Assembly: GCF_000768355.1 (NCBI RefSeq)
Contig: NZ_AVPU01000017.1
Coordinates: forward strand, 3,080 to 67,079
Direction of reading: 5' to 3'
DNA from: Lysobacter daejeonensis GH1-9
GTDB taxonomy: Bacteria > Pseudomonadota > Gammaproteobacteria > Xanthomonadales > Xanthomonadaceae
Length of the DNA stretch: 64,000 bases
Both the position numbers and the translations under genes were made by a program. Shown here piece after piece: positions 1-64,000 of the stretch. Numbering within the stretch: position 1 is the first letter of the stretch; each line of letters begins with the position of its first letter. Under the pieces are notes generated by a model. That model was given only the letters and a program-made list of their open reading frames with translations, was not told the origin of the DNA and did no database searches.

Positions 1-550
1 CCACGTAGAAGTCAGCCAGGTCATGCAACTGTTGTTCGGCGCGGCGGCGGGCGAGGAACAGCGAGCGCTCGAAGCCGACCGCGTCGAAGCCGCCGGTGGG
101 GGTGACGTACACCTGTTCGATGCGCGGCATCGACGCGCGCGCCAGTGCACCGCAGGCCGACGGATCGACGGGCACCTCGCGCCAGCCGGCCACCGCCAGC
201 CGTTCGTCCTGCAGCAACGCGGCCAGTGTGTCGCGCGCGCGGGCCGCCTCGTCCGCGTCGTGCGGCAGGAACACCAGCCCCGAGGCGAAGTGGCCGCGCA
301 CCGCGATGCCGCTCTCCTCGGCCAGCCGGCGCAGGAACGCGGTGGGCTGGCGCAGCAGCAGACCGCAGCCGTCGCCGCTGAGGCCGTCGCGGGCCACGCC
401 GCCGCGGTGGGTCATGCGCACCAGTGCCTCGATGCCGCGTTCGACGATGGCGCGGCTGGGCGTGTCGTCCAGGTGGGCGATCAGGCCGAAACCGCACGCG
501 TCGTGCTCATCGCGCGGGTCGTACAGCGGCAGGGTGGCAGCAGCGGACAT
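1..550 (-). CDS. gltB: glutamate synthase large subunit, N-terminal fragment (continues beyond window start)
   Basis: Reverse translation from ATG at 550 gives MSAAATLPLYDPRDEHDACGFGLIAHLDD..., the canonical GltB N-terminus with the amidotransferase Cys in the CGFG motif. No stop before coordinate 1. Absent from the ORF track because it is truncated. Confidence 0.8.
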   Translation of the reverse strand, partial: MSAAATLPLYDPRDEHDACGFGLIAHLDDTPSRAIVERGIEALVRMTHRGGVARDGLSGDGCGLLLRQPTAFLRRLAEESGIAVRGHFASGLVFLPHDADEAARARDTLAALLQDERLAVAGWREVPVDPSACGALARASMPRIEQVYVTPTGGFDAVGFERSLFLARRRAEQQLHDLADFYV

Positions 551-803
551 GGCGGTTCCTTGGCGATGGGGCAGGGCACGGCCGCCCGTCGCGTCCGGGA
601 GCCCCGCGCGACAGACCAACGTGTCCGTGTATGACCCGAATAAAGCACATTTTGTGCAACGCGGCAAATACGTAAATAGTTGAAACTGAAATAGTTTCCT
701 ACGTAACAGCCGCCTGCTTTCCGAGTATCCCCGGCGGCGCTGGAACCTGCGCTCGACGTGGCCGCGCTAGACTGCGCGACTGCCCCGAGCCCGGCGAGTT
801 TCC

Positions 804-2072
804 GTGACCGAACCTGTAGCGCCGCGCGTGCGCAAGGCCGCGCTGATCTTCATCTTCATCACCGTGCTGATCGACGTGCTGTCGTTCGGCGTGATCATCC
901 CGGTGCTGCCGCACCTGATCGAACAGTTCGCCGGCGGCGACACCGCCAATGCGGCGTATTGGGTGGGCGTGTTCGGCACGGTGTTCGCCGCGGTGCAGTT
1001 CGTGTGCTCGCCGATCCAGGGCGCGCTGTCGGACCGCTTCGGCCGGCGCAAGGTGATCCTGCTGTCGTGCCTGGGCCTGGGCATCGATTTCATCTTCATG
1101 GCGCTGGCCAACACGCTGCCGTGGTTGCTGGTGGGCCGCATCATCTCCGGCATCACCTCGGCCAGCTTCAGCACCGCCAACGCCTACATCGCCGACGTCA
1201 CGCCGCCGGAGCAGCGCGCCAAGAGTTTCGGCCTGATCGGCGCGGCGTTCGGGCTGGGCTTCATCGTCGGTCCGCTGATCGGCGGCTGGCTGGGCGAGAT
1301 CAACCTGCGCTGGCCGTTCTGGTTCGCCGCGGCGTTGGCGCTGTGCAACTTCCTGTACGGTTGGTTCGTGCTGCCCGAATCGCTGCCGCCGGAAAAGCGC
1401 AGCGCCAGGTTCGACTGGTCGCACGCCAACCCGGTCGGCTCGCTGGCGCTGCTCAAGCGCTATCCGCAGGTGTTCGGGCTGGCGGCGGTGGTGTTCATCG
1501 CCAACCTGGCGCACTACGTGTACCCGAGCATCTTCGTCCTGTTTGCCGACTACCGCTTTGGCTGGGGCCCGCGCGACGTGGCGTGGGTGCTGGCGGTGGT
1601 GGGCGTGTGCAGCGTCATCGTGAATGGCGCGCTGGTCGGACGGGTGGTGAAGGCCATCGGCGAGCGCCGCGCGCTGCTGCTGGGGCTGTCGTGCGGGGTC
1701 ACCGGTTTCGTCCTGTACGGCCTGGCCAGCGAGGGCTGGATGTTCTGGTTGGGCATACCGGTGAGTGCGTTGTGGGCGCTGGCCGCGCCGTCGACGCAGG
1801 CGCTGATCACGCGCCAGGTGGGCGCGCAGGTGCAGGGCCGCATCCAGGGCGCGTTGATGAGCCTGGTGAGCCTGGCGGGGATCATCGGCCCGTCGCTGTT
1901 CGCGGGCAGCTTTGGTTACTTCATCGGCAAGAGCGCGCCGGTGCATCTGCCCAGCGCGCCGTGGTTCCTGGCCGCGGGGCTGCTGGCGTGCGCGGTCGCG
2001 ATTGCGTGGGTGTTCGCCAAGGTGCCGGCGGATGCAGCCGCCAAGGTCGCGCCGGAGACGCCCGCGGCCTGA
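804..2072 (+). CDS. MFS transporter (TCR/Tet-like drug:H+ antiporter family)
   Basis: 422 aa with ~12 predicted TM segments; motifs GxLSDRFGRRKV and GRIISGITSA are typical of the MFS drug-efflux family. GTG start. Confidence 0.8.
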   Translation: MTEPVAPRVRKAALIFIFITVLIDVLSFGVIIPVLPHLIEQFAGGDTANAAYWVGVFGTVFAAVQFVCSPIQGALSDRFGRRKVILLSCLGLGIDFIFMALANTLPWLLVGRIISGITSASFSTANAYIADVTPPEQRAKSFGLIGAAFGLGFIVGPLIGGWLGEINLRWPFWFAAALALCNFLYGWFVLPESLPPEKRSARFDWSHANPVGSLALLKRYPQVFGLAAVVFIANLAHYVYPSIFVLFADYRFGWGPRDVAWVLAVVGVCSVIVNGALVGRVVKAIGERRALLLGLSCGVTGFVLYGLASEGWMFWLGIPVSALWALAAPSTQALITRQVGAQVQGRIQGALMSLVSLAGIIGPSLFAGSFGYFIGKSAPVHLPSAPWFLAAGLLACAVAIAWVFAKVPADAAAKVAPETPAA

Positions 2073-2085
2073 GCCGCCGCGCGGC

Positions 2086-2526
2086 TTACTCGTCCTCGTC
2101 GTCCGGCAACGCTGCGGCCGGCATCGGCAGGATCGCCCAGAACGGGCGATCGTCCTCGGCCCAGCGGAACGCGGCCTCGTTGAGGATCTCCAGCAGCGTG
2201 TCGAAATCGTCGGGCGAGGCTTCGCGCAGGTCCGCCGCGTGTTCGATCAGCAGCAGGTAGCCCACCGCCGGCTGCCACGACAGGTCGCCCAGTACGTCGG
2301 CCAGCGCGTCCCAGGTGCCGCCGAACCAGGTTGGCAGGCGCATCGCCGCGGCCAGCCGCTCCATCAGCTCCACCTTGTCCGGGCAGCCGGCCAGGTCGAT
2401 GCGGTAGACGTGGTAGTCCAGCGCCTCGCCCGCGTCGGCCATGGCCTCGGCGTCGCCCGCGGCGACGAAATACGCGCCGCTCTGTGCCGGGTCGGCCAGC
2501 ACGTTGCGCAGGTCGGTGTCGTTCAT
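2086..2526 (-). CDS. barstar-like ribonuclease inhibitor (immunity protein)
   Basis: 146 aa acidic protein; the YRIDLAGC...LPTWFGGTWDAL pattern matches the barstar family. Overlaps the upstream RNase gene by 4 nt (ATGA). Confidence 0.7.
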   Translation of the reverse strand: MNDTDLRNVLADPAQSGAYFVAAGDAEAMADAGEALDYHVYRIDLAGCPDKVELMERLAAAMRLPTWFGGTWDALADVLGDLSWQPAVGYLLLIEHAADLREASPDDFDTLLEILNEAAFRWAEDDRPFWAILPMPAAALPDDEDE

Positions 2527-3023
2527 CGCGTCGCTCCGGTCAGTTCGAAGCGGCGGAAGCTACGGTAATGGTCATCGGTGTACCAGTACTCCGACGGCGG
2601 GTTGCCGCCGGTGATGATGCGACGCGCGCCGCGGTCGTCGGAGCCGGGCGTGTCGACCGTGAACTCGTGGTAGTAGCCGCGCGGTTGCGCGGGCAGGCGG
2701 CGTTCGCGGTTCTGGAACACGCCGCCGTCCTGGCGGTAGCGGTACGGGCCGCCGCGGGCGATCGCGTCCAGCACCGGGTGGGCTTCGGCGGGCAGGAACG
2801 CGGGATAGCCGGGTGCGGTGCCCGCGTCGCGCGGGGTGTCCGCGGCGGTGTCCGCGCCAGGGGCGGTGGGCGGCGTGGCGGGTGCCTCACCGGTAGCCGG
2901 CACCGCCGGCGCCTCTTGCGTGGCAGGCGTCGCCGGCACGGTATCGGGGTTGTCCACGCGCTTGGACCAGGCCCACAAACCCAACAGCACGACGGCAGCC
3001 AACAGCCAGTGGTGGTGACGCAT
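2523..3023 (-). CDS. secreted guanyl-specific ribonuclease, barnase/RNase Sa (N1/T1) family
   Basis: Signal peptide MRHHHWLLAAVVLLGLWAWS followed by a Pro/Thr-rich linker. The C-terminal GYYHEFTVDTPGSDDRGARRIITGG...YYTDDHYRSF matches the RNase Sa/binase catalytic core. ATG at 3021-3023 (reverse). Confidence 0.8.
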   Translation of the reverse strand: MRHHHWLLAAVVLLGLWAWSKRVDNPDTVPATPATQEAPAVPATGEAPATPPTAPGADTAADTPRDAGTAPGYPAFLPAEAHPVLDAIARGGPYRYRQDGGVFQNRERRLPAQPRGYYHEFTVDTPGSDDRGARRIITGGNPPSEYWYTDDHYRSFRRFELTGATR

Positions 3024-3146
3024 CGCCCTGCTCCCTGCAACGGTGTGGCTGCAGTCTAAACCCACGGCAACGGCGCGGGTGCGGCATTGACTGCAATCAA
3101 GCTGCCGTCGCACGCGGCGGTTACCGTTATCGCAGGAAGGAATGCC

Positions 3147-4352
3147 ATGCCCACGATGACCTCATCCCCTGCGCGTTGGCCGCAGGCGCGTCACTCGCAT
3201 CGCCTGTTGGCGGTGGCCGTGGCGTTTGCGCTGTCGATGACCGCGACGGCCGCCCCGCAGGTCGCGCCCCCCACCGTGCGCCCGGCGGAGAGTACGGTCG
3301 TACCCGCGCGTGCCGCTGTGGCGCCCGTGCCCACGCCGCTGACCGCCGCGTCGCCGTTGGCCGCGCCTGCACCGCCGCCGTTGGCGCTGAAACCCGGCGA
3401 ATACCTGTGGACGCCTGAACTGGCACCGCAGGGTCCGGTGGTGATCGTGATCAGCCTGCCGGAGCAGCAGGCCTACGTGTACCGCAACGGCGTGCGCATC
3501 GGCGTGTCCACGGTCAGCAGCGGCAAGAAGGGTTACGAGACGCCCACCGGCGTGTTCACCATCCTGCAGAAGCGCAAGGAGCACTACTCCAACCTGTATG
3601 ACGATGCGCCGATGCCCTACATGCAGCGGCTGACGTGGGATGGCGTGGCACTGCATGCCGGGCGCGTGCCCGGCTATCCGGCCTCGCACGGGTGCGTGCG
3701 CCTGCCGCTGGAATTCTCGAAGAAGCTGTTTGACGTCACCTCGCACGGCATGACCGTGGTGGTGGCCAACGCCGCGTCGCACGATCCGGATGTCGTGTCC
3801 CCGGGGCTGTTCGCGCCCGTGGACGCGTCGACCGGCCGGGCGCGCAGCCCGTCGAAAACGCTACCGAAGGGTCAGTTCAGCTGGACGCCCGAACGTGCGA
3901 CCGAAGGCCCGATCACCCTCGTGTTCAGCACCCACGACGAGGAAGTGGTGGTGATGCGCGAAGGCACCGAGATCGGCCGCGCCGCCGTCACCCTGACCGG
4001 CGAGCCGATGAGCGGCACGCACGCCTACGTGCTGCTCGACGGGCAGGGCACCGGTCCCAACACGCTGGTGCCGGGACGGCCGCCGCTGCGCTGGATGCAG
4101 GTGGAAGTGCCCGGCGCCACGCCTGACCTGCACCAGGACCTGCAGGCCGCGATCCGCGGTGAACGGCTGCTGGTGCCACCCGTGTTCAGCCAACTGGTGT
4201 ACGAAACGCTGTCGCCGGGCGCCACGATGGTGGTTACCGACGAGCCGTTGCAACCGCACGAAGCCAATGCCGGCCTGACCGTGATCCGTGCCCAGGACGA
4301 CGACAGCGACGAGGAAGAAACCCCTGTTCAACCTGACCCCGACGGTCAGTAA
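3147..4352 (+). CDS. L,D-transpeptidase (YkuD domain) protein
   Basis: YkuD catalytic motif ...HYSNLYDDAPMPYMQRLTWDGVALHAG...SHGCVRLP with an N-terminal signal peptide. RBS AGGAAGG upstream of ATG 3147. Confidence 0.8.
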   Translation: MPTMTSSPARWPQARHSHRLLAVAVAFALSMTATAAPQVAPPTVRPAESTVVPARAAVAPVPTPLTAASPLAAPAPPPLALKPGEYLWTPELAPQGPVVIVISLPEQQAYVYRNGVRIGVSTVSSGKKGYETPTGVFTILQKRKEHYSNLYDDAPMPYMQRLTWDGVALHAGRVPGYPASHGCVRLPLEFSKKLFDVTSHGMTVVVANAASHDPDVVSPGLFAPVDASTGRARSPSKTLPKGQFSWTPERATEGPITLVFSTHDEEVVVMREGTEIGRAAVTLTGEPMSGTHAYVLLDGQGTGPNTLVPGRPPLRWMQVEVPGATPDLHQDLQAAIRGERLLVPPVFSQLVYETLSPGATMVVTDEPLQPHEANAGLTVIRAQDDDSDEEETPVQPDPDGQ

Positions 4353-4392
4353 GCTGAACACCCTTGACGCGATCTTCATGTAACCTCGCCGC

Positions 4393-5232
4393 ATGACAAA
4401 AACCCCACTGGCCCTGCTCACGGCAGTGCTGGCAGCGGGATGTGTCGCGCCTTCGGCAAGGACGTCAAACGCCGCGGCCATTCCGCCCGTCGCACCGCCT
4501 CCGTCCTCGACCTCTGTGGTGGCCGCCGATCGTGGCGACCCGAACCCCGCTTCTTCCCCCCCGACCGCGCAGCCCACGCTGCTGCAGCGGCTGGTGAAGG
4601 CCGCGCCCAAGGCCGACCCGGAAGTGCTGGCGCTGGCACTGGAAGCGCGCACCTGCGCCGGCCGCACCGGCACCGGAGCCGACGCCACGCGCCTGGCGGT
4701 GATCGACTACTCCAAGCCGTCCACCGAGCGCCGCCTGTGGGTGTTCGACCTGCGCAACGCGAACTTGCTGTACGACGAGTACGTCGCGCACGGCCGCGGC
4801 AGCGGCGAGAACATGGCCACCCAGTTCTCCAACACCGACGGCAGCCACCAGACCAGCCTGGGCCTGTTCACCACCGCCGAGACCTACATGGGCGGCAACG
4901 GCTACTCGCTGCGCATGGACGGCCACGAGCCGGGCTGGAACGACAACGCGCGCAATCGCCTGATCGTCATGCACGGCGCGCCGTACGTGAATCCGCTGCA
5001 GGCCCGCGTGCAGGGTCGCCTCGGCCGCAGCTTCGGCTGCCCCGCGGTGCGCCCGGAAGTGGCCAAGCCGATGATCGACACGCTCAAGCAGGGCCAGCTG
5101 GTCTTCGCCTACGCGAAGAACGACAAGTGGCTCAAGGGCTCACGCTTCCTGGGGTGTAGCGGGGCCGCCGCCCTCGTGCGCGGCGGACGGCCCGACACCA
5201 CCTCGATGGTCAGCCGCACCGCAACCCTGTGA
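4393..5232 (+). CDS. L,D-transpeptidase catalytic-domain family lipoprotein (YafK/ErfK-like)
   Basis: Lipoprotein signal LLTAVLAAGC; motif LRMDGHEPGWNDNARNRLIVMHGAPYVNP...GRSFGCPAV, typical of the murein L,D-transpeptidase catalytic domain family. Confidence 0.75.
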   Translation: MTKTPLALLTAVLAAGCVAPSARTSNAAAIPPVAPPPSSTSVVAADRGDPNPASSPPTAQPTLLQRLVKAAPKADPEVLALALEARTCAGRTGTGADATRLAVIDYSKPSTERRLWVFDLRNANLLYDEYVAHGRGSGENMATQFSNTDGSHQTSLGLFTTAETYMGGNGYSLRMDGHEPGWNDNARNRLIVMHGAPYVNPLQARVQGRLGRSFGCPAVRPEVAKPMIDTLKQGQLVFAYAKNDKWLKGSRFLGCSGAAALVRGGRPDTTSMVSRTATL

Positions 5233-5533
5233 TCGCCTCGCGTTCGTTGACGTCGATGTTGAGGCGGTCGGCGCGGTATTCCATCGTCACCACCTGACCG
5301 GGGCGAAGCACCCGCGACACGGCCGCGCCGCTGTCGCGCGTGGCGCGGTCCACCACGTCCTGGGTGGGCGCACGGCCGATGGCCCAGCTGGCGGCCTGCG
5401 CATTGCACATGCCGGTGGGCGCGCCGTCCATCGGCGGCTCGGCGGGCATGGTGCTGCAGGCGACCATCGACGCCAGCAGCACGGCGAGCGGGATCAGGGG
5501 CAGGCGGGTGTCAGCGGTGCGGGGTGATGCCAT
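5210..5533 (-). CDS. peptidase inhibitor I78 family lipoprotein
   Basis: Hidden in the 3' part of the spurious 289-aa ORF. GGAG RBS 8 nt upstream of ATG at 5533; lipoprotein signal LAVLLASMVAC; the CNAQAASWAIGRAP...VLRPGQVVTMEYRADRLNIDVNE...ITGLRCG pattern matches the I78 inhibitor fold. Confidence 0.65.
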   Translation of the reverse strand: MASPRTADTRLPLIPLAVLLASMVACSTMPAEPPMDGAPTGMCNAQAASWAIGRAPTQDVVDRATRDSGAAVSRVLRPGQVVTMEYRADRLNIDVNEREAITGLRCG

Positions 5534-5666
5534 GGCGGAGACTCCGACGGGGCTTGGGGGCGACAATGCGGGTGCAACGGTGAGCGGCATGTAAAGGCCC
5601 GGCCGTCGCACCGGCTGCGACCGGCCACGCTGCCACCGCCCCGACCCCATCCCCGAGTGGAACCCA

Positions 5667-6287
5667 TTGCGCATGGACAAACCGAACGCCCCCTCGTGCG
5701 AGCGCAACCGCGACCCGATCCTGGCGGTACTGCAACCGCGCCTGGCGGCAGCGCGCCGGGTGCTGGAGATCGGCAGCGGCACCGGCCAGCACGCCGTGCA
5801 TTTCGCTGCGGCGATGCCATGGCTGCAGTGGCAGTGCAGCGACCGTGCGGAGAACCTGCCGGGCATCGCGATGTGGCTGGATGACGCGGCGCTGGCCAAC
5901 ACGCCGGCCGCGCTGCAACTCGACGTCGCCACCGGGCCGTGGCCCACGCCATCGTTCGACGCGGTGTTCAGCGCCAACACCCTGCACATCATGGGGTGGC
6001 CCGAGGTGCAGGCGTTCTTCGCCGGTGTGTCGCGCGTGCTGGCCGACGGCGGCCTGCTGGTGGTGTACGGGCCCTTCAACTACGGTGGCGAATACACCAG
6101 CGACAGCAACCGCGCCTTCGATGCGTGGCTGCTGGCGCGCGATCCGCGCTCGGCGATCCGCGATGCGGAAGCGGTGGACGCGCTCGCTGCAAGCGTCGGC
6201 CTGGTGCTGGAGGAAGACCTGGCCATGCCCGCCAACAACCGCTGCCGGGTGTGGCGCAAGACAGGGACGACGCCCACCCGCGGCTGA
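5667..6287 (+). CDS. DUF938-family class I SAM-dependent methyltransferase-like protein
   Basis: KPNAPSCERNRDPIL...VLEIGSGTGQHAVHFA...WQCSD matches the DUF938 N-terminal signature and a Rossmann SAM-binding motif. Confidence 0.75.
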   Translation: MRMDKPNAPSCERNRDPILAVLQPRLAAARRVLEIGSGTGQHAVHFAAAMPWLQWQCSDRAENLPGIAMWLDDAALANTPAALQLDVATGPWPTPSFDAVFSANTLHIMGWPEVQAFFAGVSRVLADGGLLVVYGPFNYGGEYTSDSNRAFDAWLLARDPRSAIRDAEAVDALAASVGLVLEEDLAMPANNRCRVWRKTGTTPTRG

Positions 6288-6377
6288 ATGGCGCGGTCGC
6301 GTCGTCAACCGCGTTGGCGCCGTGGCGTTAACCGGTACATGCCCGGCACGTCGCCGGCGTCTACCGAGGAACATCCC

Positions 6378-6893
6378 ATGAAGCGCACCCACCTGCTTGC
6401 CCTTGCCCTGACGGCCGTGACGGTGTCGGGCTTCGCCATCGCCCACGGTGGCGCCGATGGCCACGACGGCGCCCGTCCGCACCGCATGCACGGCGAGCGC
6501 CTGATGCAACTGGACACCGACAAGGACGGCCGCATCAGCAAGGCCGAGGCCGCCGCGCGCCCCGGCCTGGCCGAGCGCTTCACCGAGATGGACGCCAACA
6601 AGGATGGCTTCATCGACAAGGCCGACCGCCAGGCCCGCCACGCCGCGCGCCGCGAGGCGTTCTTCGCCAAGGCCGACGCCAACCGCGACGGCAAGCTGAC
6701 CCGCGCCGAACTCGAGGCCGCGCACGAAGCGCGCCGCGCCGAAATGGAGGCGCGCCGCAAGCAGCACGCCGATGCGCGCTTCGCGCAGATGGACACCAAC
6801 AAGGACGGCACCATCAGCCGCGAGGAAATGGCCAACGCGCCGATGATGGGCGGCAAGCGCGGCCACGGCCACCACGGCCGCATGGACGACTGA
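6378..6893 (+). CDS. EF-hand calcium-binding periplasmic protein
   Basis: Signal peptide MKRTHLLALALTAVTVSGFA; four DxDKDGxISxxE-type EF-hand loops (DTDKDGRISKAE, DANKDGFIDKAD, DANRDGKLTRAE, DTNKDGTISREE). GAGGA RBS before ATG 6378. Confidence 0.8.
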   Translation: MKRTHLLALALTAVTVSGFAIAHGGADGHDGARPHRMHGERLMQLDTDKDGRISKAEAAARPGLAERFTEMDANKDGFIDKADRQARHAARREAFFAKADANRDGKLTRAELEAAHEARRAEMEARRKQHADARFAQMDTNKDGTISREEMANAPMMGGKRGHGHHGRMDD

Positions 6894-6943
6894 CCTGCTG
6901 AGCAGGGCTGGCGCCGCGGGGCGCCAGCCGGCAAGGTGCAGCC

Positions 6944-7930
6944 ATGGGGCTGCTCCTGCTGACGGTGGGGATGCTGACGCTGGTGCTGGGCGCCGAGGCG
7001 CTGGTGCGCGGCGCAACGCGGCTGGCGCGCACGCTGGGCGTGCCGCCGCTGCTGCTGGGCCTGACCGTGGTGTCCATCGGCACCAGCGCCCCGGAACTCG
7101 CGGTGGGCCTGGCGGCGGTCGAGCGTGATGCCGGCGCGCTGGCGGTGGGCAACATCGCCGGCACCAACCTGGTCAACATCCTGCTGATCCTGGGCCTGAG
7201 CGCCTGGATCCGCGCGCTGCCCTTGCGGCTGCAGAGCCTGCGGCTGGACCTGCCGGCGATGATCCTGGCCACGGTGGCGATGTCGTGGCTGGCGCACGAC
7301 GGCCGCTTCTCCCGGGCCGACGGCCTGCTGCTGCTGGCCGGCAGTGCGGTGTACACCGTGTTGCTGGTGCGCGTCAGCGGCCGCGAAAGCGCCCTGGTGC
7401 GGCGCGAATTCCGCGACATGTACCCACCGGAAACCGCGACCGCGGCGACGCCGGCCATGCGCTCGCGCGGGCCCCGCTGGGCCGCCGACGCGCTGCTGTT
7501 GCTGGGCGGCATCGCCCTGGCCGTGCTGGGTGCGGGCTGGCTGGTGAGCGGCGCAGTGGCGCTGGCCCATGCGGCGGGCGTGGACGAGGCCATCATCGGC
7601 CTGTCGGTGGTGGCGTTGGGCACGTCCCTGCCGGAACTGGCCACCACCCTGGTGGCGACCCGCCGCGACGAACGCGACGTTGCCGTCGGCAACCTGATCG
7701 GCAGCAGCATCTACAACATCCTGCTGATCCTGGGCCTGACCTGCCTGGCCGCGCCCGACGGCCTGCCCGCGCCCGCTGCGGTGAGCCGCTTCGACCTGCC
7801 GCTGCTGGTGGCGGTGGCCCTGCTGTGCGTGCCGGTGTTTGCCAGTGGCCGACGGGTCAGCCGTGGCGAAGGCGCACTGCTGGTGGCGATCTACGCCGCG
7901 TACGTGGCATGGCTGTACCTGGCCCGCTGA
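6944..7930 (+). CDS. calcium/sodium antiporter (CaCA family, YrbG-like)
   Basis: Two alpha-repeat motifs (GTSAPELAVGLAA and GTSLPELATTLVA) and ~10 TM helices, diagnostic of Na+/Ca2+ exchanger family proteins. Confidence 0.85.
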   Translation: MGLLLLTVGMLTLVLGAEALVRGATRLARTLGVPPLLLGLTVVSIGTSAPELAVGLAAVERDAGALAVGNIAGTNLVNILLILGLSAWIRALPLRLQSLRLDLPAMILATVAMSWLAHDGRFSRADGLLLLAGSAVYTVLLVRVSGRESALVRREFRDMYPPETATAATPAMRSRGPRWAADALLLLGGIALAVLGAGWLVSGAVALAHAAGVDEAIIGLSVVALGTSLPELATTLVATRRDERDVAVGNLIGSSIYNILLILGLTCLAAPDGLPAPAAVSRFDLPLLVAVALLCVPVFASGRRVSRGEGALLVAIYAAYVAWLYLAR

Positions 7931-8043
7931 GCCCGTGACTTCGGTCCCGGTGACCAAAGGTGCTCGGCATGTGCGCCCATCCCGGGTAGGGTTGGCTACC
8001 CGCCGCGCATGACCGCGGCAGCGCCAACCATCAAGGAGGACTC

Positions 8044-9795
8044 ATGCATCGCCCGATGTACCGCATTGCCGCCCTGGCCGCCGCCCTGGCCGCCGCCCTG
8101 GCCCTTGGCCTGGGGGCCGCGGCGCCCGCTGCCGCTGCGACCGCAGCCACGCAGGACGCCGCTCTCCCCACCGCAGCCCCAGCCCAGGCACCCACGCCCG
8201 CCGCCGTAGCCCGCTACGCCGCGCAACTGCTGGCCAAGACCTACGACCCCTTCGGCCCCGGCGCCGCGGTGCTGGTGATGCGCGGCGACCAGATGCTGTA
8301 CCGCGGGTCCATCGGCCGCGCCGACGTCACCGGCGCCAAGCCACTGACCGCCGACGGCATGTTCCGCATCGGCTCGGTGACCAAGCAGTTCGGTGCCGCC
8401 GGCGTGCTGCGCCTGGTGGAAGACGGCAAGGTCGCGCTCGACGACCCGCTGTCGAAGTACGTGCCCGGCTATCCCAATGGCGACGCTGTCACCGTGCGCC
8501 AGCTGCTGAACCACACCTCCGGCATCCGCAGCTACACCGACATGCCCGGGATGATGGACGGCCCGATCCAGCGCGACCTGACCACCGCGCAACTGATCGA
8601 CGTGTTCAAGAACGAGAAGCCCGACTTCGCCCCCGGCGAGGGCTGGCGCTACAACAACTCCGGCTACGTGCTGGTGGGCGCGGTGATCGAGGCGGCCAGC
8701 GGCATGCCGTGGCACCGCTACCTGCATGAGCAGTTCTTCGCGCCGCTGGGCATGACGCACACCGGCTACGGCCACGACCCGGACGTGGTCGCGCGCCAGG
8801 TGCACGGCTATTCGTGGGAAGGCGACAAGGTGGTGGACGCGCGCCCGATCAGCATGACCCAGCCGCACGCGGCCGGCGCGCTGGTGTCGAACGTGGATGA
8901 CCTGCACACCTGGAACCGCGCGCTGCACGAAGGCCGCGTGCTGAAGGACGCCAGCTACGTCGCCATGATCACGCCGCAGGACAAGGCGGTGGACGAAAAC
9001 TACGGCTACGGCATCACCGCCGGCCACGTGCGCGGGCGTCCGATGCTGGTGCACGGCGGCGGCATCTTCGGCTTCTCCACCACGCTCAACTATTTGCCCG
9101 GCGACGACATTAGCGTGGTGGTGCTGCAGAACGCCGACGGCGCGCGCGGTGGCAACGAAGGCCCCAGCGAACTGGCGCGGCGCATCGCCGCGTTCGCGCT
9201 GGGCGACCCGTACCCCACTGCGACGCCGATCGCCATCGACGCCGCCACGCTCAAGCAGTACGAAGGCGTGTACCGGCTGGACGAGAAGACCACCCGCACC
9301 CTGCGCGTGGTGGACGGCGGCCTGACCGGCCAGCGCACCGGCGGCCAGCGCGCCAAGCTCATCCCCATCGGCACGGACAGCTTCCTGTACGAGGACGGCT
9401 TCAACCGTTTCAACCTGCTGCGCGATGCCGAGGGCAGGGTCAACGCGATGGAGTTCTTCCACGAGGGCGAAGGCCCCGCCGTGGTCACCGCGCTGAGCAA
9501 CGAACCGCTGCCCGCCGACCGCGCCGCCGTCGAGCTGCCGGCCCCCGCGCTGCAGCGCCTGGTGGGCCGCTACGAGTTCAACGGCATGCCGATGCTGATC
9601 ACCGTGGCCGACGGCACCCTGCACGCCCAACTGGGCGGCCAGCCGGTGCTGCCGCTGAAGGCCGAGAGCGCCGACCGCTTCTACCCCACGGTGGTGGACG
9701 CCACGCTGGAGTTCACCCCCGCCAGCGGTACGCCCGACACCGTGACCCTGCACCAGAACGGCCAGCAACTGGCCTTCAAACGCACCGCCAACTGA
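8044..9795 (+). CDS. serine hydrolase, beta-lactamase/transpeptidase-like family (class C-like) with C-terminal domain
   Basis: Signal peptide; SxxK motif SVTKQF; YNNSGY and HGGG motifs. AAGGAGGA RBS before ATG 8044. Confidence 0.8.
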   Translation: MHRPMYRIAALAAALAAALALGLGAAAPAAAATAATQDAALPTAAPAQAPTPAAVARYAAQLLAKTYDPFGPGAAVLVMRGDQMLYRGSIGRADVTGAKPLTADGMFRIGSVTKQFGAAGVLRLVEDGKVALDDPLSKYVPGYPNGDAVTVRQLLNHTSGIRSYTDMPGMMDGPIQRDLTTAQLIDVFKNEKPDFAPGEGWRYNNSGYVLVGAVIEAASGMPWHRYLHEQFFAPLGMTHTGYGHDPDVVARQVHGYSWEGDKVVDARPISMTQPHAAGALVSNVDDLHTWNRALHEGRVLKDASYVAMITPQDKAVDENYGYGITAGHVRGRPMLVHGGGIFGFSTTLNYLPGDDISVVVLQNADGARGGNEGPSELARRIAAFALGDPYPTATPIAIDAATLKQYEGVYRLDEKTTRTLRVVDGGLTGQRTGGQRAKLIPIGTDSFLYEDGFNRFNLLRDAEGRVNAMEFFHEGEGPAVVTALSNEPLPADRAAVELPAPALQRLVGRYEFNGMPMLITVADGTLHAQLGGQPVLPLKAESADRFYPTVVDATLEFTPASGTPDTVTLHQNGQQLAFKRTAN

Positions 9796-10031
9796 CCTAC
9801 CCACTCCGCGCCCCCTTGCCGGGGGCGCGGACCGCCGCCTCACCCTGTCGGGGCGCGGGGTGCCCAGGCCGGTGCGCTGTGGGCGGGCACGGGGCGCAGG
9901 GGCACCGCACGTCGCGGCCCGATACCCGGCTTTGGTGCGGTGCCCCTGCACCCCATGCCCCGACGGGCTGAGGGTGGCCCCCGCGTGCTCAGACCCTAAA
10001 ATGGCGATCCGAACACCCCGGCTACGCCCCC

Positions 10032-11705
10032 ATGCTCCGCATCACTGACCTCAAGCTGCCTTTGGACCACCCGCCCGAGGCGCTGGAGGCGGCGGTGCGC
10101 GCCCGGCTGGGCCTGCGCGCGGACGAGCCGCTGACCGTGCACGTGTTCCGGCGCGGCCACGACGCCCGCAAGCGCGGGGACATCCAGCTGATCTACACGC
10201 TGGACATCGATACGCCGCGTGCGGCGGAGCTGCTGGCGCGAGAGCAGCCGGGTGCAGGCGGCGCAGCGCCCGCGGTCGCGCCGGCCAAGGGCGCGCCCAA
10301 GCTGAGCCCCACCCCCGACACCACCTACAAGCTGGTCACCCACGCCCCCGACGGCCTGACCGAGCGCCCCATCGTGGTCGGCTTTGGCCCGTGCGGCCTG
10401 TTCGCCGCGCTGCTGCTGGCGCAAATGGGCTTCCGCCCCATCGTGCTGGAGCGCGGCAAGGCCGTGCGCGAGCGCACCCAGGACACCTGGGGCCTGTGGC
10501 GCAAGCGCGAGCTGACGCCCGAATCCAACGTGCAGTTTGGCGAAGGCGGCGCCGGCACCTTCTCCGACGGCAAGCTGTACAGCCAGATCACCGACAAGGA
10601 ACACCGCGGCCGCAAGGTGCTGCGCGAGTTCGTGCTGGCCGGCGCGCCGGAGGAGATCGAGTACGTCAGCAAGCCGCACATCGGCACCTTCCGCCTGGTG
10701 TCGATGATCCAGAACATGCGCGAGCAGATCCTGCGCCTGGGCGGCGAGATCCGCTTCTCCGCGCGCGTGGACGACGTGCTGATCGACACCGACGCCGATG
10801 GCGTGCGCCACGTGCGCGGGGTGAAGCTGTCCGACGGCAGCGAGCTGCGCAGCGACCACGTGGTGATGGCGCTGGGCCACAGCGCGCGCGACACCTTCGC
10901 CATGCTGCATGCGCGCGGCGTGCACATGGAGGCCAAGCCATTCTCCATCGGCTTCCGCATCGAACACCCGCAGTCGCTGATCGACCGCGCGCGCTTCGGC
11001 CCGCAGGCCGGCCACCCGCTGCTGGGCGCGGCCGACTACAAGCTGGTGCACCACGCCAGGAACGGCCGCGCGGTGTACAGCTTCTGCATGTGCCCCGGCG
11101 GCACCGTGGTGGCCGCGACCAGCGAGCCCGAACGCGTGGTCACCAACGGCATGAGCCAGTACTCGCGCAACGAGCGCAACGCCAACGCCGGCATCGTGGT
11201 GGGCATCGAGCCAGCGGACTACGCCGACTACGACGACAGCGGTTCGCCGCTGGCGGGCGTGGCGCTGCAGCGGCACTTCGAGTCGCTGGCATATGAGCTG
11301 GGCGGGCGCACGTATGACGCGCCGGGGCAGCTGGTGGGCGACTTCATCGCCAACCGTGCGTCGACGGCGTTTGGCGAAGTGCAGCCGTCGTACAAGCCGG
11401 GGGTGCACCTGACCAACCTGGACAGCGCGCTGCCGCGCTATGCGATTGATGCGATCCGAGAGGCGTTGTCGGCGTTTGGAAAGCAGATCAGGGGGTTTGA
11501 TCGCGCCGATGCGGTGCTAACTGGTGTAGAGACGCGGACGTCGTCTCCAGTGCGCATCACCCGGGGCGATGATCTGCAGAGCCTCAACACGTGTGGGCTG
11601 TATCCGGCGGGCGAAGGTGCGGGTTATGCCGGTGGCATCCTGTCGGCGGGGGTGGATGGCATTCGTATTGCGGAGGCGGTGGCTCGGCACATCACGCAGC
11701 TGTGA
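10032..11705 (+). CDS. NAD(P)/FAD-dependent oxidoreductase (COG2509-type FAD-dependent dehydrogenase)
   Basis: N-terminus MLRITDLKLPLDH typical of this family; GxGxxG dinucleotide motif (VGFGPCGLFAALLLA); 557 aa. Confidence 0.7.
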   Translation: MLRITDLKLPLDHPPEALEAAVRARLGLRADEPLTVHVFRRGHDARKRGDIQLIYTLDIDTPRAAELLAREQPGAGGAAPAVAPAKGAPKLSPTPDTTYKLVTHAPDGLTERPIVVGFGPCGLFAALLLAQMGFRPIVLERGKAVRERTQDTWGLWRKRELTPESNVQFGEGGAGTFSDGKLYSQITDKEHRGRKVLREFVLAGAPEEIEYVSKPHIGTFRLVSMIQNMREQILRLGGEIRFSARVDDVLIDTDADGVRHVRGVKLSDGSELRSDHVVMALGHSARDTFAMLHARGVHMEAKPFSIGFRIEHPQSLIDRARFGPQAGHPLLGAADYKLVHHARNGRAVYSFCMCPGGTVVAATSEPERVVTNGMSQYSRNERNANAGIVVGIEPADYADYDDSGSPLAGVALQRHFESLAYELGGRTYDAPGQLVGDFIANRASTAFGEVQPSYKPGVHLTNLDSALPRYAIDAIREALSAFGKQIRGFDRADAVLTGVETRTSSPVRITRGDDLQSLNTCGLYPAGEGAGYAGGILSAGVDGIRIAEAVARHITQL

Positions 11706-11917
11706 GATAAACAGTTTTCAACTGCGAAGAGGTGTCAAGTTGCTTTTCCGTTCCGGACAAATTTGGTTCGCGCAGCGATTCTTCGCTCAAAGCCACGAAA
11801 CGCCTCTCGGATTGCCTCAATCACGCTGACTAGAGGTCGGTGACGACGTAGATGGAGTAGTCCAGGTAAGTTTGGAGGCATTACCCTAGACCATCCGCTC
11901 CAAAGGGACATTCGCGC

Positions 11918-13633
11918 ATGTCAATCGAGAATGCACTCGAGAACTTTGTCAGCTCAAAGGAACCGGGTGCGCTTGTACTGCAGGGTAAGTGGGGGCTTGG
12001 AAAGACATACTTTTGGCGCCGCCGCGTCGTCGAGCGCTATCTAGCTAAGCCTTGGCGGAAGAAATATTCATACGTTTCACTGTTTGGTATCGGCTCCCTC
12101 AGTGATATGAAAGTCGCCGTTTATCAGGCGACTCAAGAGTTCGATCACGACCTTCGTCGAAAGTGGTGGCGATGGATTCATCCCCAGTGGATCTGGTGGC
12201 GGATTCAATCATTTTTGCCCATCGCTCTCGACGTGGCTGATATACCCTACCTTCGAACAGGCCTTGCAAAGTCCTACGACGCGCTCAGCTACTACTTGGT
12301 CAAAGGCCGCTTGATCTGCTTCGACGACATTGAGCGTCGAGGGGAAGGCTTACCTATGCTCGACTTCCTTGGACTAGTTTCACAACTGGTGGATAAGCAG
12401 GGTTGTCGGGTTGTGGTGATCCTCAACACTGGTGGCCTCAACGCGACTGATCAGAAGGTGTGGGACGACAACAAAGAGAAGGTTTTCCACGGTGAGATGA
12501 CGTATGCGCCATCAATTGAGCAAAGCATCGATCTAGGACTTGAAACGTACTCCGGCGAGACTTGGTATCCCATCGCACGCAAGGCGCTCAGCGATCTTCG
12601 TGTCTCAAATATTCGGATAGTTCAGAGAACCGGACGACACGTGAAAGCGGCTCTAGACTCAGCAGGGAAGCGCGAGCTCTATCCCAGAACTATTGAGAGC
12701 ATCGTCCGAGTATTGGCCCTCTTGACGTACGCGCACAGCGGGCAGGCGGAAGGCGCGCCACCGCTTGACTTCGTTATGCGCTCTGGACCATTCGACATGG
12801 CGCTCTACTCAATGTCTGACAAGAAGGACAGGACGGAGAAAGAACTCGCGTGGATGCAATTGATAAGTGACTATCAGATCTTCGTCGGAGATGAATTGGA
12901 TAAGGCGCTCTGCCAGATGGTCATCAATGGATACCCAGACCCTGCGTTGATCGCATCGGAGGTCGACGCTTACCAAAGTAATGTCGAGTTAGAAAGTAGT
13001 AAGGAAGCATTTGAAAAAGCATGGTCGCTTTTTCACGACACCCTTGCGGAGAATCAAGAAGAGCTGGCAGACGCCCTGGAAAAAGCTTGGCCGCCAGTCT
13101 CGCACGTCGAGCGTGCGCATAACCTTCAGTCCACGGTGCGTTTACTTCGTTTGCTGGGTCGGCCAGAGGTCGGTAGCAAGTTCATCAAGGCGTGGATCGA
13201 ACAGCGAGGCGGCGAGAGACTAGGCGACCTCGACGAGGTCGCTATGTTCGGGCCAATCGATGATCCTGAGTTGGTAGAAGCTATTAGGCAAGCCCAGCTC
13301 AAAGCGCCTGTCGTGATGGATCTGAAGGAGGCGCTGGAGCTGCTCGGTTCAAGTGGTGGCATAAGCGATGCCGCTATCCAATCCGTCGCAAAGAGCACGC
13401 CGGAACGGATCGCGAGCGTTCTTACAGAGCACGCAGGCGCAAAGGCAAGGCGAGCGATAAAAACAGTTCTCGATTTCGGGACAGGTAATCCTTTGTGGGC
13501 AGAAGCCAGGCAGAAAATGCGACAGGCCTGCGAAGAGATTGCGAAACGCTCTCCGCTTTCTGCAGAGCGCATGAGCCGCTATGGGGTGACACTCAGTGCT
13601 AGCGGTCCAGATGCCAAGAATCAAATGAACTGA
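11918..13633 (+). CDS. KAP-family P-loop NTPase
   Basis: Walker A GKWGLGKTYF (KAP signature GxWGxGKT) and Walker B LICFDDIERR (KAP hhhhDDLDR). Gene and flanks are ~50% GC against a ~70% background. Confidence 0.75.
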   Translation: MSIENALENFVSSKEPGALVLQGKWGLGKTYFWRRRVVERYLAKPWRKKYSYVSLFGIGSLSDMKVAVYQATQEFDHDLRRKWWRWIHPQWIWWRIQSFLPIALDVADIPYLRTGLAKSYDALSYYLVKGRLICFDDIERRGEGLPMLDFLGLVSQLVDKQGCRVVVILNTGGLNATDQKVWDDNKEKVFHGEMTYAPSIEQSIDLGLETYSGETWYPIARKALSDLRVSNIRIVQRTGRHVKAALDSAGKRELYPRTIESIVRVLALLTYAHSGQAEGAPPLDFVMRSGPFDMALYSMSDKKDRTEKELAWMQLISDYQIFVGDELDKALCQMVINGYPDPALIASEVDAYQSNVELESSKEAFEKAWSLFHDTLAENQEELADALEKAWPPVSHVERAHNLQSTVRLLRLLGRPEVGSKFIKAWIEQRGGERLGDLDEVAMFGPIDDPELVEAIRQAQLKAPVVMDLKEALELLGSSGGISDAAIQSVAKSTPERIASVLTEHAGAKARRAIKTVLDFGTGNPLWAEARQKMRQACEEIAKRSPLSAERMSRYGVTLSASGPDAKNQMN

Positions 13634-13703
13634 GGCGACATTGCGTCGCCCGAAAATCTGGCGTTAGTCGGCCGCATTTGCCACTCGTCGGACGGCCCAA
13701 GAC

Positions 13704-13737
13704 AAGAAGCCCCGCCAATGGCGGGGCTTCTGCTTTT
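13704..13737. terminator. rho-independent terminator (possibly bidirectional) between the convergent KAP and ior genes
   Basis: GAAGCCCCGCC-aatg-GGCGGGGCTTC hairpin followed by TGCTTTT. Confidence 0.6.
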
Positions 13738-13890
13738 CAACTCAACCACCTGCCATCAGGTGGGAGGGTGTGGGTGCTGTGTCGCGCAAGAGCCGGCCAT
13801 GGATGGCCGGCGGCCCGACTCCGCGCAGGATTGCGCGGACGGAGGGTCGGCGCGGCACAGTGCCCGCGCCCTCCCACCGTGCGACAACCC

Positions 13891-16800
13891 TTACGCCACC
13901 TTCACAATCCGCAACGGATTATCCCACTCCTTCAACAGCGCCGCCTCACGCACCTTGGCGTCATGCAGGTGCTGTTCCTTGACGTGCCCATACCCACGGA
14001 TGTGCTCCGGAATCGAAGCAATCTCCGCCGCCAGATCCACGTTGCCGCGGTCCAGCTTCGGCAGCAGCCCTTCCACCGTGCGGATGTAATCGGCAATCAA
14101 CTGCCGCTCCATCTTCCGCTCCTCGGTGTAGCCGAACACGTCCAGCTTGGTGCCACGCAGCTTGCGCAGCTTGGCCAGCCACTTGAACGCCGTCAGCATC
14201 CACGGCCCGTACTCGGCCTTGACCAGCTGCCCGTCCGCGTTCTTCTTCGCGAACAGCGGCGGCGCCAGGTGGAACTTGAGCTTGTAGTCACCGTCGAACT
14301 GCTGCTGCACCCGGCGCAGGAACTCGCCGCTGGTGTACAGGCGCGCCACTTCGTACTCGTCCTTGTACGCCATCAGCTTGAACGCGTAGCGCGCCACGGC
14401 CTCGGTCAGGTCGGTGCTGCCCGGCGCCTTGGACTGCTCGGCGTCGCGCACGCGGTTGACGAAACCGGCGTAGCCCTTGGCGTACTCGGCGTCCTGGTAT
14501 TCGGTGAGGAACGCCACGCGGCGCGCGATCAGCTCGTCCAGCGAACGCGACAGGCGCTCGTCGTCCAGCGGCAGGAACGCGACGTTGTCGCCGCCGGCGT
14601 TGCTGGGCAGGTGGCGCAGCTCGTCCTCGTTGCGCACCGCGCGCGGCGCGGCGTTGGCGCCCCACTCATGGCCTTCCCACTCGGCCGGCGACAGCATCGG
14701 CAGCGCATGCGGGGTGGCCTCGGCGGCGGTCTGGGCGTTGCGGATCAGGCCGGCGGCCTCGGCCACCGCATTCGGGTCGATGACCGCCAGGCGGCCCCAC
14801 GCGAACGCGGTCTTGTTCATCTCCACCGCGGCGCCGTTGAGCTCGATGGCGCGCATCAGCGAGTCCATCGACAGCGGCACCAGGCCCTTCTGCCAGGCAT
14901 AGCCCAGGATGAACAGGTTGGTGGCAATCGCGTCGCCCATCAGCGCGGTGGCCAGCTGGGTGGCATCCACCGCGTGCAGGCCTTCGCCGCCCAGCGCGCC
15001 GTTGATCGCGGCGACGATGTCGGTGGCCGGGAACTGCATGTCCGGGCGGGTGGTGAAGGTGCCCGGCATGGCCTCGTAGGTGTTCAGCACCACCTGCGCG
15101 CGGCCGCTGCGGATCTTCGACAGCACCCAGTAGTCGTTGACCACGACCATGTCGCAACCCAGCACCAGGTCGGCCTCGCCGGCGGCGATGCGCACGGCGT
15201 GGATGTCATCGGGCGACTTGGCGATGCGGATGTGGGTGGTGACCGCGCCGCCCTTCTGCGCCAGGCCGGTCTGGTCCAGCACGGTGGCGCCGCGGCCCTC
15301 CAGGTGGCCGGCCATGCCCAGCAGCGCGCCGATGGTGACCACGCCGGTGCCGCCCACGCCGGTCAGCAGGATGTTCCACGGCTGCGACAGGTCGCTGGCC
15401 ACCTGCGGCAGCGGCAGGTTGGTCAAACGATCCTTCGCACCCGAACCCTTCTTCTTGCGCAGGCCACCACCTTCGACGGTGACGAAGCTGGGGCAGAAGC
15501 CGGTGGTGCAGCTGTAGTCCTTGTTGCAGTTGGACTGGTCGATCTCGCGCTTGCGGCCAAACTCGGTTTCCTTCGGCAGCACCGACACGCAGAACGACTT
15601 CTTGCCGCAGTCGCCGCAGCCTTCGCACACCAGCGAGTTGACCACCACGCGCTTCTGCGGGTCGACCATCTTGCCGCGCTTGCGGCGGCGGCGCTTCTCG
15701 GTGGCGCAGGTCTGGTCGTAGATCAGCACCGAGGTGCCCTTCACTTCGCGCAGGCGCTTTTGGATGGCGTCCAGGTCGGCGCGGTCGTGGAACTCCATCT
15801 CCGACGGGAACAGCTCGCGCTTGCTCCACTTCGCGATGTCGTCCGACACCAGGATGATGGTGTGCACGCCCTCGCTGCGCACCTGGTGGGCGATCTGCGG
15901 CACGGTCAGGGTGCCGTCCACCGGCTGGCCGCCGGTCATCGCCACCGCGTCGTTGTAGAGGATCTTGTAGGTGATGTTGACGCCGGCCGCGATCGACTGG
16001 CGGATGGCCAGCGAACCGCTGTGGAAGTAGGTGCCGTCGCCCAGGTTCTGGAACACGTGCGGGGTGTCGGTGAACGCCGCCTGGCCCGCCCACGTCACGC
16101 CTTCGCCGCCCATGTGGGTGAAGGTGTCGGTGTTGCGGTCCATCCACGTGACCATGTAGTGGCAGCCGATGCCGCCCAGCGCGCGCGAACCGTCCGGCAC
16201 CTTGGTGCTGGTGTTGTGCGGGCAGCCGGAGCAGTAGTGCGGCACGCGCGGGAACTGCGCGCGCGGCAGGGCCAGTTCGGATTCCTTCTCGGCCATCCAG
16301 CGCAGCACGTTCTGGATGTGCTCGCTGTCGTGGAACTTCTGGATGCGGCGGCCGATGACGCCGGCGATGGTGGCCGGGGTCAGCTCGCCGGTGCTGGGCA
16401 GGATCCACTCGCCGGCCTCGTCGTACTTGCCGACGATGCTCGGGCGCTGGCCCGGCCAGTTGTACATGTACTCCTTCATCTGCCGCTCGATGAAGGCGCG
16501 CTTCTCCTCGACGACGATGATGTCTTCCAGGCCTTCGGCGAAGGCGCGGATGCCCACCGGCTCCAGCGGCCAGGTCATGCCGACCTTGTACACGCGGATG
16601 CCGAGGTCGGCGCAGGCCTGCTCGTCCAGGCCCAGGTATTCCAGCGCCTGCAGCACGTCCAGGTACGACTTGCCGGTGGTGACGATGCCCAGGCGCGCGC
16701 GCGGCGAGTCGATCACCACGCGGTCGAGCTTGTTGGCACGGGCGAAGGCCTGCGCGGCCTTCACCGCGTACTTGTGCAGGCGCATCTCCTGGTTCATCGG

Positions 16801-17583
16801 CGGGTCCGGCCAGCGGATGTTGAGCCCGCCCTCCGGCATCTCGAAGTCGTCCGGGGTGATGATCTGCAGCGCCATCGGGTCGACGTCGACCGAGGCGGAG
16901 GACTCGACGGTTTCGGCGATGGTCTTGAAGCCCACCCAGCGGCCGGTGAAGCGGCTCATCTCCCAGCCGATCAGGCCCATCTCGAGGATGTCCTGCACGC
17001 CGGCCGGGTTGAGGATCGGCATCATCGCGCTGACGAACTCGTCCTCGCTGCCGTGCGGCAGGGTGGAGCTGCGGCAGGCGTGGTCGTCGGCGGCCAGCGC
17101 CAGCACGCCGCCGTAGCGGCCGGTGCCGGCCGCGTTGGCGTGCTTGAACACGTCACCGCAGCGGTCCACGCCGGGGCCCTTGCCGTACCACATGCCGTAC
17201 ACGCCATCGACCTTGGCGCCGGGGAACAGGTTGGTCTGCTGGGTGCCCCAGACCATGGTGGCGCCCAGGTCCTCGTTCAGGCCCGGGGTGAACTTCACGC
17301 CGGCCTTTTCCAGGTGCTTCTTGGCGCGCCACAGCTCCAGGTCGAAGCCGCCCAGCGGGCTGCCGCGGTAGCCGGAGATGAAGCCACCGGTGTTCAGGCC
17401 GTTGGCCTCGTCGCGCAGGCGCTGCATCAGCGGCAGGCGCACCAGGGCCTGCACGCCGCTCAGGTAGATGCGGCCCTTTTCCCGGCTGTACTTGTGCTCG
17501 AGGGTGTAGTCGGTGTCGACCACACTGTTGGTCAGGGCGGTGTTCGCCGAGGACGGCGAGCTGAGTTCGGCGGTGCTGGTCAT
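13891..17583 (-). CDS. indolepyruvate/2-oxoacid:ferredoxin oxidoreductase, fused alpha-beta (IorA/IorB family)
   Basis: ~1230 aa with TPP-binding and PFOR domains and a CxxCxxCxxxC ferredoxin-like cluster (CEGCGDCGKKSFC). ATG at 17581-17583 (reverse) chosen at MTSTAELSS. Confidence 0.85.
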   Translation of the reverse strand: MTSTAELSSPSSANTALTNSVVDTDYTLEHKYSREKGRIYLSGVQALVRLPLMQRLRDEANGLNTGGFISGYRGSPLGGFDLELWRAKKHLEKAGVKFTPGLNEDLGATMVWGTQQTNLFPGAKVDGVYGMWYGKGPGVDRCGDVFKHANAAGTGRYGGVLALAADDHACRSSTLPHGSEDEFVSAMMPILNPAGVQDILEMGLIGWEMSRFTGRWVGFKTIAETVESSASVDVDPMALQIITPDDFEMPEGGLNIRWPDPPMNQEMRLHKYAVKAAQAFARANKLDRVVIDSPRARLGIVTTGKSYLDVLQALEYLGLDEQACADLGIRVYKVGMTWPLEPVGIRAFAEGLEDIIVVEEKRAFIERQMKEYMYNWPGQRPSIVGKYDEAGEWILPSTGELTPATIAGVIGRRIQKFHDSEHIQNVLRWMAEKESELALPRAQFPRVPHYCSGCPHNTSTKVPDGSRALGGIGCHYMVTWMDRNTDTFTHMGGEGVTWAGQAAFTDTPHVFQNLGDGTYFHSGSLAIRQSIAAGVNITYKILYNDAVAMTGGQPVDGTLTVPQIAHQVRSEGVHTIILVSDDIAKWSKRELFPSEMEFHDRADLDAIQKRLREVKGTSVLIYDQTCATEKRRRRKRGKMVDPQKRVVVNSLVCEGCGDCGKKSFCVSVLPKETEFGRKREIDQSNCNKDYSCTTGFCPSFVTVEGGGLRKKKGSGAKDRLTNLPLPQVASDLSQPWNILLTGVGGTGVVTIGALLGMAGHLEGRGATVLDQTGLAQKGGAVTTHIRIAKSPDDIHAVRIAAGEADLVLGCDMVVVNDYWVLSKIRSGRAQVVLNTYEAMPGTFTTRPDMQFPATDIVAAINGALGGEGLHAVDATQLATALMGDAIATNLFILGYAWQKGLVPLSMDSLMRAIELNGAAVEMNKTAFAWGRLAVIDPNAVAEAAGLIRNAQTAAEATPHALPMLSPAEWEGHEWGANAAPRAVRNEDELRHLPSNAGGDNVAFLPLDDERLSRSLDELIARRVAFLTEYQDAEYAKGYAGFVNRVRDAEQSKAPGSTDLTEAVARYAFKLMAYKDEYEVARLYTSGEFLRRVQQQFDGDYKLKFHLAPPLFAKKNADGQLVKAEYGPWMLTAFKWLAKLRKLRGTKLDVFGYTEERKMERQLIADYIRTVEGLLPKLDRGNVDLAAEIASIPEHIRGYGHVKEQHLHDAKVREAALLKEWDNPLRIVKVA

Positions 17584-17781
17584 GCGTGGCTCCGGGCGCG
17601 GCGGGGGCCGGCGGGGTGGCTGCGGGGGCGGCGAATGCGGCGTCGGGGGCGTTGCGGGGCAACGGGCCGGTCGTGCAAAACCGGACAATTGTACCAGCGA
17701 CTAAAGTCTCAACCGGGCAAAATGGCCCGGCCCGGGACCGTACCGGGTACGATGGTGATTGCTTTACAGGGGGAAATAACC

Positions 17782-18411
17782 ATGCGAATCCGTGGTTTGC
17801 TGCTTGCGGCCAGCCTCATGGCCGCTGCCGGGGCGCAGGCGCAGGCGCTGCCCAAGACTGCCGAGTTCTACTTCGAGGCCGATGCCTTGGCGGTGAAGCC
17901 GATCGTGGCGGTGCGCGAAACCGGCGACGCCGCCACGCAGAAGCTGGTACGCGCCATCCAGCGCAATCCGCGCGCCGTGGCCGAACGCGCGCAGCTGGCG
18001 CACATCGCGATGGAGGCCGGGCGCGTGGAGCTGGGCCGTCAGCTGTATACCGACGCCCTGGCGCTGGTCACGCCCAGCGACGGCCAGTACCGGGCCCTGC
18101 TGTGGAATTACGGCTGGGACCTCTACCGCTCCGGCGATGACGAGGCGGCGCTGACGCAGTGGCTGCAGCTGGTGTCCGCGCGCAACTCCACCGCCAGCTG
18201 GATCCCCACCACCCTGGCGATGGTGCTGTGGTCGCTGGAGCGCAAGGAGGAGGCCGTGCAGTGGTACGCCGCCGCCGTGCGCACCGAGCCCACCCAGTGG
18301 ATCAGCACCACCCGCTACGCCGAACTGCTGCCGGAGTGGAAGGAATCCGAACGCGCCACGCTGGCCGAAGTGCACGCTGCCTGGGTAGCCAATCCACCCA
18401 CCTGGCCGTGA
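17782..18411 (+). CDS. secreted TPR-like repeat protein, function unknown
   Basis: Signal peptide MRIRGLLLAASLMAAAGAQA; helical repeat-rich. It is the C-terminal in-frame segment of spurious ORF 13678..18411; RBS-like GGGGAAATAACC before the ATG. Confidence 0.55.
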   Translation: MRIRGLLLAASLMAAAGAQAQALPKTAEFYFEADALAVKPIVAVRETGDAATQKLVRAIQRNPRAVAERAQLAHIAMEAGRVELGRQLYTDALALVTPSDGQYRALLWNYGWDLYRSGDDEAALTQWLQLVSARNSTASWIPTTLAMVLWSLERKEEAVQWYAAAVRTEPTQWISTTRYAELLPEWKESERATLAEVHAAWVANPPTWP

Positions 18412-18507
18412 CCCCGCCCGGGCGCGGTTGATCCGTCGCCCGGGTGTCTCGCGTTGTGACGGCGGGCACGCTACAGTCGAGCGGGCGCACCCAGCACCGA
18501 GGAACGG

Positions 18508-19704
18508 ATGTCCCTGTCGGCCTTGAGCGTCATGGTGGTCGAGGACCACGGCTTCCAGCGCCGGATGGCGTTGCGCCTGCTCGCCGAACTGGGTGTCACT
18601 GACGTTCACCAGGCCGCCGATGGTGCCGGCGCGTTAAGCCAGCTGGACGGCCTGGACCGGATCCCGGACGTGGTGATGGTCGACCTGGACATGCCGGGCA
18701 TGGACGGCATCGAATTCATCGGCCACGTCGCGCAGCGCCGGCTGGCCCGCGCGGTGGTGGTGGTCAGTGCCCTCGATGCGGCGCTGCTCAACACCGTGCA
18801 GACCATGGCCCACGCCTACGGCCTGCGCGTGCTGGGCAGCGTGGAGAAGCCGCTGACCCTGGACAAGCTGGCCGTCGCGCTGGAGGACTATGTCCACGGG
18901 CCGCACGACGATGTCGCTGACGAGCCCATGGAGATCAGCGCCAGCACCATCCGCGAGGCGCTGGCCGCCAACGAGATCACGCCGTGGTACCAGCCGCAGG
19001 TGGAGTTCGCCAATGCCCGCGTGGTCGGGGTGGAAGCCCTGGCACGCTGGGTCCGCGCGGATGGCCACGTGGTGCCTCCGACGCATTTCATCGGCCTGCT
19101 GGAGCGCGAGGGCCTGCTTGAGGCACTGACCGACCACATGCTGGTCCAGGCCTGCCGCGACAAGCGTCGCTGGGACGAGCAGGGCCTGCACCTGACGCTG
19201 TCGGTGAACGTGTCGCCGACCTCGCTGACGCTCAACAGCGCCGCCGACCGCTACCAGCGCCTGGTGGAGGCCGAGGGCGTGGACCCGGCCGACGTCATCC
19301 TGGAGATCACCGAGAGCTCGGTGATGGCCGATGCCGCGCGCGGACTGGGGGTGATGGCGCGCCTGCGGCTGAAGGGCTTCGGCCTGTCGATCGATGATTT
19401 CGGCACCGGCTGGTCGTCGCTGGCGCAGTTGTCGCAGGTGCCGTTCACCGAACTCAAGATCGACCAGGGGTTCGTATCGGGCGCGCACAAGCAACCGCGC
19501 AAGCGTGCGGTGGTCGAAGCCAGCCTGGACCTGGCGCGCAAGCTGGATCTGAAGGTCGTGGCCGAGGGCGTGGAAAGCATCGAGGACTGGCGGATGCTGG
19601 CCGAACTGGGTTGCGGCATCGCCCAGGGCACGCTGATCTCGCGCCCGGTGCCGGCGGCACTCGTGCCAGATGTAGTGGCGCACTGGCGGCGGCCGGGGGC
19701 CTGA
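18508..19704 (+). CDS. response regulator with receiver and EAL (c-di-GMP phosphodiesterase) domains
   Basis: REC motifs (VMVVEDH, D at VDLDMPGMDG) followed by an EAL domain (EALARW, EITES, DDFGTG, KIDQGF). Confidence 0.85.
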   Translation: MSLSALSVMVVEDHGFQRRMALRLLAELGVTDVHQAADGAGALSQLDGLDRIPDVVMVDLDMPGMDGIEFIGHVAQRRLARAVVVVSALDAALLNTVQTMAHAYGLRVLGSVEKPLTLDKLAVALEDYVHGPHDDVADEPMEISASTIREALAANEITPWYQPQVEFANARVVGVEALARWVRADGHVVPPTHFIGLLEREGLLEALTDHMLVQACRDKRRWDEQGLHLTLSVNVSPTSLTLNSAADRYQRLVEAEGVDPADVILEITESSVMADAARGLGVMARLRLKGFGLSIDDFGTGWSSLAQLSQVPFTELKIDQGFVSGAHKQPRKRAVVEASLDLARKLDLKVVAEGVESIEDWRMLAELGCGIAQGTLISRPVPAALVPDVVAHWRRPGA

Positions 19705-19712
19705 CGGGCGAC

Positions 19713-22670
19713 GTGGCCGGGTTCCTCGCCAGGCTCAGTTTCCGTCACCAGCTCTGGGCGTTGTTCGGCCTGTTCCTGCTCACCGGGGTGAGCGTGCTGG
19801 TCATCGACGAGGTGGCGCAGTACCGCGCGCGGCAGTCCTTGTTGATCCTCAAGGACGATTCGCTGCGGCGCATGGCCGTGCTCAAGCGCGTGTCCGACGC
19901 CTACGGCCTGGACATCGTCGACACCACCTTCCGCGTGCGCAACCACCTGATCCCGTGGCGCGAAGGCGTGGCGACGGTGGACGCGGCGCGCGTGCACATC
20001 GACGGCGAATGGGCGTTGCTGGCGGCGTTGCCGCAGGACGAGCGCGAGCGAGCGCTGCTGGACGAGGTGGCCGCCGCGCGGGTGCGCGCTGACCAGGCGG
20101 CGGTGAAACTACGCGGCATATTGGTGCGGCAGGACATCCGCGCATTGGGCCGCTTCGCCGACAGCGAACTGTACCCGGCGATCGACCCGGTGACCCGCCG
20201 GATCAAGGCGCTGTCGGACCTGGCGCAGGTGCGCGCCGATGCGCTGGTGGCCGCCGACGTGCGCCGCAACCGGCTGGTGAGCGCATTGCGCGTGGGCCTG
20301 TCGGTGCTGGCGTTGCTGGCCGCGGCGCTGATTGGCCGGCTCGTGTTGCGCAATGCCTACCGTGGGGTGGAAAGCCTGACCTGGCTGGCGCGGCGGATGC
20401 ACGCGCACGACTTCGACGCGCAGCCGCAATACCAGCCCCGTGGTGAGCTGGCCACGGTGATGGATGCGTTCGTCGACATGCGCCGCAACGTGGTGGCGTT
20501 TGAAGAGCGGCTCACCGAGAACCTGCGCCAGGTCGAACGCACCCGCGCCGAGTTGGCACGGCGCGAGCGCTTCCTCAGCTCGCTGTTGGCCGCGGCGCAG
20601 GCGGCGATCCTAGCGGTGGACCGCGACGGGCGCTGGACCGTGTTCAACCCCTTCGCCGAACGCATGCTCGGCTGGCGGGCCGACGACATCCTCGGCAAGG
20701 TGGTGCGCTACGGCGGCCAACCGCGCCCGGACGACGGGCCGCTGCTGGTGCCGCCACAGGAGATCGAGCGCGTCGCGGCGCGCCTGGGGCAGATGCTCAG
20801 TCGACCGGTGCCCACCGACTGGCGCGCGCTGGAGGCGTTGGCCTCGCTGCGCCTGCCCCCCGGCGAGGCGCTGCTGCGCCACCGCGACGGCCACCTGGTG
20901 CCGGTGCTGATCGCGCTGTCGCCGGTGGACGACGAACACGGCCGTGCCGCCGGCGTGATTGCGGTGGCCACCGATCTCACCCAGTTCAAGCAACTGGAAC
21001 AGGAACTGCGCGACAGCGAGGCGCGCGCGCAGCATGCCAGCGAGGCCAAGTCCTCGTTCCTGGCCGCGATGAGCCACGAGATCCGCACGCCGATGATCGG
21101 CGTGACCGGCATGATCGAGGTGCTCGCGCACTCGCAGCTGGATGCCGACCAGCGGCGCGCGCTGAACGTGATCCAGGAGTCGTCGCAGTCGCTGCTGCGG
21201 ATCATCGGCGACATCCTGGACTTCTCCAAGATCGAAGCCGGCCGGTTGGCGCTGGTGCCCGAGCCCATGAGCCTGCCGGCGCTGGTGCGCAGCACGGTGG
21301 CCAACTACCTGGGCTCGGCGTCGAGCAAGGGGCTGGCGCTGGAATGCCACATCGACCCGAGGGTGGCGCCGGCCTACCGCGCCGACCCGCTGCGATTGCG
21401 GCAGATCCTGGCCAATTTCCTGTCCAACGCGATCAAGTTCACCGAGGCCGGGCGGGTGGACGTGGCGCTGGAATGGCTGGGCGCGGACATGCCGGAAGTG
21501 GGCGAAGGGCTGGGCGCCGACCAGCTGTGCCTGCGCGTGACCGACACCGGTATCGGCGTGGGCGTCGAGCAGCAGCAACACCTGTTCGAACCCTTCAGCC
21601 AGGCCGATGGCGATACCACGCGCCGCTTCGGCGGCACCGGGCTCGGGCTGGCAATCTGCCGGCGGTTGGCCGAGCTGATGGGCGGCGCGGTCAGCATGCA
21701 GAGCGCCGCGGGCAGCGGCACCACCCTGCGCCTGCAGGTGACCTTGCCGCGCGTGCGCGCGGAGGACCTGCCAGCGACGCCGGCGGCCAAGGCCACGCAC
21801 GAGGGCTTCACCCCGCGTCCGCTGCCGAGCGTGGAACAGGCGCGACGCGAAGGTTCGCTGGTGCTGCTGGTGGACGACCACCCCATCAACCGCATGGTGA
21901 TCGCGCGGCAGCTGGCCCTGGCCGGCTATGCCAGCGAGGCTGCCGAGGACGGCCTGCACGGCCTGGCGCGCTGGCGCGCGGGCGGTTATGGACTGGTGCT
22001 GTCGGACGTGCACATGCCCGGCCTGGACGGCTACGACTTCGCCCGCGCGATCCGCGAGGAGGAGGCGCGCAGCGGGCGGCAGCGCATCCCGATCGTGGCC
22101 CTTACCGCCTCGGCGCTGAAGGGCGAGGCCGAGCGCTGCATCGCCGCGGGCATGGACGACTACCTGGCCAAGCCGGTGAGCGTGCCCACGCTGGCGGCGT
22201 GCCTGCAGCGCTGGTTGCCGGGCACCGCGCCCGCGGAGTTCCCCGCCGGCACGGAGCCAATGCCGACGGAAGAGGGCGCCTTGTCGGCAACTGCGGCTCC
22301 CGCGGCGGGCGTGACCCCACAGCTCGACCATCCCCCCGCGCTCGACCCCGCCGTGCTCGCCGACCTCACCGGCGGCGACGCCGCGGAGACCCGCAGCGTG
22401 CTCCACGACTACCTGGCCAGCGTCGACCATGACCTGGGCGCATTGTTCGCCGCGCGCGATGCCGGTGACCTCGTGGCCGTCACCCGCGAGGCGCACAAGC
22501 TGAAAGGCGCGGCCCGGCTGGTCGGCGCGCAGGACCTGGCCAAGGCCGCCGGCGAACTGGAGGATGCCGCCCGCCAGGGCGGCTGGGCCGAGGCGCGGGT
22601 GTTGGCAGCCCACGTCGAGACCGCGGTGCAGCACCTGCACCTGTTCGTGCGCGAGCGCTACCCCGAGTAG
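19713..22670 (+). CDS. hybrid sensor histidine kinase/response regulator with HAMP, PAS, HisKA, HATPase, REC and Hpt domains
   Basis: H-box SHEIRTPM; G-box GTGLGLAIC; REC DDHPINR...SDVHMPGLDG; C-terminal Hpt HKLKGAARLVGA. The start is uncertain: GTG 19713 lies just after the upstream stop, while the track ORF starts at 19611 and overlaps the EAL gene. Confidence 0.8.
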   Translation: MAGFLARLSFRHQLWALFGLFLLTGVSVLVIDEVAQYRARQSLLILKDDSLRRMAVLKRVSDAYGLDIVDTTFRVRNHLIPWREGVATVDAARVHIDGEWALLAALPQDERERALLDEVAAARVRADQAAVKLRGILVRQDIRALGRFADSELYPAIDPVTRRIKALSDLAQVRADALVAADVRRNRLVSALRVGLSVLALLAAALIGRLVLRNAYRGVESLTWLARRMHAHDFDAQPQYQPRGELATVMDAFVDMRRNVVAFEERLTENLRQVERTRAELARRERFLSSLLAAAQAAILAVDRDGRWTVFNPFAERMLGWRADDILGKVVRYGGQPRPDDGPLLVPPQEIERVAARLGQMLSRPVPTDWRALEALASLRLPPGEALLRHRDGHLVPVLIALSPVDDEHGRAAGVIAVATDLTQFKQLEQELRDSEARAQHASEAKSSFLAAMSHEIRTPMIGVTGMIEVLAHSQLDADQRRALNVIQESSQSLLRIIGDILDFSKIEAGRLALVPEPMSLPALVRSTVANYLGSASSKGLALECHIDPRVAPAYRADPLRLRQILANFLSNAIKFTEAGRVDVALEWLGADMPEVGEGLGADQLCLRVTDTGIGVGVEQQQHLFEPFSQADGDTTRRFGGTGLGLAICRRLAELMGGAVSMQSAAGSGTTLRLQVTLPRVRAEDLPATPAAKATHEGFTPRPLPSVEQARREGSLVLLVDDHPINRMVIARQLALAGYASEAAEDGLHGLARWRAGGYGLVLSDVHMPGLDGYDFARAIREEEARSGRQRIPIVALTASALKGEAERCIAAGMDDYLAKPVSVPTLAACLQRWLPGTAPAEFPAGTEPMPTEEGALSATAAPAAGVTPQLDHPPALDPAVLADLTGGDAAETRSVLHDYLASVDHDLGALFAARDAGDLVAVTREAHKLKGAARLVGAQDLAKAAGELEDAARQGGWAEARVLAAHVETAVQHLHLFVRERYPE

Positions 22671-22753
22671 GTCGCGATCCGCCGATCGTCGCAACGTCGC
22701 GTGGCTGACGGCACGCTAGCATGGCCCCTTCGCCCTCCGACCTGGATACCGGC

Positions 22754-24484
22754 ATGCGTCCGTTGATCGCTGCGCTCCTGCTCGCCTTGCCCCTGGCCAG
22801 CCCGGCCGCCGACCGCATCACCGGCAAGCCCTTCGCCACCCGCAGCGAGGTCTACGCGCCACACGCGATGGCCGCGACCTCGCACCCGCTGGCCACCCAG
22901 GTTGCGCTGGACGTGATGAAGGCCGGCGGCAGTGCCGTCGATGCGGCGATCGCCGCCAATGCCGCGCTTGGCTTGATGGAGCCGACCGGCAACGGCGTCG
23001 GCGGCGACCTGTTCGCCATCGTCTGGGACCCGAAGACCCGCAAGCTGCACGGCTACAACGGCTCCGGCCGCTCGCCCAAGGCGCTGACGCTCGCGGAATT
23101 CCAGCGTCGCGGGTTGCAGGCCATTCCGGCGCATGGCCCGTTGCCGGTGACCGTGCCGGGTACCGTGGATGCGTGGTTCGCCTTGCACCAGCGCTTCGGC
23201 CGCCGCTCGATGGCTGACAACCTCGCGCCCGCGATCGGCTACGCGCGCGACGGTCATCCGGTGCACGAGGTGATCGCCTACTACTGGGGCCGCTCGGTGC
23301 CGACGTTGTCGAAGTGGCCTGGATTCAGCGAGCAGTTCACCGTGCCGTGTGGCGCCAAGGAGACCGGTTGCACCAACGGCCGCCGTGGCCCCCGCACCGG
23401 CGAGACGTGGAAGAACCCGCACCTGGCCGCCACGCTGGGCGCCATCGCGCGCGGCGGCCGCGATGCGTTCTACAAGGGCGACATCGCGCGCCGCATCGAC
23501 GCCTATTTCAAGGCCCACGACGGCTTCCTCGCGTACGACGACCTCGCCGCGCACAAGGGCGAATGGGTCGAACCGGTCAGCACCAACTACCGCGGCTTCG
23601 ATGTGTGGGAACTGCCGCCCAACGGCCAGGGCATTGCCGCGCTGCAGATCCTCAACCTGCTGGAGCCCTACGACCTCAAGGCCTACGGTTTCGGCAGCCC
23701 GGAGCACGTGCACCTGTTCACCGAGGCCAAGAAGCTCGCCTTCGCCGATCGCGCGGCCTCCTATGCCGATCCGGACTACTACCGCACGCCCGTCGCCACG
23801 CTGGTGTCGAAGGCGTACGCGCGTGAGCGCGGCAAGCTGATCTCGATGGAGCGCGCGATGAAGGCCGCCGAGCCCGGCGTGATCCCGCAGCTCAACGAAG
23901 GCGACACCATCTACATGACCGTCGCCGACGCCGACGGCATGATGGTCTCGCTGATCCAGTCCAACTACCGCGGCATGGGCAGCGGCATGGCGCCGCCGGG
24001 GCTGGGCTTCATCTTCCAAGACCGCGGCGAGCAGTTCGTGCTGAAGGAAGGCCATCCCAATGCGTTCGCGCCGGGCAAGCGGCCGTTCCACACCATCATC
24101 CCGGCGTTCGTCACCAAGGACGGCAAGCCGTGGCTCAGCTACGGGGTGATGGGCGGCGCGATGCAGCCGCAGGGCCACGTGCAGATCCTGCTCAACCTGA
24201 TCGACTTCGGCATGAACCTGCAGGAAGCCGGTGACGCGCCGCGCATCCAGCACGATGGCTCGACCGAACCCGCCGGCCAGGCCACGGCGATGGCCGACGG
24301 CGGCGAACTGGACCTGGAGTCCGGTTTCCCGTACGAGACGGTGCGCGCGCTGATGCGCAAGGGCCACAGCGTGCGCTTCGCCGACGGTCCCTACGGCGGC
24401 TACCAGGCGATCATGGTCAATCCGCATGGCGGCTACATCGGCGCCAGTGAATCGCGCAAGGACGGGCAGGCGGCAGGTTACTGA
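22754..24484 (+). CDS. ggt: gamma-glutamyltransferase
   Basis: Signal peptide MRPLIAALLLALPLASPAA; GGT family motifs including the autoprocessing TTH-like site region (T391 context DTIYMTVADADG); 577 aa. Confidence 0.85.
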   Translation: MRPLIAALLLALPLASPAADRITGKPFATRSEVYAPHAMAATSHPLATQVALDVMKAGGSAVDAAIAANAALGLMEPTGNGVGGDLFAIVWDPKTRKLHGYNGSGRSPKALTLAEFQRRGLQAIPAHGPLPVTVPGTVDAWFALHQRFGRRSMADNLAPAIGYARDGHPVHEVIAYYWGRSVPTLSKWPGFSEQFTVPCGAKETGCTNGRRGPRTGETWKNPHLAATLGAIARGGRDAFYKGDIARRIDAYFKAHDGFLAYDDLAAHKGEWVEPVSTNYRGFDVWELPPNGQGIAALQILNLLEPYDLKAYGFGSPEHVHLFTEAKKLAFADRAASYADPDYYRTPVATLVSKAYARERGKLISMERAMKAAEPGVIPQLNEGDTIYMTVADADGMMVSLIQSNYRGMGSGMAPPGLGFIFQDRGEQFVLKEGHPNAFAPGKRPFHTIIPAFVTKDGKPWLSYGVMGGAMQPQGHVQILLNLIDFGMNLQEAGDAPRIQHDGSTEPAGQATAMADGGELDLESGFPYETVRALMRKGHSVRFADGPYGGYQAIMVNPHGGYIGASESRKDGQAAGY

Positions 24485-25392
24485 TGGCCTTCGATGCGTT
24501 TGCCCTGGTGCTGGCGATGCTGGCGCTGGGCTACCTGTTCCAGCGCCTGCGGGTGTTGCCGGACGATTCGGCGCAAACCCTGAACCTGGTGGTGCTGTAC
24601 GTGTGCCTGCCGGCGGCGGTGTTGCGCTATGCGCCGCGCCTGCATTTCGAACCGGCACTGGTGGGCGTCGTCGCGGTGCCGTGGCTGCTGCTCGGCGCCA
24701 CCGTGCTGCTGGTGGGCGCGCTGGCGCGCTGGTTGAAGTTCCGCAATGACGAGCGCGCGGTCTTGCTGCTGACCGTGGCGTTGGGCAACACCAGTTTCCT
24801 CGGCTACCCGCTGACCCGCGCGCTGATCGGCGAACACGCGCTGCCGTACGCGGTGATCTACGATCAGTTCGGTGCGTTCCTGATCATGTCGACCTTTGGC
24901 CTGTGGGTGCTGGCGCGCTACGGCGGCGACCACACCCCATCGGCCGGCGACATCGCGCGCCGCATCGTGCGCTTTCCGCCGCTGTGGGCGCTGGTGGTGG
25001 GCTTCACGGTGATGCCCGCCGAGCCGCCGGCGTGGATCGCCGGTGGCCTGCAGCGCCTGTCCGACGCGCTGTTGCCCCTGGCCATGCTCACCATCGGTCT
25101 GTCGGTGCGCTTGTCGTTGCCGCGCGACGAACTCAAACCGCTGGCCACCGGTCTGCTGCTGAAGCTGGCCGTGATGCCGGCGCTGGCGTGGGCCTTGGTT
25201 CCGTTGCTGGGCCTGCACGGCGACATGGCCCGCACCACCGTCCTGGAAGCGGCCATGCCCTCGATGGTCACCGCCGGCGCGCTGGCCATCGCCCACAACC
25301 TGGCGCCGCGGCTGGCCGCGGCGATGGTGGGCTACGGCCTGCTGCTGTCGCTGCTGACCTTGCCGGCGTGGGTGCACGTGCCCGTGGGGTAG
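24484..25392 (+). CDS. AEC family transporter (auxin efflux carrier/malate permease-like)
   Basis: 302 aa, ~10 TM helices, AEC family pattern. Start overlaps the ggt stop (TGATG). Confidence 0.75.
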   Translation: MAFDAFALVLAMLALGYLFQRLRVLPDDSAQTLNLVVLYVCLPAAVLRYAPRLHFEPALVGVVAVPWLLLGATVLLVGALARWLKFRNDERAVLLLTVALGNTSFLGYPLTRALIGEHALPYAVIYDQFGAFLIMSTFGLWVLARYGGDHTPSAGDIARRIVRFPPLWALVVGFTVMPAEPPAWIAGGLQRLSDALLPLAMLTIGLSVRLSLPRDELKPLATGLLLKLAVMPALAWALVPLLGLHGDMARTTVLEAAMPSMVTAGALAIAHNLAPRLAAAMVGYGLLLSLLTLPAWVHVPVG

Positions 25393-25487
25393 GCGTCGCG
25401 AAGGTGGCCGACGCGCAGGTGGCCGCCCGCGCCACTCCCGGTGTACGCTGCGGTTCCCGTCCGGTGTAAGCGCCAAAGGTGGGCTTG

Positions 25488-26120
25488 ATGAGAACCGTGC
25501 TGGTCGCCAGCTCCAAGGGGGGCGTGGGCAAGACCACGATCGCCACCCATCTTGCCGCGCAGGCGGCCATCGAGGGCCTGCGCACCGCCCTGGTCGATGC
25601 CGACCCACAGCGCTCGTCCACCCGCTGGGCCGAGAAGCGCGCGGGGCTGGACACCGCCGTGCTGCCGCTGGATGGCACCCGCCGCAAGGCGTGGCGTAAG
25701 CAGATGCCAGACGATACCCAGCAGGTGGTGGTTGACGCCCCCGCCGGGGCGATGGCCGACGATCTCGAGCCGTTCCTCGAACATGTCGATGCGCTGATCG
25801 TCCCCATACAGCCGTCCACCCTCGACATCGAGGCCACCGTGCCGTTCCTCGACTCGCTCGCGCAGCACCCGCGCGTGCGCAAGGGCAGCCTGCGGGTAGG
25901 GTTGGTCGGCAACAAGCTCAAGCCGTGGACCAACGCCTCGCAGCAGGCGGTGGAGCTGCTGCGCGCCTGGCCATATCCGATGGTGGCGCAGCTGCGCGAC
26001 AGCCAGGCGTACGTGGTGATGACCGGGCTGGGCAAGAGTCTGTTCGACTACCACTCCGCGCAGGTGCGCGACCACCAGTCCGACTGGCAGCCGCTGTTGA
26101 AGTGGTTGCGCAAGCCCTGA
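25488..26120 (+). CDS. ParA/MinD-like ATPase (orphan ParA)
   Basis: Deviant Walker A SKGGVGKTT. AAGGTGG RBS upstream of ATG 25488. Confidence 0.8.
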   Translation: MRTVLVASSKGGVGKTTIATHLAAQAAIEGLRTALVDADPQRSSTRWAEKRAGLDTAVLPLDGTRRKAWRKQMPDDTQQVVVDAPAGAMADDLEPFLEHVDALIVPIQPSTLDIEATVPFLDSLAQHPRVRKGSLRVGLVGNKLKPWTNASQQAVELLRAWPYPMVAQLRDSQAYVVMTGLGKSLFDYHSAQVRDHQSDWQPLLKWLRKP

Positions 26121-26142
26121 CCTCCGCCGGAAAACCGACCGA

Positions 26143-26619
26143 ATGCGCGAACTGATCCTGCTCCGCCACGCCCACGCCGAAGCGGCCTCCGCCGGCCAGG
26201 CCGACCTGGACCGCCCGCTGTCCGCCGAAGGCCTGGCCGAGGCCGAGGCCGCCGGTCGCTGGCTGGCGGAAAACCACCTGATCCCCGACTGCGTGCTGTG
26301 CTCGCCGTCGCGGCGCACCCGCGAGACGCTGGAAGCGGTGCTGGGGGCCATCGGTTACATCGACCAGCGCATCGAGCCGGCGATCTACGAGGCCACGCCC
26401 GGCACCCTGATCGGCCTGGCCGACGCCAACGTCGAAGTTGGACGGTTGATGCTGGTGGGCCACAACCCCGGCCTGGAGCGGCTGGCCGCATTGCTGCACA
26501 GCGGCCAGTCGGGTGACTACCGGGGCATGCCGCCCGCCGGGATCGCCGTGCTCCACGTCCCCACCGAGACCGCGCTGGAGCCTGGCATCGCCCAGCTGTC
26601 CGCCTTCTGGTGGCCGTGA
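26143..26619 (+). CDS. sixA: phosphohistidine phosphatase SixA / histidine phosphatase family
   Basis: N-terminal LILLRHAHAE (RHG motif of histidine phosphatases); 158 aa. Confidence 0.75.
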   Translation: MRELILLRHAHAEAASAGQADLDRPLSAEGLAEAEAAGRWLAENHLIPDCVLCSPSRRTRETLEAVLGAIGYIDQRIEPAIYEATPGTLIGLADANVEVGRLMLVGHNPGLERLAALLHSGQSGDYRGMPPAGIAVLHVPTETALEPGIAQLSAFWWP

Positions 26620-27179
26620 CCCGGCGCTGGTTCCGCTGGCTGGCCGCCGCAGTCTGTTGCGCCGGGGCGGCTTCGGCCGGTGCACAGGAGATCGACAGCG
26701 AACGTTCACGCATTGGCTTCGAGCTGCGCACGCGCTGGGGCCAGCGCGTGGACGGCACCTTCGCCCGCCACCAGGGCATGGTCACCGCCCTGGCCGACGG
26801 CCGCCAGCAGGTGCAACTCACGCTGGCGGCGGCCGCGATCGAAGTGGCCGATTCAACGTATTACACGGTGATGGCGCGCGGCCCGCAGTTCTTCGACGCC
26901 GCGCGCTATCCCTACATCGATTTCCTGTCCGAGCCGCACCGCGAGGCGCTGGTGCATGACGGCGGCAAGCTGCGCGGCAAGCTCACCCTGCATGGCGTGA
27001 CCCGCAGCGAGTCCTTCATACTGCAGCCTGCGGAATGCGCGCGACCGGGCCGGGACTGCGATGTGGTCGCCACCGGTGTCATCAATCGCGCCGACTACGG
27101 CCTGAGCGGCTACCGGTTGGTGCTGTCCGACTGGGTGCGCTTCACCATGCGGGTCAGGTTGAAGAACGAGGACGAATGA
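26610..27179 (+). CDS. YceI family periplasmic protein
   Basis: Signal peptide then the YceI-like polyisoprenoid-binding pattern (IDSERSRIGFEL...GTFARHQGMV...RGKLTLHGVTR). GTG start overlaps the sixA stop. Confidence 0.7.
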   Translation: MAVTRRWFRWLAAAVCCAGAASAGAQEIDSERSRIGFELRTRWGQRVDGTFARHQGMVTALADGRQQVQLTLAAAAIEVADSTYYTVMARGPQFFDAARYPYIDFLSEPHREALVHDGGKLRGKLTLHGVTRSESFILQPAECARPGRDCDVVATGVINRADYGLSGYRLVLSDWVRFTMRVRLKNEDE

Positions 27180-29188
27180 CGGGTTTGCGATCCATCGTGG
27201 TCGCCACGCTGGCGCTGTGGCTGGCCGCGTGTGCGACGTTGTCGCCGGCACAGCGCGACCAGGCCGCCACCGTGGCCGCGCAGGCGCGTGCCGCCACCAC
27301 CGTGGACTGCGCCGCGGCGGACGCGTGTGCGCAGCCGTCGCCGCTGCGCCGCCTGGCCGGCGAGGCATTCGCCGCTTCCACCCCGGAAGCGCCGCGCCAT
27401 TACGCGCTGATCCTGGACCACGGCCCGGATGCGCTGCTGGCACGGATCAACCTGATCCGCAGCGCCACCACCACCATCGACCTGCAGACCTACATCTTCG
27501 ACGAGGACGACGCCGGCCGCCTGGTGATCGACGAGCTGCTGGCCGCCGCGCGCCGTGGCGTGCGCGTGCGACTGCTGCTGGACCAGCTGGCGGCGCTGGA
27601 AAAGATTGAAACCCTCGCCGCGCTGGCCGGCGCGCACGCCAACCTCGAAGTGCGGGTGTACAACCCGGTGCTTGGGCGCGCGCGCATCAGCTACCCGCAA
27701 TACGCACTGGCCGCGGCCTGTTGCTGGCGCCGGCTGAACCAGCGCATGCACACCAAGCTGCTGTTGATCGACGGCGCGGTGGGCATCACCGGCGGCCGCA
27801 ACTACCAGGACGACTATTACGACTGGGATGCCACCTATAACTTCCGCGACCGCGACGTGCTGGTCGCCGGGCCGGTGGCGCGCGAGATGGACGCGGATTT
27901 CGTGCGGTTCTGGGAGGACGCCCGCAGCGTGCCGGCCGAACGCCTGAACGATGTCGGTCGCGAGTTGCTGGCGCGTGGCGTGCCGGCACTGCCGCCCGCG
28001 CGCTTCCAGCGCCCGGAGCGTGCCGAGCGCATGCGTACCGATGCCGCCGATAGCGGCCTGGTCGAACAGCGGCTGGTCACGCCGGCACTGCCGGTGGGCG
28101 CCGTCGGCTACATCTCCGACACTCCGGCCAAGCACGAAGGCGGTGCCGAGGGCAACGCGCATGCCTCGCATTCGTTGCGCCGGCTGATTGAATCGGCGCA
28201 GCACGAGGTGATGCTGCAGACGCCGTACCTGGTGCTGTCCAAGCCGGCGCAGGACATGTTCCGCACGCTGCGTGCGCGCACCGATCCGCCAAGGGTGATC
28301 GTGTCGACCAACAGCCTGGCGGCGACCGATGCGTTCATCGCCTATGCGCTGTCGTACAAGTACAAGCGCCGTTACCTGCGCGAATTTGGCTTCAATATCT
28401 ATGAGTTCAAGCCATTCCCCGCGGATGCGCCGATCGACGTGGCCACGACGGGGGCCACGTTGCCGCCATTGATCGGCGTTCCCGGTGATGATCCAGGTAC
28501 CACGCCCACCGGGACGGCCAGTGACGGTGCGCCGGCCGTGGCCGACGCGATCCGCGACGCCCCCGTTTCACGGGCGCGGGCGACCCGCCCACGCCGCGAC
28601 TTCGGCAGCGTCCGCCGGCCGCGCACCAATTATCGCGACCCGCTGTCGCGCGAACACGCCGCGTTGCGCTTCGGTTCGCGCGGCGCCAACGAGCCGGTGC
28701 CGCTCAAGCGCGCCGGCGTGCGCATCGGCCTGCACGCCAAGTCGATGGTGATCGATGGCCGCATCGGCGTGGTCGGTACGCACAACTTCGATCCGCGTGG
28801 TGACGACTACAACACCGAGAGCGCGGTGGTGATCGAGGATGCCGCGTTCGCGCAGGCGCTGGCGGCCAGCATCCGCCGCGACATCGCGCCGGCCAACGCC
28901 TGGGTGATCGCGCGCCGCGACCGGCCGCCGGTGCTGTCGGGGCTCAACTACTCGCTGGGCAAGGCGTTCGAGACGCTGCCGGTGTTCGATTTCTGGCCGG
29001 TGCGCTATGCCACGAGCTACGAGTTCGTGCCCGGGCCCGCGTGCCCGCAACCGGTGCCGCCGGACGCGCCCGGCTTCCGCGCCTGCTACCGACCGGTCGG
29101 CGATTTCCCCGAGGTGGACCTCGGGCTGAAGAGCCTGACCACGCGGATCTTCACTGCGTTCGGGGCCGGGCTGGCACCGATCCTGTAG
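27176..29188 (+). CDS. phospholipase D family lipoprotein (two HKD motifs; cardiolipin-synthase-like)
   Basis: Lipoprotein signal LALWLAACATL; HKD motifs HTKLLLIDGAVGITGGRN and HAKSMVIDGRIGVVGTHNFDPRG. ATGA overlap with the yceI stop. Confidence 0.8.
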   Translation: MTGLRSIVVATLALWLAACATLSPAQRDQAATVAAQARAATTVDCAAADACAQPSPLRRLAGEAFAASTPEAPRHYALILDHGPDALLARINLIRSATTTIDLQTYIFDEDDAGRLVIDELLAAARRGVRVRLLLDQLAALEKIETLAALAGAHANLEVRVYNPVLGRARISYPQYALAAACCWRRLNQRMHTKLLLIDGAVGITGGRNYQDDYYDWDATYNFRDRDVLVAGPVAREMDADFVRFWEDARSVPAERLNDVGRELLARGVPALPPARFQRPERAERMRTDAADSGLVEQRLVTPALPVGAVGYISDTPAKHEGGAEGNAHASHSLRRLIESAQHEVMLQTPYLVLSKPAQDMFRTLRARTDPPRVIVSTNSLAATDAFIAYALSYKYKRRYLREFGFNIYEFKPFPADAPIDVATTGATLPPLIGVPGDDPGTTPTGTASDGAPAVADAIRDAPVSRARATRPRRDFGSVRRPRTNYRDPLSREHAALRFGSRGANEPVPLKRAGVRIGLHAKSMVIDGRIGVVGTHNFDPRGDDYNTESAVVIEDAAFAQALAASIRRDIAPANAWVIARRDRPPVLSGLNYSLGKAFETLPVFDFWPVRYATSYEFVPGPACPQPVPPDAPGFRACYRPVGDFPEVDLGLKSLTTRIFTAFGAGLAPIL

Positions 29189-29359
29189 GCACGCGGGGAG
29201 TGGCGGGGCCCAGGTGGGCCGTCGCGGGCTGCCCCCCTGTCATCAGTCATGGCAACCAAACGCCCCTTGGGGCGATCCAAGTCATTGATTCCGCAGCGCA
29301 CGCCCCCGCCTTCCAGCTAGGCCATCGGTGGGGTGACTTCCGGCCCATGGCGGAATTGG

Positions 29360-29389
29360 TCTGGTGTTGTACTTTACCAACACACCAGA
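29360..29389. promoter_or_regulatory. inverted repeat (TCTGGTGT-N14-ACACCAGA) upstream of a small ORF; candidate operator
   Basis: Perfect 8-bp arms in an unusually AT-richer non-coding stretch ~30 bp upstream of ATG 29417. Confidence 0.35.
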
Positions 29390-29416
29390 TCACACCCCAG
29401 CCCAAAGGACACCGCC

Positions 29417-29668
29417 ATGAACGCTATCTTCTCCGCCGAAACCCGCGCCGAAAACCGCCGCAACGCCGAACGCCGCCTGGTAGAGCGCCGCATGTCGGCC
29501 GACCGCCGCAACGCCGACAACACCACCGCCAAGCTGGCCACCGTCACCCCGATCCGCCACCTGCACCGCGACCGCGACTTTGGCGTGGGCTACGGCAACA
29601 GCAGCGGTTACGCCTCCCACGGCCGCTACACCTCGTCCTGGAACCAGCCGCACTTCCGCGTTGCCTGA
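29417..29668 (+). CDS. small Arg-rich hypothetical protein (83 aa)
   Basis: AAAGGA RBS 7 nt before the ATG. N-terminal repeats ENRRNAERRLVERRMSADRRNADN; no recognisable family. Confidence 0.4.
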   Translation: MNAIFSAETRAENRRNAERRLVERRMSADRRNADNTTAKLATVTPIRHLHRDRDFGVGYGNSSGYASHGRYTSSWNQPHFRVA

Positions 29669-29711
29669 GCCAGGCTCGCCTGAGGGGAATGGGGTCCGTT
29701 ATCGTGGGGGC

Positions 29712-30158
29712 ATGGACCGCCCCCACGACCACCCGCCCTCACCGTTCCGCCACCCGCCCGACCTCGACACGCTGAACGCGCTCTCGCGCGACACCGCCAT
29801 CGACACCCTGGGCATCGTCTTCACCGATGTCGGCCCCGGCCACATCACCGCCACCATGCCGGTGGACGCCCGCACCCGTCAGCCCTATGGCCTGCTGCAT
29901 GGCGGGTCGTCCGTGTTGCTGGCCGAAACGCTGGGCAGCAGTGCCGGCAACCTGTGCGTGCCCGACGACCGCATCTGCGTCGGCATCGAGATCAACGCCA
30001 ACCACCTGCGCGCCGCCCGCGACGGGGTCGTGACCGGCACCGCGCGCCCGTTGCACGTGGGCCGCAGCACCCAGGTGTGGGACATCCGCATCGAAGACGA
30101 ACAGGGCCGCCCGGTCTGCGTCTCGCGCTTGACCCTGGCCGTGGTGCCGCGCGGCTGA
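29712..30158 (+). CDS. hotdog-fold thioesterase (PaaI family)
   Basis: LHGGSSVLLAETLGS...GRSTQVWDIRI pattern of PaaI/TIGR00369 thioesterases. Confidence 0.75.
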   Translation: MDRPHDHPPSPFRHPPDLDTLNALSRDTAIDTLGIVFTDVGPGHITATMPVDARTRQPYGLLHGGSSVLLAETLGSSAGNLCVPDDRICVGIEINANHLRAARDGVVTGTARPLHVGRSTQVWDIRIEDEQGRPVCVSRLTLAVVPRG

Positions 30159-30238
30159 CCGAGCGACGTTGCATACGCCACGGTGGGGTGTGACCGCGCT
30201 GCTGGTCGCGCCGTCGACGCTTCGGTATCGTTTCCACG

Positions 30239-31042
30239 ATGAATGCGCCGTCTTCCCCCGCCGGCGCGCCGGCGCCGTCCGCGCCGCTGGCGCGCGCGCT
30301 CCGCTACGCCTACCGCGTGCCGCTGCTGCTGTGGCACCTGCTCGTCGACCTGCCGCTGGTCCTGCTGGCGATGCTGCCCGGCATCGGCGCGGTCGAACTG
30401 CGCGGCGAGCGCATCGACCACCTGGCCGTGCGCTGGTGGTCGGCCGGGCTGATGCGGGTGTTCGGCTTCCGCCTGCGTCGCGTGGGCGAGCCGCTGCCGG
30501 GCGGGGTGATGTTCGTGGCCAACCACGTCAGCTGGATCGACATCGTCACCATGCACAGCCAGCGCATGATGGGGTTCGTGGCCAAGCGCGAGATCGAGCG
30601 CTGGCCGGTGGTGGGCTGGCTGGCGTCGCGTGCGGAGACCATCTTCCACCACCGCGGCAACGCCGAGTCGCTGGGCGGCGTGCTGCACGAGATGCTGGCG
30701 CGGCTGCGCAGCGGCCACGCGGTGGGCGTGTTCCCCGAAGGCGGCACGCGCGGCGGCGGCGAGATCGGCCCGTTCCACGCCCGCATTTTCCTGGCGGCAG
30801 TGGAAGCCGGTGCGCCGGTGCAGCCGGTGGCGCTGGTGTACGGCGAGGGCGGCAACGCGCAGCGCACGGTCGCCTTCGCCCCGCGCGAGAGCTTCATGGG
30901 CAATTTCCTGCGCCTGTTGGGCGAGCCCGCGCGCCTGGCGGAGGTGCACTTCCTGGCGCCGATCGCCGCGGGCGAGGCCGAAGGCCGCCGCCGCATCGCC
31001 GAGACGGCGCGGCAGCGCATCGTCGAGGCGATGGCGGGCTGA
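30239..31042 (+). CDS. lysophospholipid (1-acyl-sn-glycerol-3-phosphate) acyltransferase family protein
   Basis: HxxxxD motif NHVSWIDI and FPEGGTR motif. Confidence 0.8.
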   Translation: MNAPSSPAGAPAPSAPLARALRYAYRVPLLLWHLLVDLPLVLLAMLPGIGAVELRGERIDHLAVRWWSAGLMRVFGFRLRRVGEPLPGGVMFVANHVSWIDIVTMHSQRMMGFVAKREIERWPVVGWLASRAETIFHHRGNAESLGGVLHEMLARLRSGHAVGVFPEGGTRGGGEIGPFHARIFLAAVEAGAPVQPVALVYGEGGNAQRTVAFAPRESFMGNFLRLLGEPARLAEVHFLAPIAAGEAEGRRRIAETARQRIVEAMAG

Positions 31043-31045
31043 GCC

Positions 31046-32044
31046 ATGGTCTCGGCCGCCGACTTCCGTCCGGCCTGGTGGGCGCGCAGCGGCCACGTGC
31101 AGTCGCTGCTGGGCTCCAACCGCTGGCGCCAGCTCCTGGGTGAGCGCCGCCTGCTGGCGGTCGGCGCGCACAGCCAGGAGCACCTGATCGATGCCGGCGA
31201 TGGCGTGCGCCTGCTCGGCGTGCACAGCGCGGTGCCGGGGCGTGCGTCGCGCGGCCTGGCCCTGCTGCTGCACGGCTGGGAAGGCAGCGTGGATTCGAGC
31301 TACATGCGCCTGACCGCCGCGCGCCTGCTGGAAGCCGGCTTCGAGGTGTTCCGGCTTAACTTCCGCGACCACGGCGGCACCCACCACCTCAACGAGGGCA
31401 TCTTCCACTCCAACCGCATCGACGAAGTGGTGCGCGCGGCGGCGGAGGTGGCGCGGCGCTTCCCGGCGCGGCCGATGGTTGCCGCGGGCTATTCGCTGGG
31501 CGGCAACTTCACCTTGCGCCTGGCGCTGCGGGCACCGGCGGCCGGAATTCCCCTGCAGTGCGTGGCGGTGGTGTGCCCGGTGCTGGACCCGGCGCGGACC
31601 ATGGACGTGCTGGAGCGGGGCCTGCCGGTGTACCGCTGGTACTTCCAGCGCAAATGGACCGAGTCGCTGGCACGCAAGCGCGCGCTGTTCCCGCACCTGC
31701 ACGACTTCGACGACCGCGTGCTGCACATGGACATGCGCGAGCTCACCCGCTGGCTGGTGCTGCGGCAGACCGACTTCGGCAGCCTGGAACACTATTTCGA
31801 CGGCTACTGCATCGCCGGCGACCGCCTGGCGGGCCTGCAGGTGCCGGCGCGGATCCTGATGGCGGCGGACGACCCGGTGATCCCGGTGGCCGACTTCCAC
31901 CGGCTGCAGCTGCCGCCCAGCGCGCGGCTGGAGATCTCGCCATGGGGCGGGCACTGCGGCTTCGTGGAAGGTGGGCGGCTGGAGGGCTTTGCCGAGCGCT
32001 GGATCAGCGCCCAGCTGGCGGACGCCGGGGCCGCGGCCGGCTGA
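31046..32044 (+). CDS. alpha/beta hydrolase (YheT/ABHD-like)
   Basis: LLHGWEGS, GYSLGGN nucleophile elbow, and a C-terminal His context. Confidence 0.75.
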   Translation: MVSAADFRPAWWARSGHVQSLLGSNRWRQLLGERRLLAVGAHSQEHLIDAGDGVRLLGVHSAVPGRASRGLALLLHGWEGSVDSSYMRLTAARLLEAGFEVFRLNFRDHGGTHHLNEGIFHSNRIDEVVRAAAEVARRFPARPMVAAGYSLGGNFTLRLALRAPAAGIPLQCVAVVCPVLDPARTMDVLERGLPVYRWYFQRKWTESLARKRALFPHLHDFDDRVLHMDMRELTRWLVLRQTDFGSLEHYFDGYCIAGDRLAGLQVPARILMAADDPVIPVADFHRLQLPPSARLEISPWGGHCGFVEGGRLEGFAERWISAQLADAGAAAG

Positions 32045-32101
32045 CCGGCAGGCCCGCCGGCTGCGGCTACAATGCGGGTTTGCCCCGGATCCAGGCTGTC
32101 C

Positions 32102-34174
32102 ATGTACGAAACCATTCTCCAGGCCCTGCGCAGCGGTGACGCCGCCGCCGCCGTGGCCGCCGCGCGCGATGCCGTGGCCGCCAACCCGCAGGACGCCACC
32201 GCCCAGCGTTTGCTGGCGACCGCGTTGCGTACCGCCGGCGAGCGCGATGCCGCCGTGGCCGCGATCGAACACGCCATCGAACTGGCCCCGGACGATGCCG
32301 AACTGCACCTGGTGCATGCCGGCCTGTTGCTGGACGAGCGCCAGATAGACGAGGCCCAAGCCGCGCTGGCGCGCACCATCGGGCTGGATCCCAACCAGTT
32401 CCCGGCGTACGTCGTGCAGGGCCAGCTGGCGATTGCCCGTGGCGACCTCGACGAAGCCGAACGGGTGGCCCGCGTGGCCGCGCGCATCGCACCCGAGCAC
32501 CCGCAGGTGGCGGCGATCCTCGGCACCGTCGCGCTGCGCCGCGGTGATGTCGACGGTGCGCTGGCGACGCTGGCAAGCGCCGCCGAGCGCGCCCCGGACG
32601 ACCAGCAGGTGCGCCATGCCCTCGGTTTTGCCTACATGGCCAAGGGCCACTTCGCCTTCGCCGAGCAGGCGTTCCGCTCGCTGTTGGAGTCGCGCCCGGA
32701 ATCGCGCGCCACGCGCATGCTGGTGGCCAACCTCGCCAGTCGGCAGGGCCGTCAGGCCGATGCCGCCGACCTGCTGACGCCGCTGCTGGAGGGTGATCCG
32801 TCGCCGGCGTTGCTGCGCACCGTCGGCATGCTCGAATACGACGGCGGCCGCGCCGATCGCGCCCGCGAACTGCTGCGCCGCGCCTTCGACGCCGCGCCGG
32901 CCGACCGGGCCAACATCGCCCCGCTGGTGGAGGTGTGGCGCCGCGAGGAACAGCTCGACGAAGCGCGCAGCGTGCTGGACGCCGCGCTGGAGGCGCACCC
33001 GACCGAAACGGCCCTGTGGCACGCCCGCCTGGTGTTCGAGCCGTTCGCTGGCGAAGAGGCGCGCGCGGTGGTCGCGCGCTGGCTGCAGGCCATGCCGGAC
33101 ACCCTGCCGCCGCTGATGGCGCAGTGGGCCATTGAGGACGCCGCGGGCGCCGTCGAGCAGGCGGATGCCATCGCGCGTCGCATCACCGAACTGGAACCGG
33201 GCCATACCGGCGCCGAGCTGCGGGTGGTCGATGCGCTGCTGCGCACCGATCCGGATGCCGCGATCGCGCGCATCGACAACCTCATCGTCCGCGCCGCGGA
33301 CCCGCAGGTGAAGCGCACGCTGCGCCAGCTGCTGGGCCGCGCGTACGACGCCGCCGGCCAGGTCGACGCCGCCGTGGCGACATGGGCGGAGTTGCATGCC
33401 GAAGTGGTGGAGCAGCGCCTGCCGTACCCGCCGGTCAGCCCGGCCCGCAGCGATTGGCCGGAGCTGGCGCCGCTGCCGGAAGGCGCCAAGGGCGTGCTGC
33501 TGGTGTGGGGTGCGCCGGGCAGCCTGGTGGAACGGATCGCCGGGACCTTCGAGTACAGCGGGGCCCCGCTGCGCATGGATCGGCTCGGACCGAACCCGCC
33601 CAACGACTTCCTGCAGCGCTACCCGACCATCGAGCAGCTGTCGGCGAGCGATGCGGAGGCCGACGCCGAGGCGCTGGTGGCGCAGTGGCGCGCGTTGCTG
33701 CCGGCGCGTGGCGTGGAGGACGGCAACGTATTCGACTGGCTGCTGTGGTGGGACAACGCCCTGCTGACTGCGCTGCGCCCACACCTGCCCGAAGCGGTGT
33801 TGATGGTTGCGCTGCGCGACCCCCGCGACATGCTGCTGGACTGGTTGGCGTTCGGCTCGCCGGTGCCGTATCGGTTGGAGTCGCCGGAAGCCGGTGCGCG
33901 CTGGCTGGCGCAGGTGCTGGCACAGGTGGCCTACCTGCACGAGCAGGACCTGTTCCCGCACCGCCTGGTCAAGCTCGACGAGGCGGGCACCGACCCCAAG
34001 GCCCTGGCGCAGTTGCTGGCCGATACGCTGGAGACCCAGGTGATGATCCCGCCGCAGGGTGTGGTCCAGCCCGAGCGTCTGGCTGCCGGGCGCTGGCGCG
34101 CCTACAGCGGCCCGCTGGCCGAGGCCTTTGCCCTGCTGAGCCCGGTGGCCAAGCGCCTGGGGTACGCCGAGTGA
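32102..34174 (+). CDS. tetratricopeptide-repeat protein with a C-terminal sulfotransferase-like domain
   Basis: Multiple TPR-like A/L-rich repeats; C-terminal VLLVWGAPGSLVERIAG...RDPRDMLLDWLAF resembles the sulfotransferase PAPS-binding region. ATG at 32102. Confidence 0.6.
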   Translation: MYETILQALRSGDAAAAVAAARDAVAANPQDATAQRLLATALRTAGERDAAVAAIEHAIELAPDDAELHLVHAGLLLDERQIDEAQAALARTIGLDPNQFPAYVVQGQLAIARGDLDEAERVARVAARIAPEHPQVAAILGTVALRRGDVDGALATLASAAERAPDDQQVRHALGFAYMAKGHFAFAEQAFRSLLESRPESRATRMLVANLASRQGRQADAADLLTPLLEGDPSPALLRTVGMLEYDGGRADRARELLRRAFDAAPADRANIAPLVEVWRREEQLDEARSVLDAALEAHPTETALWHARLVFEPFAGEEARAVVARWLQAMPDTLPPLMAQWAIEDAAGAVEQADAIARRITELEPGHTGAELRVVDALLRTDPDAAIARIDNLIVRAADPQVKRTLRQLLGRAYDAAGQVDAAVATWAELHAEVVEQRLPYPPVSPARSDWPELAPLPEGAKGVLLVWGAPGSLVERIAGTFEYSGAPLRMDRLGPNPPNDFLQRYPTIEQLSASDAEADAEALVAQWRALLPARGVEDGNVFDWLLWWDNALLTALRPHLPEAVLMVALRDPRDMLLDWLAFGSPVPYRLESPEAGARWLAQVLAQVAYLHEQDLFPHRLVKLDEAGTDPKALAQLLADTLETQVMIPPQGVVQPERLAAGRWRAYSGPLAEAFALLSPVAKRLGYAE

Positions 34175-34256
34175 TCCCACGGCGGCGCGCCGCGGGCATG
34201 GCCTTCGGCGCGCCGCCCCGTCGCTGATCCCGCAGTCCACCGATTCGGAGGCGAGC

Positions 34257-34883
34257 ATGCACATCCACAGCACCAGCTTTGAACACCGCCAACGGCTGCC
34301 GGCGGAATTCGCCGCCGGCCAGCCCACCGCCGACGGTTTCGGCTTCGCCCCCAACCGCAACCCGCACCTGGCGTGGGATGACGTCCCCGCCGGCACGCAT
34401 TCGTTCGCGCTGCTGTGCATCGACCCGGACGTGCCGACCGTGGCGGAGATGGTGGGCCGCACCGACGTGCAGATCCCGGCCGAGCAGCCGCGTTGCGACT
34501 TCGTGCACTGGGTGATGGCCGACATCCCGGCCGACGTGCGCGAGATCGTCGCCGGTGCGTGCAGCGACGGCGTGGTGCCGCACGGCAAGGCCGCGCCCGC
34601 CGGCCCGGCAGGCAGCCGCCAGGGCCTCAACGACTACACCGGCTGGTTCGCGAGCGATGCGGCCATGGCCGGCGACTGGCGCGGCTATGACGGTCCATTC
34701 CCACCGCCCAACGACCTGCGCCTGCACCGCTACTTCTTCCGCGTGTTCGCGCTGGACGTGGCCACGCTGCCGTTGCCGGCGCGCTTCACCGCCGCCGACG
34801 TGCAGGCAGCCATGCACGGCCACGTGCTGGCCGAAGCGGCGATCTACGGCACGTATTCGCTCAATCCGGCGGTCAAGGACTGA
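34257..34883 (+). CDS. YbhB/YbcL family Raf-kinase-inhibitor-like (PEBP) protein
   Basis: PEBP pattern FAL.C.DPD.P....HW...DIP; 208 aa. Confidence 0.7.
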   Translation: MHIHSTSFEHRQRLPAEFAAGQPTADGFGFAPNRNPHLAWDDVPAGTHSFALLCIDPDVPTVAEMVGRTDVQIPAEQPRCDFVHWVMADIPADVREIVAGACSDGVVPHGKAAPAGPAGSRQGLNDYTGWFASDAAMAGDWRGYDGPFPPPNDLRLHRYFFRVFALDVATLPLPARFTAADVQAAMHGHVLAEAAIYGTYSLNPAVKD

Positions 34884-34982
34884 GCCGGCACGACGCTCTG
34901 TGCCGCGAGTGCGTTGCGCGGCACAGGCGGTTGCCACGCCTTGCAGGGGCGGCGCATGCGCGCAAGCGGTGCAGGTACGGGC

Positions 34983-35837
34983 TCAGCCGCCTTCGGGGAT
35001 GAAGGCCAGCAGGGCCACGCCGAGCAGTACGCGGTAGACCGCGAACGCGGTGAAGCGGTTTGACTGGATGTAGTGCAGCAGCCACTTCACGGCCACGAAC
35101 GCTGTCACCGCCGAGGCGACGAACGCCACGCCCAGCGCCGTCCAGTTCTCCGCGCCGAAGCCACCATCGCGCATCATCGACAGCAGCTCGTAGCCGGTCG
35201 CCGCGAACATCGTCGGGATGCCAACCACGAATGCGAACTCGGTCGCGGCGGCGCGGCTGGTGGTGCCCGCCAGCAATGCCACGAAGATGGTTGCCGCCGA
35301 GCGCGAGGTGCCGGGGAACACGCCGGCGACGACCTGCGCCACGCCGACCAGGAGGGCGGTGGTCCACGCGATGGCCACGCGCTCGCCCTCGCGTTCGGCA
35401 CGCTTGGCGGCCAGGTGCTCGGCCAGCACCATCCACGCGGCGCCGATGATCAGCGCCCACGCGATCGGGCGCACGGTGTCAGGCAGCTCCCAGCCCAGCT
35501 TCTTCACCAGCAGGCCGCCGATGGCGGTGACGGCGAACGCGGCCAGCAACTTGAACGCGTAGTCGCGCGATTGCGCCGGCGTGGCGGTCACGCCCAGCGG
35601 GTCGTACGGCGCCGGCGCATCGTAGCCGACGAAGGCGACGAGCATGCCCCACAGCCGCTTCCAGTAGATCAGCACCACCGCAAGGATCGCGCCGGCCTGG
35701 ATGGCGATGTTGAACAGGTCGCTGCGGTGGCCCAGCCAGTGCTGGGCGATGAGCAGGTGGCCGGTGCTGGAAATCGGCAGGAATTCGGTGATGCCTTCGA
35801 TGATGCCGAGCAACAGCGCGGCGAGCAGGTCGGTCAT
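34983..35837 (-). CDS. uppP: undecaprenyl-diphosphate phosphatase
   Basis: MTDLLAALLLGIIEGITEFLPISSTGHL... is the canonical UppP/BacA N-terminus. It is the C-terminal in-frame part of a spurious 619-aa ORF; ATG at 35835-35837 (reverse). Confidence 0.85.
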   Translation of the reverse strand: MTDLLAALLLGIIEGITEFLPISSTGHLLIAQHWLGHRSDLFNIAIQAGAILAVVLIYWKRLWGMLVAFVGYDAPAPYDPLGVTATPAQSRDYAFKLLAAFAVTAIGGLLVKKLGWELPDTVRPIAWALIIGAAWMVLAEHLAAKRAEREGERVAIAWTTALLVGVAQVVAGVFPGTSRSAATIFVALLAGTTSRAAATEFAFVVGIPTMFAATGYELLSMMRDGGFGAENWTALGVAFVASAVTAFVAVKWLLHYIQSNRFTAFAVYRVLLGVALLAFIPEGG

Positions 35838-35935
35838 GCGGGTGGGGGCGAAAAACGGAGGCGCCAGCATAGCCGATGCGTCGTGGCCGACCGCCGATGG
35901 CGGCATGCCGCGCAGGCGGGACTGCGCAGGCTGGA

Positions 35936-36838
35936 TCAGTCGAGCAGCGCGAGAAACGCCTCCAGCGCCGGCGGCCGGGGGCGTTGCGCCAACTCCAGCC
36001 GGAACAGCGGTCGCACCAGCGCGCGTTTGCCCGGCGCACTCAGCGCACGCAGGCGGCCCGCGGCCAGGGGATCGGCGACCACCACGGCCGGCAGGATGGC
36101 CAGTCCCGCACCCTCGGCCACTGCACGGGCGATGGCATCGTTGCTGCCGATCTCCAGCGTGCGCCGCGGGATGATTCCTTCGGCCTCCAGCCATGCTTGG
36201 GCCACCTGGCGGGTGCCCGAGCCGGGCTCGCGCAGCAGCCAGGTGCGCGCGGACAGGGTGCTGGCTGCCGGTCGCCTTCGCTCGGCGAGCGGGTCGCCGG
36301 CGGCGGTGACCAGTTGCAGCGGCTCGTCGCGCCAGCGTGCGATGCGCAGGCGCGCGTCGTCGACCGCGCCCTCGACGAATCCCACGTCCAGCCCGCCCGC
36401 GGCCACCGCTTCGGCCACGCCGGCGGTGTTGTCGACCTGCAGCGACAGTTCGATCCCCGGGTGGGCGGCGCTGAAGCGCGCCAGCGCGGGCGGCAGCCAG
36501 TAGCCGGCGACGGTGGTGCTGGCGCCGATCCGCAAGCGGCCGCGGTGCAGGCCCACGCGGTCGCGCACGTCCTCCAGCGCCGCCCTCTCCATCGCGAACA
36601 ACGCGCGCGCATGCCGGTACAGCGCCTCGCCGGCGTCGGTCAGGCGCACGCCGCGGCGTGCACCGTCGGTGCTGCCGCGGTCGAGCAACGCCAGATCCAG
36701 TTGCCGCTCCAGTTCGCGCACGCCCTTGGAGACCGCCGACTGGGTGACGAACAGCGCGTCCGCCGCGCGCGAGAAGCCGCAGTGCTCCACCACGGCGGCG
36801 AACAGGCGCAGCAGGTGCAGGTTCAGGTGCGTGGCCAT
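35936..36838 (-). CDS. LysR family transcriptional regulator
   Basis: N-terminal HTH LHLLRLFAAVVEHCGFSRAADALFVTQSAVSKGVRELE plus a LysR substrate-binding domain. Divergent from a YeiH-like gene. Confidence 0.85.
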   Translation of the reverse strand: MATHLNLHLLRLFAAVVEHCGFSRAADALFVTQSAVSKGVRELERQLDLALLDRGSTDGARRGVRLTDAGEALYRHARALFAMERAALEDVRDRVGLHRGRLRIGASTTVAGYWLPPALARFSAAHPGIELSLQVDNTAGVAEAVAAGGLDVGFVEGAVDDARLRIARWRDEPLQLVTAAGDPLAERRRPAASTLSARTWLLREPGSGTRQVAQAWLEAEGIIPRRTLEIGSNDAIARAVAEGAGLAILPAVVVADPLAAGRLRALSAPGKRALVRPLFRLELAQRPRPPALEAFLALLD

Positions 36839-36934
36839 GCATGAGTCAAATTCATATTCGTTGGAAGTATATGCATTGGATTCATAAGCGGTGCTGGCCT
36901 AGCCTGCGCGCCAGTTCCGTCGTCCCGTGCCGCC

Positions 36935-38047
36935 ATGTCCCCTGTTGTGCCGCCGCTGAACCCGCTTGCCGAAACCGCCGCGACGGCGGCGCCCCCGCCC
37001 GCCATGCCGGCATCCGGCGCGCAGGTGGTCTTGCCGCCCTGGCGTCGTGCCGGTTTCGCGCCCGGCCTGCTGCTGGCGGCGGCGGTGGCGGCGCTGGCGA
37101 TGACGCTGTCGCGCGTGCCCCTGCTGCAAGGCGCGGGCCTCAGCGCGCTGACCCTGGCCATCGTGTTGGGCATCGGCCTGGGCAACACGCTGTTTCCGCG
37201 CGTGGCGCCTTACACCGCCAGTGGCGTCGACTTCGCGCGCAGCACGTTGTTGCGGCTGGGCATCGTGTTGTACGGGTTCCGCGTCACCTTCCAGGACATC
37301 GCCGCGGTCGGTTGGCCGGGCATCGCGATGGCGGTGGTGGTGGTCGCGGTGGTGTTCACGCTGGGCACGTGGCTCGGCACGCGCGTGTTCCGCCTGGACC
37401 GCGAGACCTCGATGCTGATCGGCGCCGGCAGCGCCATCTGCGGCGCCGCCGCGGTGCTGGCCACCGAACCGGTGGTGCGCGCGCAGGCGCACAAGGTGTC
37501 GGTGGCGGTGGCGACGGTGGTGGTGTTCGGCACCGTGGCGATGTTCGCCTACCCGTGGCTGTACCCGGTGCTGGGCCTGGATGCGCACCATTACGGCCTG
37601 TATGTCGGCGGCACCGTGCACGAAGTGGCGCAGGTGGTGGTCGCCGGCCGCGCGGTGGGTGAGCAGGCCGCCGCGGTGGCGGTGATCGAGAAAATGCTGC
37701 GGGTGATGCTGCTGGCGCCGTTCCTGATGCTGCTGTCGCTGCGCCTGCAGCGCGGCGATGCGGCGGGTGGCGGGCGCCTGCGGTTCGCGCCGCCGTGGTT
37801 CGCGGTGGCCTTCATCGCGATGGCCGCGCTGAATTCGCTGCAGTGGCTGCCGCCGGCGCTGGTCGCGGCCCTGGTCCAACTGGACACCGCGCTGCTGGCG
37901 ATGGCGATGGCAGCGCTGGGGCTGCGCACCCACCTGGGCGCGGTGCGCCAGGCCGGGCCACGGCCGCTGCTGCTGGCCGCCGTGTTGTTCGCGGTGCTGC
38001 TGCTGGGCGGGCGGGCGCTGGTGCAGGTGCTGGCCTGGGCCAGCTGA
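36935..38047 (+). CDS. YeiH/UPF0324 family putative sulfate exporter membrane protein
   Basis: 370 aa polytopic membrane protein of the YeiH family. Divergently paired with a LysR regulator, as yeiE-yeiH is in E. coli. Confidence 0.7.
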   Translation: MSPVVPPLNPLAETAATAAPPPAMPASGAQVVLPPWRRAGFAPGLLLAAAVAALAMTLSRVPLLQGAGLSALTLAIVLGIGLGNTLFPRVAPYTASGVDFARSTLLRLGIVLYGFRVTFQDIAAVGWPGIAMAVVVVAVVFTLGTWLGTRVFRLDRETSMLIGAGSAICGAAAVLATEPVVRAQAHKVSVAVATVVVFGTVAMFAYPWLYPVLGLDAHHYGLYVGGTVHEVAQVVVAGRAVGEQAAAVAVIEKMLRVMLLAPFLMLLSLRLQRGDAAGGGRLRFAPPWFAVAFIAMAALNSLQWLPPALVAALVQLDTALLAMAMAALGLRTHLGAVRQAGPRPLLLAAVLFAVLLLGGRALVQVLAWAS

Positions 38048-38108
38048 GGCGGCGCGTGGCCGGCGACCCGCAGGTGAGCGGGCCGCCCGCCTTGCCGTAA
38101 GCCGGTGC

Positions 38109-38291
38109 TTAGCGGCACGCCCCCCGGTAGTCGCCGTGGCCCAGGTGGGCGTCGATCGCCTCGCGCGGCAGTTCCATGGTTTTCTTGCCCTTGTGGCAGA
38201 CCAGCCCGTGGCTCGGGCCGCCCAGTTCCACCGGCAGCAACACGCAGCCGGACAACGGCACGACCAGCAGGAAGGCGATGAGGCGTTTCAT
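38109..38291 (-). CDS. small lipoprotein, function unknown (60 aa)
   Basis: Lipobox LVVPLSGC. Weak RBS. Confidence 0.35.
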   Translation of the reverse strand: MKRLIAFLLVVPLSGCVLLPVELGGPSHGLVCHKGKKTMELPREAIDAHLGHGDYRGACR

Positions 38292-38608
38292 TCGAAGTGT
38301 CTCGGATTGAGGATGCGCACAAGGGTAGTGGCGACCTCCACGGCGCGGCCGTGACGCGGGTCGTGGCTCGGCGCGGCCGCGTGCGATGGCGGTCGCGGAT
38401 TGGCTGTCGGGGCAGGTTGTGCACAGGGGGCGGGTCGTCCACCGGAATCCCGATGTGCCAAGGGGCCTCGGTTGGTGCGGCCGGCAGGCGTGTCGGGCGT
38501 CTGGGGCACGGCCGAGGTGCCGCGCTTTGCCCGATGCGCGGTCGCATGCGGGTCATCGCCCGATCCTAGACTCTTCCCCTGGCCGCTCCCCGGAAGGCAC
38601 CGGAGCTG

Positions 38609-38655
38609 TGCACCAAAACGGTGCGGGCGTGCGCCATTTGCACCTTGTTGGTGAG
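38609..38655 (+). promoter_or_regulatory. tandem NtrC enhancer-like sites upstream of glnA
   Basis: TGCACCAAAACGGTGCG and TGCACCTTGTTGGTGA match the NtrC consensus TGCACC-N5-GGTGCA. Confidence 0.55.
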
Positions 38656-38716
38656 GCGGCTGTGCATCAGCCCGGTTTTGCCAAATAAAATCAATGGTTT
38701 GCGCAATGTAAAACGT

Positions 38717-38732
38717 TGGCACGCTACTTGCT
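38717..38732 (+). promoter_or_regulatory. sigma-54 (-24/-12) promoter of glnA
   Basis: TGGCAC-GCTAC-TTGCT, with the GG and GC elements spaced 12 nt apart, ~60 nt upstream of the glnA start. Confidence 0.6.
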
Positions 38733-38792
38733 TCATACCAAGTACGCCGCCCCATGCGGCCCTGACATCCGATCCCCAGCCGAGGCCACCCC

Positions 38793-40202
38793 ATGTCGTT
38801 CGAACACGTCGAAAAGCTGATCAAGGACCACAAGGTCGAATTCATCGACCTGCGTTTCACCGACATGCGCGGTGTGTGGCACCACGTGACCTTCCCGAAG
38901 TCGGTGGTGGAGCCGAGCCTGTTCGAGGACGGCAAGATGTTCGACGGCAGCTCGATCAGCGGCTGGCGCGGCATCCACCAGTCCGACATGGTGCTGCTGC
39001 CCGACGCCGGCACCGCGTTCCTGGACCCGTTCACCGCCGACCCGACGCTGGTGCTGACCTGCGACGTGCTCGACCCGACCACCATGCAGGCCTACGAGCG
39101 TGACCCGCGCGGCATCGCCAAGCGCGCCGAGTCGTTCCTCAAGTCCAGCGGCATCGCCGAACAGGCGTTCTTCGGCCCGGAGCCGGAGTTCTTCATCTTC
39201 GACAGCGTGCGCTACGCCAACGACATGGGCCACACCTTCTTCCACATCGATTCGGAAGAGGCGCACTGGAACTCGGGCCGTGAGTACGAAGGCGGCAACA
39301 CCGGCTACCGTCCGGGCGTGAAGGGCGGCTACTTCCCGGTGGCCCCGCTGGACACGCTGCACGACATCCGTGCCGAGATGTGCAAGACGCTCGAAGCCGT
39401 CGGCATCGAGGTCGAGGTGCACCACCACGAAGTGGCCAACGCCGGCCAGTGCGAGATCGGCACCAAGTTCAGCTCGCTGACCCGCAAGGCCGACGAGCTG
39501 CAGATGCTCAAGTACATCGTCAAGAACGTCGCCTACCGCAACGGCAAGACCGCGACCTTCATGCCCAAGCCGCTGGTCGGCGACAACGGCAGCGGCATGC
39601 ACGTGCACCAGTCGCTGGCCAAGGGTGGCGTCAACCTGTTCAACGGCGACGGCTACGGCGGCCTGTCGCAGATGGCGCTGTGGTACATCGGCGGCGTGTT
39701 CAAGCACGCGCGCGCGATCAATGCGTTCGCCAACTCCGCCACCAACTCGTACAAGCGCCTGGTGCCCGGCTTCGAGGCACCGGTGATGCTGGCCTACTCG
39801 GCCTCCAACCGCTCGGCGTCGTGCCGCATTCCGTACGTGGCCAACCCGAAGGCGCGCCGCATCGAGTTCCGCTTCCCGGATCCGGTGAACTCGGGCTACC
39901 TGACCTTCGCCGCGCTGATGATGGCCGGCCTGGACGGCATCCGTAACCAGATCGACCCGGGCGCGCCGAGTGACAAGGACCTGTACGACCTGCCGCCGGA
40001 AGAAGAGAAGAACATCCCGACCGTGTGCCACTCGCTGGACCAGGCGCTGGAAGCGCTGGACAAGGACCGCGAGTTCCTCACCGCCGGTGGCGTGTTCACC
40101 AACGACTTCATCGACGCCTACATCGGCCTGAAGATGAAGGAAGTGCAGCAGTTCCGCGCCGCGGTGCACCCGCTGGAGTACCAGCTGTACTACACCATCT
40201 GA
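38793..40202 (+). CDS. glnA: glutamine synthetase type I
   Basis: 469 aa; [28 protein letters not shown]-terminus and GSI motifs, including the adenylylation-site region NLYDLPPEE. Confidence 0.95.
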
Positions 40203-40416
40203 TGCCGTAAACCGCCGTGCCTCGCATGGGGCACGGCACGGCAGGACGCCGCAGTACCGCAGCACCCATAACCAGAAACACCTGATAGGCCGCAACCGCC
40301 GGCGTGACCTGCACGAGCAGGCACGCACGGAGGCGGCACGGGGCAACTCGTGCCAAAGAAAGCAGCACGCAACACCGAGTGCATAACCAGGGAGGGCCTT
40401 TCGAGGAGCCTGGTTC

Positions 40417-41193
40417 ATGAAGTCTCGCAGCACGCAGTCCCGTTCCATCCGTGTTTCGTCCATCGCCCTGACCGTGTTTGCCGCCATGGGGATGGCGCAG
40501 GCGCACGCCGGCGTGTCCGGCTCGGCGGCACTGACCAGCGACTACGTCTTCCGCGGCGTGTCGCAGACCAACGGCGACCCCGCCGTGCAGGCCGGCGTCG
40601 AGTACGCGCACGACAGCGGTTTCTACGCCGGCACCTGGGGCAGCAACGTCAGTTGGTTGTCCGATTACTCCGCCGCCGGTGCGTCCGTCTCCAACAGCCT
40701 GGAGCTCGACGCCTACGCCGGCTACCGCGGCAAGCTGGGCGAGCGCGTCAGCTATGACGTCGGCGCGCTGTACTACTGGTATCCAGGCGACTACCCGGCA
40801 GGCTTCAACAGCCCCGACACCGGCGAGGTCTACGCCGGCCTGACCGTGGCCGCCACCGACGCGCTGTCGATTGGCGCCAAGTACTCCTACGCGGTTACCG
40901 ACCTGTTCGGCTACGTCGACTCCGACGGCAGTGGTTACCTCGACGTCAACGCCACTTACACGCTGGGTGGTGGCTGGTCGCTGGCCGCGCACGGCGGCAA
41001 GCAGTGGATCGAGAACAACGAAGCCTACGAATACGCCGATTGGAAGCTGGGCGTGAGCAAGGCTTTCGACAACGGCTTCTCGGTGGGCCTGGCCTATACC
41101 GACACCGACGCCGACGAGGTGCTCTACACCAACGCCTACGGCAACGAGATCGCCGGCAGCGCAGTGGCGCTGACCGTGAGCAAGGCGTTCTGA
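40417..41193 (+). CDS. TorF-family putative outer-membrane porin (TIGR02001-like)
   Basis: Signal peptide; beta-strand-rich with a C-terminal aromatic residue; the SDYVFRGVSQT motif is characteristic. Sits between glnA and glnK-amtB, as in many proteobacteria. Confidence 0.65.
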   Translation: MKSRSTQSRSIRVSSIALTVFAAMGMAQAHAGVSGSAALTSDYVFRGVSQTNGDPAVQAGVEYAHDSGFYAGTWGSNVSWLSDYSAAGASVSNSLELDAYAGYRGKLGERVSYDVGALYYWYPGDYPAGFNSPDTGEVYAGLTVAATDALSIGAKYSYAVTDLFGYVDSDGSGYLDVNATYTLGGGWSLAAHGGKQWIENNEAYEYADWKLGVSKAFDNGFSVGLAYTDTDADEVLYTNAYGNEIAGSAVALTVSKAF

Positions 41194-41200
41194 GCGATGA

Positions 41201-41581
<381 letters not shown>

Positions 41582-41597
41582 ACCGGGGGACTGCACG

Positions 41598-43016
41598 ATG
41601 AAGCACAACGACATGATGAAGCCGGTGCTGGCGATCGCCGCACCGGACAAGCCCCGGATGACGGGCCGTCTGGCACACGCTGTCTGGGGAGCGGCGGTGC
41701 TGGGTGCGCTGGCGGCGTGGCTGCCGGCGCACGCGCAGGATGCCGCGGAGGTGGCGCAGGCCGCTGCCTCCGCGGCGGCGCCGGTGGTGGAGAAGGGCGA
41801 CGTGGCGTGGATGATGACGTCCACGCTGCTGGTGTTGCTGATGGTGGTGCCGGGATTGGCGCTGTTCTACGGCGGCCTGGTGCGCAGCAAGAACGTGCTG
41901 TCGGTGCTGATGCAGGTGCTGACGGTGTTCTCTCTGATCGTGCTGCTGTGGGTGGCCTACGGTTACTCGCTGGCGTTCGCCGGCGGCAACGCGTTCATCG
42001 GCACGCTGGACCGGGTGTTCCTGCTGGGCATCACCAAGGACTCGCTGGCGGCGACGTTCACCGCGGGTGTGTCGATTCCCGAGTACGTGTTCGTGGCGTT
42101 CCAGGCCACCTTCGCCGGCATCACCGGCGCGCTGATCGTTGGCGCGTTCGCCGAGCGCATCAAGTTCCGCGCGGTGCTGCTGTTCTCGGTGTTGTGGTTC
42201 ACCTTCGCCTACCTGCCGATTGCGCACATGGTCTGGTACGCGCCTGACGGGTTCCTGTTCGCCAAGGGCGCGATTGATTTCGCCGGCGGCACGGTGGTGC
42301 ACATCAATGCGGGTGTGGCCGGGCTGGTGGGCGCGTACCTGGTGGGCAAGCGCACTGGTTACGGCCGTGACGCGATCAAGCCGCACAACGTGACCTTCAC
42401 CATGGTCGGCGCGTCGCTGCTGTGGGTGGGCTGGTTCGGCTTCAACGCCGGTTCCAACCTCGAGGCCACGGCCGGCGCGGCACTGGCGTTCATCAACACG
42501 CTGGTGGCCACCGCGGCCGCGGCGATCGCATGGACGCTGGTGGAAGCGGTGCACAAGGGCAAGCCGTCGATGCTCGGCGGCGCCTCGGGCGTGGTGGCCG
42601 GCCTGGTCGGCATCACCCCGGCGTGCGGCACGGTCGGTCCGCTGGGCGCGATCGTGATCGGCGCGGTGGCGGGCCTGGCCGGCGTGTGGGGCGTGACCGG
42701 GCTGAAGCGCCTGCTGCGCGCCGACGACTCGCTGGACGTGTTCGGCGTGCACGGCGTGGGCGGCATCGTCGGCGCGCTGTTGACCGGCGTGTTCACCGCA
42801 CCGTCGCTCGGCGGCACCGGTGCGGCCGATTTCTCCATCACACACCAGGTGGGCGTGCAGGCGCTGGGCGTGGGCATCACCGTGGTGTGGTCGGGCGTGG
42901 TCTCGCTGCTGGCCTTCGGTCTGGTCAAGGCGCTGGTCGGCCTGCGCGTGCCGGAGGAATCCGAACGCGAAGGCCTGGACATCACCTCGCACGGCGAAAC
43001 CGCATACGAAAGCTGA
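41598..43016 (+). CDS. amtB: ammonium transporter
   Basis: Signal peptide plus 11 TM helices; the Amt family signature and glnK linkage. Confidence 0.9.
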   Translation: MKHNDMMKPVLAIAAPDKPRMTGRLAHAVWGAAVLGALAAWLPAHAQDAAEVAQAAASAAAPVVEKGDVAWMMTSTLLVLLMVVPGLALFYGGLVRSKNVLSVLMQVLTVFSLIVLLWVAYGYSLAFAGGNAFIGTLDRVFLLGITKDSLAATFTAGVSIPEYVFVAFQATFAGITGALIVGAFAERIKFRAVLLFSVLWFTFAYLPIAHMVWYAPDGFLFAKGAIDFAGGTVVHINAGVAGLVGAYLVGKRTGYGRDAIKPHNVTFTMVGASLLWVGWFGFNAGSNLEATAGAALAFINTLVATAAAAIAWTLVEAVHKGKPSMLGGASGVVAGLVGITPACGTVGPLGAIVIGAVAGLAGVWGVTGLKRLLRADDSLDVFGVHGVGGIVGALLTGVFTAPSLGGTGAADFSITHQVGVQALGVGITVVWSGVVSLLAFGLVKALVGLRVPEESEREGLDITSHGETAYES

Positions 43017-43074
43017 GCGCGGCGTTTGGCATCTCTCAACGAAGACGGGCTCACCCTCCCCCCGTTTTCGCCTT

Positions 43075-43103
43075 TGGGCCCGGGTTTCCCGGGCCCGGTT
43101 TTT
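43075..43103 (+). terminator. rho-independent terminator after amtB
   Basis: GGGCCCGGG-ttt-CCCGGGCCC hairpin followed by GGTTTTTATT. Confidence 0.75.
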
Positions 43104-43187
43104 ATTCAGCGTCGTGGCAGGGTATGGCCCATGGCACCCCGACGGCCAATGCGCGGTGCGCCCGGGTTCGCGCAACGGAGATGCGAC

Positions 43188-43709
43188 ATGATCAGCTACC
43201 GCGAAGTGCGACGTGACGACACCCCGCTGATCGCGGACCTGTGCCTGCTGTTGCAGGACAGCGTGGCGCGTGGCGCATCGGTCGGGTTCCTGCATCCATT
43301 GCGCCTGCATACGGCAGCCGAGTACTGGCATGGGACGTTGCGGACGCTGGGGCGCATGCAGCGGATGTGGGTGGCCCAGCACGGCACGCGCACGGTGGGC
43401 ACGGTGCAACTGGTGCTGTGCGAGCGGGAAAATGCGCGCCACCGCGGCGAAGTACAGAAGTTGCTGGTGCTGGCCGGGTATCGGCGCCGGGGCATCGCCT
43501 CGCGCCTGCTGGACCAGGTGGACGCGTGCGCCGATGCCGAGGCGCGCACGCTGTTGGTGCTGGACACGGCAGCCGGTTCGCCGGCCGAGCGGCTGTATCA
43601 GGCCCGCGGATGGGCCCGTGCGGGCGCCATTCCCGACTTCGCCCGCGAGCCGGCGGGCGGGCTGACACCGACGGTGCTGTATTACCGGCGTCGCGAGGGC
43701 GCGGCCTGA
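43188..43709 (+). CDS. GNAT family N-acetyltransferase
   Basis: Acetyl-CoA binding motif region QKLLVLAGYRRRGIASRLL. ACGGAG RBS before ATG 43188. Confidence 0.7.
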   Translation: MISYREVRRDDTPLIADLCLLLQDSVARGASVGFLHPLRLHTAAEYWHGTLRTLGRMQRMWVAQHGTRTVGTVQLVLCERENARHRGEVQKLLVLAGYRRRGIASRLLDQVDACADAEARTLLVLDTAAGSPAERLYQARGWARAGAIPDFAREPAGGLTPTVLYYRRREGAA

Positions 43710-43749
43710 CAGGCGCGGGGCCCCCGTTCCGTGACCGGTCCACGCCGGT

Positions 43750-44148
43750 TTGGGCGTTACGCTAGCTTGGCGCCGCCACATCGTGCGGCCGGATCCGAAC
43801 CGCGTGGGCATTCTTTTCCATCTCGATGAACGACGTCCCCGCACGGCCGGCCCCAGCGCCGCGCCGATCTCGGTCACGGCCTTTGGTTTCTGCATCGGCC
43901 CGACCTTCGTGCCGTGGCAGGCGGTGTCGATGATCCACGCCAGCCGCGTGCACGGCACCCCGAGCGACGATGTGGTGCTGGAGTTTGCCGCCCACGGGCA
44001 ATGCCTGCCGGTCCGCGCGGCGCAGCCTGGGTTCGCGGCGCTGGAGGCCGCCATGACCGGGGCCTTCCCCGAAACCACCGGCTGGCGCGAGGCCTTGCAG
44101 ACCCTGTCGCGCCCGCGTGGGCGGACGCTGCTCTACCAGCGACCGTGA
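43750..44148 (+). CDS. hypothetical protein
   Basis: Only an ORF with coding-like GC3. No family recognised and no clear RBS. Confidence 0.25.
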   Translation: MGVTLAWRRHIVRPDPNRVGILFHLDERRPRTAGPSAAPISVTAFGFCIGPTFVPWQAVSMIHASRVHGTPSDDVVLEFAAHGQCLPVRAAQPGFAALEAAMTGAFPETTGWREALQTLSRPRGRTLLYQRP

Positions 44149-44169
44149 CTTGAGGTCAGCGCGGGTCGT

Positions 44170-44736
44170 TCAGCCCGCGCGGCGTGCACCGGCCACGAAC
44201 GCCGCAAAGCCGCTGACGAACGCCACCAGTTGACGCTGCACCAGGTCGTTGACCAGCATGCCCTCGGCATCGAACGCTTCGTGCGCACGCGACACCATCA
44301 GCCGGCCGCCGGCCCACTGCTGCATGCCCAGCGTGCGCAGCACGGGCAACCACGCGTTCTGCGAGAGGATGGTGCCGAAACCCCCGGGCGAGGCACCCAG
44401 CATGGCCACCGGCCGTCCGCCGAACACCGCGGGAATGTCGCTGGACGGGCGCGACAGCCAATCGATGGCGTTCTTGAACACGCCGGGGATGCCGTTGTTG
44501 TACTCCGGGGTGACCAGCAGGAGCCCGTCGCAGGCCAGCACGCGCGCCTTCAGCGCCTGCACGGCCGCAGGCAGGCCATCCCGCGCCTCAACGTCGCCGT
44601 CGTACAGCGGGATCCCATGCAGCGTGGCGACCTCCAGCGCGACGTCGTCGCCGGCCACGCGCTGGGCCGCGCGCAGCAGCGCGGTGTTGTAGGACTGGCG
44701 GCGCAGGCTGCCGGAGATGCCGAGGATGCGGATCAT
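44170..44736 (-). CDS. NADPH-dependent FMN reductase (ChrR/YieF-like)
   Basis: MIRILGISGSLRRQSYNTALL...LVTPEYNNGIPGVFKNAIDWLS is the flavodoxin-like FMN reductase signature. GGAG RBS before ATG at 44736. Confidence 0.8.
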   Translation of the reverse strand: MIRILGISGSLRRQSYNTALLRAAQRVAGDDVALEVATLHGIPLYDGDVEARDGLPAAVQALKARVLACDGLLLVTPEYNNGIPGVFKNAIDWLSRPSSDIPAVFGGRPVAMLGASPGGFGTILSQNAWLPVLRTLGMQQWAGGRLMVSRAHEAFDAEGMLVNDLVQRQLVAFVSGFAAFVAGARRAG

Positions 44737-44925
44737 GGGTGACTCCAACGAGGGGCGCCCTGGTGCGCCAATGTCGTGTTGAACAACGTTGCGGTGGGGC
44801 GCTCCGGGTCAGCGGACCCGCTCGAACACCACCGAAACGCGCCCGGTGTAATGCACCTCCGGTTGAAGGTAGCGGCCCGGCGCCCCCCGTCGCCTCGCGC
44901 GAGCCGTTACCTCAACAACCTGCAG

Positions 44926-46314
44926 TTACCGCTTCGCCCAACGGCACAGCCCGGCGATCGCCACGGTCAATGCGACGGTGGACAGCAACTGGGTGCGCGA
45001 AGCCGGCGACAGCAGGGTCAACGCAAAAATCAGCCCGAGGATGCCAAGCCCGGCCAGCGTCACGTACGGAAATCCGCGCATGCGGAACGGCAGCCCGCGA
45101 CCCTGGCGGTCGGCGCGACGACGCAGCACCCACTGCGAGGCGAGGGTGATGGTCCAGACCATCAGGCAGGTCGAGCCGACCAGGTTCAGCAGCGCCGGCA
45201 GCACCTTGTCCGGCCAACGCAACTCCAGCGCGGTGGCGAAGAAGCCGAACGCCACGCTGGCCAACACGGCCAGCACCGGCACGCGCTGGGCGTCCAGGCG
45301 GGCCAGCGCACGTGGTGCCTCGTTGCGTTGCGCCAGTGAGTAGATCATCCGCGACGCACCGTACAGGTTGGCGTTGAGCGCCGAGAGCAGCGCCACCACC
45401 GCGACCAGCGTGATCGCCGCGGCCGCCCCCGGAATGCGCGCCACCTCCAGCACTGCGGCAAACGGCGACTTCAGCGCCTCGCTGGTCCACGGCACCACCG
45501 CGATGATCACCGCCAGCGACCCCAGGTAGAACACCAGGATGCGCCACGCCACGGTGCGGATCGCCTGTGCGAGGCTGCGGCCCGGGTGTTCGGACTCGGC
45601 GGCCGCGATGGCGACGATCTCGGTGCCGCCGAAGGCGAATACCACCACCAGCAGCGCCGCGCCAATACCGGCCAGTCCTTTCGGGGCAAAGCCGCCATGC
45701 GCGGTGAAGTTGCTCCAGCCCGGCGGCGTCACCTGCGGCAGCCAGCCCATCAGCAGCGCGATGCCGATGGCGATGAAGGCCAGGATGGCCACCACCTTCA
45801 CGATCGCGAACCAGAATTCGAACTCGCCGAAGTTGCGAACGCCCAGCAGGTTGATCGCGGTGAACACCACCATGAAGCCCAACGACAGCCACGGCACCGG
45901 CAGCGCCGGCCACAGCGTGGCCAGCAGCCCCGCCGCGCCCACCGATTCGGCGGCCACCACGATCACCACCTGCAGCCACCACAGCCAGCCGACCGTGGCG
46001 CCGGCCACCGGCCCGAAGGCATCGGCGGCGTACACCGAGAACGCGCCGCTGGCCGGATGCGCCGCGGCCATCTCGCCCAGCGCATGCATGACGATGATCA
46101 CCAGCGCGCCGGCGATCAGATACGACACCAGCACCGCCGGCCCCGCGGCCTGGATGCCCACGCCCGAGCCGAGGAACAGGCCGGCGCCGATCGCCGTGCC
46201 CAACCCCATCATGATCAGCTGCCGCGGTTTCAGCGCGTGCTGCAGCGGCGTGGTATCGGCTGCCGCCATCGGCGAGGAGGATGCGGACAGTGCGGAACGG
46301 TCGGGGCTGGACAT
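44926..46314 (-). CDS. amino acid permease (APC superfamily)
   Basis: 12 TM helices; LKPRQLIMMGLGTAIGAGLFLGSG is the amino-acid permease N-terminal signature. Start set at MSSPDRS (46314), uncertain. Confidence 0.8.
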   Translation of the reverse strand: MSSPDRSALSASSSPMAAADTTPLQHALKPRQLIMMGLGTAIGAGLFLGSGVGIQAAGPAVLVSYLIAGALVIIVMHALGEMAAAHPASGAFSVYAADAFGPVAGATVGWLWWLQVVIVVAAESVGAAGLLATLWPALPVPWLSLGFMVVFTAINLLGVRNFGEFEFWFAIVKVVAILAFIAIGIALLMGWLPQVTPPGWSNFTAHGGFAPKGLAGIGAALLVVVFAFGGTEIVAIAAAESEHPGRSLAQAIRTVAWRILVFYLGSLAVIIAVVPWTSEALKSPFAAVLEVARIPGAAAAITLVAVVALLSALNANLYGASRMIYSLAQRNEAPRALARLDAQRVPVLAVLASVAFGFFATALELRWPDKVLPALLNLVGSTCLMVWTITLASQWVLRRRADRQGRGLPFRMRGFPYVTLAGLGILGLIFALTLLSPASRTQLLSTVALTVAIAGLCRWAKR

Positions 46315-46441
46315 CGGGCGGGCACGCGCTCCGGAGCGGATCGGTCGAGGTGCGTCACCATACCGCGGCGCGGCCCCCTCCAGCGCGCACGGCACCGCAT
46401 GCGCTATGCCGCGATGCCAGGGCAGGATGGTCGCGGCCGCC

Positions 46442-46945
46442 TCAGGGCGTCCTTGGCGCGCACACCGGGCTGCCCTTGTCGAACACCACCTTCCACACGC
46501 CGGGCGCCTCGCGACGCCAGATCGAGTTGAAGCGGGCGATGACCTTGCCCGACGGGTCGCGCACCGGTCCGGTGCTCAGCGCCAGCGTCCCCGAATCCAG
46601 CACCTGCACCTGGTCGGGTTCCCACGAGAACGGCGCGTCCGGGCCTTCGTACAACCGCGCCCACGACTCGGCCACCGCCGCGCGCCCCCGCGTGGCCTGC
46701 TCACCGGAGAAGAACACCGTCTCTTCCGCCAGGAAGCCGGCGAAGGCGGCGTGGTCGCGGTCGGCCATGGTCTTGGCGAAGGCGCGCTCGGCGGCCATCA
46801 CTTCGGCCTGGGCCACGGCCAGGGCGTCGGCGGGAGCGGGGGCCGTCATGGCGGTGCCGGGAGACGTGGCGACGGCTCCGGCGTCTGCCGGCGAGGTCAC
46901 GGTGGTAGCCAGCAGCAGGACGGTGATCGTGGCGGTGCGCAGCAT
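46442..46945 (-). CDS. NTF2-like (SnoaL/DUF4440) secreted protein
   Basis: Signal peptide; NTF2-like fold pattern (AFAKTMADRDHAAFAGFLAEETVFF...WREAPGVWKVVFDKG). Confidence 0.6.
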   Translation of the reverse strand: MLRTATITVLLLATTVTSPADAGAVATSPGTAMTAPAPADALAVAQAEVMAAERAFAKTMADRDHAAFAGFLAEETVFFSGEQATRGRAAVAESWARLYEGPDAPFSWEPDQVQVLDSGTLALSTGPVRDPSGKVIARFNSIWRREAPGVWKVVFDKGSPVCAPRTP

Positions 46946-47144
46946 GGACGAAGGCCGGGGAGGGGGACCGTGCCACTACACGCCACTGCACGGGCCGTGG
47001 CACGTCCCAAAGGTGAGGGTGACTTGACGCCTGTCGGCTGCCAAGGGGGGGCGGTGCTCCGATCGCGTGCGCCTGATCTGGGTCAGCGCGTCGGTGGCGC
47101 CGCGGCCGTAGCGTGGCGCTTCCCCTCCTCGAGTCGGTTCCGCC

Positions 47145-47405
47145 ATGTCCAACTGCAGCAGCGTCACCCCCAACCCCGAGACCGCCCACCTGTTCGACGC
47201 CCGCGGCGTGGCCCGACGCTTCCGCCACTCGGCCATCTTCGGCGCGCTGGGCGCGTTGTATCCGGGCGAGACCATGCGCTTCGTCAACGACCACGACCCG
47301 ATCCCGCTGCTGGGCCAGTTGCAGGAAAAGTTCGGCGACGGCCTGAACATCGCCTATCGCCAGCGCGAGCCGGGGGCGGTGGTGATCGACTTCACCGTGG
47401 TCTGA
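47145..47405 (+). CDS. DUF2249 domain protein
   Basis: FDARG...PGETMRFVNDHDPIPLLGQLQEKFG matches the DUF2249 pattern. Confidence 0.65.
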   Translation: MSNCSSVTPNPETAHLFDARGVARRFRHSAIFGALGALYPGETMRFVNDHDPIPLLGQLQEKFGDGLNIAYRQREPGAVVIDFTVV

Positions 47406-47485
47406 AACGCGGGCGTCTCCATCGGCCGATGACGTTGCCGGGGCCGCTCATTAGACTGGCGCCACCCCCGCGCCCGCCCTTATGG

Positions 47486-48097
47486 AGATTCCGCATGCGC
47501 TTGAGTCCTGCTGTCCTGATCACCTGCCTGATGCTCGCCACCGGGTTGGCGTCGCCGTCCGCGGCTGCCACCGAAAAGTACCTGCCGTCGGTCATGCCCA
47601 ATCCGGCGCCGAGCGAGCCGCTGGCCAACTTCGACCGCGTCGAGGTGACCCCGGTGACCATTGCAGCACCGTTCGACAAGCACAACGCCAACATCGCGGC
47701 GCGGGACAAGATCCAGACCCACCTGGGCAACCGGTTGTCGGCCTGGGTGCTGGCGATGAACACGCGGCCCCCCAAGGGCGCGACGCCGCGGGTGATGGTG
47801 GTCGAACCGGTGATCGAGAAGATCAAGTTCATCGGTACCGGGGCGCGCATCTGGGCGGGCGCGTTCGCCGGCAGCTCGCAGGTGCTGATGCGCGTGCGCC
47901 TGCGCGACAAGGAGACCGGCGCGGTGGTGGCCGAGCCGCAGTTCTACCAGCGCGCCAACGCCTGGGGCGGAGCGTATTCGGCAGGGGGCACGGACAACGA
48001 CATGCTCAGCCGCATCACCGACCTCGTGGCCGGCTACCTCGGCACCAACCTGGAGACGTCGGTCGGTGGCCCGACGGGTGGCGAAGGGTTGGAGTAA
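47486..48097 (+). CDS. exported protein of unknown function (possibly DUF4410-like)
   Basis: Lipoprotein-like signal MRLSPAVLITCLMLATGLASPSAA; GGAGAT RBS. It is the 3' in-frame segment of the spurious 852-aa ORF. Confidence 0.55.
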   Translation, partial: RFRMRLSPAVLITCLMLATGLASPSAAATEKYLPSVMPNPAPSEPLANFDRVEVTPVTIAAPFDKHNANIAARDKIQTHLGNRLSAWVLAMNTRPPKGATPRVMVVEPVIEKIKFIGTGARIWAGAFAGSSQVLMRVRLRDKETGAVVAEPQFYQRANAWGGAYSAGGTDNDMLSRITDLVAGYLGTNLETSVGGPTGGEGLE

Positions 48098-48116
48098 CGC
48101 AATCCGTTCCCCCCGC

Positions 48117-48160
48117 GGATGCCCTGGAAGCCCGGCCTTGGCCGGGCATCCTTGATTTGT
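48117..48160 (+). terminator. rho-independent terminator upstream of the nine-gene operon
   Basis: GGATGCCC/GCCCGGCC-ttg-GCCGGGC/ATCC nested hairpin followed by TTGATTTGT. Confidence 0.5.
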
Positions 48161-48181
48161 GGGCGACCCTCTTGCGATCTT

Positions 48182-48211
48182 TCATGTAAGGAGATAGGTT
48201 TGCTTACATGA
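48182..48211 (+). promoter_or_regulatory. 9-bp inverted repeat enclosing the SD and start codon of the first operon gene
   Basis: TCATGTAAG-gagataggtttg-CTTACATGA; the start ATG 48208-48210 lies inside the right arm and the GGAG SD lies in the loop. Confidence 0.45.
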
Positions 48212-48858
48212 AAGCTGCAAAGCCCTCCTCAGTCTACGTTCGCGAATTCCGCGAGCGGATGCGGCGTGCGGGCCTGATAAAAAAGGATGTGTGGATCCTG
48301 CCCGGCTACGCCGCGGACCTGGCCACCATTGAAAAGCGGTTTCGGCAGGTACCCGGCGAGGCGGGTACGGACCCGTTGGCTCAGGGTGGTGCCTGGCCGT
48401 CCGTGGACGGCTGGACCCTAGGAGCATTGCAATCCGCAATCGAGGCCAGTCCGCTGGTCCAGGTGGGGAGCGTGGATGTCGCGAGGATCGAAGGCGCCGA
48501 CCCTGCGTTGAGCCTGGTGATGCGCGATCACGGCGATCTGCCGGTCTTCCTGGTCGTGGGCGCCCTTCAGATCGTGGTGCAGGCGCTCCTGTGGCCGGTG
48601 GACCATGTGCGTGACCCGGCCGCCTTCAATGCGTACGTGCTGGGCACGCACAAATTCGTGCCCCTCAGCAACGTGGGGGTCGAGTCCGTGGCCGGCGTGC
48701 CCTGCTACATCCTGTTCGGCTCGCTGGACACGCAATCGAGCCTGACCAACATCCTGTTCGAGATCCAGACGCTGGCCGACAATGTCATTGCGTCTGTCGA
48801 TGCATACCGCAGCTTCCTCAAGGATGAGGTCCTCATGCAGGCAGGATTGAGCGCGTGA
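48208..48858 (+). CDS. hypothetical protein, first gene of operon (possibly YjfI/DUF2170-like)
   Basis: 216 aa with no strong motif. The family assignment rests only on the fact that it immediately precedes a PspA-like gene, as yjfI-yjfJ does in E. coli. Confidence 0.4.
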   Translation: MKAAKPSSVYVREFRERMRRAGLIKKDVWILPGYAADLATIEKRFRQVPGEAGTDPLAQGGAWPSVDGWTLGALQSAIEASPLVQVGSVDVARIEGADPALSLVMRDHGDLPVFLVVGALQIVVQALLWPVDHVRDPAAFNAYVLGTHKFVPLSNVGVESVAGVPCYILFGSLDTQSSLTNILFEIQTLADNVIASVDAYRSFLKDEVLMQAGLSA

Positions 48859-49598
48859 AGCCGGGTATCCCCTTCCTCGCCCGGGTCCGTTCCCAATTGT
48901 CCGAACTGGGAAGCACGGTCCGCGACGCAGTGCGCGAGGCCAGCAGCCAGCGCGTCCTGGACGAGCAGTTGCAACGGATGAACGAAGAGGTCCGCATTCT
49001 GCGGCGCGAGCTCGACACGCTTAACGCCCAGTGGATAACGACGCAGGAGCGACACGACGCGGTCACCGCGAAGCTCGTTGAGCGTGAGGCGCAGGCACTC
49101 GCGGCCGTGAAGGCCGGGCGGCATGATCTGGCGCGTGAGGTGGCCGCCGCGATCGTAGGCCTGGAGTTTGAACGGGACGCCGAGCGCGCGTTGCTGGCGC
49201 GCAACGCCAGTCACCGCACGGAGCTGCGGGCACGGCTGCAGCTAGGCGAGAACCTGCAGCGCAGGCTGGGGCACGAGCTGGACCTGTTGCGTACCGCCGC
49301 AGCGGTTGCCCGGGCCGAGGACGCCTTTGCTGAGCGTTCGGCGGGGGCCACGCTGGGCATTCCCACGGCGCTCGAGTCACTGGGCGTGCTCAGGGCGCGC
49401 GGTACCGTGCAGGCGCAACCCGCAAGCCTTCCAAACGAAGGCACCCCGCCAGAGGATCCGCTGGATGAGAAGCTCCGCGCCGCCGGCATCGGGGAACCGC
49501 GCTCTCCGGTGGACACGGTCCTCGATCGGATCGCCGCGCAGGCGGAACCACTCACCAAGCCCAAGCGCCGCATTTCCCGCCGCAAGGACACGCCATGA
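48855..49598 (+). CDS. PspA/IM30 family protein (YjfJ-like)
   Basis: Coiled-coil protein; N-terminus ...LARVRSQLSELGSTVRDAVREASSQRVLDEQLQRMNEEVRILRRELDTLNAQ resembles the PspA/IM30 helix alpha1-alpha2 region. GTGA start overlap with the upstream stop. Confidence 0.65.
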   Translation: MKPGIPFLARVRSQLSELGSTVRDAVREASSQRVLDEQLQRMNEEVRILRRELDTLNAQWITTQERHDAVTAKLVEREAQALAAVKAGRHDLAREVAAAIVGLEFERDAERALLARNASHRTELRARLQLGENLQRRLGHELDLLRTAAAVARAEDAFAERSAGATLGIPTALESLGVLRARGTVQAQPASLPNEGTPPEDPLDEKLRAAGIGEPRSPVDTVLDRIAAQAEPLTKPKRRISRRKDTP

Positions 49599-50230
49599 CC
49601 GAGTTCCTGACCACCGTGTTGACGCTGCCCACCCTTCCTTACAGCGTGCTGTTAGCGGTCTGTACCACCTATTGGCTGTTGGCCGCGACCGGTCTGCTGG
49701 AGATCGACGCGCTGGACGGCGTGCTGGGCACCGACGGGGATGCGAGCGATGCCAGCGCCGTCGCCGCGATGCTCGCCAAACTGGGGCTTTCAGGGGTGCC
49801 GGTCATGCTGGTGTTGACCGTACTGGCCTTCATCGGCTGGCTGGGCACGTACTTCGTGCAACTTCTGGTGTTGAACCATCTGCCCGATGCATTTCGCGTG
49901 TTGGTCGGGCTCGCCATCGGCGTACTGATGCTGGTCCCGGGCCTTGTGGCCACCTCGCTGCTACTACGGCCGGTCAGTCGTCTCCTGCTGAGGCTGCGTC
50001 CGCCACGGGAATCCTCGTTGCTGGGGCGCGTGGCGGTGGTCAGCACGCCCCACGTCGCCACCGACTACGGCATGGCGGCGGTCGACGACGGCGCAGCCGG
50101 GCTGGTCCTCCAAGTGCGCCATGATGACCCCGGAAAGTTCAGGCGCGGCGACCGGGTCGTCCTCATCGAGTACCTCGGTGAGCAACATGCCTACCGCATC
50201 ATCTCGGAACAGCAGTTCCAAAGCCTGTAA
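49595..50230 (+). CDS. YqiJ/NfeD-like membrane protein (DUF1449)
   Basis: Three or four N-terminal TM helices plus a C-terminal beta-rich OB-like domain (GRVAVVSTPHV...GDRVVLIEYLGEQHAYRI). Immediately upstream of a flotillin gene, as yqiJ-yqiK is. ATGA overlap. Confidence 0.65.
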   Translation: MTEFLTTVLTLPTLPYSVLLAVCTTYWLLAATGLLEIDALDGVLGTDGDASDASAVAAMLAKLGLSGVPVMLVLTVLAFIGWLGTYFVQLLVLNHLPDAFRVLVGLAIGVLMLVPGLVATSLLLRPVSRLLLRLRPPRESSLLGRVAVVSTPHVATDYGMAAVDDGAAGLVLQVRHDDPGKFRRGDRVVLIEYLGEQHAYRIISEQQFQSL

Positions 50231-50257
50231 GCGTTCGTATCCCAAGGAGAGGTTGAA

Positions 50258-52273
50258 ATGAGTGTGTCCATGGTTCTGCCGTTCGTGATCGGCGCAGGCG
50301 TGCTGCTGGTCGTGATGCTCGGTATCTTCGGGCTGTTCAAGGCCTTCTACGTGAAGGTGCCGCAGGGCACCGCCCTGATCGTCAATGACCTCAGCTCGAC
50401 GCCGAAGGTCCGCTTCACCGGCGGCTTGATCATCCCGGTGCTGTACAAGGCCGAGCTAATGCAGATCAGCCTGATCACCCTGCAGGTAGACCGTCGTGGT
50501 CGCGAGGGGCTGATCTGCCGGGACAACATGCGCGCCGATATCTCGGTCGCTTTCTATTTGCGCGTCAACGAAACCCAGCAGGACGTGCTACGGGTGGCCA
50601 AGGCGGTGGGTGCGGAGCGGGCCTCCGACAAGGCGGCCGTCGATGAGCTGTTCAACGCAAAGTTCTCCGAAGCGCTCAAGACGGTCGGCAAGAAGTTCGA
50701 CTTCACCGACCTGTTCGAGAAGCGCCAGGAGTTCCGCGACGAGATCGTCAAGATCATCGGCAACGACCTGAATGGGTACGTGCTGGAAGACGTGGCCATC
50801 GACTACCTCGAGCAGACCCGCAAGAGCGACCTTGATCCGAACAACATCATGGACGCCGAGGGCATCAAGAAGATCACCGAGATCACCGCCGCCCAGAACG
50901 TGGTGACCAACGAACTGGAGCAGAACGAGAAGCTGGCGATCACCAAGAAGAACACCGAAGCGCGCGAAGCGATGCTGGCGTTGGAACGTCAGCAGGCCGA
51001 GGCTGAAGCCCGTCAGAAGCGCGAGATCGAGAGTATTCGCGCTCGCGAAGAGGCGGAAACCCGTCGCGTGCAGGAAGAGCAGCGTCTGGTCGCCGAGCAG
51101 GCTCGCCTGGAGTCGGACGAGAAGATCCGTATTCGCGAGGAGAACGTGCAGCGCGAGGTCGAGGTCGCCGAGCAGAACCGTCAGCGTGCCGTCGCCATCG
51201 AGGAAGAGCGTGTTGTCCGGGCACGTGAACTGGAAAAGGTGACGACCGACCGCGAGGTTCAACTGCAGGCGGTGGAACGCGACAAGGTAGTCGAAGTAGG
51301 CAAGAAGGACGTTGCCAATATCACCCGCGAACGCGTGGCCATCGACAAGACGGTGGCGATGGAAGAAGAGCGCATCAAGGAAGTGCGGGTGGTCTCCGAG
51401 GCCGAGCGCGAGAAGCAGTCGCGCATCCTGGCTGCTGAAGCAGCCGCGCAGGAAGCGATGGTCCAGGCAGTCAAGGAAGCCGAGGCGGCGGAAACCGCGG
51501 CCAAGCACAAGGCGGTGGAGGTCACCACGCTGGCGCAGGCCAAGCTGGAAGCGGCTAGCCGTGAAGCCGAAGCAAAGCGCGTGCTGGCCGAAGGCGTGAA
51601 GGCCGAGCAGGCGGCGCCTGGCCTGGCCGACGTCCAGGTCCGCGAAGCTGAAGCGCTTGCCATCGAAAAGCAGGGCGTGGCCGAAGCCCGCGTGATCGAG
51701 GCCAAGGCGCAGGCGAGGTTGGTGGAGGGTACGAACGAGGCCCGCGTACTTGCCGAACGTATGGCGGCCGAGGCCGAAGGTACGGCAAAGCAAGGTCGGG
51801 CGAGCGCCGAATCGGTTGAAGCCGTGGGTTCGGCCGAGGCCAACGTTACGGTGAAAAAGCTCACCGCAGAGGCCGAGGGCCTGACCAAGAAGTTCGAGGC
51901 CATCGACTCGCTCTCGGAAAACGCGCGCACCCACGAAGAGTTCCGCATGTCGCTGGAGATGCATCTCGAACAGGCGCTCGCCTCGATTGCCGCCGGCAAG
52001 GACGTCGCCAAGGAAAACGCCGAAGTCATCGCATCGGCATTGCGCAACGCCAACATCGACCTGGTCGGCGGCGACGGCGGGCTGTTCGAGGCGTTCTCCA
52101 AGTCGTTGTCGTTGGGCAAGGCAGTCGAGGGCTTGGTCGGCAAGAGCCCGATCGTGCAGGATCTCCTGGGTCGCTACCTTGGCGTCGGCAAGGCTGACGC
52201 AGTATCGGCAAAACTGCCTGCGCTCAATGGCGGCGAACGCCCTGCCAACGCGGTATCCGAAGCGAATGCCTGA
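50258..52273 (+). CDS. flotillin-like SPFH/band-7 family protein (YqiK-like)
   Basis: N-terminal TM then an SPFH domain (FYVKVPQGTALIVNDL...), followed by a long E/A/R/K-rich coiled coil with EA repeats; 671 aa. Confidence 0.85.
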   Translation: MSVSMVLPFVIGAGVLLVVMLGIFGLFKAFYVKVPQGTALIVNDLSSTPKVRFTGGLIIPVLYKAELMQISLITLQVDRRGREGLICRDNMRADISVAFYLRVNETQQDVLRVAKAVGAERASDKAAVDELFNAKFSEALKTVGKKFDFTDLFEKRQEFRDEIVKIIGNDLNGYVLEDVAIDYLEQTRKSDLDPNNIMDAEGIKKITEITAAQNVVTNELEQNEKLAITKKNTEAREAMLALERQQAEAEARQKREIESIRAREEAETRRVQEEQRLVAEQARLESDEKIRIREENVQREVEVAEQNRQRAVAIEEERVVRARELEKVTTDREVQLQAVERDKVVEVGKKDVANITRERVAIDKTVAMEEERIKEVRVVSEAEREKQSRILAAEAAAQEAMVQAVKEAEAAETAAKHKAVEVTTLAQAKLEAASREAEAKRVLAEGVKAEQAAPGLADVQVREAEALAIEKQGVAEARVIEAKAQARLVEGTNEARVLAERMAAEAEGTAKQGRASAESVEAVGSAEANVTVKKLTAEAEGLTKKFEAIDSLSENARTHEEFRMSLEMHLEQALASIAAGKDVAKENAEVIASALRNANIDLVGGDGGLFEAFSKSLSLGKAVEGLVGKSPIVQDLLGRYLGVGKADAVSAKLPALNGGERPANAVSEANA

Positions 52274-52349
52274 GCTGTAGTTCCCGAGCGCATCAACCTA
52301 TGCCGGCGACGATGAGCGTCGCCGGCAACAACCCTGCAAGGACCCGCAC

Positions 52350-52607
52350 ATGAGCGCAAACCGCGACCACCTGGAAATGGCGTTCCACTCCATCAGCTGC
52401 TTTGGCAACGACGGTCGCCTGGACGCGACTGAACTGGATCGCCTCGTTGCCATCGCCGAACGCGACGGCATCATCGATCCCGACGAGATCCGCGTGCTGA
52501 ACAACATCATCTCGCGCGTCCAGCCCCACGAGATCGACGCGGCGATGAAAGCGCGGCTGGACGCACTGCGAAGGAAGATCGGTCCGGCCCCCGTTCCCGC
52601 CACCTGA
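52350..52607 (+). CDS. small TerB-like protein (85 aa)
   Basis: Two tandem hDGxhDxxEhxxL repeats (GNDGRLDATELDRL; ERDGIIDPDEIRVL), reminiscent of the TerB/DjlA-N fold. Confidence 0.4.
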   Translation: MSANRDHLEMAFHSISCFGNDGRLDATELDRLVAIAERDGIIDPDEIRVLNNIISRVQPHEIDAAMKARLDALRRKIGPAPVPAT

Positions 52608-52680
52608 CGGTTGCCCGTCGCGCCAGCCCGTCCTTCCGATAACCGCACCCATCGCCCGTTAGTCCGGGCAAGGTTCCGCC

Positions 52681-55600
52681 ATGTCGCCTATCGCGCCCGA
52701 CGCCCCACGTTCCGAAACCGTGTCCGAAGCCCAGCAGGTCGACCAAGCGGTCGCACAAGGGGGCGCCTACGAGGTGCTGAGCAAACGCCTGGGCGAGCAG
52801 GGAGCCCGTCTGCGCGCGGCGGCGGAGGCGCTCAACCGCGAAAGGCTGGACGAGTTCGGCAGCAGCCAGCTGGAGGTGATCGGACGCCTGCGCATTCGCA
52901 CCGAGAACAACTGCATTGGGCGCGACGTCGTGCAAGTCGGCGAGCTGTTGCTATTCGGCTACAACGTCTTCATCGGGCTCAAGACCACCACCCGGATTGA
53001 GGACGTTTTCGGTCTCTATCGACTGGCGTCAACCACGGACGGGTTCGATGTCGAGCCCGTCAATCATGCCGGAAGCTTCCTGGCTGACGCACAGTTCGTC
53101 CGTGACTTCACCGAGCTGTACGCCTACTACAAGGATGCGCGCCTGCTGCAGTTGGTGGTGCGGGATGGCAAGCTACTGGCGGCCTTCCAGATTGGCGAGC
53201 GCATAAGCGACGTGCGGGTGTTCCGCTGGGCGCTGACCGCACAGGGCGAAGCCACCTACATTGACGCCCGCGGTGAGCGGGACCTCACGATGCCGACGCC
53301 GTTCGACTTCGAGTGGACACGCGCCACACGGGAGTTGATGGTCAACGGCCGTCACCCGCACTTGAACGTGCTCGACACGTTGTTCGTGGAGACCACCGGG
53401 GGCGACCTGACCATCAAGGTCGAGAACAACACCGAAACCGGCCAAGGCATTCACGCCGAACCGGTGGACGACAAGACACAATCGCTGGACGACGCGGCCT
53501 TCGACTACGCGCGCGTCGGGTCGCTGATCCTGCTGAAGGTGCTGCCGTATCGCGAGACCGCCTGGCGTGGGTTCATCTACAACACACTCACCGGCAAGGT
53601 GCAGCGCAACGACGCAATCCTGCAGGCCTGTGTGCAGTTGCCGGAGGACCACGGAATCATCTTCCCCGGCGGTTACTACCTGCAGAACGGTGAGCACAAG
53701 GCGTTCGATGCTGGCATGGATGGTATGCAGTTCAAGCGCGCCGTGCGTTCGCCCAATGGCGAGGATGTGCTGTACGTCTTCTATGAGCGCGAGGCCGGCC
53801 GATCGGCGCTGTTCGTCTACAACATGATCCAGCGACACCTGCAGAACCCAGTGTTCGGCCATGGCTACGCGCGCCTGGCCGACGGCCGCATGGTGATCTT
53901 CCACGCCGAGGGTGACGGCGCGACCCGAATCCACCCGATGCAGGTGTGGCAGACGCCGTTCGTTTCCGACGAGTTCGCAGCAACCCGCCCGCCGGGCAAC
54001 AGCTACCTGGGGCGCCTGGGCAATGCCGAGCTGGTCCGTGGGCTGTCCAACCTGCTCAACCTAAGCCGCGAGATCGAAAGTCCCGAGGTATCGGTGCAGC
54101 GGTACCAGCTACTGACCCAGAACACGCGCCGGTTGTTCGACGCGCACCATTGGATCGACGACGCCCACTGCGGCGGCGCGGCGACTCTGCTGCGCGAGAT
54201 TGCCGCCACCGGCGAAGCCGTGCTGGACGAATTCGAGAAGGTCGAGGGCATCCGCCGCCAGTCCGAGCAGGCAATGGCCGAGGCGCGGCATGACCACACC
54301 GCGCTCCTAAGCCGACTGCTGCCGGAGAGCTGGAGCCAGGTACAGGAGTTCGTCGAAGCACTCAACGCGATCACCCGCCTACGCGGTCGCCTGCTGACCA
54401 TCCGCGACTACCGCTACGTCGACGTCATGGCGATCGACGCGATGGGAGCGGAGCTGCTGGGCCAGCACGAGCGCATCGGCGCGGCGACGGGCGAGTTCCT
54501 GGCTGGCGAGAAGGCGCTGGTCCCGCTGGCGGAGCGGCTAGCCACCTTCGATTCGCAGGCGCAGGAAGCCGAAACCGCCAAAGTGCTGGCCAAAGCGTTG
54601 GAGGCACTGCAGGGAATGGCCACCGACCTGGACATGTTGTCGGAACTGATGGCCACCTTGAAGGTGGACGACGCGGTACAGCGCACTCGGGTGGTGGAGG
54701 CGATCTCCGGACTTTACGGCCGTCTCAACCAAGCCCGTGCGCGCGCCGAGCTGCGCCGAAAAAGCCTCGGGTCAGCCGAAGCCGTCGCCCAATTTGGTGC
54801 CCAGTTCACCCTCTTCGGACAGTCCATCACCAGCGCGCTCGGCCTGGCGACGGACCCCGAGAGGGCCGACGAGCAACTGTCGCGCCTGATGGTCCAGTTG
54901 GAGGAACTGGAAAGTCAGTTTGGCGAACATGAGCAGTTCCTCGGCGACATCCTCACCAAGCGTGAGGAACTGCTCGACACGTTTGAATCGCACAAGCAGG
55001 CGCTTCTGGACGACCGCCAGCGCAAGGCGCAGTCGGTGCTGGACGCGGCCAACCGCATCCTGTCGGGCCTGAACAAGCGCGCCGAGAAGTTCTCGACGCC
55101 CGACGAACTCAACGCCTTCTTCGCCGGCGATGCGCTGATTCTCAAGCTGCGCGAGTTGGCGACCCGCCTTCGCGAACTCAAGGACTCAGTGAAAGCCGAC
55201 GATGTTGAGGCGCGCTTGAAGGGTGCGCGCGACCAAGCGATCCGCGTACTACGCGACCGCGCCGACCTGTTCGAGGGCGGGGGCAACGTCATCAAGCTGG
55301 GACGCCATCGCTTCAGTGTGAATACACAGCCGCTGGACTTGACCATCCTGCCGCGCGGAGATCACCTGGCGTTGCACCTGACCGGCACCGATTTCATGGC
55401 GCCGATCGACAACCCCGAGCTGGGCGCATTGCGCGAGTACTGGCAGGTGTCGCTCGAATCCGAGTCACCCACGTTGTACCGCGCCGAGTACCTGGTGGGC
55501 GAACTGTTTGCGGCAGCCAACGCCGGCACCGACGGGCTTGATCGTGACGCGTTGCAACGCCTTTCTGCCGACCCGGACGCGCTCGCCAAGGCTGTCCGCG

Positions 55601-57999
55601 ACTTCGCAGCGCCACGCTACCGCGAAGGCTACGAGCGCGGCATCCACGACCATGACGCAACGCTGATCCTGCGAGCTTTCCTCGCCCAGCACAGCGCGGC
55701 CGGCACCCTGATCCACCCGCCTGCGCCGCGTGCCTTGGCGGCATTGTTCATGGCCGTGCATCGGCAGGCGCCGGACGTTGCCGAGTGGGCAGGACGCCTG
55801 ACCAGCGCCAAGGCGATGCAGGCGCTGTTCGGGGCCAGCAGCTCCCTCGATGTGGCGCTGTCCGAGATGGCCGGGCGCCTGATCGAGTTCGTCGATGCCA
55901 GTGGCTTGGCGTTCGATGCGTCGGCAGCCCAGGCGGCCGCGTCCTACCTGGCCGACGAGCTCACCGCCCCGAACGACGGTTTCGCTCTCTCCCGCTACGC
56001 GCGCGAGTTGGCGGAGGGTCTGGCCCACCGCATGCGCGAGGTCGACCTCGAAACCCCGTTCCTGCGCACGCTGGTGCAGTTGGCAGCTCGCCCCGGGGCG
56101 CGCTGGCAACACGTGGTCCACTGGCTGGAAGCGCTTTGCCGCGACCCGGCGATGGCACCCCTGGCAGGTTACATCCCCGAGGCCGCGGCTTGGATCGTGA
56201 CCCGTGACACATTGGAGTTCCGTGACAGCGCCGTGCCGCTGATCACCACGATCAGCGGGCTGCTGGGTGAGCATCCCCGCATCCGCGATGGCCGCCTGAC
56301 CCTAGCCGCGGACGACCTGCTTGCCCGCCTGCATGCGCATCGCGAGCAGTTCTTGCCGGGCGTGCGCCATTACCACGCCGTGCGCCAGGACATCGCCACG
56401 CGTGAACGTGAGGTCTTGCGCCTGACGGAGTTCCAAGCCCGGCCGTTGTCGTCGTTCGTGCGCAACCGGCTGATCAGCGAGATCTACTTGCCGATCATCG
56501 GCGACAATCTCGCAAAGCAGATGGGCACGGTGGGTGAGAACAAGCGCAGCGACCTGATGGGTCTGCTGATGATGATTTCTCCACCGGGCTACGGTAAGAC
56601 CACGCTGATGGAGTACGTGGCCAACCGTCTGGGCTTGATCTTCATGAAGATCAATGGCCCGGCCCTCGGCCACGAGGTGCGTTCGCTCGACCCCGAGCAG
56701 GCTCCCGATGCGACCTCGAAACAGGAACTGGAAAAGCTCAACCTTGCGTTGGAAATGGGCAACAACGTGATGCTGTATGTTGACGACATCCAGCACACCC
56801 ACCCCGAGTTCCTGCAGAAGTTCATCTCGTTGTGCGACGGTACGCGACGTATCGAGGGCGTGTGGAAAGGACGCACCCGCACCTATGACATGCGCGGCAA
56901 GAAGTTCTGCGTGGTGATGGCCGGAAACCCGTACACCGAGTCCGGCGAGGTATTCAAGATTCCGGACATGCTCGCCAACCGTGCCGACATCTACAACCTT
57001 GGCGACGTGCTGGGCGGCATGGAGGAAGCCTTCATGCTGAGCTATATCGAGAACAGCCTGACTTCCAGCCCGGTGCTCGCGCCACTGGCCACCCGTGACC
57101 TCAAGGATCTGTACGTGTTCGTCGACAAGGCGATGGGGCGGGACGTTTCCACCAACGAGCTTGCGCACGCCTACAGCGCGGCGGAGGTCAACGAGATCGT
57201 GGCTACGCTGGAGCGGATCATCAAGGTCCGCGATGTGGTCTACCGGGTCAACCAGCAGTACATCACCAGTGCCGCCCAAGCGGACAAGTACCGCACCGAG
57301 CCGCCGTTCAAACTGCAGGGCAGCTACCGCAACATGAACAAGCTGGTGGAGAAGATCTCGGCGGTGATGAACGAGGCCGAGCTGCAACAGCTGGTGGCCG
57401 ATCATTACCTGGGTGAGGCACAGCTGTTGACCACGGGCGCCGAGGAGAACCTGCTCAAGCTCAAGGAGCTGCGGGGCGTGCTCAATGTCGACGAGCAGGC
57501 GCGGTGGGAGCAGATCAAGCGCGATTTCCTGCGCAACAAGGCCATGGGGGCCGATGACGCCGACGTGGGCGGGCGCTTGGTGGCGCAATTGGCGGACATC
57601 GCCGGGGGCCTCCAAGCCATCGGTGATGGAGCACGGGCCGAACCGACGACCGCCGCGCCGCCTGCGCCATGGGAGGACATCCTGCGCCTGCTGCAACGGG
57701 TGGTCGAGCAGCGCGCGGTCGTGGCCACGCCCGCCGAGGTAGCGCCCCCGGGAACGAACTCCATGCCCGCGCCCGAACTGGCCTTGCTGCTTGAAACCGT
57801 CCGCTCCAGTCAGCGCGCGCAGGCTGAGGTTGGTTCGGCGCTGAGGCAGCTTGCCGATGCGATCCGCGCTAGCGTGCCGGCCAACCCTGTCGAGGTCGAG
57901 CCCGGCACTGGCCGGTCTCGTGGCCCGCACCGACCCACCCCGGTGGAAGCGCCGCTGGACCAGGCGTTGGCCCAAATGGGAGGCGAGCCGACGTCATGA
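52681..57999 (+). CDS. giant (1772 aa) protein with a single MoxR/dynein-class AAA+ ATPase module
   Basis: Walker A SPPGYGKTTL (~residue 1300); Walker B MLYVDDIQH; sensor-1 VVMAGNPY. The ~1200 N-terminal residues are helical/coiled-coil with no recognisable domain, and the C-terminal ~250 aa are low-complexity. Confidence 0.75.
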   Translation: MSPIAPDAPRSETVSEAQQVDQAVAQGGAYEVLSKRLGEQGARLRAAAEALNRERLDEFGSSQLEVIGRLRIRTENNCIGRDVVQVGELLLFGYNVFIGLKTTTRIEDVFGLYRLASTTDGFDVEPVNHAGSFLADAQFVRDFTELYAYYKDARLLQLVVRDGKLLAAFQIGERISDVRVFRWALTAQGEATYIDARGERDLTMPTPFDFEWTRATRELMVNGRHPHLNVLDTLFVETTGGDLTIKVENNTETGQGIHAEPVDDKTQSLDDAAFDYARVGSLILLKVLPYRETAWRGFIYNTLTGKVQRNDAILQACVQLPEDHGIIFPGGYYLQNGEHKAFDAGMDGMQFKRAVRSPNGEDVLYVFYEREAGRSALFVYNMIQRHLQNPVFGHGYARLADGRMVIFHAEGDGATRIHPMQVWQTPFVSDEFAATRPPGNSYLGRLGNAELVRGLSNLLNLSREIESPEVSVQRYQLLTQNTRRLFDAHHWIDDAHCGGAATLLREIAATGEAVLDEFEKVEGIRRQSEQAMAEARHDHTALLSRLLPESWSQVQEFVEALNAITRLRGRLLTIRDYRYVDVMAIDAMGAELLGQHERIGAATGEFLAGEKALVPLAERLATFDSQAQEAETAKVLAKALEALQGMATDLDMLSELMATLKVDDAVQRTRVVEAISGLYGRLNQARARAELRRKSLGSAEAVAQFGAQFTLFGQSITSALGLATDPERADEQLSRLMVQLEELESQFGEHEQFLGDILTKREELLDTFESHKQALLDDRQRKAQSVLDAANRILSGLNKRAEKFSTPDELNAFFAGDALILKLRELATRLRELKDSVKADDVEARLKGARDQAIRVLRDRADLFEGGGNVIKLGRHRFSVNTQPLDLTILPRGDHLALHLTGTDFMAPIDNPELGALREYWQVSLESESPTLYRAEYLVGELFAAANAGTDGLDRDALQRLSADPDALAKAVRDFAAPRYREGYERGIHDHDATLILRAFLAQHSAAGTLIHPPAPRALAALFMAVHRQAPDVAEWAGRLTSAKAMQALFGASSSLDVALSEMAGRLIEFVDASGLAFDASAAQAAASYLADELTAPNDGFALSRYARELAEGLAHRMREVDLETPFLRTLVQLAARPGARWQHVVHWLEALCRDPAMAPLAGYIPEAAAWIVTRDTLEFRDSAVPLITTISGLLGEHPRIRDGRLTLAADDLLARLHAHREQFLPGVRHYHAVRQDIATREREVLRLTEFQARPLSSFVRNRLISEIYLPIIGDNLAKQMGTVGENKRSDLMGLLMMISPPGYGKTTLMEYVANRLGLIFMKINGPALGHEVRSLDPEQAPDATSKQELEKLNLALEMGNNVMLYVDDIQHTHPEFLQKFISLCDGTRRIEGVWKGRTRTYDMRGKKFCVVMAGNPYTESGEVFKIPDMLANRADIYNLGDVLGGMEEAFMLSYIENSLTSSPVLAPLATRDLKDLYVFVDKAMGRDVSTNELAHAYSAAEVNEIVATLERIIKVRDVVYRVNQQYITSAAQADKYRTEPPFKLQGSYRNMNKLVEKISAVMNEAELQQLVADHYLGEAQLLTTGAEENLLKLKELRGVLNVDEQARWEQIKRDFLRNKAMGADDADVGGRLVAQLADIAGGLQAIGDGARAEPTTAAPPAPWEDILRLLQRVVEQRAVVATPAEVAPPGTNSMPAPELALLLETVRSSQRAQAEVGSALRQLADAIRASVPANPVEVEPGTGRSRGPHRPTPVEAPLDQALAQMGGEPTS

Positions 58000-58748
58000 G
58001 CGGCGTGCCGCCCGCGGAGGACCACGAGGCAGGGGCCTCCGATGTCCTTGGCCGTGACGTGCTCGCGCAGGTGAGCATGGACCGCATCGCTGCGCAACTC
58101 GGCGACCTACCGACGGCGGCCCTGCTGCAATCGCTGGGCGGGATCCTCGATGCCCTCGACGGGGCGGATGCGACGCGCGCCGCGCGGCGGGTCGGGGTGA
58201 TCGGCCGTCTTCTGGGTCGCGACCTGGTGGCGCGGGCGCATCCAGATCCCACCGAGGCGCGCGTGCGCGTCCATTTGGCCCATGCCGCCACGCAAGCCAC
58301 ACAGCTTGAATGCCATTTGGTCGGGCTGCAGGCGACCGTCGCGCAGCTGGAATCGAGCACCCGGCGACTGCAGGCACTCGTTGATGGCCGGCAGGCAATG
58401 GCCGCCGCAGAAGCTTACTTGGGGGGCGAGTCTGGACGTCGCCGGCTGGCCTACCTCGCGGCGATTGTCGATTCGTGGCGCGTCTCCGCGGCGCAACTGC
58501 ATCTGGCCATTGGCAACGCGCGCCAGTTGCTGGAGCGGCACGGCCAAGTGCGTGATTTTCTGGTACCGCTATGGCGCCAGCAGGCCACCGCGGCCGAAGT
58601 CGGGCGTCGCCTGCGTGACCAGGACGCCAGTCGCGCCGCGGACCTGCGGCATAGCCTGCGGCGGCTGTTGGAGACGTTAGGCACCGCCACACCCGACTCA
58701 CCCACCGTCAACTCCGCACCACCGGCCGAAAGGGAGCCTTTGCCATGA
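57996..58748 (+). CDS. coiled-coil protein, possibly a divergent TelA-like paralog
   Basis: ATGA-coupled to the AAA+ gene. Shares a VIGrLLGRDLV-type segment with the downstream TelA-like protein; otherwise no motifs. Confidence 0.4.
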   Translation: MSGVPPAEDHEAGASDVLGRDVLAQVSMDRIAAQLGDLPTAALLQSLGGILDALDGADATRAARRVGVIGRLLGRDLVARAHPDPTEARVRVHLAHAATQATQLECHLVGLQATVAQLESSTRRLQALVDGRQAMAAAEAYLGGESGRRRLAYLAAIVDSWRVSAAQLHLAIGNARQLLERHGQVRDFLVPLWRQQATAAEVGRRLRDQDASRAADLRHSLRRLLETLGTATPDSPTVNSAPPAEREPLP

Positions 58749-59842
58749 CCGAGTCCACCACCGACGTCGCCAACCCGCTGTCCGTGCCCACGCTCGACGA
58801 GGCCACGCTGCTGCAGCTCGGCCTTGCCGCGACCGATCTCGACCGCGTGGGAGAGATCCGTGCCACGTTGGTCGATCTCTCGCCCGCGAACGTGCAGGGT
58901 TACGGCCGCGACGCAGCCACCAAGACCACGCAATTCTCCAGTGAGCTGCTGGACCAGGTCCGCAACCGCGATCTGGATGCTACCGGCGACAAGCTGGGCG
59001 AGGTGGTGCGCATTGCGCGCAACCTCAACCTGCAGAAGTTCGGTGGGCGCTCCAAGCTGCCCGTGATCGGTCCGTTGATCGACCGGGTGCGCGGCTCCAA
59101 GGGCGAACTGGTGCAGAAATTCAGCACGACCAACCAGCAGATCGAACACCTGATGCGCGACGTTTCGCGGCAGCAGGAAGACTTGGGCAGGCGTGTGCGC
59201 GATTTCGATCGAATGCACGGCATCGTGGTGGTCGAGCGCCATGAGCTGGGTCTGCATGTCGCGGCTGGCAAGCTGCGGTTGGCCGAGCTGGAGGTTGAAC
59301 GTTCGGCACTGGAAGGACGTGACGATCCCGAGGCCCGGGCACGCCGGCAGGAGATCGACGGCGCTGTGCGTCTGCTCGACAAGCGCGTGGGCGACCTGCT
59401 GCTACTGCAGCACGCGGCCGACCAGTCGCTGCCGATGATCCGCATGATCCAGGCCAACGCGATGCAGCTGATCGAGAAGTTTGCAACGGTCCGCGACATT
59501 ACGATCCCTGCGTGGAAACGCAGCTTCGCCATTCAACTCTCACTCAATGAGCAGAAGAGCGCCGTCGAGCTGGCCAACGCCATCGATGACGCGACCAATG
59601 AGTTGATGCGCCGCAATGCCGACATGTTGCACGAGAACTCGGTGGCCACGGCCAAGGCCAACCAGCGAGGCGTGGTTGACGTCGAGACGTTGCAGCACGT
59701 GCACGAGAAGCTGATCCAGACTGTCGAGGACGTGCGCCAGATCCATCGCGAGGGTATCGAGAAGCGCCGGCAGGCCGAGCAGGACCTGAGCCGGATGCGC
59801 GACGACGTGCAGAAGCGCCTGGCCGCGCCGACGCTGGGCTGA
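58745..59842 (+). CDS. toxic anion resistance protein TelA/KlaB family
   Basis: C-terminal half TIPAWKRSFAIQLSLNEQKSAVELANAIDDATNELMRRNADMLHENSVATAKANQRGVVDVETLQHVHEKLIQTVEDVRQIHREGIEKRRQAEQDL aligns closely, as I recall it, with the TelA consensus (TIPLWKNQ...TNELLRKNAEML...ENERGIVDIETL...IQ.EGR.KRR.AE). ATGA overlap. Confidence 0.8.
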   Translation: MTESTTDVANPLSVPTLDEATLLQLGLAATDLDRVGEIRATLVDLSPANVQGYGRDAATKTTQFSSELLDQVRNRDLDATGDKLGEVVRIARNLNLQKFGGRSKLPVIGPLIDRVRGSKGELVQKFSTTNQQIEHLMRDVSRQQEDLGRRVRDFDRMHGIVVVERHELGLHVAAGKLRLAELEVERSALEGRDDPEARARRQEIDGAVRLLDKRVGDLLLLQHAADQSLPMIRMIQANAMQLIEKFATVRDITIPAWKRSFAIQLSLNEQKSAVELANAIDDATNELMRRNADMLHENSVATAKANQRGVVDVETLQHVHEKLIQTVEDVRQIHREGIEKRRQAEQDLSRMRDDVQKRLAAPTLG

Positions 59843-60549
59843 TGGACTTCTCCGCCCTCGACCAGGCGCTGCGCGAGTTCGCCCTCGACGGTGCACTCGA
59901 CAACGACGAGCGCTTCGAGCTGCGCAACCTTGGCGGACAGTCCACCGCCGAACAGGTCCGGTTCATGCGTAACCGGGCCTTCGCCATCACGCGGGAAGCG
60001 ATCACAGCCGAGCCGGCTGCGGCACTGGGCATGCTGCGCTGGTTGGAGCAGGTCGTGAAGACCCTGGACGCAACCTCCGCCGGTGCGGTGGCGGCATCGA
60101 CCGCGTGCTTTTCCCCGGGCGACGCCTGCCTGCGGAAACTGCGCGAACTGTGCCGGCAGGCCAAAGCCAGCATCGACGTGTGCGTGTTCACCATCGCCGA
60201 CGATCGGCTGACCGAAGCGCTGCTGGGCGCCCACGCGCGCGGAGTGCGCGTGCGCATCATCAGCGACAACGACAAGCGCTTCGACGACGGCTCGGACATC
60301 GCCCGACTTGCTGCCGCCGGCATCCCGCTGCGCCTGGATCGGTCGATTTGCCACATGCACCACAAGTTCGCGGTGTTTGAAGGCGGCACCATCGCCAACG
60401 GCAGTTTCAACTGGACCCGCACGGCTAGCACCAGCAACTTCGAGAACCTTGTTGTCAGCGCCGACCCCTACCTGGTCGGCGTTTTCACCGCGCAGTTCGA
60501 GCGGTTGTGGAATGAGTTCGAGGCCGTGCCAAGCGCAGCTGTCACGTAG
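59842..60549 (+). CDS. phospholipase D-like (single HKD) nuclease-family protein with an N-terminal TerB-like motif
   Basis: Single HKD motif HMHHKFAVFEGGTIANGSFNWTRTAS, as in the Nuc/BfiI-type PLD nucleases. N-terminus ALDGALDNDERFELRNL. TGATG-coupled to telA. Confidence 0.75.
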   Translation: MDFSALDQALREFALDGALDNDERFELRNLGGQSTAEQVRFMRNRAFAITREAITAEPAAALGMLRWLEQVVKTLDATSAGAVAASTACFSPGDACLRKLRELCRQAKASIDVCVFTIADDRLTEALLGAHARGVRVRIISDNDKRFDDGSDIARLAAAGIPLRLDRSICHMHHKFAVFEGGTIANGSFNWTRTASTSNFENLVVSADPYLVGVFTAQFERLWNEFEAVPSAAVT

Positions 60550-60843
60550 ATTCGTGATCAGACAACCATAGGCCGAACCGGGAGCCAAGCATAGTTGCTA
60601 CGCCGAACGCTCAGAAATGGCAGGACATTGATTGGGTGAACAGCCATAACGAGCGCAAAGTGTTTCAAATCAAGGGCATAAACCCCGAATCTCCCGTCGC
60701 CAAACAATCAAAGTGGGTGTCACTGAGTCCACGAGGCGAAGTACCAGCACGAGCACCACATGCGACTTGTCTAGGCGTAGAGTCATTCGTGCACCGTTCG
60801 CACGGTCCTGAATGCAGCCTAGAGATAAACAGGAGACGCCGAC

Positions 60844-61086
60844 GTGAGGCATGCGAAGCCCCTGGGTTCAGATCTAGCCGACGCAAAGAGGATGCTCCGG
60901 GACGCCATCGCCGCGCAGGGAGGACCTTCAGTCGATTACGACGTCGACGCGTGGGTTGAAGAGTGGATCTTGCGGCCGCAGCCGGCATTGGGAGGCGTCT
61001 GTCCCTCAACTCTTCTGCAGACAGAGGAAGGGTTGGACCGCGTTCGTCGCCTACTCGGTGCAATTATTAGCGGCGCGTTTCAATAG
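60844..61086 (+). CDS. DUF2384 (Xre/MbcA/ParS-type) antitoxin-like protein, orphan
   Basis: AWVEEWILRPQPALGGVCPSTLLQTEEGLDRVRRLLGAIISG matches the DUF2384 toxin-binding domain (W...PnpaLGG.rPldLL.T..G...V..LL.ri..G). AGGAG RBS before GTG 60844, with an in-frame stop immediately upstream. No RES toxin gene downstream. Confidence 0.6.
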   Translation: MRHAKPLGSDLADAKRMLRDAIAAQGGPSVDYDVDAWVEEWILRPQPALGGVCPSTLLQTEEGLDRVRRLLGAIISGAFQ

Positions 61087-61293
61087 TATTTCGTTCTGCA
61101 TGAAGCCTAGGGCAGGTCCTAGAATGATCGCGCTGAACGGTGCATGGGAAAGGGCCATTTAGTGTGCGGCCAAAGTGGACGGCGGGCCCTGCCTGGCCTG
61201 CTCACGAACTTAAACACCTTGGCTGGTACTCATAACCGTACCGTCGGGAAGTGGGGATTGGTAATCTGATCCCGTAAAAGCTTGGGAGGCGAA

Positions 61294-61482
61294 ATGGCTG
61301 AGAAGCACACGAACAACTTAGATGGATCAGTCTCGTCGGGCACGTCAGTTGACCCCCCGCAGGTCGGGTTGACGGAGGAGATACCAGAGTTCACTCCAGA
61401 ACAGTGGGCATGGATCAAGGCTGAGTCGGCTCGTTACGAGCGAGGCTACAAGCCAACATCTACTTTGATCGAAGGGCTTTAG
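61294..61482 (+). CDS. small hypothetical protein (62 aa)
   Basis: GGGAGG RBS before the ATG; low GC; no family recognised. Confidence 0.3.
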   Translation: MAEKHTNNLDGSVSSGTSVDPPQVGLTEEIPEFTPEQWAWIKAESARYERGYKPTSTLIEGL

Positions 61483-61809
61483 GAACCTACCTCTTCTAGC
61501 GAGCACGCTCCTCCTGACTCAAAGCGTTCAGTGCCGGCCAAGCCGCGAGCTTAGCGGATCGCGCACGAGCGCAGAGCAGTGCGGCACGGCTTGGTCGAGC
61601 GCGTCGTAAAGCGCGCCGGCACGTCGTCCCCGCACGATCGATCTCTGAGCTTCGTAAGCGGGCCTGAGCTCAAGGCGACAGCACCTCGTATCAACCGGTG
61701 GGGCGCGGAAAGGATTGGTCCAACAAACTTGCAGTTCAGTACTGTGATCCGGTCGAGAAGGTACGAGTGATCATGCCTCGATGTGAAGTACTGAATCGAC
61801 CTTTGTTCC

Positions 61810-61950
61810 TTAGGTTGCCAAACGCCAACCAACTGGACACCCAACGCCAACTGATTTGGACACTGCCGCCAAGTAGACTGGTCACCTCCGCCAAAGGAAC
61901 TGGACAGCGGCACCAAATGAGCTGGACACCGCCGCCAGCCCCTCACCGGT
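61810..61950. repeat. IS21-family subterminal multiple repeats
   Basis: Five or more copies of a (A/T)CTGGACA(C/G)-like motif (caactggacacc, gatttggacact, gtagactggtcacc, ggaactggacagc, gagctggacacc) directly downstream of istB, typical of the multiple IstA binding sites at IS21-family ends. Confidence 0.6.
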
Positions 61951-61957
61951 TCAATAT

Positions 61958-62713
61958 TCACTCCGTATCGAGAGAGGACTGAGCGCTGCTCTTCCGCTTA
62001 CGCATCGATTCGCCCTTGAGTGCGAGCTTGTGGCTGCTGTGGATCAGGCGGTCGAGGATGGCATCGGCCAAGGCCGGATCGTTGATGAAGGAATGCCAGT
62101 CCTTGATCGGCATCTGGCCGGCGACGATGGTGGCACCGCTGCCCACGCGATCGTCCAGCACTTCCAGCAGATCGGCCCGTCCACGATTACCGAGTTGGGT
62201 CAGGCCGAAGTCATCCAGGATCAGCAGCTCAACCTTGGCCAGTTGATTTCGCAGCTTCGCCAGCGAACCGTCGGCATGGGCAACATCCAGCTCCTCCAGC
62301 ATGCGCCCGACCCGCTTGTACGCAACGGTATGCCCCTTGCGCGCGGCCTGGACACCGAGGGCACATGCCAGCCAGGTCTTGCCCGTACCAGTCAGGCCAG
62401 TGAGCAGCACATTTTGCCGTCGTTCGACCCAACCGCAGGTCAACAGATCGGCCATCACCGCGCGGTCCAGCCCACGACCTGGGCGATAGTCGATGGCTTC
62501 GGGTTCGGCGTTGACCTTCAGCCGGGCGTTCTTCAGCAGGCGTTTGAGACGCTGGGTGTCGCGATGGCTGTTCTCGGCGTCCACGAGGTGGCCGAGCCGC
62601 TGCTCGAAGGCCAGCCCGCTGTAGGTAGGCTGGCTGAGCTGGTGTTCCAGCCCTTCCAGCATGCCGGTCAGGCGCAAATCGCGCAGCTGATCCATGGTGT
62701 TCTGCAGGGTCAT
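61958..62713 (-). CDS. istB: IS21-family helper ATPase IstB
   Basis: Walker A LLTGLTGTGKTWLA and Walker B LLILDDFG, DnaC-like; 251 aa. Confidence 0.9.
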   Translation of the reverse strand: MTLQNTMDQLRDLRLTGMLEGLEHQLSQPTYSGLAFEQRLGHLVDAENSHRDTQRLKRLLKNARLKVNAEPEAIDYRPGRGLDRAVMADLLTCGWVERRQNVLLTGLTGTGKTWLACALGVQAARKGHTVAYKRVGRMLEELDVAHADGSLAKLRNQLAKVELLILDDFGLTQLGNRGRADLLEVLDDRVGSGATIVAGQMPIKDWHSFINDPALADAILDRLIHSSHKLALKGESMRKRKSSAQSSLDTE

Positions 62714-62731
62714 GATCGTTCTCCTTCGGAA

Positions 62732-63268
62732 TCAGATGTAGTAGTGGGCGCCGCGCACGTTCTCGTGCGCAGGCAAGGGGTCATCGTTTGCGGCTTCGGG
62801 CGATACGGTTGGGGCGGTGTCCAGACCGCGTTTAAGGATCGACCGCACTGAGCTGACGCTGGCGGCGTGGGCGCGCAGTGCGCGCTCACACGCCGCCTGC
62901 AGGCGTTCCGGGCCGTACTCGCGCCCGAGCCGCTGCAGGCCCCGGCAGGCCTGCAGCGACAGGGCCGGACGCCGGTGCCGGTCGATGTGGTGCTGCACGA
63001 ATCGGTGGATCGCGCCACCCTGCTGGTCCGCCCACGCGACTAGCGTGGCCGACGTGTCCTGCGAATAGGCTTGGTGGGCGGCAGGCTGGTGTTCGCGGAG
63101 AGTGCTGCACCCCGGCTCGCCCACGCGCGGGTGCGTGGCGACCCGGCGATCCCGGTGGAAGACCATCACCGTGTCCCGGGTCGCCTTGATGTTCACCTTG
63201 GCACCGACCAGCGTGTACGGCACCGAGTAGTACCGCGGCCCCCACGGCACGTGGTAATCCTGCCCCAC
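62732..63268 (-). pseudogene. istA: IS21-family transposase IstA, C-terminal fragment (N-terminal part interrupted by IS3-family insertion)
   Basis: The ...YYSVPYTLVGAKVNIKATRDTVMVFHRDRRVATHPR...LVAWADQQG...RLQAACERAL pattern matches the IstA C-terminal region. The HTH and DDE catalytic regions are absent, and the reading frame runs into the IS3 end. Confidence 0.75.
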
Positions 63269-63326
63269 GGGGGTTCACCCCCGTTTTCACGGACACTTAC
63301 GATAAGGCCGATCGAGGCCATGAGGA

Positions 63327-63620
63327 GTGTTCATGTCGAAGCGAAGGAAGTTCAGTGCCGAGTTCAAGCGTGGTGCGGTTGAGCAGGCCAGCCAGCCGGG
63401 TGTGAGCTGCGCGCAGGTGGCCCGAGAACTGGGAATCCGGGACACCCTGCTGACCCGCTGGAAGCGGGAGGCCCAGGGTCAGGGCGTGGCTGCCTTCGGG
63501 GGTGCCGGGACGCCTCGGGACGAGGAACTGGCCCGGCTGAAGCGCGAGCTGGCCCGGGTGAAGAAGGAACGCGATTTTTTGCGAGAAGCGGCGACGTTCT
63601 TTGCCAAGGGATCATCCTGA
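63327..63620 (+). CDS. IS3-family transposase OrfA (HTH)
   Basis: [18 protein letters not shown]...VARELGI...LLTRWKRE plus a leucine-zipper-like C-terminus ([18 protein letters not shown]). Confidence 0.9.
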
Positions 63621-63628
63621 GGTATCAG

Positions 63629-64000
63629 GTGATCGAACGTTGCCGCGATGAGTTTCCGGTTCGACTGATGTGCCGTTGCCTGCGGGTGTCGGCCAGCGGG
63701 TATTACGACTGGAGCAAGCGCTTGCCCAGCGCCCGACAGCTCGACAATCAACGCTTGCGGGGCCGGATCCGCGAACTGCACGAGGACAGTCGGGGCACGC
63801 TGGGCGCGGGTCGCATGCACGAAGACCTTGTCGATCAAGGCGAGACAGTCAGCCTGAACCGGGTGGCACGCCTGATGGCGGCCGATGGCTTGCAGGGCTG
63901 GCCGCGACCGAAGAGGCGTGGCAAACGCGGCCAGCCGGCGCTGACGCCGCCGGGCGTACGCAACCTGCTGGAGCGGGACTTCACCGCCTTGGAGCCGGAG
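63629..64000 (+). CDS. IS3-family transposase OrfB (integrase core), N-terminal part; truncated by window end
   Basis: -1 frame relative to orfA; [31 protein letters not shown]... is the typical start of the IS3 OrfB region. Runs to coordinate 64000 without a stop. Confidence 0.85.

What the first reader, a model, noticed from the sequence alone, without database searches (positions are those of the whole stretch)
11706..13700. Low-GC islet carrying a solitary KAP-family P-loop NTPase
A ~2 kb segment at ~50% GC is embedded in ~70% GC DNA, between an FAD oxidoreductase gene and the convergent indolepyruvate:ferredoxin oxidoreductase gene. It encodes one 571-aa protein with the KAP NTPase Walker A (GKWGLGKTYF) and Walker B (CFDDIERR). 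There are no transposase, integrase or flanking repeats. KAP NTPases are poorly understood and are sporadically distributed. They are often associated with mobile or defence contexts (established knowledge of the family). Here one appears as a clean single-gene horizontal insertion that ends at a strong terminator (13704-13737).
Basis: partly seen in the sequence, partly recalled or inferred. Interest (0 to 1): 0.7.

Follow-up and report, generated by a model that had tools for sequence, protein, structure and literature searches.

The report
Imported KAP-like NTPase replaced signalling gene
A 2-kb piece of foreign, low-GC DNA in a Lysobacter chromosome carries one intact gene for a KAP-like ATPase from a large, untested family that elsewhere sits in anti-phage defence islands and prophages, and here it replaced a c-di-GMP signalling gene rather than simply inserting.

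Summary
Window 11687-13703 (2,017 bp, GC about 0.53 against 0.69) is the deepest GC trough in the window. It carries one intact 571-aa ORF (11918-13633) with Walker A GKWGLGKT and Walker B CFDDIERR.

The interpretation needs three corrections:
- It is a replacement, not a clean insertion. The closest relatives (flanks 91-96% identical) carry a ~980-aa GAF-GGDEF-EAL gene in this slot.
- The hairpin at 13705-13731 is native. It is Ior's terminator, and the junction removed its U-tract.
- "KAP" holds only for the motif architecture. Pfam KAP_NTPase scores 16.7 bits (cutoff 20) on the P-loop alone.

The protein belongs to a large, uniform family (2,133 50%-identity clusters at E<=1e-30) that matches PADLOC candidate PDC-S49 and phrog_4740. 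Homologues sit beside Gabija, Thoeris ThsB, Shango SngB, PDC-S06, PDC-S39, type I R-M and integrases, and on prophages and phage-plasmids. No partner gene is conserved.

Most likely it is a single-gene anti-phage NTPase with an alpha-solenoid sensor. No member has been tested, so the mechanism is inferred.

An unexpected extra is a strand-asymmetric cluster of C>T/G substitutions in the 290 bp of native DNA next to the left junction.

This is a new member of a known kind, of moderate interest.

The parts
11687..13703 (.). Foreign low-GC segment (2,017 bp). It replaces the 3,330 bp (GAF-GGDEF-EAL gene plus its upstream region) found here in the closest relatives.
   Evidence: blastn homology with L090-L095 stops at 11686 and resumes at 13704. 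GC about 0.53 against 0.69.
11918..13633 (+). Intact 571-aa ORF: a KAP-like P-loop NTPase (PDC-S49-like / phrog_4740 family).
   Evidence: ORF. PADLOC PDC-S49 E=3.4e-21. phrog_4740 E=1.2e-44. 183 homologues, most full length. All 24 family-invariant residues are retained. AF2 model pLDDT 87.7.
11984..12007 (+). Walker A, G23-KWGLGK-T30 (the KAP-type GxWGxGK[ST] form).
   Evidence: Invariant G23 W25 G26 G28 K29. The motif is present in 47/47 members and in PifA (GAWGSGKT).
12089..12307 (+). Helical insert (aa 58-130) between strand 2 and Walker B, holding a Trp/Arg-rich segment WWRWIHPQWIWWRIQSFLP. No transmembrane helix.
   Evidence: Model helices 61-83, 90-106 and 110-126, with pLDDT 52-67. 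Best Wimley-White 19-mer -9.7 kcal/mol. The motif is conserved in the >=38%-identity subclade. Kyte-Doolittle 19-residue windows in the insert stay below 0.9.
12311..12340 (+). Walker B with KAP-type extension, L132-ICFDDIER-R141.
   Evidence: Invariant C134 D136 D137 E139 R140. DD[ILVM][DE]R occurs in 46/47 members and in PifA (VVMDDLDR).
12665..13633 (+). C-terminal all-alpha domain (aa 250-571, 18 helices), solenoid-like and with no recognisable catalytic fold. Presumed sensor or effector region.
11687..11917 (+). 5' end of the foreign segment. It supplies the new last ~6 codons and stop of the FAD-oxidoreductase gene (11687-11705), then a 212-bp upstream region of the NTPase gene with an AAGGGA Shine-Dalgarno-like site ending 12 nt before the ATG.
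   Evidence: Sequence. The tail is ...ARHITQL* here, against ...ARAIIASR*/ARAIMG*/ARAIMSSR* in relatives. No sigma-70 consensus match. No DNA similarity to any homologue locus outside the CDS.
11400..11686 (+). Native 3' end of the FAD-oxidoreductase gene, carrying a window-specific, strand-asymmetric substitution cluster that abuts the left junction.
   Evidence: 25/248 against 27/1088 window-specific changes (p=7e-7). Changes from + strand C 20/83 against from G 4/92 (p=1.4e-4). GC3 is 0.60-0.76 here and 0.8-1.0 in relatives. The nearest relatives are unchanged.
13704..13742 (.). Native hairpin (stem 13705-13717 / 13719-13731) at the right junction. It is not part of the islet. It is ior's intrinsic terminator in relatives.
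   Evidence: 90% identical to L095 12644-12682, with a compensatory C-G to T-A stem change. dG is -25.5 (+) and -26 (-) kcal/mol. The U-tract UUGUUUUUUUG present in L095 is replaced by UGUCUUGG in the window.
10032..11705 (+). Left flank: the FAD-dependent oxidoreductase gene (native except for its last ~6 codons).
   Evidence: ORF. Orthologues at 91-96% identity with conserved upstream synteny.
13891..17688 (-). Right flank: the indolepyruvate:ferredoxin oxidoreductase-type gene (POR/DUF6537), native.
   Evidence: ORF. 93-96% DNA identity to relatives. No excess substitutions near the junction.

Best explanation
What is shown. In the lineage of this Lysobacter daejeonensis-type chromosome, a 2,017-bp foreign fragment (11687-13703) replaced a 3.3-kb segment encoding a GAF-GGDEF-EAL c-di-GMP protein. 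The exchange shows no sign of site-specific recombination. The fragment carries one intact gene for a 571-aa soluble P-loop NTPase. Its layout is: an N-terminal ASCE/AAA+-like core with KAP-type motifs (GxWGxGKT, hhhhDD[IL][DE]R); a ~70-aa helical insert between them; a lid; and a ~320-aa alpha-solenoid C-terminal domain. It belongs to a large, length-uniform family that recurs, without a fixed partner gene, in defence islands, integrase-bounded islands, prophages and phage-plasmids.

What is inferred. It is a stand-alone anti-phage protein of the 'KAP NTPase fused to a region of unknown function' type. The alpha-solenoid domain recognises a phage component. That recognition switches the NTPase, through NTP binding or hydrolysis and probably oligomerisation as in STAND and AAA+ relatives. 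The output blocks phage multiplication. The more likely output is action at the inner membrane through the Trp/Arg-rich insert, which sits where classical KAP and YobI proteins carry transmembrane helices; this would resemble PifA. The alternative is ATP consumption, as in Tmn.

Approximate probabilities: defence role 0.6-0.65; membrane-directed output 0.25.
For: Foreign origin and swap:
- GC 0.53 and GC3 0.59, against 0.69 and 0.90-0.94 in the flanks.
- Six relatives' loci have beta-lactamase, FAD oxidoreductase, a convergent GAF-GGDEF-EAL gene, then ior. None has the NTPase.
- The outgroup L. koreensis also has GGDEF-EAL next to an ior fragment, so the window's state is the derived one.
- The homology breakpoints are sharp, at 11686 and 13704.
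- No GGDEF-EAL remnant survives in the foreign segment, and the window holds only a paralogous EAL-type match (34% identity, 18943-19665), not the lost gene.

Intact, conserved gene:
- All 24 family-invariant residues are kept.
- The models are confident: pLDDT 87.7 for the whole protein and 92.0 for the C-terminal half.

Family:
- 9,114, 6,780 and 2,133 cluster representatives at E<=1e-3, 1e-10 and 1e-30. The top 150 are 547-612 aa and match the profile end to end.
- 47/47 members hit PADLOC PDC-S49, and 41/47 weakly hit Pfam KAP_NTPase.
- The motif architecture is shared with PifA.

Context:
- PADLOC-confirmed neighbours are GajA/GajB, ThsB (E=1.5e-135), SngB, PDC-S06 (twice), PDC-S39 and DUF4238-Pers.
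- Other neighbours include type I R-M, integrases, MobA, TraG, H-NS and Dcm/Vsr.
- The neighbouring gene differs in each of 10 contexts, so no partner is conserved.
- The family occurs in Burkholderia temperate phages beside a RelE toxin-antitoxin pair, in Klebsiella ~110-kb phage-plasmids, and on 92 IMG/VR viral contigs.
- The gene's GC is below its surroundings in all 11 contexts examined.

Fold:
- The C-terminal domain matches only helical-repeat scaffolds, with no enzyme fold.

Precedent from the literature:
- KAP NTPases fused to uncharacterised C-terminal regions protect against phages, and need both Walker B and the C-terminal region (PMC13552941).
- PifA is a KAP member without transmembrane helices that excludes T7 through membrane lesions. 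Tmn, a YobI-family NTPase, acts through ATP turnover and plasmolysis (PMC13001434).
Against: - No member of this family, nor PDC-S49, has been tested experimentally as far as I could find (0 papers mention PDC-S49).
- The PDC-S49 profiles match only the N-terminal ~205 residues of this protein, out of 619-629 profile positions.
- Pfam KAP_NTPase is below its cutoff, and PifA homology beyond Walker A is not demonstrable.
- The protein has no recognisable effector domain and no transmembrane segment, so the output step is conjecture.
- The Trp-rich insert is modelled with low confidence (pLDDT 52-67) and is not conserved in distant family members.
- At this locus the gene is solitary, with no neighbouring defence genes, and no promoter-like site was found upstream. 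Expression is unproven.
- Guilt by association with defence islands also fits other mobile-element cargo functions.
Confidence: 0.55

Rival explanations
1. The gene is mobile-element cargo that serves the element rather than the host. Examples would be a prophage or plasmid superinfection-exclusion or competition factor, or an accessory ATPase for replication, partition or packaging. In this chromosome it would be a stranded passenger with no current role.
For: Full-length relatives sit in temperate phages, phage-plasmids and 92 viral contigs. In the Klebsiella phage-plasmid the gene overlaps an upstream small ORF that follows an AAA ATPase gene, and lies between the tail-fibre and DnaB/primase modules. 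Many contexts are bounded by an integrase or MobA.
Against: Exclusion by a prophage is itself anti-phage defence, so this rival overlaps the main reading. The positions in phage genomes are moron-like, beside a RelE toxin-antitoxin pair at a genome end, not inside core modules. Many copies sit among chromosomal defence systems with no phage genes nearby. The gene here is intact, with all invariant residues kept.
Confidence: 0.2
2. It is a DNA-transaction AAA+ protein, an initiator- or target-selector-like ATPase in the manner of ORC/Cdc6, DnaA, TnsC or MuB. It would act in replication or recombination of some element, not in immunity.
Confidence: 0.07
3. The gene is functionally inert here: a recent, unexpressed and possibly xenogeneically silenced acquisition on its way to decay. 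The biologically meaningful event would then be the loss of the GGDEF-EAL signalling gene.
For: No promoter-like site lies upstream. The AT-rich composition would favour H-NS-type silencing, and H-NS genes lie beside homologues in two other Lysobacterales genomes. The swap removed a 980-aa c-di-GMP protein that all sampled close relatives retain.
Against: The ORF is full length with every invariant residue intact. A plausible Shine-Dalgarno-like site precedes the family-supported start codon. The promoter scan covers only sigma-70 consensus sites.
Confidence: 0.1
4. The gene is an ancient resident of this locus, and its low GC is an intrinsic property of the gene.
For: The gene family is AT-richer than its host in every genome examined, so low GC alone does not prove recent arrival.
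Against: All six close-relative loci (flank DNA 85-96% identical) lack the gene and carry a different gene in the slot. The closest homologue anywhere is only 58% identical. The other Lysobacter copy (L. silvisoli) is 45% identical and lies at an unrelated locus.
Confidence: 0.02

Closest known systems
PADLOC 'phage defence candidate' PDC-S49 (single-gene candidate; models PDLC05029-05031)
   Same: It is the best library match (E=3.4e-21). All 47 sampled family members match it. It has a similar length class (profiles of 619-629 positions), a single-gene architecture and defence-island residency. The Klebsiella phage-plasmid relative matches profile positions 9-450.
   Different: For the window protein only residues 2-205 align (profile positions 8-205 of 624), so the C-terminal 365 residues are not covered. 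PDC-S49 is a computational candidate only: I found no paper that mentions it, and papers using PADLOC treat PDC genes as candidates, apart from the predicted systems (PMC11514479).
PifA of the F plasmid (founding prokaryotic KAP NTPase; excludes phage T7)
   Same: Both have the GxWGxGK[ST] Walker A, the hhhhDD[IL][DE]R Walker B, and a long insert between them (150 aa in PifA, 113 aa here). Neither has a transmembrane segment, and both have a large C-terminal region (PMC13001434 for PifA lacking transmembrane helices).
   Different: PifA scores 148.5 bits over the full Pfam KAP_NTPase profile, while this protein scores 16.7 bits on 22 residues. hhalign between the family profile and PifA gives 35% probability over 39 columns. 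The PADLOC PifA model does not hit this protein. PifA is 741 aa and lies in an operon with pifC.
Experimentally validated 'KAP P-loop NTPase fused to a region of unknown function' defences (EF_KAP and three metagenomic proteins; PMC13552941, PLoS Biol 2026)
   Same: Each is a single polypeptide with an N-terminal KAP-type NTPase and a C-terminal region of about 320 aa that has no known domain or structural match. They are linked to mobile and defence loci.
   Different: EF_KAP is modelled with two transmembrane helices, one N-terminal and one within the NTPase domain (PMC13552941), whereas this family has none. Those proteins come from Firmicutes and gut metagenomes.
[quoted passage not shown]
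   Same: It is a stand-alone P-loop NTPase defence with an insertion after Walker A, and it is found alongside Gabija. The X. campestris homologue of the window protein also lies in the same island as a GajA/GajB pair, about 4.8 kb away.
   Different: YobI-ATPase (PF20693) is hit weakly by only 1 of 47 members. This family has no transmembrane helices. Tmn's decameric membrane-pore architecture has no support here.
STAND NTPases / Avs-type sensors
   Different: There is no N-terminal or C-terminal effector domain such as a nuclease, TIR, SIR2 or protease. ORC/Cdc6-type AAA+ proteins score higher than STANDs. The long insert between Walker A and B is a KAP-type feature, not a STAND one.

Membership tests
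KAP NTPase (Pfam PF07693) | Profile match at or above the curated gathering score (20 bits) across the NTPase domain | tested here: not met
   The window protein scores 16.7 bits, E=0.0046, on residues 12-33 only. The positive control PifA scores 148.5 bits over profile positions 2-290 of 293. 41/47 family members match at E<=0.01, with a best E of 2.8e-7. At least one distant member passes the cutoff (Klebsiella, 34.6 bits).
KAP NTPase (Pfam PF07693) | KAP-type Walker A, GxWGxGK[ST] | tested here: met
   GKWGLGKT at residues 23-30. Present in 47/47 members. PifA has GAWGSGKT.
KAP NTPase (Pfam PF07693) | Walker B extended to hhhhDD[LI][DE]R | tested here: met
   LICFDDIERR at residues 132-141. 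Present in 46/47 members. PifA has VVMDDLDR.
KAP NTPase (Pfam PF07693) | Transmembrane helices associated with or inserted in the NTPase domain (Aravind et al. 2004, as cited in PMC13552941 and PMC13001434; PifA is a recognised exception) | tested here: not met
   An insert of 68-102 aa is present at the right position in all members. No segment in it reaches TM-like hydrophobicity: Kyte-Doolittle 19-residue windows stay below 0.9 in the window protein's insert, and there is no conserved TM-like segment in the family.
PADLOC PDC-S49 | Significant match to the PDC-S49 profiles over most of their length | tested here: inconclusive
   E=3.4e-21, but only profile positions 8-205 of 624. 47/47 members match. 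A distant relative covers positions 9-450. PADLOC's own coverage thresholds could not be applied with these tools.
PADLOC PDC-S49 | Demonstrated anti-phage activity | not testable with these tools
   No paper in the library mentions PDC-S49. PDC entries are candidates only (PMC11514479).
PifA-type exclusion protein | Homology to F-plasmid PifA beyond the P-loop | tested here: not met
   hhalign of the family profile against PifA gives probability 35% over 39 columns around Walker A. The PADLOC PifA model does not appear among hits at E<=1, while it scores 963 bits on PifA itself.
KAP NTPase + region-of-unknown-function defence class (PMC13552941) | Single protein with an N-terminal KAP-type NTPase and a large C-terminal region lacking any known domain or structural match | tested here: met
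KAP NTPase + region-of-unknown-function defence class (PMC13552941) | Phage protection that depends on Walker B and on the C-terminal region | not testable with these tools
   This needs plaque assays with point and deletion mutants.
STAND NTPase | NB-ARC/NACHT-type profile match, plus a fused effector domain | tested here: not met
   The window protein has no such hit. Only 3-4 of 47 members give weak NB-ARC or NACHT hits. No effector-type fold was detected.
YobI/Tmn family | YobI-ATPase profile match and two transmembrane helices inside the P-loop domain | tested here: not met
   PF20693 is hit by 1 of 47 members at E=0.0012. No TM-like segments were found.
Classical genomic island / integrative element | Integrase or transposase, a tRNA or other att target, and flanking direct repeats | tested here: not met
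   No tRNA in the window. No integrase or transposase ORF in or beside 11687-13703. Only short repeats at chance level. No clear microhomology at the junctions.
Defence-island resident gene family | Recurrent neighbourhood of known defence systems across unrelated genomes | tested here: met
   Neighbours confirmed with PADLOC models are GajA/GajB, ThsB, SngB/BrxD, PDC-S06 (twice), PDC-S39 and DUF4238-Pers. Type I R-M, AAA_15 and integrases also occur. This does not hold at the window's own locus, where the flanks are metabolic genes.

The most novel reading that the evidence does not exclude
The 290 bp of native DNA abutting the left junction (11400-11686) carry a fossil of the acquisition event itself. 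This is a kataegis-like cluster in which about a quarter of all + strand cytosines (half of those at third codon positions) changed, mostly C>T and C>G, while guanines were largely spared. The + strand is the strand that would be exposed as the 3' single-stranded tail after 5'-3' resection of a break at the junction. The cluster would then record cytosine damage on resected single-stranded DNA during the illegitimate recombination that swapped a c-di-GMP gene for a defence-candidate gene. If that is general, strand-asymmetric mutation clusters could be used to find, orient and date integrase-independent gene-transfer junctions in bacterial genomes.
Probability: 0.2. Interest if true: 0.65.

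Novelty: new member of a known kind. Interest (0 to 1): 0.4.

Why it matters
1. Single-gene KAP-type NTPases have only just been shown to be anti-phage proteins (PMC13552941). This window protein belongs to a much larger, length-uniform, transmembrane-less family (over 2,000 clusters at 50% identity) that is catalogued only as a PADLOC candidate. It rides on prophages and on clinically common Klebsiella phage-plasmids. It is a well-defined, easily clonable target for testing whether and how such proteins work without a recognisable effector.

2. The locus is a clean natural example of integrase-independent replacement of a housekeeping signalling gene by defence-type cargo. The breakpoints are resolved to within a few bases, and collateral edits fall on both neighbours: a rewritten protein tail on one side, and a terminator stripped of its U-tract on the other.

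3. The strand-asymmetric mutation cluster at one junction is unusual and cheap to look for elsewhere.

4. On a practical level, the public annotation of this gene (N800_05550) starts 63 codons too late and omits the Walker A motif.

Tried and rejected
- **Genome-contig scan with the FAD oxidoreductase.** Synteny was obtained instead from the search for homologous proteins plus look-up of encoding contigs.
- **Foldseek against afdb50.** The library was unavailable.
- **The spacer holds an inverted remnant of the FAD-oxidoreductase 3' end** (inverted repeat 11444-11467 / 11799-11822, 22/24 matches). Support is weak: blastx E=0.03 in a tiny search space. The ancestral sequence already matches 19/24, and three of four window-specific changes raise the match. 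I treat it as probably chance sharpened by the AT-biased changes; templated mutagenesis is not excluded.
- **The low-GC3 end of the FAD-oxidoreductase gene was imported with the islet from another lineage.** Rejected. Its nearest relatives are the same as for the rest of the gene (93-94% amino-acid identity). Its unique residues (P480S, R521C) hit nearly invariant positions. The spectrum is strand-asymmetric.
- **A matching substitution gradient on the ior side.** None found.
- **Remnants or a relocated copy of the lost GGDEF-EAL gene.** None found; only a 34%-identical paralogous EAL domain at 18943-19665.
- **A conserved partner gene.** None across 10 contexts.
- **Other searches.** tRNAs: none. 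Rfam: only a sub-threshold hit on the hairpin. Sigma-70 promoter scan: none. PDB sequence search: none. NCBIfam: none. Literature on PDC-S49: none.
- **DNA similarity of the islet's non-coding ends to any homologue locus.** None, so neither a donor nor cassette ends could be identified.
Full report

Yes. With 300-bp windows, GC drops to 0.50-0.58 between about 11650 and 13750, while both flanks stay at 0.65-0.78. Over the whole 64-kb window the 300-bp GC has mean 0.681 and sd 0.050. The minimum (0.49) lies at 12801, and 11601-13750 is the longest stretch below 0.58.

The stretch contains one long ORF, 11918-13633 on the + strand, 571 aa. Its GC3 is 0.59, against 0.90 for the upstream FAD-oxidoreductase gene and 0.94 for the downstream convergent ior-type gene. 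The Walker A (GKWGLGKT, residues 23-30) and Walker B (LICFDDIERR, residues 132-141) read by the first stage are there, and they are invariant in the family.

The window has no tRNA. There is no integrase or transposase ORF at the islet. Only short repeats at chance level flank it.

The window matches Lysobacter daejeonensis GH1-9: protein P0001, locus tag N800_05550, is 100% identical.

**2. Where exactly are the boundaries, and what was there before?**

A first attempt at synteny failed.

I then searched the protein database with the FAD oxidoreductase, which gave orthologues at 96, 95, 91 and 76% identity, and fetched their contigs.

In four metagenomic contigs (L091-L094), a 27-kb contig (L095) and Lysobacter olei (L090) the order is:
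- beta-lactamase,
- FAD oxidoreductase,
- a convergent 980-987-aa GAF-GAF-GGDEF-EAL gene whose 3' end overlaps the FAD-oxidoreductase stop by 11-17 bp,
- an extra beta-lactamase (L. olei only),
- ior.

The more distant L. koreensis (L096) also has the GGDEF-EAL gene next to an ior fragment. The relatives' arrangement is therefore ancestral, and the window's is derived.

blastn of the window against these loci shows homology up to window position 11686. It resumes at 13704 (the hairpin) and again from 13870 into ior, at 85-96% identity. Base-level alignments confirm both breakpoints to within a few bases.

The foreign segment is therefore 11687-13703 (2,017 bp). It replaces 3,330 bp of L095 (9314-12643). 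No remnant of the GGDEF-EAL gene survives in the foreign segment, and the window holds only a 34%-identical paralogous EAL match at 18943-19665.

It also shows the event was a swap and not a clean insertion.

**3. Collateral effects on the neighbours.**

The left breakpoint lies about 19 bp inside the FAD-oxidoreductase gene. Its tail reads ...ARHITQL* in the window, and ...ARAIIASR*...ARAIMG* or ...ARAIMSSR* in relatives.

The right breakpoint lies immediately beside the hairpin 13705-13731. That hairpin is native: it is 90% identical to L095 and carries a compensatory C-G to T-A stem change. It is strong on both strands, at -25.5 and -26 kcal/mol.

In L095 the hairpin is followed on ior's strand by UUGUUUUUUUG, which makes it a canonical intrinsic terminator for ior. 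In the window the junction has replaced that tract with UGUCUUGG. On the + strand the stem is followed by GCUUUUCAA.

So the 'strong terminator that ends the insertion' is really ior's terminator, now without its U-tract. It may also serve the incoming gene.

**4. What is the protein?**

| Test | Result |
|---|---|
| Pfam KAP_NTPase | 16.7 bits, below the 20-bit cutoff, residues 12-33 only |
| NCBIfam | no match |
| PDB sequences | no match |
| PADLOC PDC-S49 | E=3.4e-21, residues 2-205 |
| PHROGs phrog_4740 | E=1.2e-44, residues 1-403 |

A database search found 183 homologues. Most are 560-590 aa and align over 96-100% of the query. The closest is only 58% identical.

An exhaustive profile search over 1.84 billion cluster representatives found 9,114, 6,780 and 2,133 members at E<=1e-3, 1e-10 and 1e-30. 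The top 150 are all 547-612 aa and match the profile end to end. This is a large, architecturally uniform family.

Across 47 members:
- 41 give weak KAP_NTPase hits (best E 2.8e-7);
- a few give weak NB-ARC, NACHT or AAA_16/22 hits;
- all 47 match PDC-S49.

As a positive control I extracted PifA from the F plasmid. PifA scores 148.5 bits over the whole KAP profile. The family profile aligns to PifA only around Walker A (hhalign probability 35%).

PifA and this family do share three things: the KAP-type motifs (GxWGxGK[ST] and DD[IL][DE]R), a long insert between them, and the absence of transmembrane segments.

My reading is that this is a divergent, soluble branch of the KAP-like NTPases. Formal Pfam membership is not met for this protein.

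The public annotation starts at Met64 and so omits the invariant Walker A. The family alignment supports Met1.

**5. Structure.**

AlphaFold2 with the 47-sequence alignment gave a confident model (pLDDT 87.7, pTM 0.72). It shows:
- a five-stranded ASCE core;
- a three-helix insert (residues 58-130, pLDDT 52-67) between strand 2 and Walker B;
- a helical lid containing invariant N231 and R233;
- an all-alpha C-terminal half.

The insert contains WWRWIHPQWIWWRIQSFLP. Its Wimley-White interfacial free energy is -9.7 kcal/mol for the 19-mer. A similar Trp-rich motif (4-7 Trp) is conserved in the subclade at 38% identity or above, but not in distant members, although every member keeps an insert of 68-102 aa. 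No transmembrane-like segment is present.

**6. Genomic company.**

I examined ten independent contexts of homologues. The neighbours are as follows.

| Locus | Neighbours |
|---|---|
| Luteimonas fraxinea | TraG-like, DUF4365, AbiU2-HEPN, H-NS |
| X. campestris | integrase, RadC, Dcm/Vsr |
| L087 | MobA, integrase, TerB/BrxCD |
| L088 | TerB, DEAD helicase, integrase |
| L100 | integrase island |
| L101 | type I R-M, AAA_15 ATPase |

A scan of ten neighbouring proteins with PADLOC models confirmed GajA and GajB, ThsB (E=1.5e-135), SngB, PDC-S06 in two different genomes, PDC-S39 and DUF4238-Pers.

The adjacent gene differs from place to place, so there is no conserved partner.

In L. silvisoli and Rhodanobacter the gene sits among housekeeping genes, as it does here. 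The L. silvisoli copy is 45% identical, has GC 0.52 against 0.69 for its flanks, and lies next to an H-NS gene. It is a second, independent islet of the same kind.

In all 11 contexts examined the gene is AT-richer than its surroundings.

Full-length relatives at about 25% identity also occur:
- in temperate Burkholderia phages, next to a RelE toxin-antitoxin pair at the genome end;
- in an E. coli phage-plasmid;
- in ~110-kb Klebsiella IncFIB phage-plasmids, between the tail-fibre and DnaB/primase modules;
- on 92 IMG/VR viral contigs.

DNA similarity between the islet and any homologue locus is confined to the coding region. No donor could be named.

**7. How it most likely works.**

Shown: a recently imported, intact, single-gene KAP-like NTPase of a defence-island and prophage-borne family.

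Inferred: it is a stand-alone anti-phage protein.

[quoted passage not shown] That protection requires both the Walker B motif and the C-terminal region (PMC13552941). PifA is the classical KAP protein without transmembrane helices that aborts T7 infection through membrane lesions. Tmn, of the YobI family, acts by ATP turnover and plasmolysis (PMC13001434).

By analogy, and given the anatomy, I propose three steps:
- the C-terminal solenoid senses a phage component;
- the NTPase acts as the switch, probably with oligomerisation;
- the output is either membrane perturbation through the Trp/Arg-rich insert, which occupies the position where KAP and YobI proteins carry membrane helices, or nucleotide depletion.

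I put the defence role at about 0.6-0.65 and the membrane-output step at about 0.25.

Against this:
- nothing in this family or in PDC-S49 has been tested;
- the protein has no recognisable effector;
- the insert is poorly modelled and only subclade-conserved;
- no promoter was found;
- at this locus there are no other defence genes.

The rivals are mobile-element-serving cargo, a DNA-transaction AAA+ protein, silent junk and an ancient resident. Each is weighed in its own section; the last is contradicted by synteny.

**8. An unexpected scar.**

GC3 in the FAD-oxidoreductase gene is 0.88-1.0 until about 11410. It then drops to 0.60-0.76 over the last ~95 codons, whereas relatives keep 0.8-1.0 there.

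I counted sites where three relatives agree and the window differs:
- 25/248 sites in 11400-11686, against 27/1088 upstream (Fisher p=7e-7);
- changes start from + strand C at 20/83 sites but from G at only 4/92 (p=1.4e-4);
- the spectrum is C>T 13, C>G 5, C>A 2, against G>A 3;
- half of all third-position C's have changed.

The patch was not imported from another lineage. Its nearest relatives are the same as for the rest of the gene. Its private residues (P480S, R521C) fall at positions conserved in 119/120 and 110/120 homologues.

The ior flank shows no such excess.

The affected strand is the one that would form the 3' single-stranded tail after resection of a break at the junction. A cluster of cytosine damage acquired during the swap is therefore an attractive reading, but it is unproven.

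A 24-nt inverted repeat (11444-11467 against 11799-11822, 22/24 matches) links the patch to the foreign spacer. Three of four window-specific changes in the first arm raise the match from 19 to 22. This could be coincidence under AT-biased change, or templated mutagenesis.

**9. Novelty and verdict.**

The gene is a new member of a known kind: a KAP-like, PDC-S49-type single-gene defence candidate. A specialist would not be surprised by its presence.

Four things raise it above routine:
- the size and uniformity of an untested, effector-less family that also rides on Klebsiella phage-plasmids;
- the finely resolved, integrase-independent replacement of a c-di-GMP gene;
- the edited neighbours;
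- the strand-asymmetric mutation cluster at one junction.

Interest: 0.4.

Noticed in passing
window 11400-11686 (3' end of the FAD-oxidoreductase gene): A window-specific substitution cluster abuts the left junction: 25/248 sites against 27/1088 upstream (p=7e-7). It is strongly strand-asymmetric, with changes from + strand C at 20/83 sites and from G at 4/92. The spectrum is C>T 13, C>G 5, C>A 2. GC3 is 0.60-0.76 here, against 0.8-1.0 in relatives. It is not an imported allele, and there is no counterpart on the ior side.
   Followed up: partly
window 11444-11467 and 11799-11822: A 24-nt inverted repeat (22/24) joins the FAD-oxidoreductase coding sequence to the foreign spacer. The minus strand of the spacer reads ...VIEAIREAF..., weakly like FAD-oxidoreductase residues 445-486 (blastx E=0.03). 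Three of four window-specific changes in the first arm increase the match. It could be chance or templated mutagenesis.
   Followed up: partly
window 11918-12106 (codons 1-63 of the NTPase gene): The public protein record for this gene (N800_05550, 508 aa) starts at Met64. It lacks the invariant Walker A, although homologues align from residue 1. The annotated start is probably wrong.
   Followed up: yes
window 13690-13745 compared with L095 12630-12690: In relatives, ior's terminator hairpin is followed on ior's strand by UUGUUUUUUUG. In the window the junction replaced this with UGUCUUGG, so ior may now terminate poorly and read into the islet antisense.
   Followed up: partly
window 11687-11705: The last ~6 codons of the FAD-oxidoreductase gene come from the foreign DNA. 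The tail is ...ARHITQL* here, and ...ARAIIASR*...ARAIMG* or ...ARAIMSSR* in relatives.
   Followed up: yes
window 13745-13870 (includes inverted repeat 13759-13787 / 13850-13878): A GC-rich stretch of about 125 bp with a 29-nt imperfect inverted repeat lies between the hairpin and the ior stop. It is absent from L095 and L091, and partly present in L. olei (window 13704-13805 matches L090). It is a variable intergenic element of unknown nature.
   Followed up: no
L090 (L. olei) 12902-14434; L096 (L. koreensis) 9685-16423: The interval between the FAD-oxidoreductase gene and ior varies among Lysobacter species. L. olei has an extra beta-lactamase gene there. L. koreensis has DUF938, YkuD, LysR and other genes before the GGDEF-EAL gene, and only an ior fragment. 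The slot seems prone to changes in gene content.
   Followed up: no
L081 10001-12426 (Lysobacter silvisoli): This is a second, independent solitary low-GC islet carrying a family member (45% identical; GC 0.52 against 0.69). It lies at an unrelated locus, between an autotransporter lipase gene and an H-NS-family gene. An H-NS gene also lies in the Luteimonas island.
   Followed up: partly
L098 4932-7719 (Klebsiella pneumoniae ~110-kb IncFIB phage-plasmid): The distant family member here overlaps the end of a 118-aa ORF that follows a 221-aa 'AAA family ATPase' gene. This suggests a three-gene operon in this branch, unlike the solitary arrangement elsewhere. In the plasmid collection, 74 of the 146 matching records are Klebsiella.
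   Followed up: no
window 58745-62713: This is another region of lower GC (60351-62100 is below 0.58). It holds a TelA-family gene (58745-59842), a PLD-like-domain gene (59842-60549), small ORFs with no family match, and an IS21-type IstB gene (61958-62713). It is probably a separate mobile or accessory patch.
   Followed up: partly
L084/L085/L086 11767-14043 and L082 14057-16681: An AAA_13-type ATPase matching PADLOC candidate PDC-S06 (E down to 1.8e-279) lies 63 bp downstream of the family member in X. campestris, and 2.3 kb away in Luteimonas fraxinea. This recurrence in two genera might reflect a shared island or functional coupling.
   Followed up: no

What the first reader, a model, noticed from the sequence alone, without database searches (positions are those of the whole stretch)
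52681..57999. 1772-aa protein with one AAA+ module embedded in ~1500 residues of unannotatable sequence
The only recognisable domain is a MoxR/AAA_5-like ATPase (Walker A PPGYGKTT, Walker B LYVDDIQH, sensor-1 MAGNPY) at roughly residues 1290-1420. The preceding ~1250 residues are helix/coiled-coil rich with recurring Leu/Arg/Glu heptads. The C-terminal ~250 residues are Ala/Pro-rich low complexity. The protein is ATGA-coupled to the TelA-like genes, which suggests a stoichiometric complex. A motor of this size next to flotillin could be a membrane-tethered mechanochemical sensor or effector. It is not a RecN/SMC-type repair ATPase because there are no ABC signature motifs.
Basis: partly seen in the sequence, partly recalled or inferred. 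Interest (0 to 1): 0.8.

Follow-up and report, generated by a model that had tools for sequence, protein, structure and literature searches.

The report
Flotillin-linked giant AAA+ ATPase (BacE)
This 1772-residue gene is the Lysobacter copy of BacE, a large, widespread ATPase of unknown mechanism that almost always sits next to a flotillin gene in a membrane-stress operon; the family and operon are already described, so the find is real but not new.

Summary

It is the ortholog of P. aeruginosa BacE (PA3728/PA14_16190) in the bacABCDEF "biofilm-associated cluster". Ravi et al. 2024 already described the operon type: CesT-like protein, PspA, 3TM protein, flotillin, "novel AAA+ ATPase with beta-propeller", and PLD.

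In 72 related loci with enough flanking DNA, the 3TM-flotillin-ATPase core occurs in 71. PspA/BacA occurs in about two thirds, the TelA pair in about a quarter, and PLD in about a third.

Most likely it is a cytoplasmic ATP-driven remodeller working on flotillin and/or PspA assemblies. That role is inferred, not shown. Verdict: new member of a known, uncharacterised family.

The parts
48208..48858 (+). BacA-like CesT/Tir-type chaperone (DUF2170), first gene of the operon
   Evidence: Pfam DUF2170 E=4e-41. NCBIfam BacA model scores 225 bits, below its 300-bit cutoff. Present upstream in 51 of 83 loci.
48855..49598 (+). PspA/IM30 (ESCRT-III superfamily) protein, BacB-like
   Evidence: Pfam PspA_IM30 E=2.7e-16. 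GTGA overlap with the previous gene. Found in 51 of 83 loci.
49595..50230 (+). 211-aa membrane protein, YqiJ/YuaF (NfeD-like) 3TM partner of flotillin, BacC-like
   Evidence: No Pfam hit. Found in 76 of 83 loci directly upstream of the flotillin gene. The YqiJ/YuaF assignment comes from Ravi et al. 2024, PMC11237479.
50258..52273 (+). 671-aa TM + SPFH + coiled-coil flotillin, BacD-like
   Evidence: Only a weak Pfam Flot hit (E=0.016). It is 40-43% identical to the proteins next to the ATPase in Planctomycetota and Verrucomicrobiota. Homologues are annotated 'SPFH domain-containing' or 'flotillin family protein'. Found in 79 of 83 loci.
52350..52607 (+).
   Evidence: Weak Pfam EF-hand_5 hit, E=0.002. 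Conserved in 15-18 related loci at varying positions in the operon, tblastn E down to 4e-31.
52681..57999 (+). 1772-aa BacE-family AAA+ ATPase (the finding)
   Evidence: ORF confirmed. 100% identical to the L. daejeonensis GH1-9 'DNA repair protein'. 66% identical to the P. paraeruginosa ortholog in the same operon order.
52858..53955 (+). Residues about 60-425: beta-propeller of about seven four-stranded blades (core of Pfam DUF3686, residues 44-490)
   Evidence: AF2 model with pLDDT mostly 85-94, all-beta by DSSP. Foldseek PDB hits are to propellers only: Elp1, clathrin terminal domain, prolyl oligopeptidase, paraoxonase; E 1e-6 to 1e-4, about 10% identity. Pfam E=4e-199.
53998..55266 (+). 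Residues about 440-862: bundle of very long helices (up to 58 residues), includes Pfam DUF7902 (611-695)
   Evidence: AF2 DSSP. Hydrophobic power at a 3.5-residue period is 0.53 against 0.20+-0.04 in shuffles. Pfam DUF7902 E=7e-24.
55288..55407 (+). Residues 870-909: small beta domain (five short strands)
   Evidence: Present in both AF2 tiles; pLDDT above 90 in tile 2. G874, F878 and H899 are invariant in 45-110 sequences of 27-84% identity.
55480..56418 (+). Residues 934-1246: helical region. It carries the invariant motif R979-Y-x-E-G-Y-x-x-G-x-H989-D990-x-D992 (nt 55615-55656), followed by a poorly conserved stretch (1020-1190)
   Evidence: AF2. Conservation map. Invariant columns. No Pfam hit even at E<=10.
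56548..57015 (+). Residues 1290-1445: single AAA+ alpha/beta domain. Walker A is 1301-1308 (nt 56581-56604). Walker B is hhhhDD, 1365-1372 (nt 56773-56796). A pre-sensor-1 beta-hairpin spans 1390-1403. Sensor-1 N1416 lies in 1413-1418 (nt 56917-56934). R1434 is the putative arginine finger.
57016..57615 (+). Residues 1446-1645: lid and conserved C-terminal helical domain
   Evidence: AF2 pLDDT 80-95. Strongly conserved blocks at 1517-1550 and 1576-1600.
57616..57996 (+). Residues 1646-1772: unconserved Ala/Pro-rich tail
   Evidence: pLDDT 40-70. Column conservation below 0.25. A+P composition.
57996..58748 (+). 250-aa helical protein, a distant TelA-like paralogue, ATGA-coupled to the ATPase gene
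   Evidence: No Pfam hit. BLASTP to TelA 6e-5. hhalign probability 37%. Its jackhmmer profile recruits TelA ORFs, and it accompanies TelA in 20 of 21 loci.
58745..59842 (+). TelA (toxic anion resistance family) protein
   Evidence: Pfam TelA E=1.3e-75. Present in about 21 of 83 loci, mainly Xanthomonadales.
59842..60549 (+). Single-HKD phospholipase-D superfamily hydrolase (Nuc/NucT/DrmC-like), BacF-like
   Evidence: Pfam PLDc_2 E=4e-27. All NCBIfam NucT and DrmC hits fall below their cutoffs. PADLOC DrmC E=8e-8. Present in 23-24 loci.

Best explanation
The gene encodes the Lysobacter ortholog of BacE (P. aeruginosa PA3728/PA14_16190). BacE is the large ATPase of the bac / 'CesT-PspA-flotillin' envelope-stress operon.

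The protein is soluble. From N to C terminus it has:
- a propeller of about seven blades (DUF3686);
- about 420 residues of long amphipathic helices;
- a small beta domain and a helical domain carrying an invariant RYxEGYxxGxHDxD motif;
- one MoxR/dynein-class AAA+ module, with Walker A GKT, Walker B DD, a pre-sensor-1 hairpin, a sensor-1 Asn and a candidate Arg finger;
- a conserved helical C-terminal domain;
- a variable tail.

Its constant genomic partners are a flotillin and that flotillin's NfeD-like 3TM protein. PspA+BacA, a TelA pair, a PLD hydrolase and a small EF-hand-like protein are optional add-ons.

Most likely mechanism (inferred): the AAA+ modules form a ring in the cytoplasm. 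The propeller and long helices dock the ring onto the flotillin/NfeD assembly at the inner membrane. ATP turnover then remodels membrane-bound polymers during envelope stress, by assembly, disassembly or client extraction. The likely polymers are the flotillin cage and, where present, PspA (ESCRT-III-like) or TelA assemblies. This would parallel FtsH inside HflK/C cages and Vps4 on ESCRT-III.

Shown: the ORF, domain architecture, conservation and synteny, and (from the literature, in Pseudomonas) co-transcription and co-regulation. Inferred: oligomeric state, physical contacts, the substrate, and whether ATP is hydrolysed fast or used as a switch (Walker B is DD, not DE).
For: Identity:
- 100% identical to the L. 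daejeonensis protein, with more than 5500 homologues.
- Pfam DUF3686 E=4e-199 and DUF7902 E=7e-24.
- The full-length architecture is kept down to 27% identity in Bacteroidota, Verrucomicrobiota and Planctomycetota.

Architecture:
- AF2 tiles have pLDDT 80.5 and 84.7.
- Propeller hits in Foldseek.

Partners:
- The N-F-ATPase order holds in 71 of 72 loci with adequate flanks.
- It also holds in Planctomycetota and Verrucomicrobiota and in Streptomyces.
- Genes are translationally coupled by overlapping start and stop codons.

Literature:
- Ravi et al. 2024 describe exactly this operon and ATPase.
- Wallart et al. 2024 show by RT-PCR that bacA-F are co-transcribed, and that BacB-F, including PA14_16190 at 8.9-fold, rise in a bacA mutant.
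- PA3728-PA3732 are induced together on phage infection and in another proteome.
- A 2025 review states that a Vps4-like ATPase for PspA appears absent in bacteria.
- HflK/C-FtsH and SPFH-NfeD complexes are cited precedents (reference lists seen).
Against: - No experiment or complex prediction here shows contact between this protein and flotillin, PspA or TelA.
- MoxR-class ATPases normally work with a VWA/MIDAS partner, and none is present.
- The invariant Walker B is DD, which may mean slow hydrolysis and a switch rather than a motor.
- The loop after beta2, where translocases carry pore loop 1, has no aromatic residue. Threading is therefore not obviously supported (sequence).
- One Bacteroidota genome has the gene without a flotillin neighbour.
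- A P. aeruginosa flotillin (PaFlo3) mutant shows only about a 20% biofilm defect, so the module's physiological weight is unclear.
- The invariant HDxD-type motif could mean an enzymatic activity that this model ignores.
Confidence: 0.55

Rival explanations
1. It is what the database name says: a DNA repair ATPase. It would act on DNA, perhaps as a RuvB-like motor together with the downstream PLD-family (Nuc-like) nuclease.
For: - NCBI and Pfam name it 'DNA repair ATPase' / 'ATPase involved in DNA repair'.
- The best PDB sequence matches are to the RuvB Walker A region, E about 5e-4. RuvB is also the top Foldseek hit by E-value.
- The PLD gene resembles the nucleases NucT and DrmC.
- PA3728 is recurrently mutated in CF isolates.
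Against: - The RuvB matches cover only about 45 residues around the P-loop.
- No DNA-binding domain was detected.
- All constant neighbours are membrane proteins (flotillin, 3TM). No rec, ruv or SOS genes are nearby.
- PLD is present in only about a third of loci.
- No paper found in the searchable library supports a repair role.
Confidence: 0.06
2. The operon is an anti-phage, abortive-infection type defence system. A membrane-associated sensing platform (flotillin/PspA/TelA) would be coupled through the AAA+ ATPase to a PLD nuclease effector.
For: - PA3728-PA3732 are up-regulated in all phage-infected P. aeruginosa samples.
- The PLD matches DrmC of DISARM.
- The operon region has lower GC (0.63-0.67 against about 0.70) and is followed by an IS21 element.
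- Accessory gene content is patchy.
- Longimicrobium proteins are about 75% identical, which suggests horizontal transfer.
Against: - No PADLOC model hits the ATPase, flotillin, 3TM, BacA or TelA proteins.
- The gene is absent from 50,697 phage records and present in only 13 of 72,556 plasmid records, mostly megaplasmids or chromids.
- The universal core (3TM-flotillin-ATPase) has no recognisable effector.
- PLD is missing in two thirds of loci.
- Induction by phage is also what a general 'phage shock' membrane-stress response would show.
Confidence: 0.1
3. One reading: a membrane-tethered mechanochemical sensor or effector that forms a fixed stoichiometric complex with the two TelA-like proteins.
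For: - The ATGA overlap with the 250-aa gene and tight coupling through to TelA.
- The TelA-like and TelA genes travel as a pair directly downstream of the ATPase in 20-21 loci.
Against: - The TelA pair is absent from about three quarters of loci, including the experimentally studied Pseudomonas operon. It therefore cannot be the obligatory partner.
- The ATPase has no transmembrane segment in the AF2 models.
- In Stenotrophomonas-type loci, TelA replaces BacA/PspA rather than adding to them. This suggests interchangeable clients.
Confidence: 0.12
4. It is mainly a structural coat- or scaffold-like protein (beta-propeller followed by long helical arms, as in clathrin, Sec31 or IFT-type proteins). 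The ATPase would act only as an assembly switch.
For: - Foldseek hits to the clathrin heavy-chain terminal domain plus linker, to IFT-A and to nucleoporins.
- The Walker B is DD, as in switch-type AAA+ proteins such as DnaA and IstB (my own knowledge).
Against: - These hits have TM-scores of 0.14 or less and about 10% identity, and align essentially the propeller only.
- The most conserved part of the protein by far is the AAA+ region, 1251-1600.
- The helices are long hairpins or bundles, not an alpha-solenoid.
Confidence: 0.05

Closest known systems
BacE (PA3728 / PA14_16190) of the Pseudomonas aeruginosa bacABCDEF operon (Mace 2008; Wallart 2024)
   Same: - Same family. The P. paraeruginosa ortholog is 66% identical over residues 9-1668.
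- Same gene order: BacA-PspA-3TM-flotillin-ATPase-PLD.
- Same Pfam content.
   Different: - The Lysobacter operon additionally carries an 85-aa EF-hand-like gene upstream of the ATPase gene, and a TelA-like/TelA pair between the ATPase and PLD genes. That full set was seen only in two other Lysobacter MAGs.
- No clear sigma-54 promoter was found here.
- BacE itself has no known biochemical function.
[quoted passage not shown] 2024, mSystems, PMC11237479)
   Same: This is that protein family and that operon type, including the YqiJ/YuaF 3TM protein and the optional HKD phospholipase D.
   Different: - Domain order in the AF2 models is propeller first and then the long helices, preceded by a single N-terminal helix.
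- The TelA pair and the small EF-hand-like gene are not mentioned in the passages read.
- Here the flotillin/3TM link (71 of 72 loci) is quantified as stronger than the PspA link (about 47 of 72).
MoxR-class AAA+ ATPases (CbbQ, NorQ, RavA) and the AAA modules of dynein and midasin
   Same: - A pre-sensor-1 beta-hairpin is predicted.
- Pfam AAA_5 scores just above its threshold, 23.0 against 22 bits.
   Different: - No VWA/MIDAS partner in the operon.
- Walker B is DD, not DE.
- There is a 1290-residue N-terminal extension and a 200-residue conserved C-terminal domain.
- There is one module per chain, unlike the six in dynein and midasin.
Vps4 / CdvC, the AAA+ ATPase that disassembles ESCRT-III polymers
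   Same: An AAA+ ATPase encoded in an operon with an ESCRT-III superfamily protein (PspA). This is a possible functional analogy.
   Different: - No MIT domain.
- PspA is absent from about a third of loci, whereas flotillin is nearly always present.
- It is not a member of the Vps4 family.
FtsH within HflK/C (SPFH) cages
   Same: A precedent for an AAA+ machine that works physically with an SPFH-family assembly at the bacterial inner membrane.
   Different: - This protein has no protease domain and no transmembrane helices.
- It belongs to a different AAA+ clade.
- Any physical association with flotillin is not shown.
RuvB
   Same: Best sequence-level PDB match around the P-loop (E about 5e-4) and the top Foldseek E-value.
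   Different: - The match is limited to the AAA+ core.
- No RuvA- or RuvC-like context, and no winged-helix DNA-binding domain was detected.

Membership tests
BacE / DUF3686 'DNA repair ATPase' family | N-terminal Pfam PF12458 (DUF3686) domain | tested here: met
   E=4e-199, residues 44-490 matching profile positions 2-448 of 448.
BacE / DUF3686 'DNA repair ATPase' family | Central PF25472 (DUF7902) domain and a single C-terminal AAA+ module, in a chain of about 1600-1900 aa | tested here: met
   DUF7902 E=7e-24. The same three-domain Pfam string occurs in about 240 listed homologues, down to 27% identity. The chain is collinear over 99-100% of its length.
BacE / DUF3686 'DNA repair ATPase' family | Encoded directly downstream of a flotillin gene and its 3TM (YqiJ/NfeD-like) partner | tested here: met
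   In the window the order is 49595-50230, 50258-52273, 52681-57999. The same order holds in 71 of 72 loci.
bac / CesT-PspA-band-7 envelope-stress operon (Ravi 2024; Wallart 2024) | DUF2170 (CesT/Tir-like) plus PspA dyad at the head of the operon | tested here: met
   Pfam DUF2170 E=4e-41 and PspA_IM30 E=2.7e-16.
bac / CesT-PspA-band-7 envelope-stress operon (Ravi 2024; Wallart 2024) | Co-transcription and sigma-54 dependence, as reported for P. aeruginosa | tested here: inconclusive
   Overlapping stop and start codons argue for one transcript. No TGGCAC-N5-TTGCW match with two or fewer mismatches lies upstream of 48208. GG-N10-GC motifs are not enriched across 51 loci relative to shuffles. 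No expression data exist for Lysobacter.
MoxR / AAA_5 class of AAA+ ATPases | AAA+ fold closest to MoxR, dynein or midasin modules, with a pre-sensor-1 beta-hairpin | tested here: met
   [not shown]
MoxR / AAA_5 class of AAA+ ATPases | Canonical Walker B hhhhDE with a catalytic glutamate | tested here: not met
   The motif is LYVDDIQH. D1368 and D1369 are invariant in 110 sequences.
MoxR / AAA_5 class of AAA+ ATPases | Partner protein with a VWA/MIDAS domain in the same operon (typical, not strictly defining) | tested here: not met
   No VWA hit in any of the eight operon proteins.
Vps4/CdvC ESCRT-III disassemblase | N-terminal MIT domain and a classical-clade AAA module | tested here: not met
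   [not shown]
SMC/RecN/ABC-type repair ATPases | Split ABC head with a signature motif, flanking an antiparallel coiled coil | tested here: not met
   No SMC or ABC family hit in Pfam or NCBIfam. The P-loop domain is a contiguous AAA+ fold. The weak PADLOC LmuB hit (E=0.0022) falls in the helical region only.
Known anti-phage defence systems (PADLOC 2.0) | Match to a defence-system protein model | tested here: not met
   Only the PLD gene matches, to DrmC at E=8e-8. The ATPase has nothing better than E=0.002.

The most novel reading that the evidence does not exclude
BacE-type ATPases are the missing ATP-driven remodeller of bacterial membrane-scaffold polymers. The propeller and long-helix arm would recognise flotillin cages. 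The MoxR-class ring would then assemble, open or recycle those cages together with co-encoded PspA (ESCRT-III) or TelA polymers. That would make BacE a functional analogue of Vps4 that arose from a different AAA+ clade. The PLD and the invariant HDxD-type motif might add a lipid- or nucleotide-directed chemical step.
Probability: 0.3. Interest if true: 0.8.

Novelty: new member of a known kind. Interest (0 to 1): 0.35.

Why it matters
Bacterial flotillins and PspA/ESCRT-III proteins are intensively studied. How their assemblies are built and taken apart is still open. A 2025 review notes that no Vps4-like ATPase is known for bacterial PspA.

This family is the most consistent ATPase neighbour of one flotillin class, across at least five phyla. 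In P. aeruginosa its operon affects biofilm formation and virulence, is induced by phage infection, and is recurrently mutated in cystic-fibrosis isolates. No biochemical or structural study of the protein was found in the searchable library.

The value of this analysis is not discovery of the family. It adds three things:
- a residue-level domain map;
- evidence that the database name 'DNA repair ATPase' has no support;
- evidence that flotillin/NfeD, rather than PspA or TelA, is the constant partner. This tells experimenters which complex to reconstitute first.

Tried and rejected
1. Solved relatives by sequence. Searching the PDB with the single sequence and with the family profile found only matches of about 45 residues around the P-loop, to RuvB and p97.
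2. PADLOC defence models. Nothing matched the ATPase.
3. Sigma-54 promoter, as reported for P. aeruginosa bacA. There is no convincing site upstream of 48208 (the best candidate is GGGCGACCCTCTTGCG at -47, with 4 mismatches). There is no enrichment over shuffles across 51 loci. My upstream windows depend on guessed start codons, so this result is inconclusive rather than negative.
4. Literature. A search for 'DUF3686' gave no paper. A search for TelA+flotillin+PspA+AAA+ together gave none.
5. Relaxed Pfam scans of residues 860-1260 and 1451-1772 found nothing. The invariant HDxD-type motif therefore remains unassigned.
6. Second, degenerate AAA module. The predicted secondary structure shows no other beta-alpha-beta P-loop domain, and self-BLAST shows no internal repeat.
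7. Frameshift or fusion artefact. Rejected, because the ORF is collinear with its homologues.
A 45-sequence maximally diverse subset was used instead.
I could not check whether the invariant residues (H899, E928, R934, H989, D990, D992, R1017) cluster in space.
10. Mobile-element carriage. There are no phage hits and only 13 plasmid hits, which argues against a typical mobile defence island.
Full report
**1. The observation**

An uninterrupted ORF of 1772 codons lies at 52681..57999 on the + strand. GC is 0.83 at third codon positions and 0.43 at second positions, which is typical of a real gene in a genome of about 70% GC. The product is 100% identical to the NCBI protein 'DNA repair protein [Lysobacter daejeonensis GH1-9]'. 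It aligns over 99-100% of its length with more than 100 proteins of 1750-1820 aa from Xanthomonadales and Longimicrobium. A frameshift or fusion artefact is therefore excluded.

The ATGA overlap with the next gene (57996-57999) is real. Similar overlaps (GTGA, ATGA, TGATG) link most genes from 48208 to 60549.

**2.

The N-terminal 1250 residues are not unannotatable and are not uniformly coiled coil.
- Pfam DUF3686 ('ATPase involved in DNA repair') matches residues 44-490 at E=4e-199. DUF7902 matches 611-695 at E=7e-24.
- I built two AlphaFold2 models on a deliberately diverse 45-sequence alignment (26-77% identity to the query). Tile 1 covers residues 1-1050 (mean pLDDT 80.5). Tile 2 covers 851-1772 (mean pLDDT 84.7, pTM 0.72).

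The models give this layout:
- disordered 1-26;
- one helix, 29-59;
- an all-beta domain, 65-424, with about seven groups of four strands;
- very long helices from 442 to 862 (for example 500-545, 665-722 and 751-801);
- a small five-strand beta domain, 870-909;
- a helical region, 934-1246;
- the AAA+ alpha/beta domain, about 1296-1440;
- a conserved helical lid and C-terminal domain, to about 1645;
- a low-confidence, unconserved tail, 1646-1772.

Foldseek against the PDB matched tile 1 only through its beta domain. The hits were generic beta-propellers: Elp1, clathrin terminal domain, prolyl oligopeptidase and paraoxonase, at E 1e-6 to 1e-4 and about 10% identity.

Hydrophobic periodicity at 3.5 residues is well above shuffles in 440-862 (0.53 against 0.20+-0.04). 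It is moderate in 934-1250 (0.35) and below shuffles in 60-425 (0.13). Self-BLAST finds no internal repeats. The Ala/Pro-rich tail is about 125 residues, not 250.

**3. The ATPase module**

There is one AAA+ module and no second alpha/beta P-loop domain.
- ClpA/ClpB score about 12-13, McrB about 11, and Vps4 about 10-11.
- Foldseek agrees: NorQ TM-score 0.65 on the target, CbbQ 0.58. RuvB has the best E-value, 1.8e-5.
- A beta-hairpin is predicted between Walker B and sensor-1 (1390-1403), as in the pre-sensor-1-insert AAA+ clades.

Two departures from canonical MoxR systems stand out:
- Walker B is DD, not DE. D1368 and D1369 are invariant in 110 sequences.
- No VWA/MIDAS partner is encoded nearby.

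Conservation across 110 homologues of 27-84% identity is highest in 1251-1600. Next come the propeller block 226-275 and an invariant motif, R979-Y-x-E-G-Y984-x-x-G987-x-H989-D990-x-D992. H899, E928, R934 and R1017 are also invariant. No Pfam family covers that region even at E<=10, and its role is unexplained.

**4. Surroundings**

The gene sits in a nine-gene + strand cluster:
- DUF2170/BacA-like (48208-48858);
- PspA/IM30 (48855-49598);
- a 211-aa membrane protein (49595-50230);
- a 671-aa flotillin (50258-52273);
- an 85-aa ORF with two DGxxDxxE loops (52350-52607);
- the ATPase (52681-57999);
- a 250-aa helical protein (57996-58748);
- TelA (58745-59842, Pfam E=1e-75);
- a single-HKD PLD-superfamily hydrolase (59842-60549).

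An IS21 element follows: IstB at 61958-62713 and an IstA fragment, both on the - strand.

The 250-aa protein is only distantly TelA-like. BLASTP gives 6e-5 over 21 residues. Profile-profile probability is 37%. Its iterated profile does pull in TelA ORFs, and it accompanies TelA in 20 of 21 loci.

**5. Related loci**

A scan of one genome per species found at least 563 loci that encode a relative; 80 were fetched. Three remote ones were added: Bacteroidota, Planctomycetota and Verrucomicrobiota. Two plasmid records were also examined.

Iterative profile searches on all ORFs of these loci covered 72 loci with at least 5 kb upstream and 3 kb downstream. They gave these counts:
- The order 3TM protein, flotillin, ATPase occurs in 71 of 72. 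The only exception is Aureibacter.
- BacA+PspA precede this core in about 47.
- The TelA pair follows it in about 19, mostly Xanthomonadales. In Stenotrophomonas it occurs without BacA/PspA.
- PLD follows in about 23.
- The window's full complement was seen only in two Lysobacter MAGs.

The flotillins next to the ATPase in Planctomycetota and Verrucomicrobiota are 40-43% identical to the window's. A Streptomyces plasmid has the order hypothetical protein, 'flotillin family protein', 'DNA repair ATPase'. The constant partner is therefore flotillin with its 3TM protein, not TelA and not even PspA.

At 50% clustering, the family has 456 representatives at E<=1e-30 and 975 at E<=1e-10 in 1.84 billion proteins. 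The full-length architecture is kept down to 27% identity. It is absent from 50,697 phage records and present in only 13 of 72,556 plasmid records, mostly megaplasmids or chromids.

**6. What is already known**

Ravi et al. 2024 (mSystems, PMC11237479) describe this operon. [quoted passage not shown] In some Proteobacteria there is a phospholipase D (HKD) hydrolase. They note that abbreviated flotillin/3TM(/ATPase) operons are more widespread.

In P. aeruginosa the cluster is the 'biofilm-associated cluster' (Mace 2008). Wallart et al. 2024 (PMC10948618) showed by RT-PCR that bacA to PA14_16200 form one transcript. They named PA14_16190 bacE and PA14_16200 bacF. They found BacB-F proteins 6- to 13-fold up in a bacA mutant, with BacE at 8.9-fold.

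The P. paraeruginosa locus has the same order, and its ATPase is 66% identical to the window's. The following observations also bear on PA3728:
- PA3728-PA3732 are induced together by phage infection (PMC12041424).
- They also rise together, alongside rtc proteins, in another proteome (PMC13637947).
- PA3728 is recurrently mutated in CF isolates (PMC8190622).

I found no biochemical or structural study of BacE.

**7. Most likely mechanism**

Shown:
- The protein is soluble in the models, with no transmembrane helix.
- It combines a peptide- or protein-binding type of domain (the propeller) and a long helical arm with a single MoxR-class AAA+ module.
- It is translationally coupled to, and co-inherited with, a flotillin/NfeD pair. 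PspA, TelA, PLD and an EF-hand-like protein are optional modules.

Inferred:
- The AAA+ modules form a ring.
- The N-terminal half docks it on the flotillin assembly at the inner membrane.
- ATP turnover remodels flotillin cages and, where present, PspA (ESCRT-III-like) or TelA assemblies during envelope stress.

Precedents for the logic are FtsH in HflK/C cages and Vps4 on ESCRT-III. A 2025 review states that a Vps4-like ATPase appears absent in bacteria, which is why this candidate is of interest.

Caveats:
- The DD Walker B may mean a slow, switch-like ATPase.
- The highly conserved loop after beta2 (N1325-G-P-x-x-G-H1331...S-x-D-P) lacks the aromatic residue of translocase pore loops.
- No interaction has been tested.

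I put 0.55 on this overall reading. The identity as a BacE ortholog is close to certain. The remodelling role is about even odds.

**8. Rivals**

- The database label 'DNA repair ATPase' rests on the unsupported description of DUF3686 and a P-loop-level resemblance to RuvB. No DNA-binding domain or repair context was found (confidence 0.06).
- A phage-defence system is conceivable, given phage induction, the DrmC-like PLD, the lower-GC region and the flanking IS21. Against it are the lack of any PADLOC match, the absence from phages, the near absence from plasmids, and a universal core without an effector (0.10).
- A coat-like scaffold reading rests on very weak structural matches (0.05).

**9. 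Verdict**

The ORF and its AAA+ module are real, and the flotillin link is strong. However, the protein belongs to a large, named and previously described family that remains mechanistically uncharacterised. This is a new member of a known kind, in an unusually complete operon variant. Interest is 0.35. It would be much higher (about 0.8) if the family proved to be the ATP-driven remodeller of bacterial flotillin or PspA scaffolds, to which I give about 0.3.

Noticed in passing
window 52350-52607 (+): An 85-aa ORF lies between the flotillin and ATPase genes. It has two DGxxDxxE loops (weak EF-hand_5 hit at E=0.002, faint DUF533/TerB-like hit). It is conserved in 15-18 related loci but sits at different places in the operon: just upstream of the ATPase gene, upstream of bacA, or downstream. 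It could be a Ca2+-binding accessory subunit.
   Followed up: partly
window 55615-55656 (residues 979-992 of the ATPase), plus H899, E928, R934, R1017: The motif R-Y-x-E-G-Y-x-x-G-x-H-D-x-D is invariant in 110 homologues of 27-84% identity, in a region with no Pfam family. It looks like a metal-binding or catalytic site (HD-like).
   Followed up: partly
window 48000-62000 and 61958-63268 (-): The operon region has lower GC (0.63-0.67, falling to 0.59 at 60-62 kb) than the rest of the window (about 0.69-0.73). An IS21 element follows it (IstB E=3e-70, IstA C-terminal fragment). Longimicrobium (Gemmatimonadota) homologues are 74-78% identical to the Lysobacter protein, which suggests inter-phylum transfer of the cluster.
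   Followed up: partly
L083 (Verrucomicrobiota) 1151-3750 and 14444-21151: In this locus the 3TM-flotillin-ATPase core sits between two neighbours. On one side is a divergently transcribed PspA plus 559-aa AAA gene pair. On the other is an RtcR-Ro60-RtcB-RtcA RNA-repair cluster. In P. aeruginosa, a proteome study reports PA3728-PA3732 among the proteins up-regulated in the same mutant that shows induction of the rtc genes (PMC13637947). A shared sigma-54/RtcR-type control is possible but untested.
   Followed up: no
L084 (Pseudomonas fluorescens SBW25 megaplasmid pQBR103) 1-12178: A single + strand array joins the other PspA context (PspA, rhomboid, DUF2491, DUF350, DUF1190, glutathionylspermidine synthase-like) directly to the 3TM-SPFH-ATPase core. 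The two operon types described by Ravi et al. can therefore be fused.
   Followed up: no
window 38717-38732 (+): A perfect sigma-54 promoter consensus, TGGCACGCTACTTGCT, is the only zero-mismatch site in the window. It lies about 60 nt upstream of a 469-aa + strand ORF that starts at 38793. It is unrelated to the finding.
   Followed up: no
window 12001-14000; 13678-18411 (+) and 29885-34630 (-): There is a sharp GC dip (0.556) at 12-14 kb. Two other very long ORFs (1577 aa and 1581 aa) lie elsewhere in the window. None of these was examined.
   Followed up: no
L005-L009, L011, L017, L022-L024, L035, L043 (Stenotrophomonas, Luteimonas, Xanthomonas): In these genomes the TelA-like/TelA pair is present downstream of the ATPase gene, while BacA and PspA are absent upstream. 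It is as if the TelA pair substitutes for the PspA module.
   Followed up: partly
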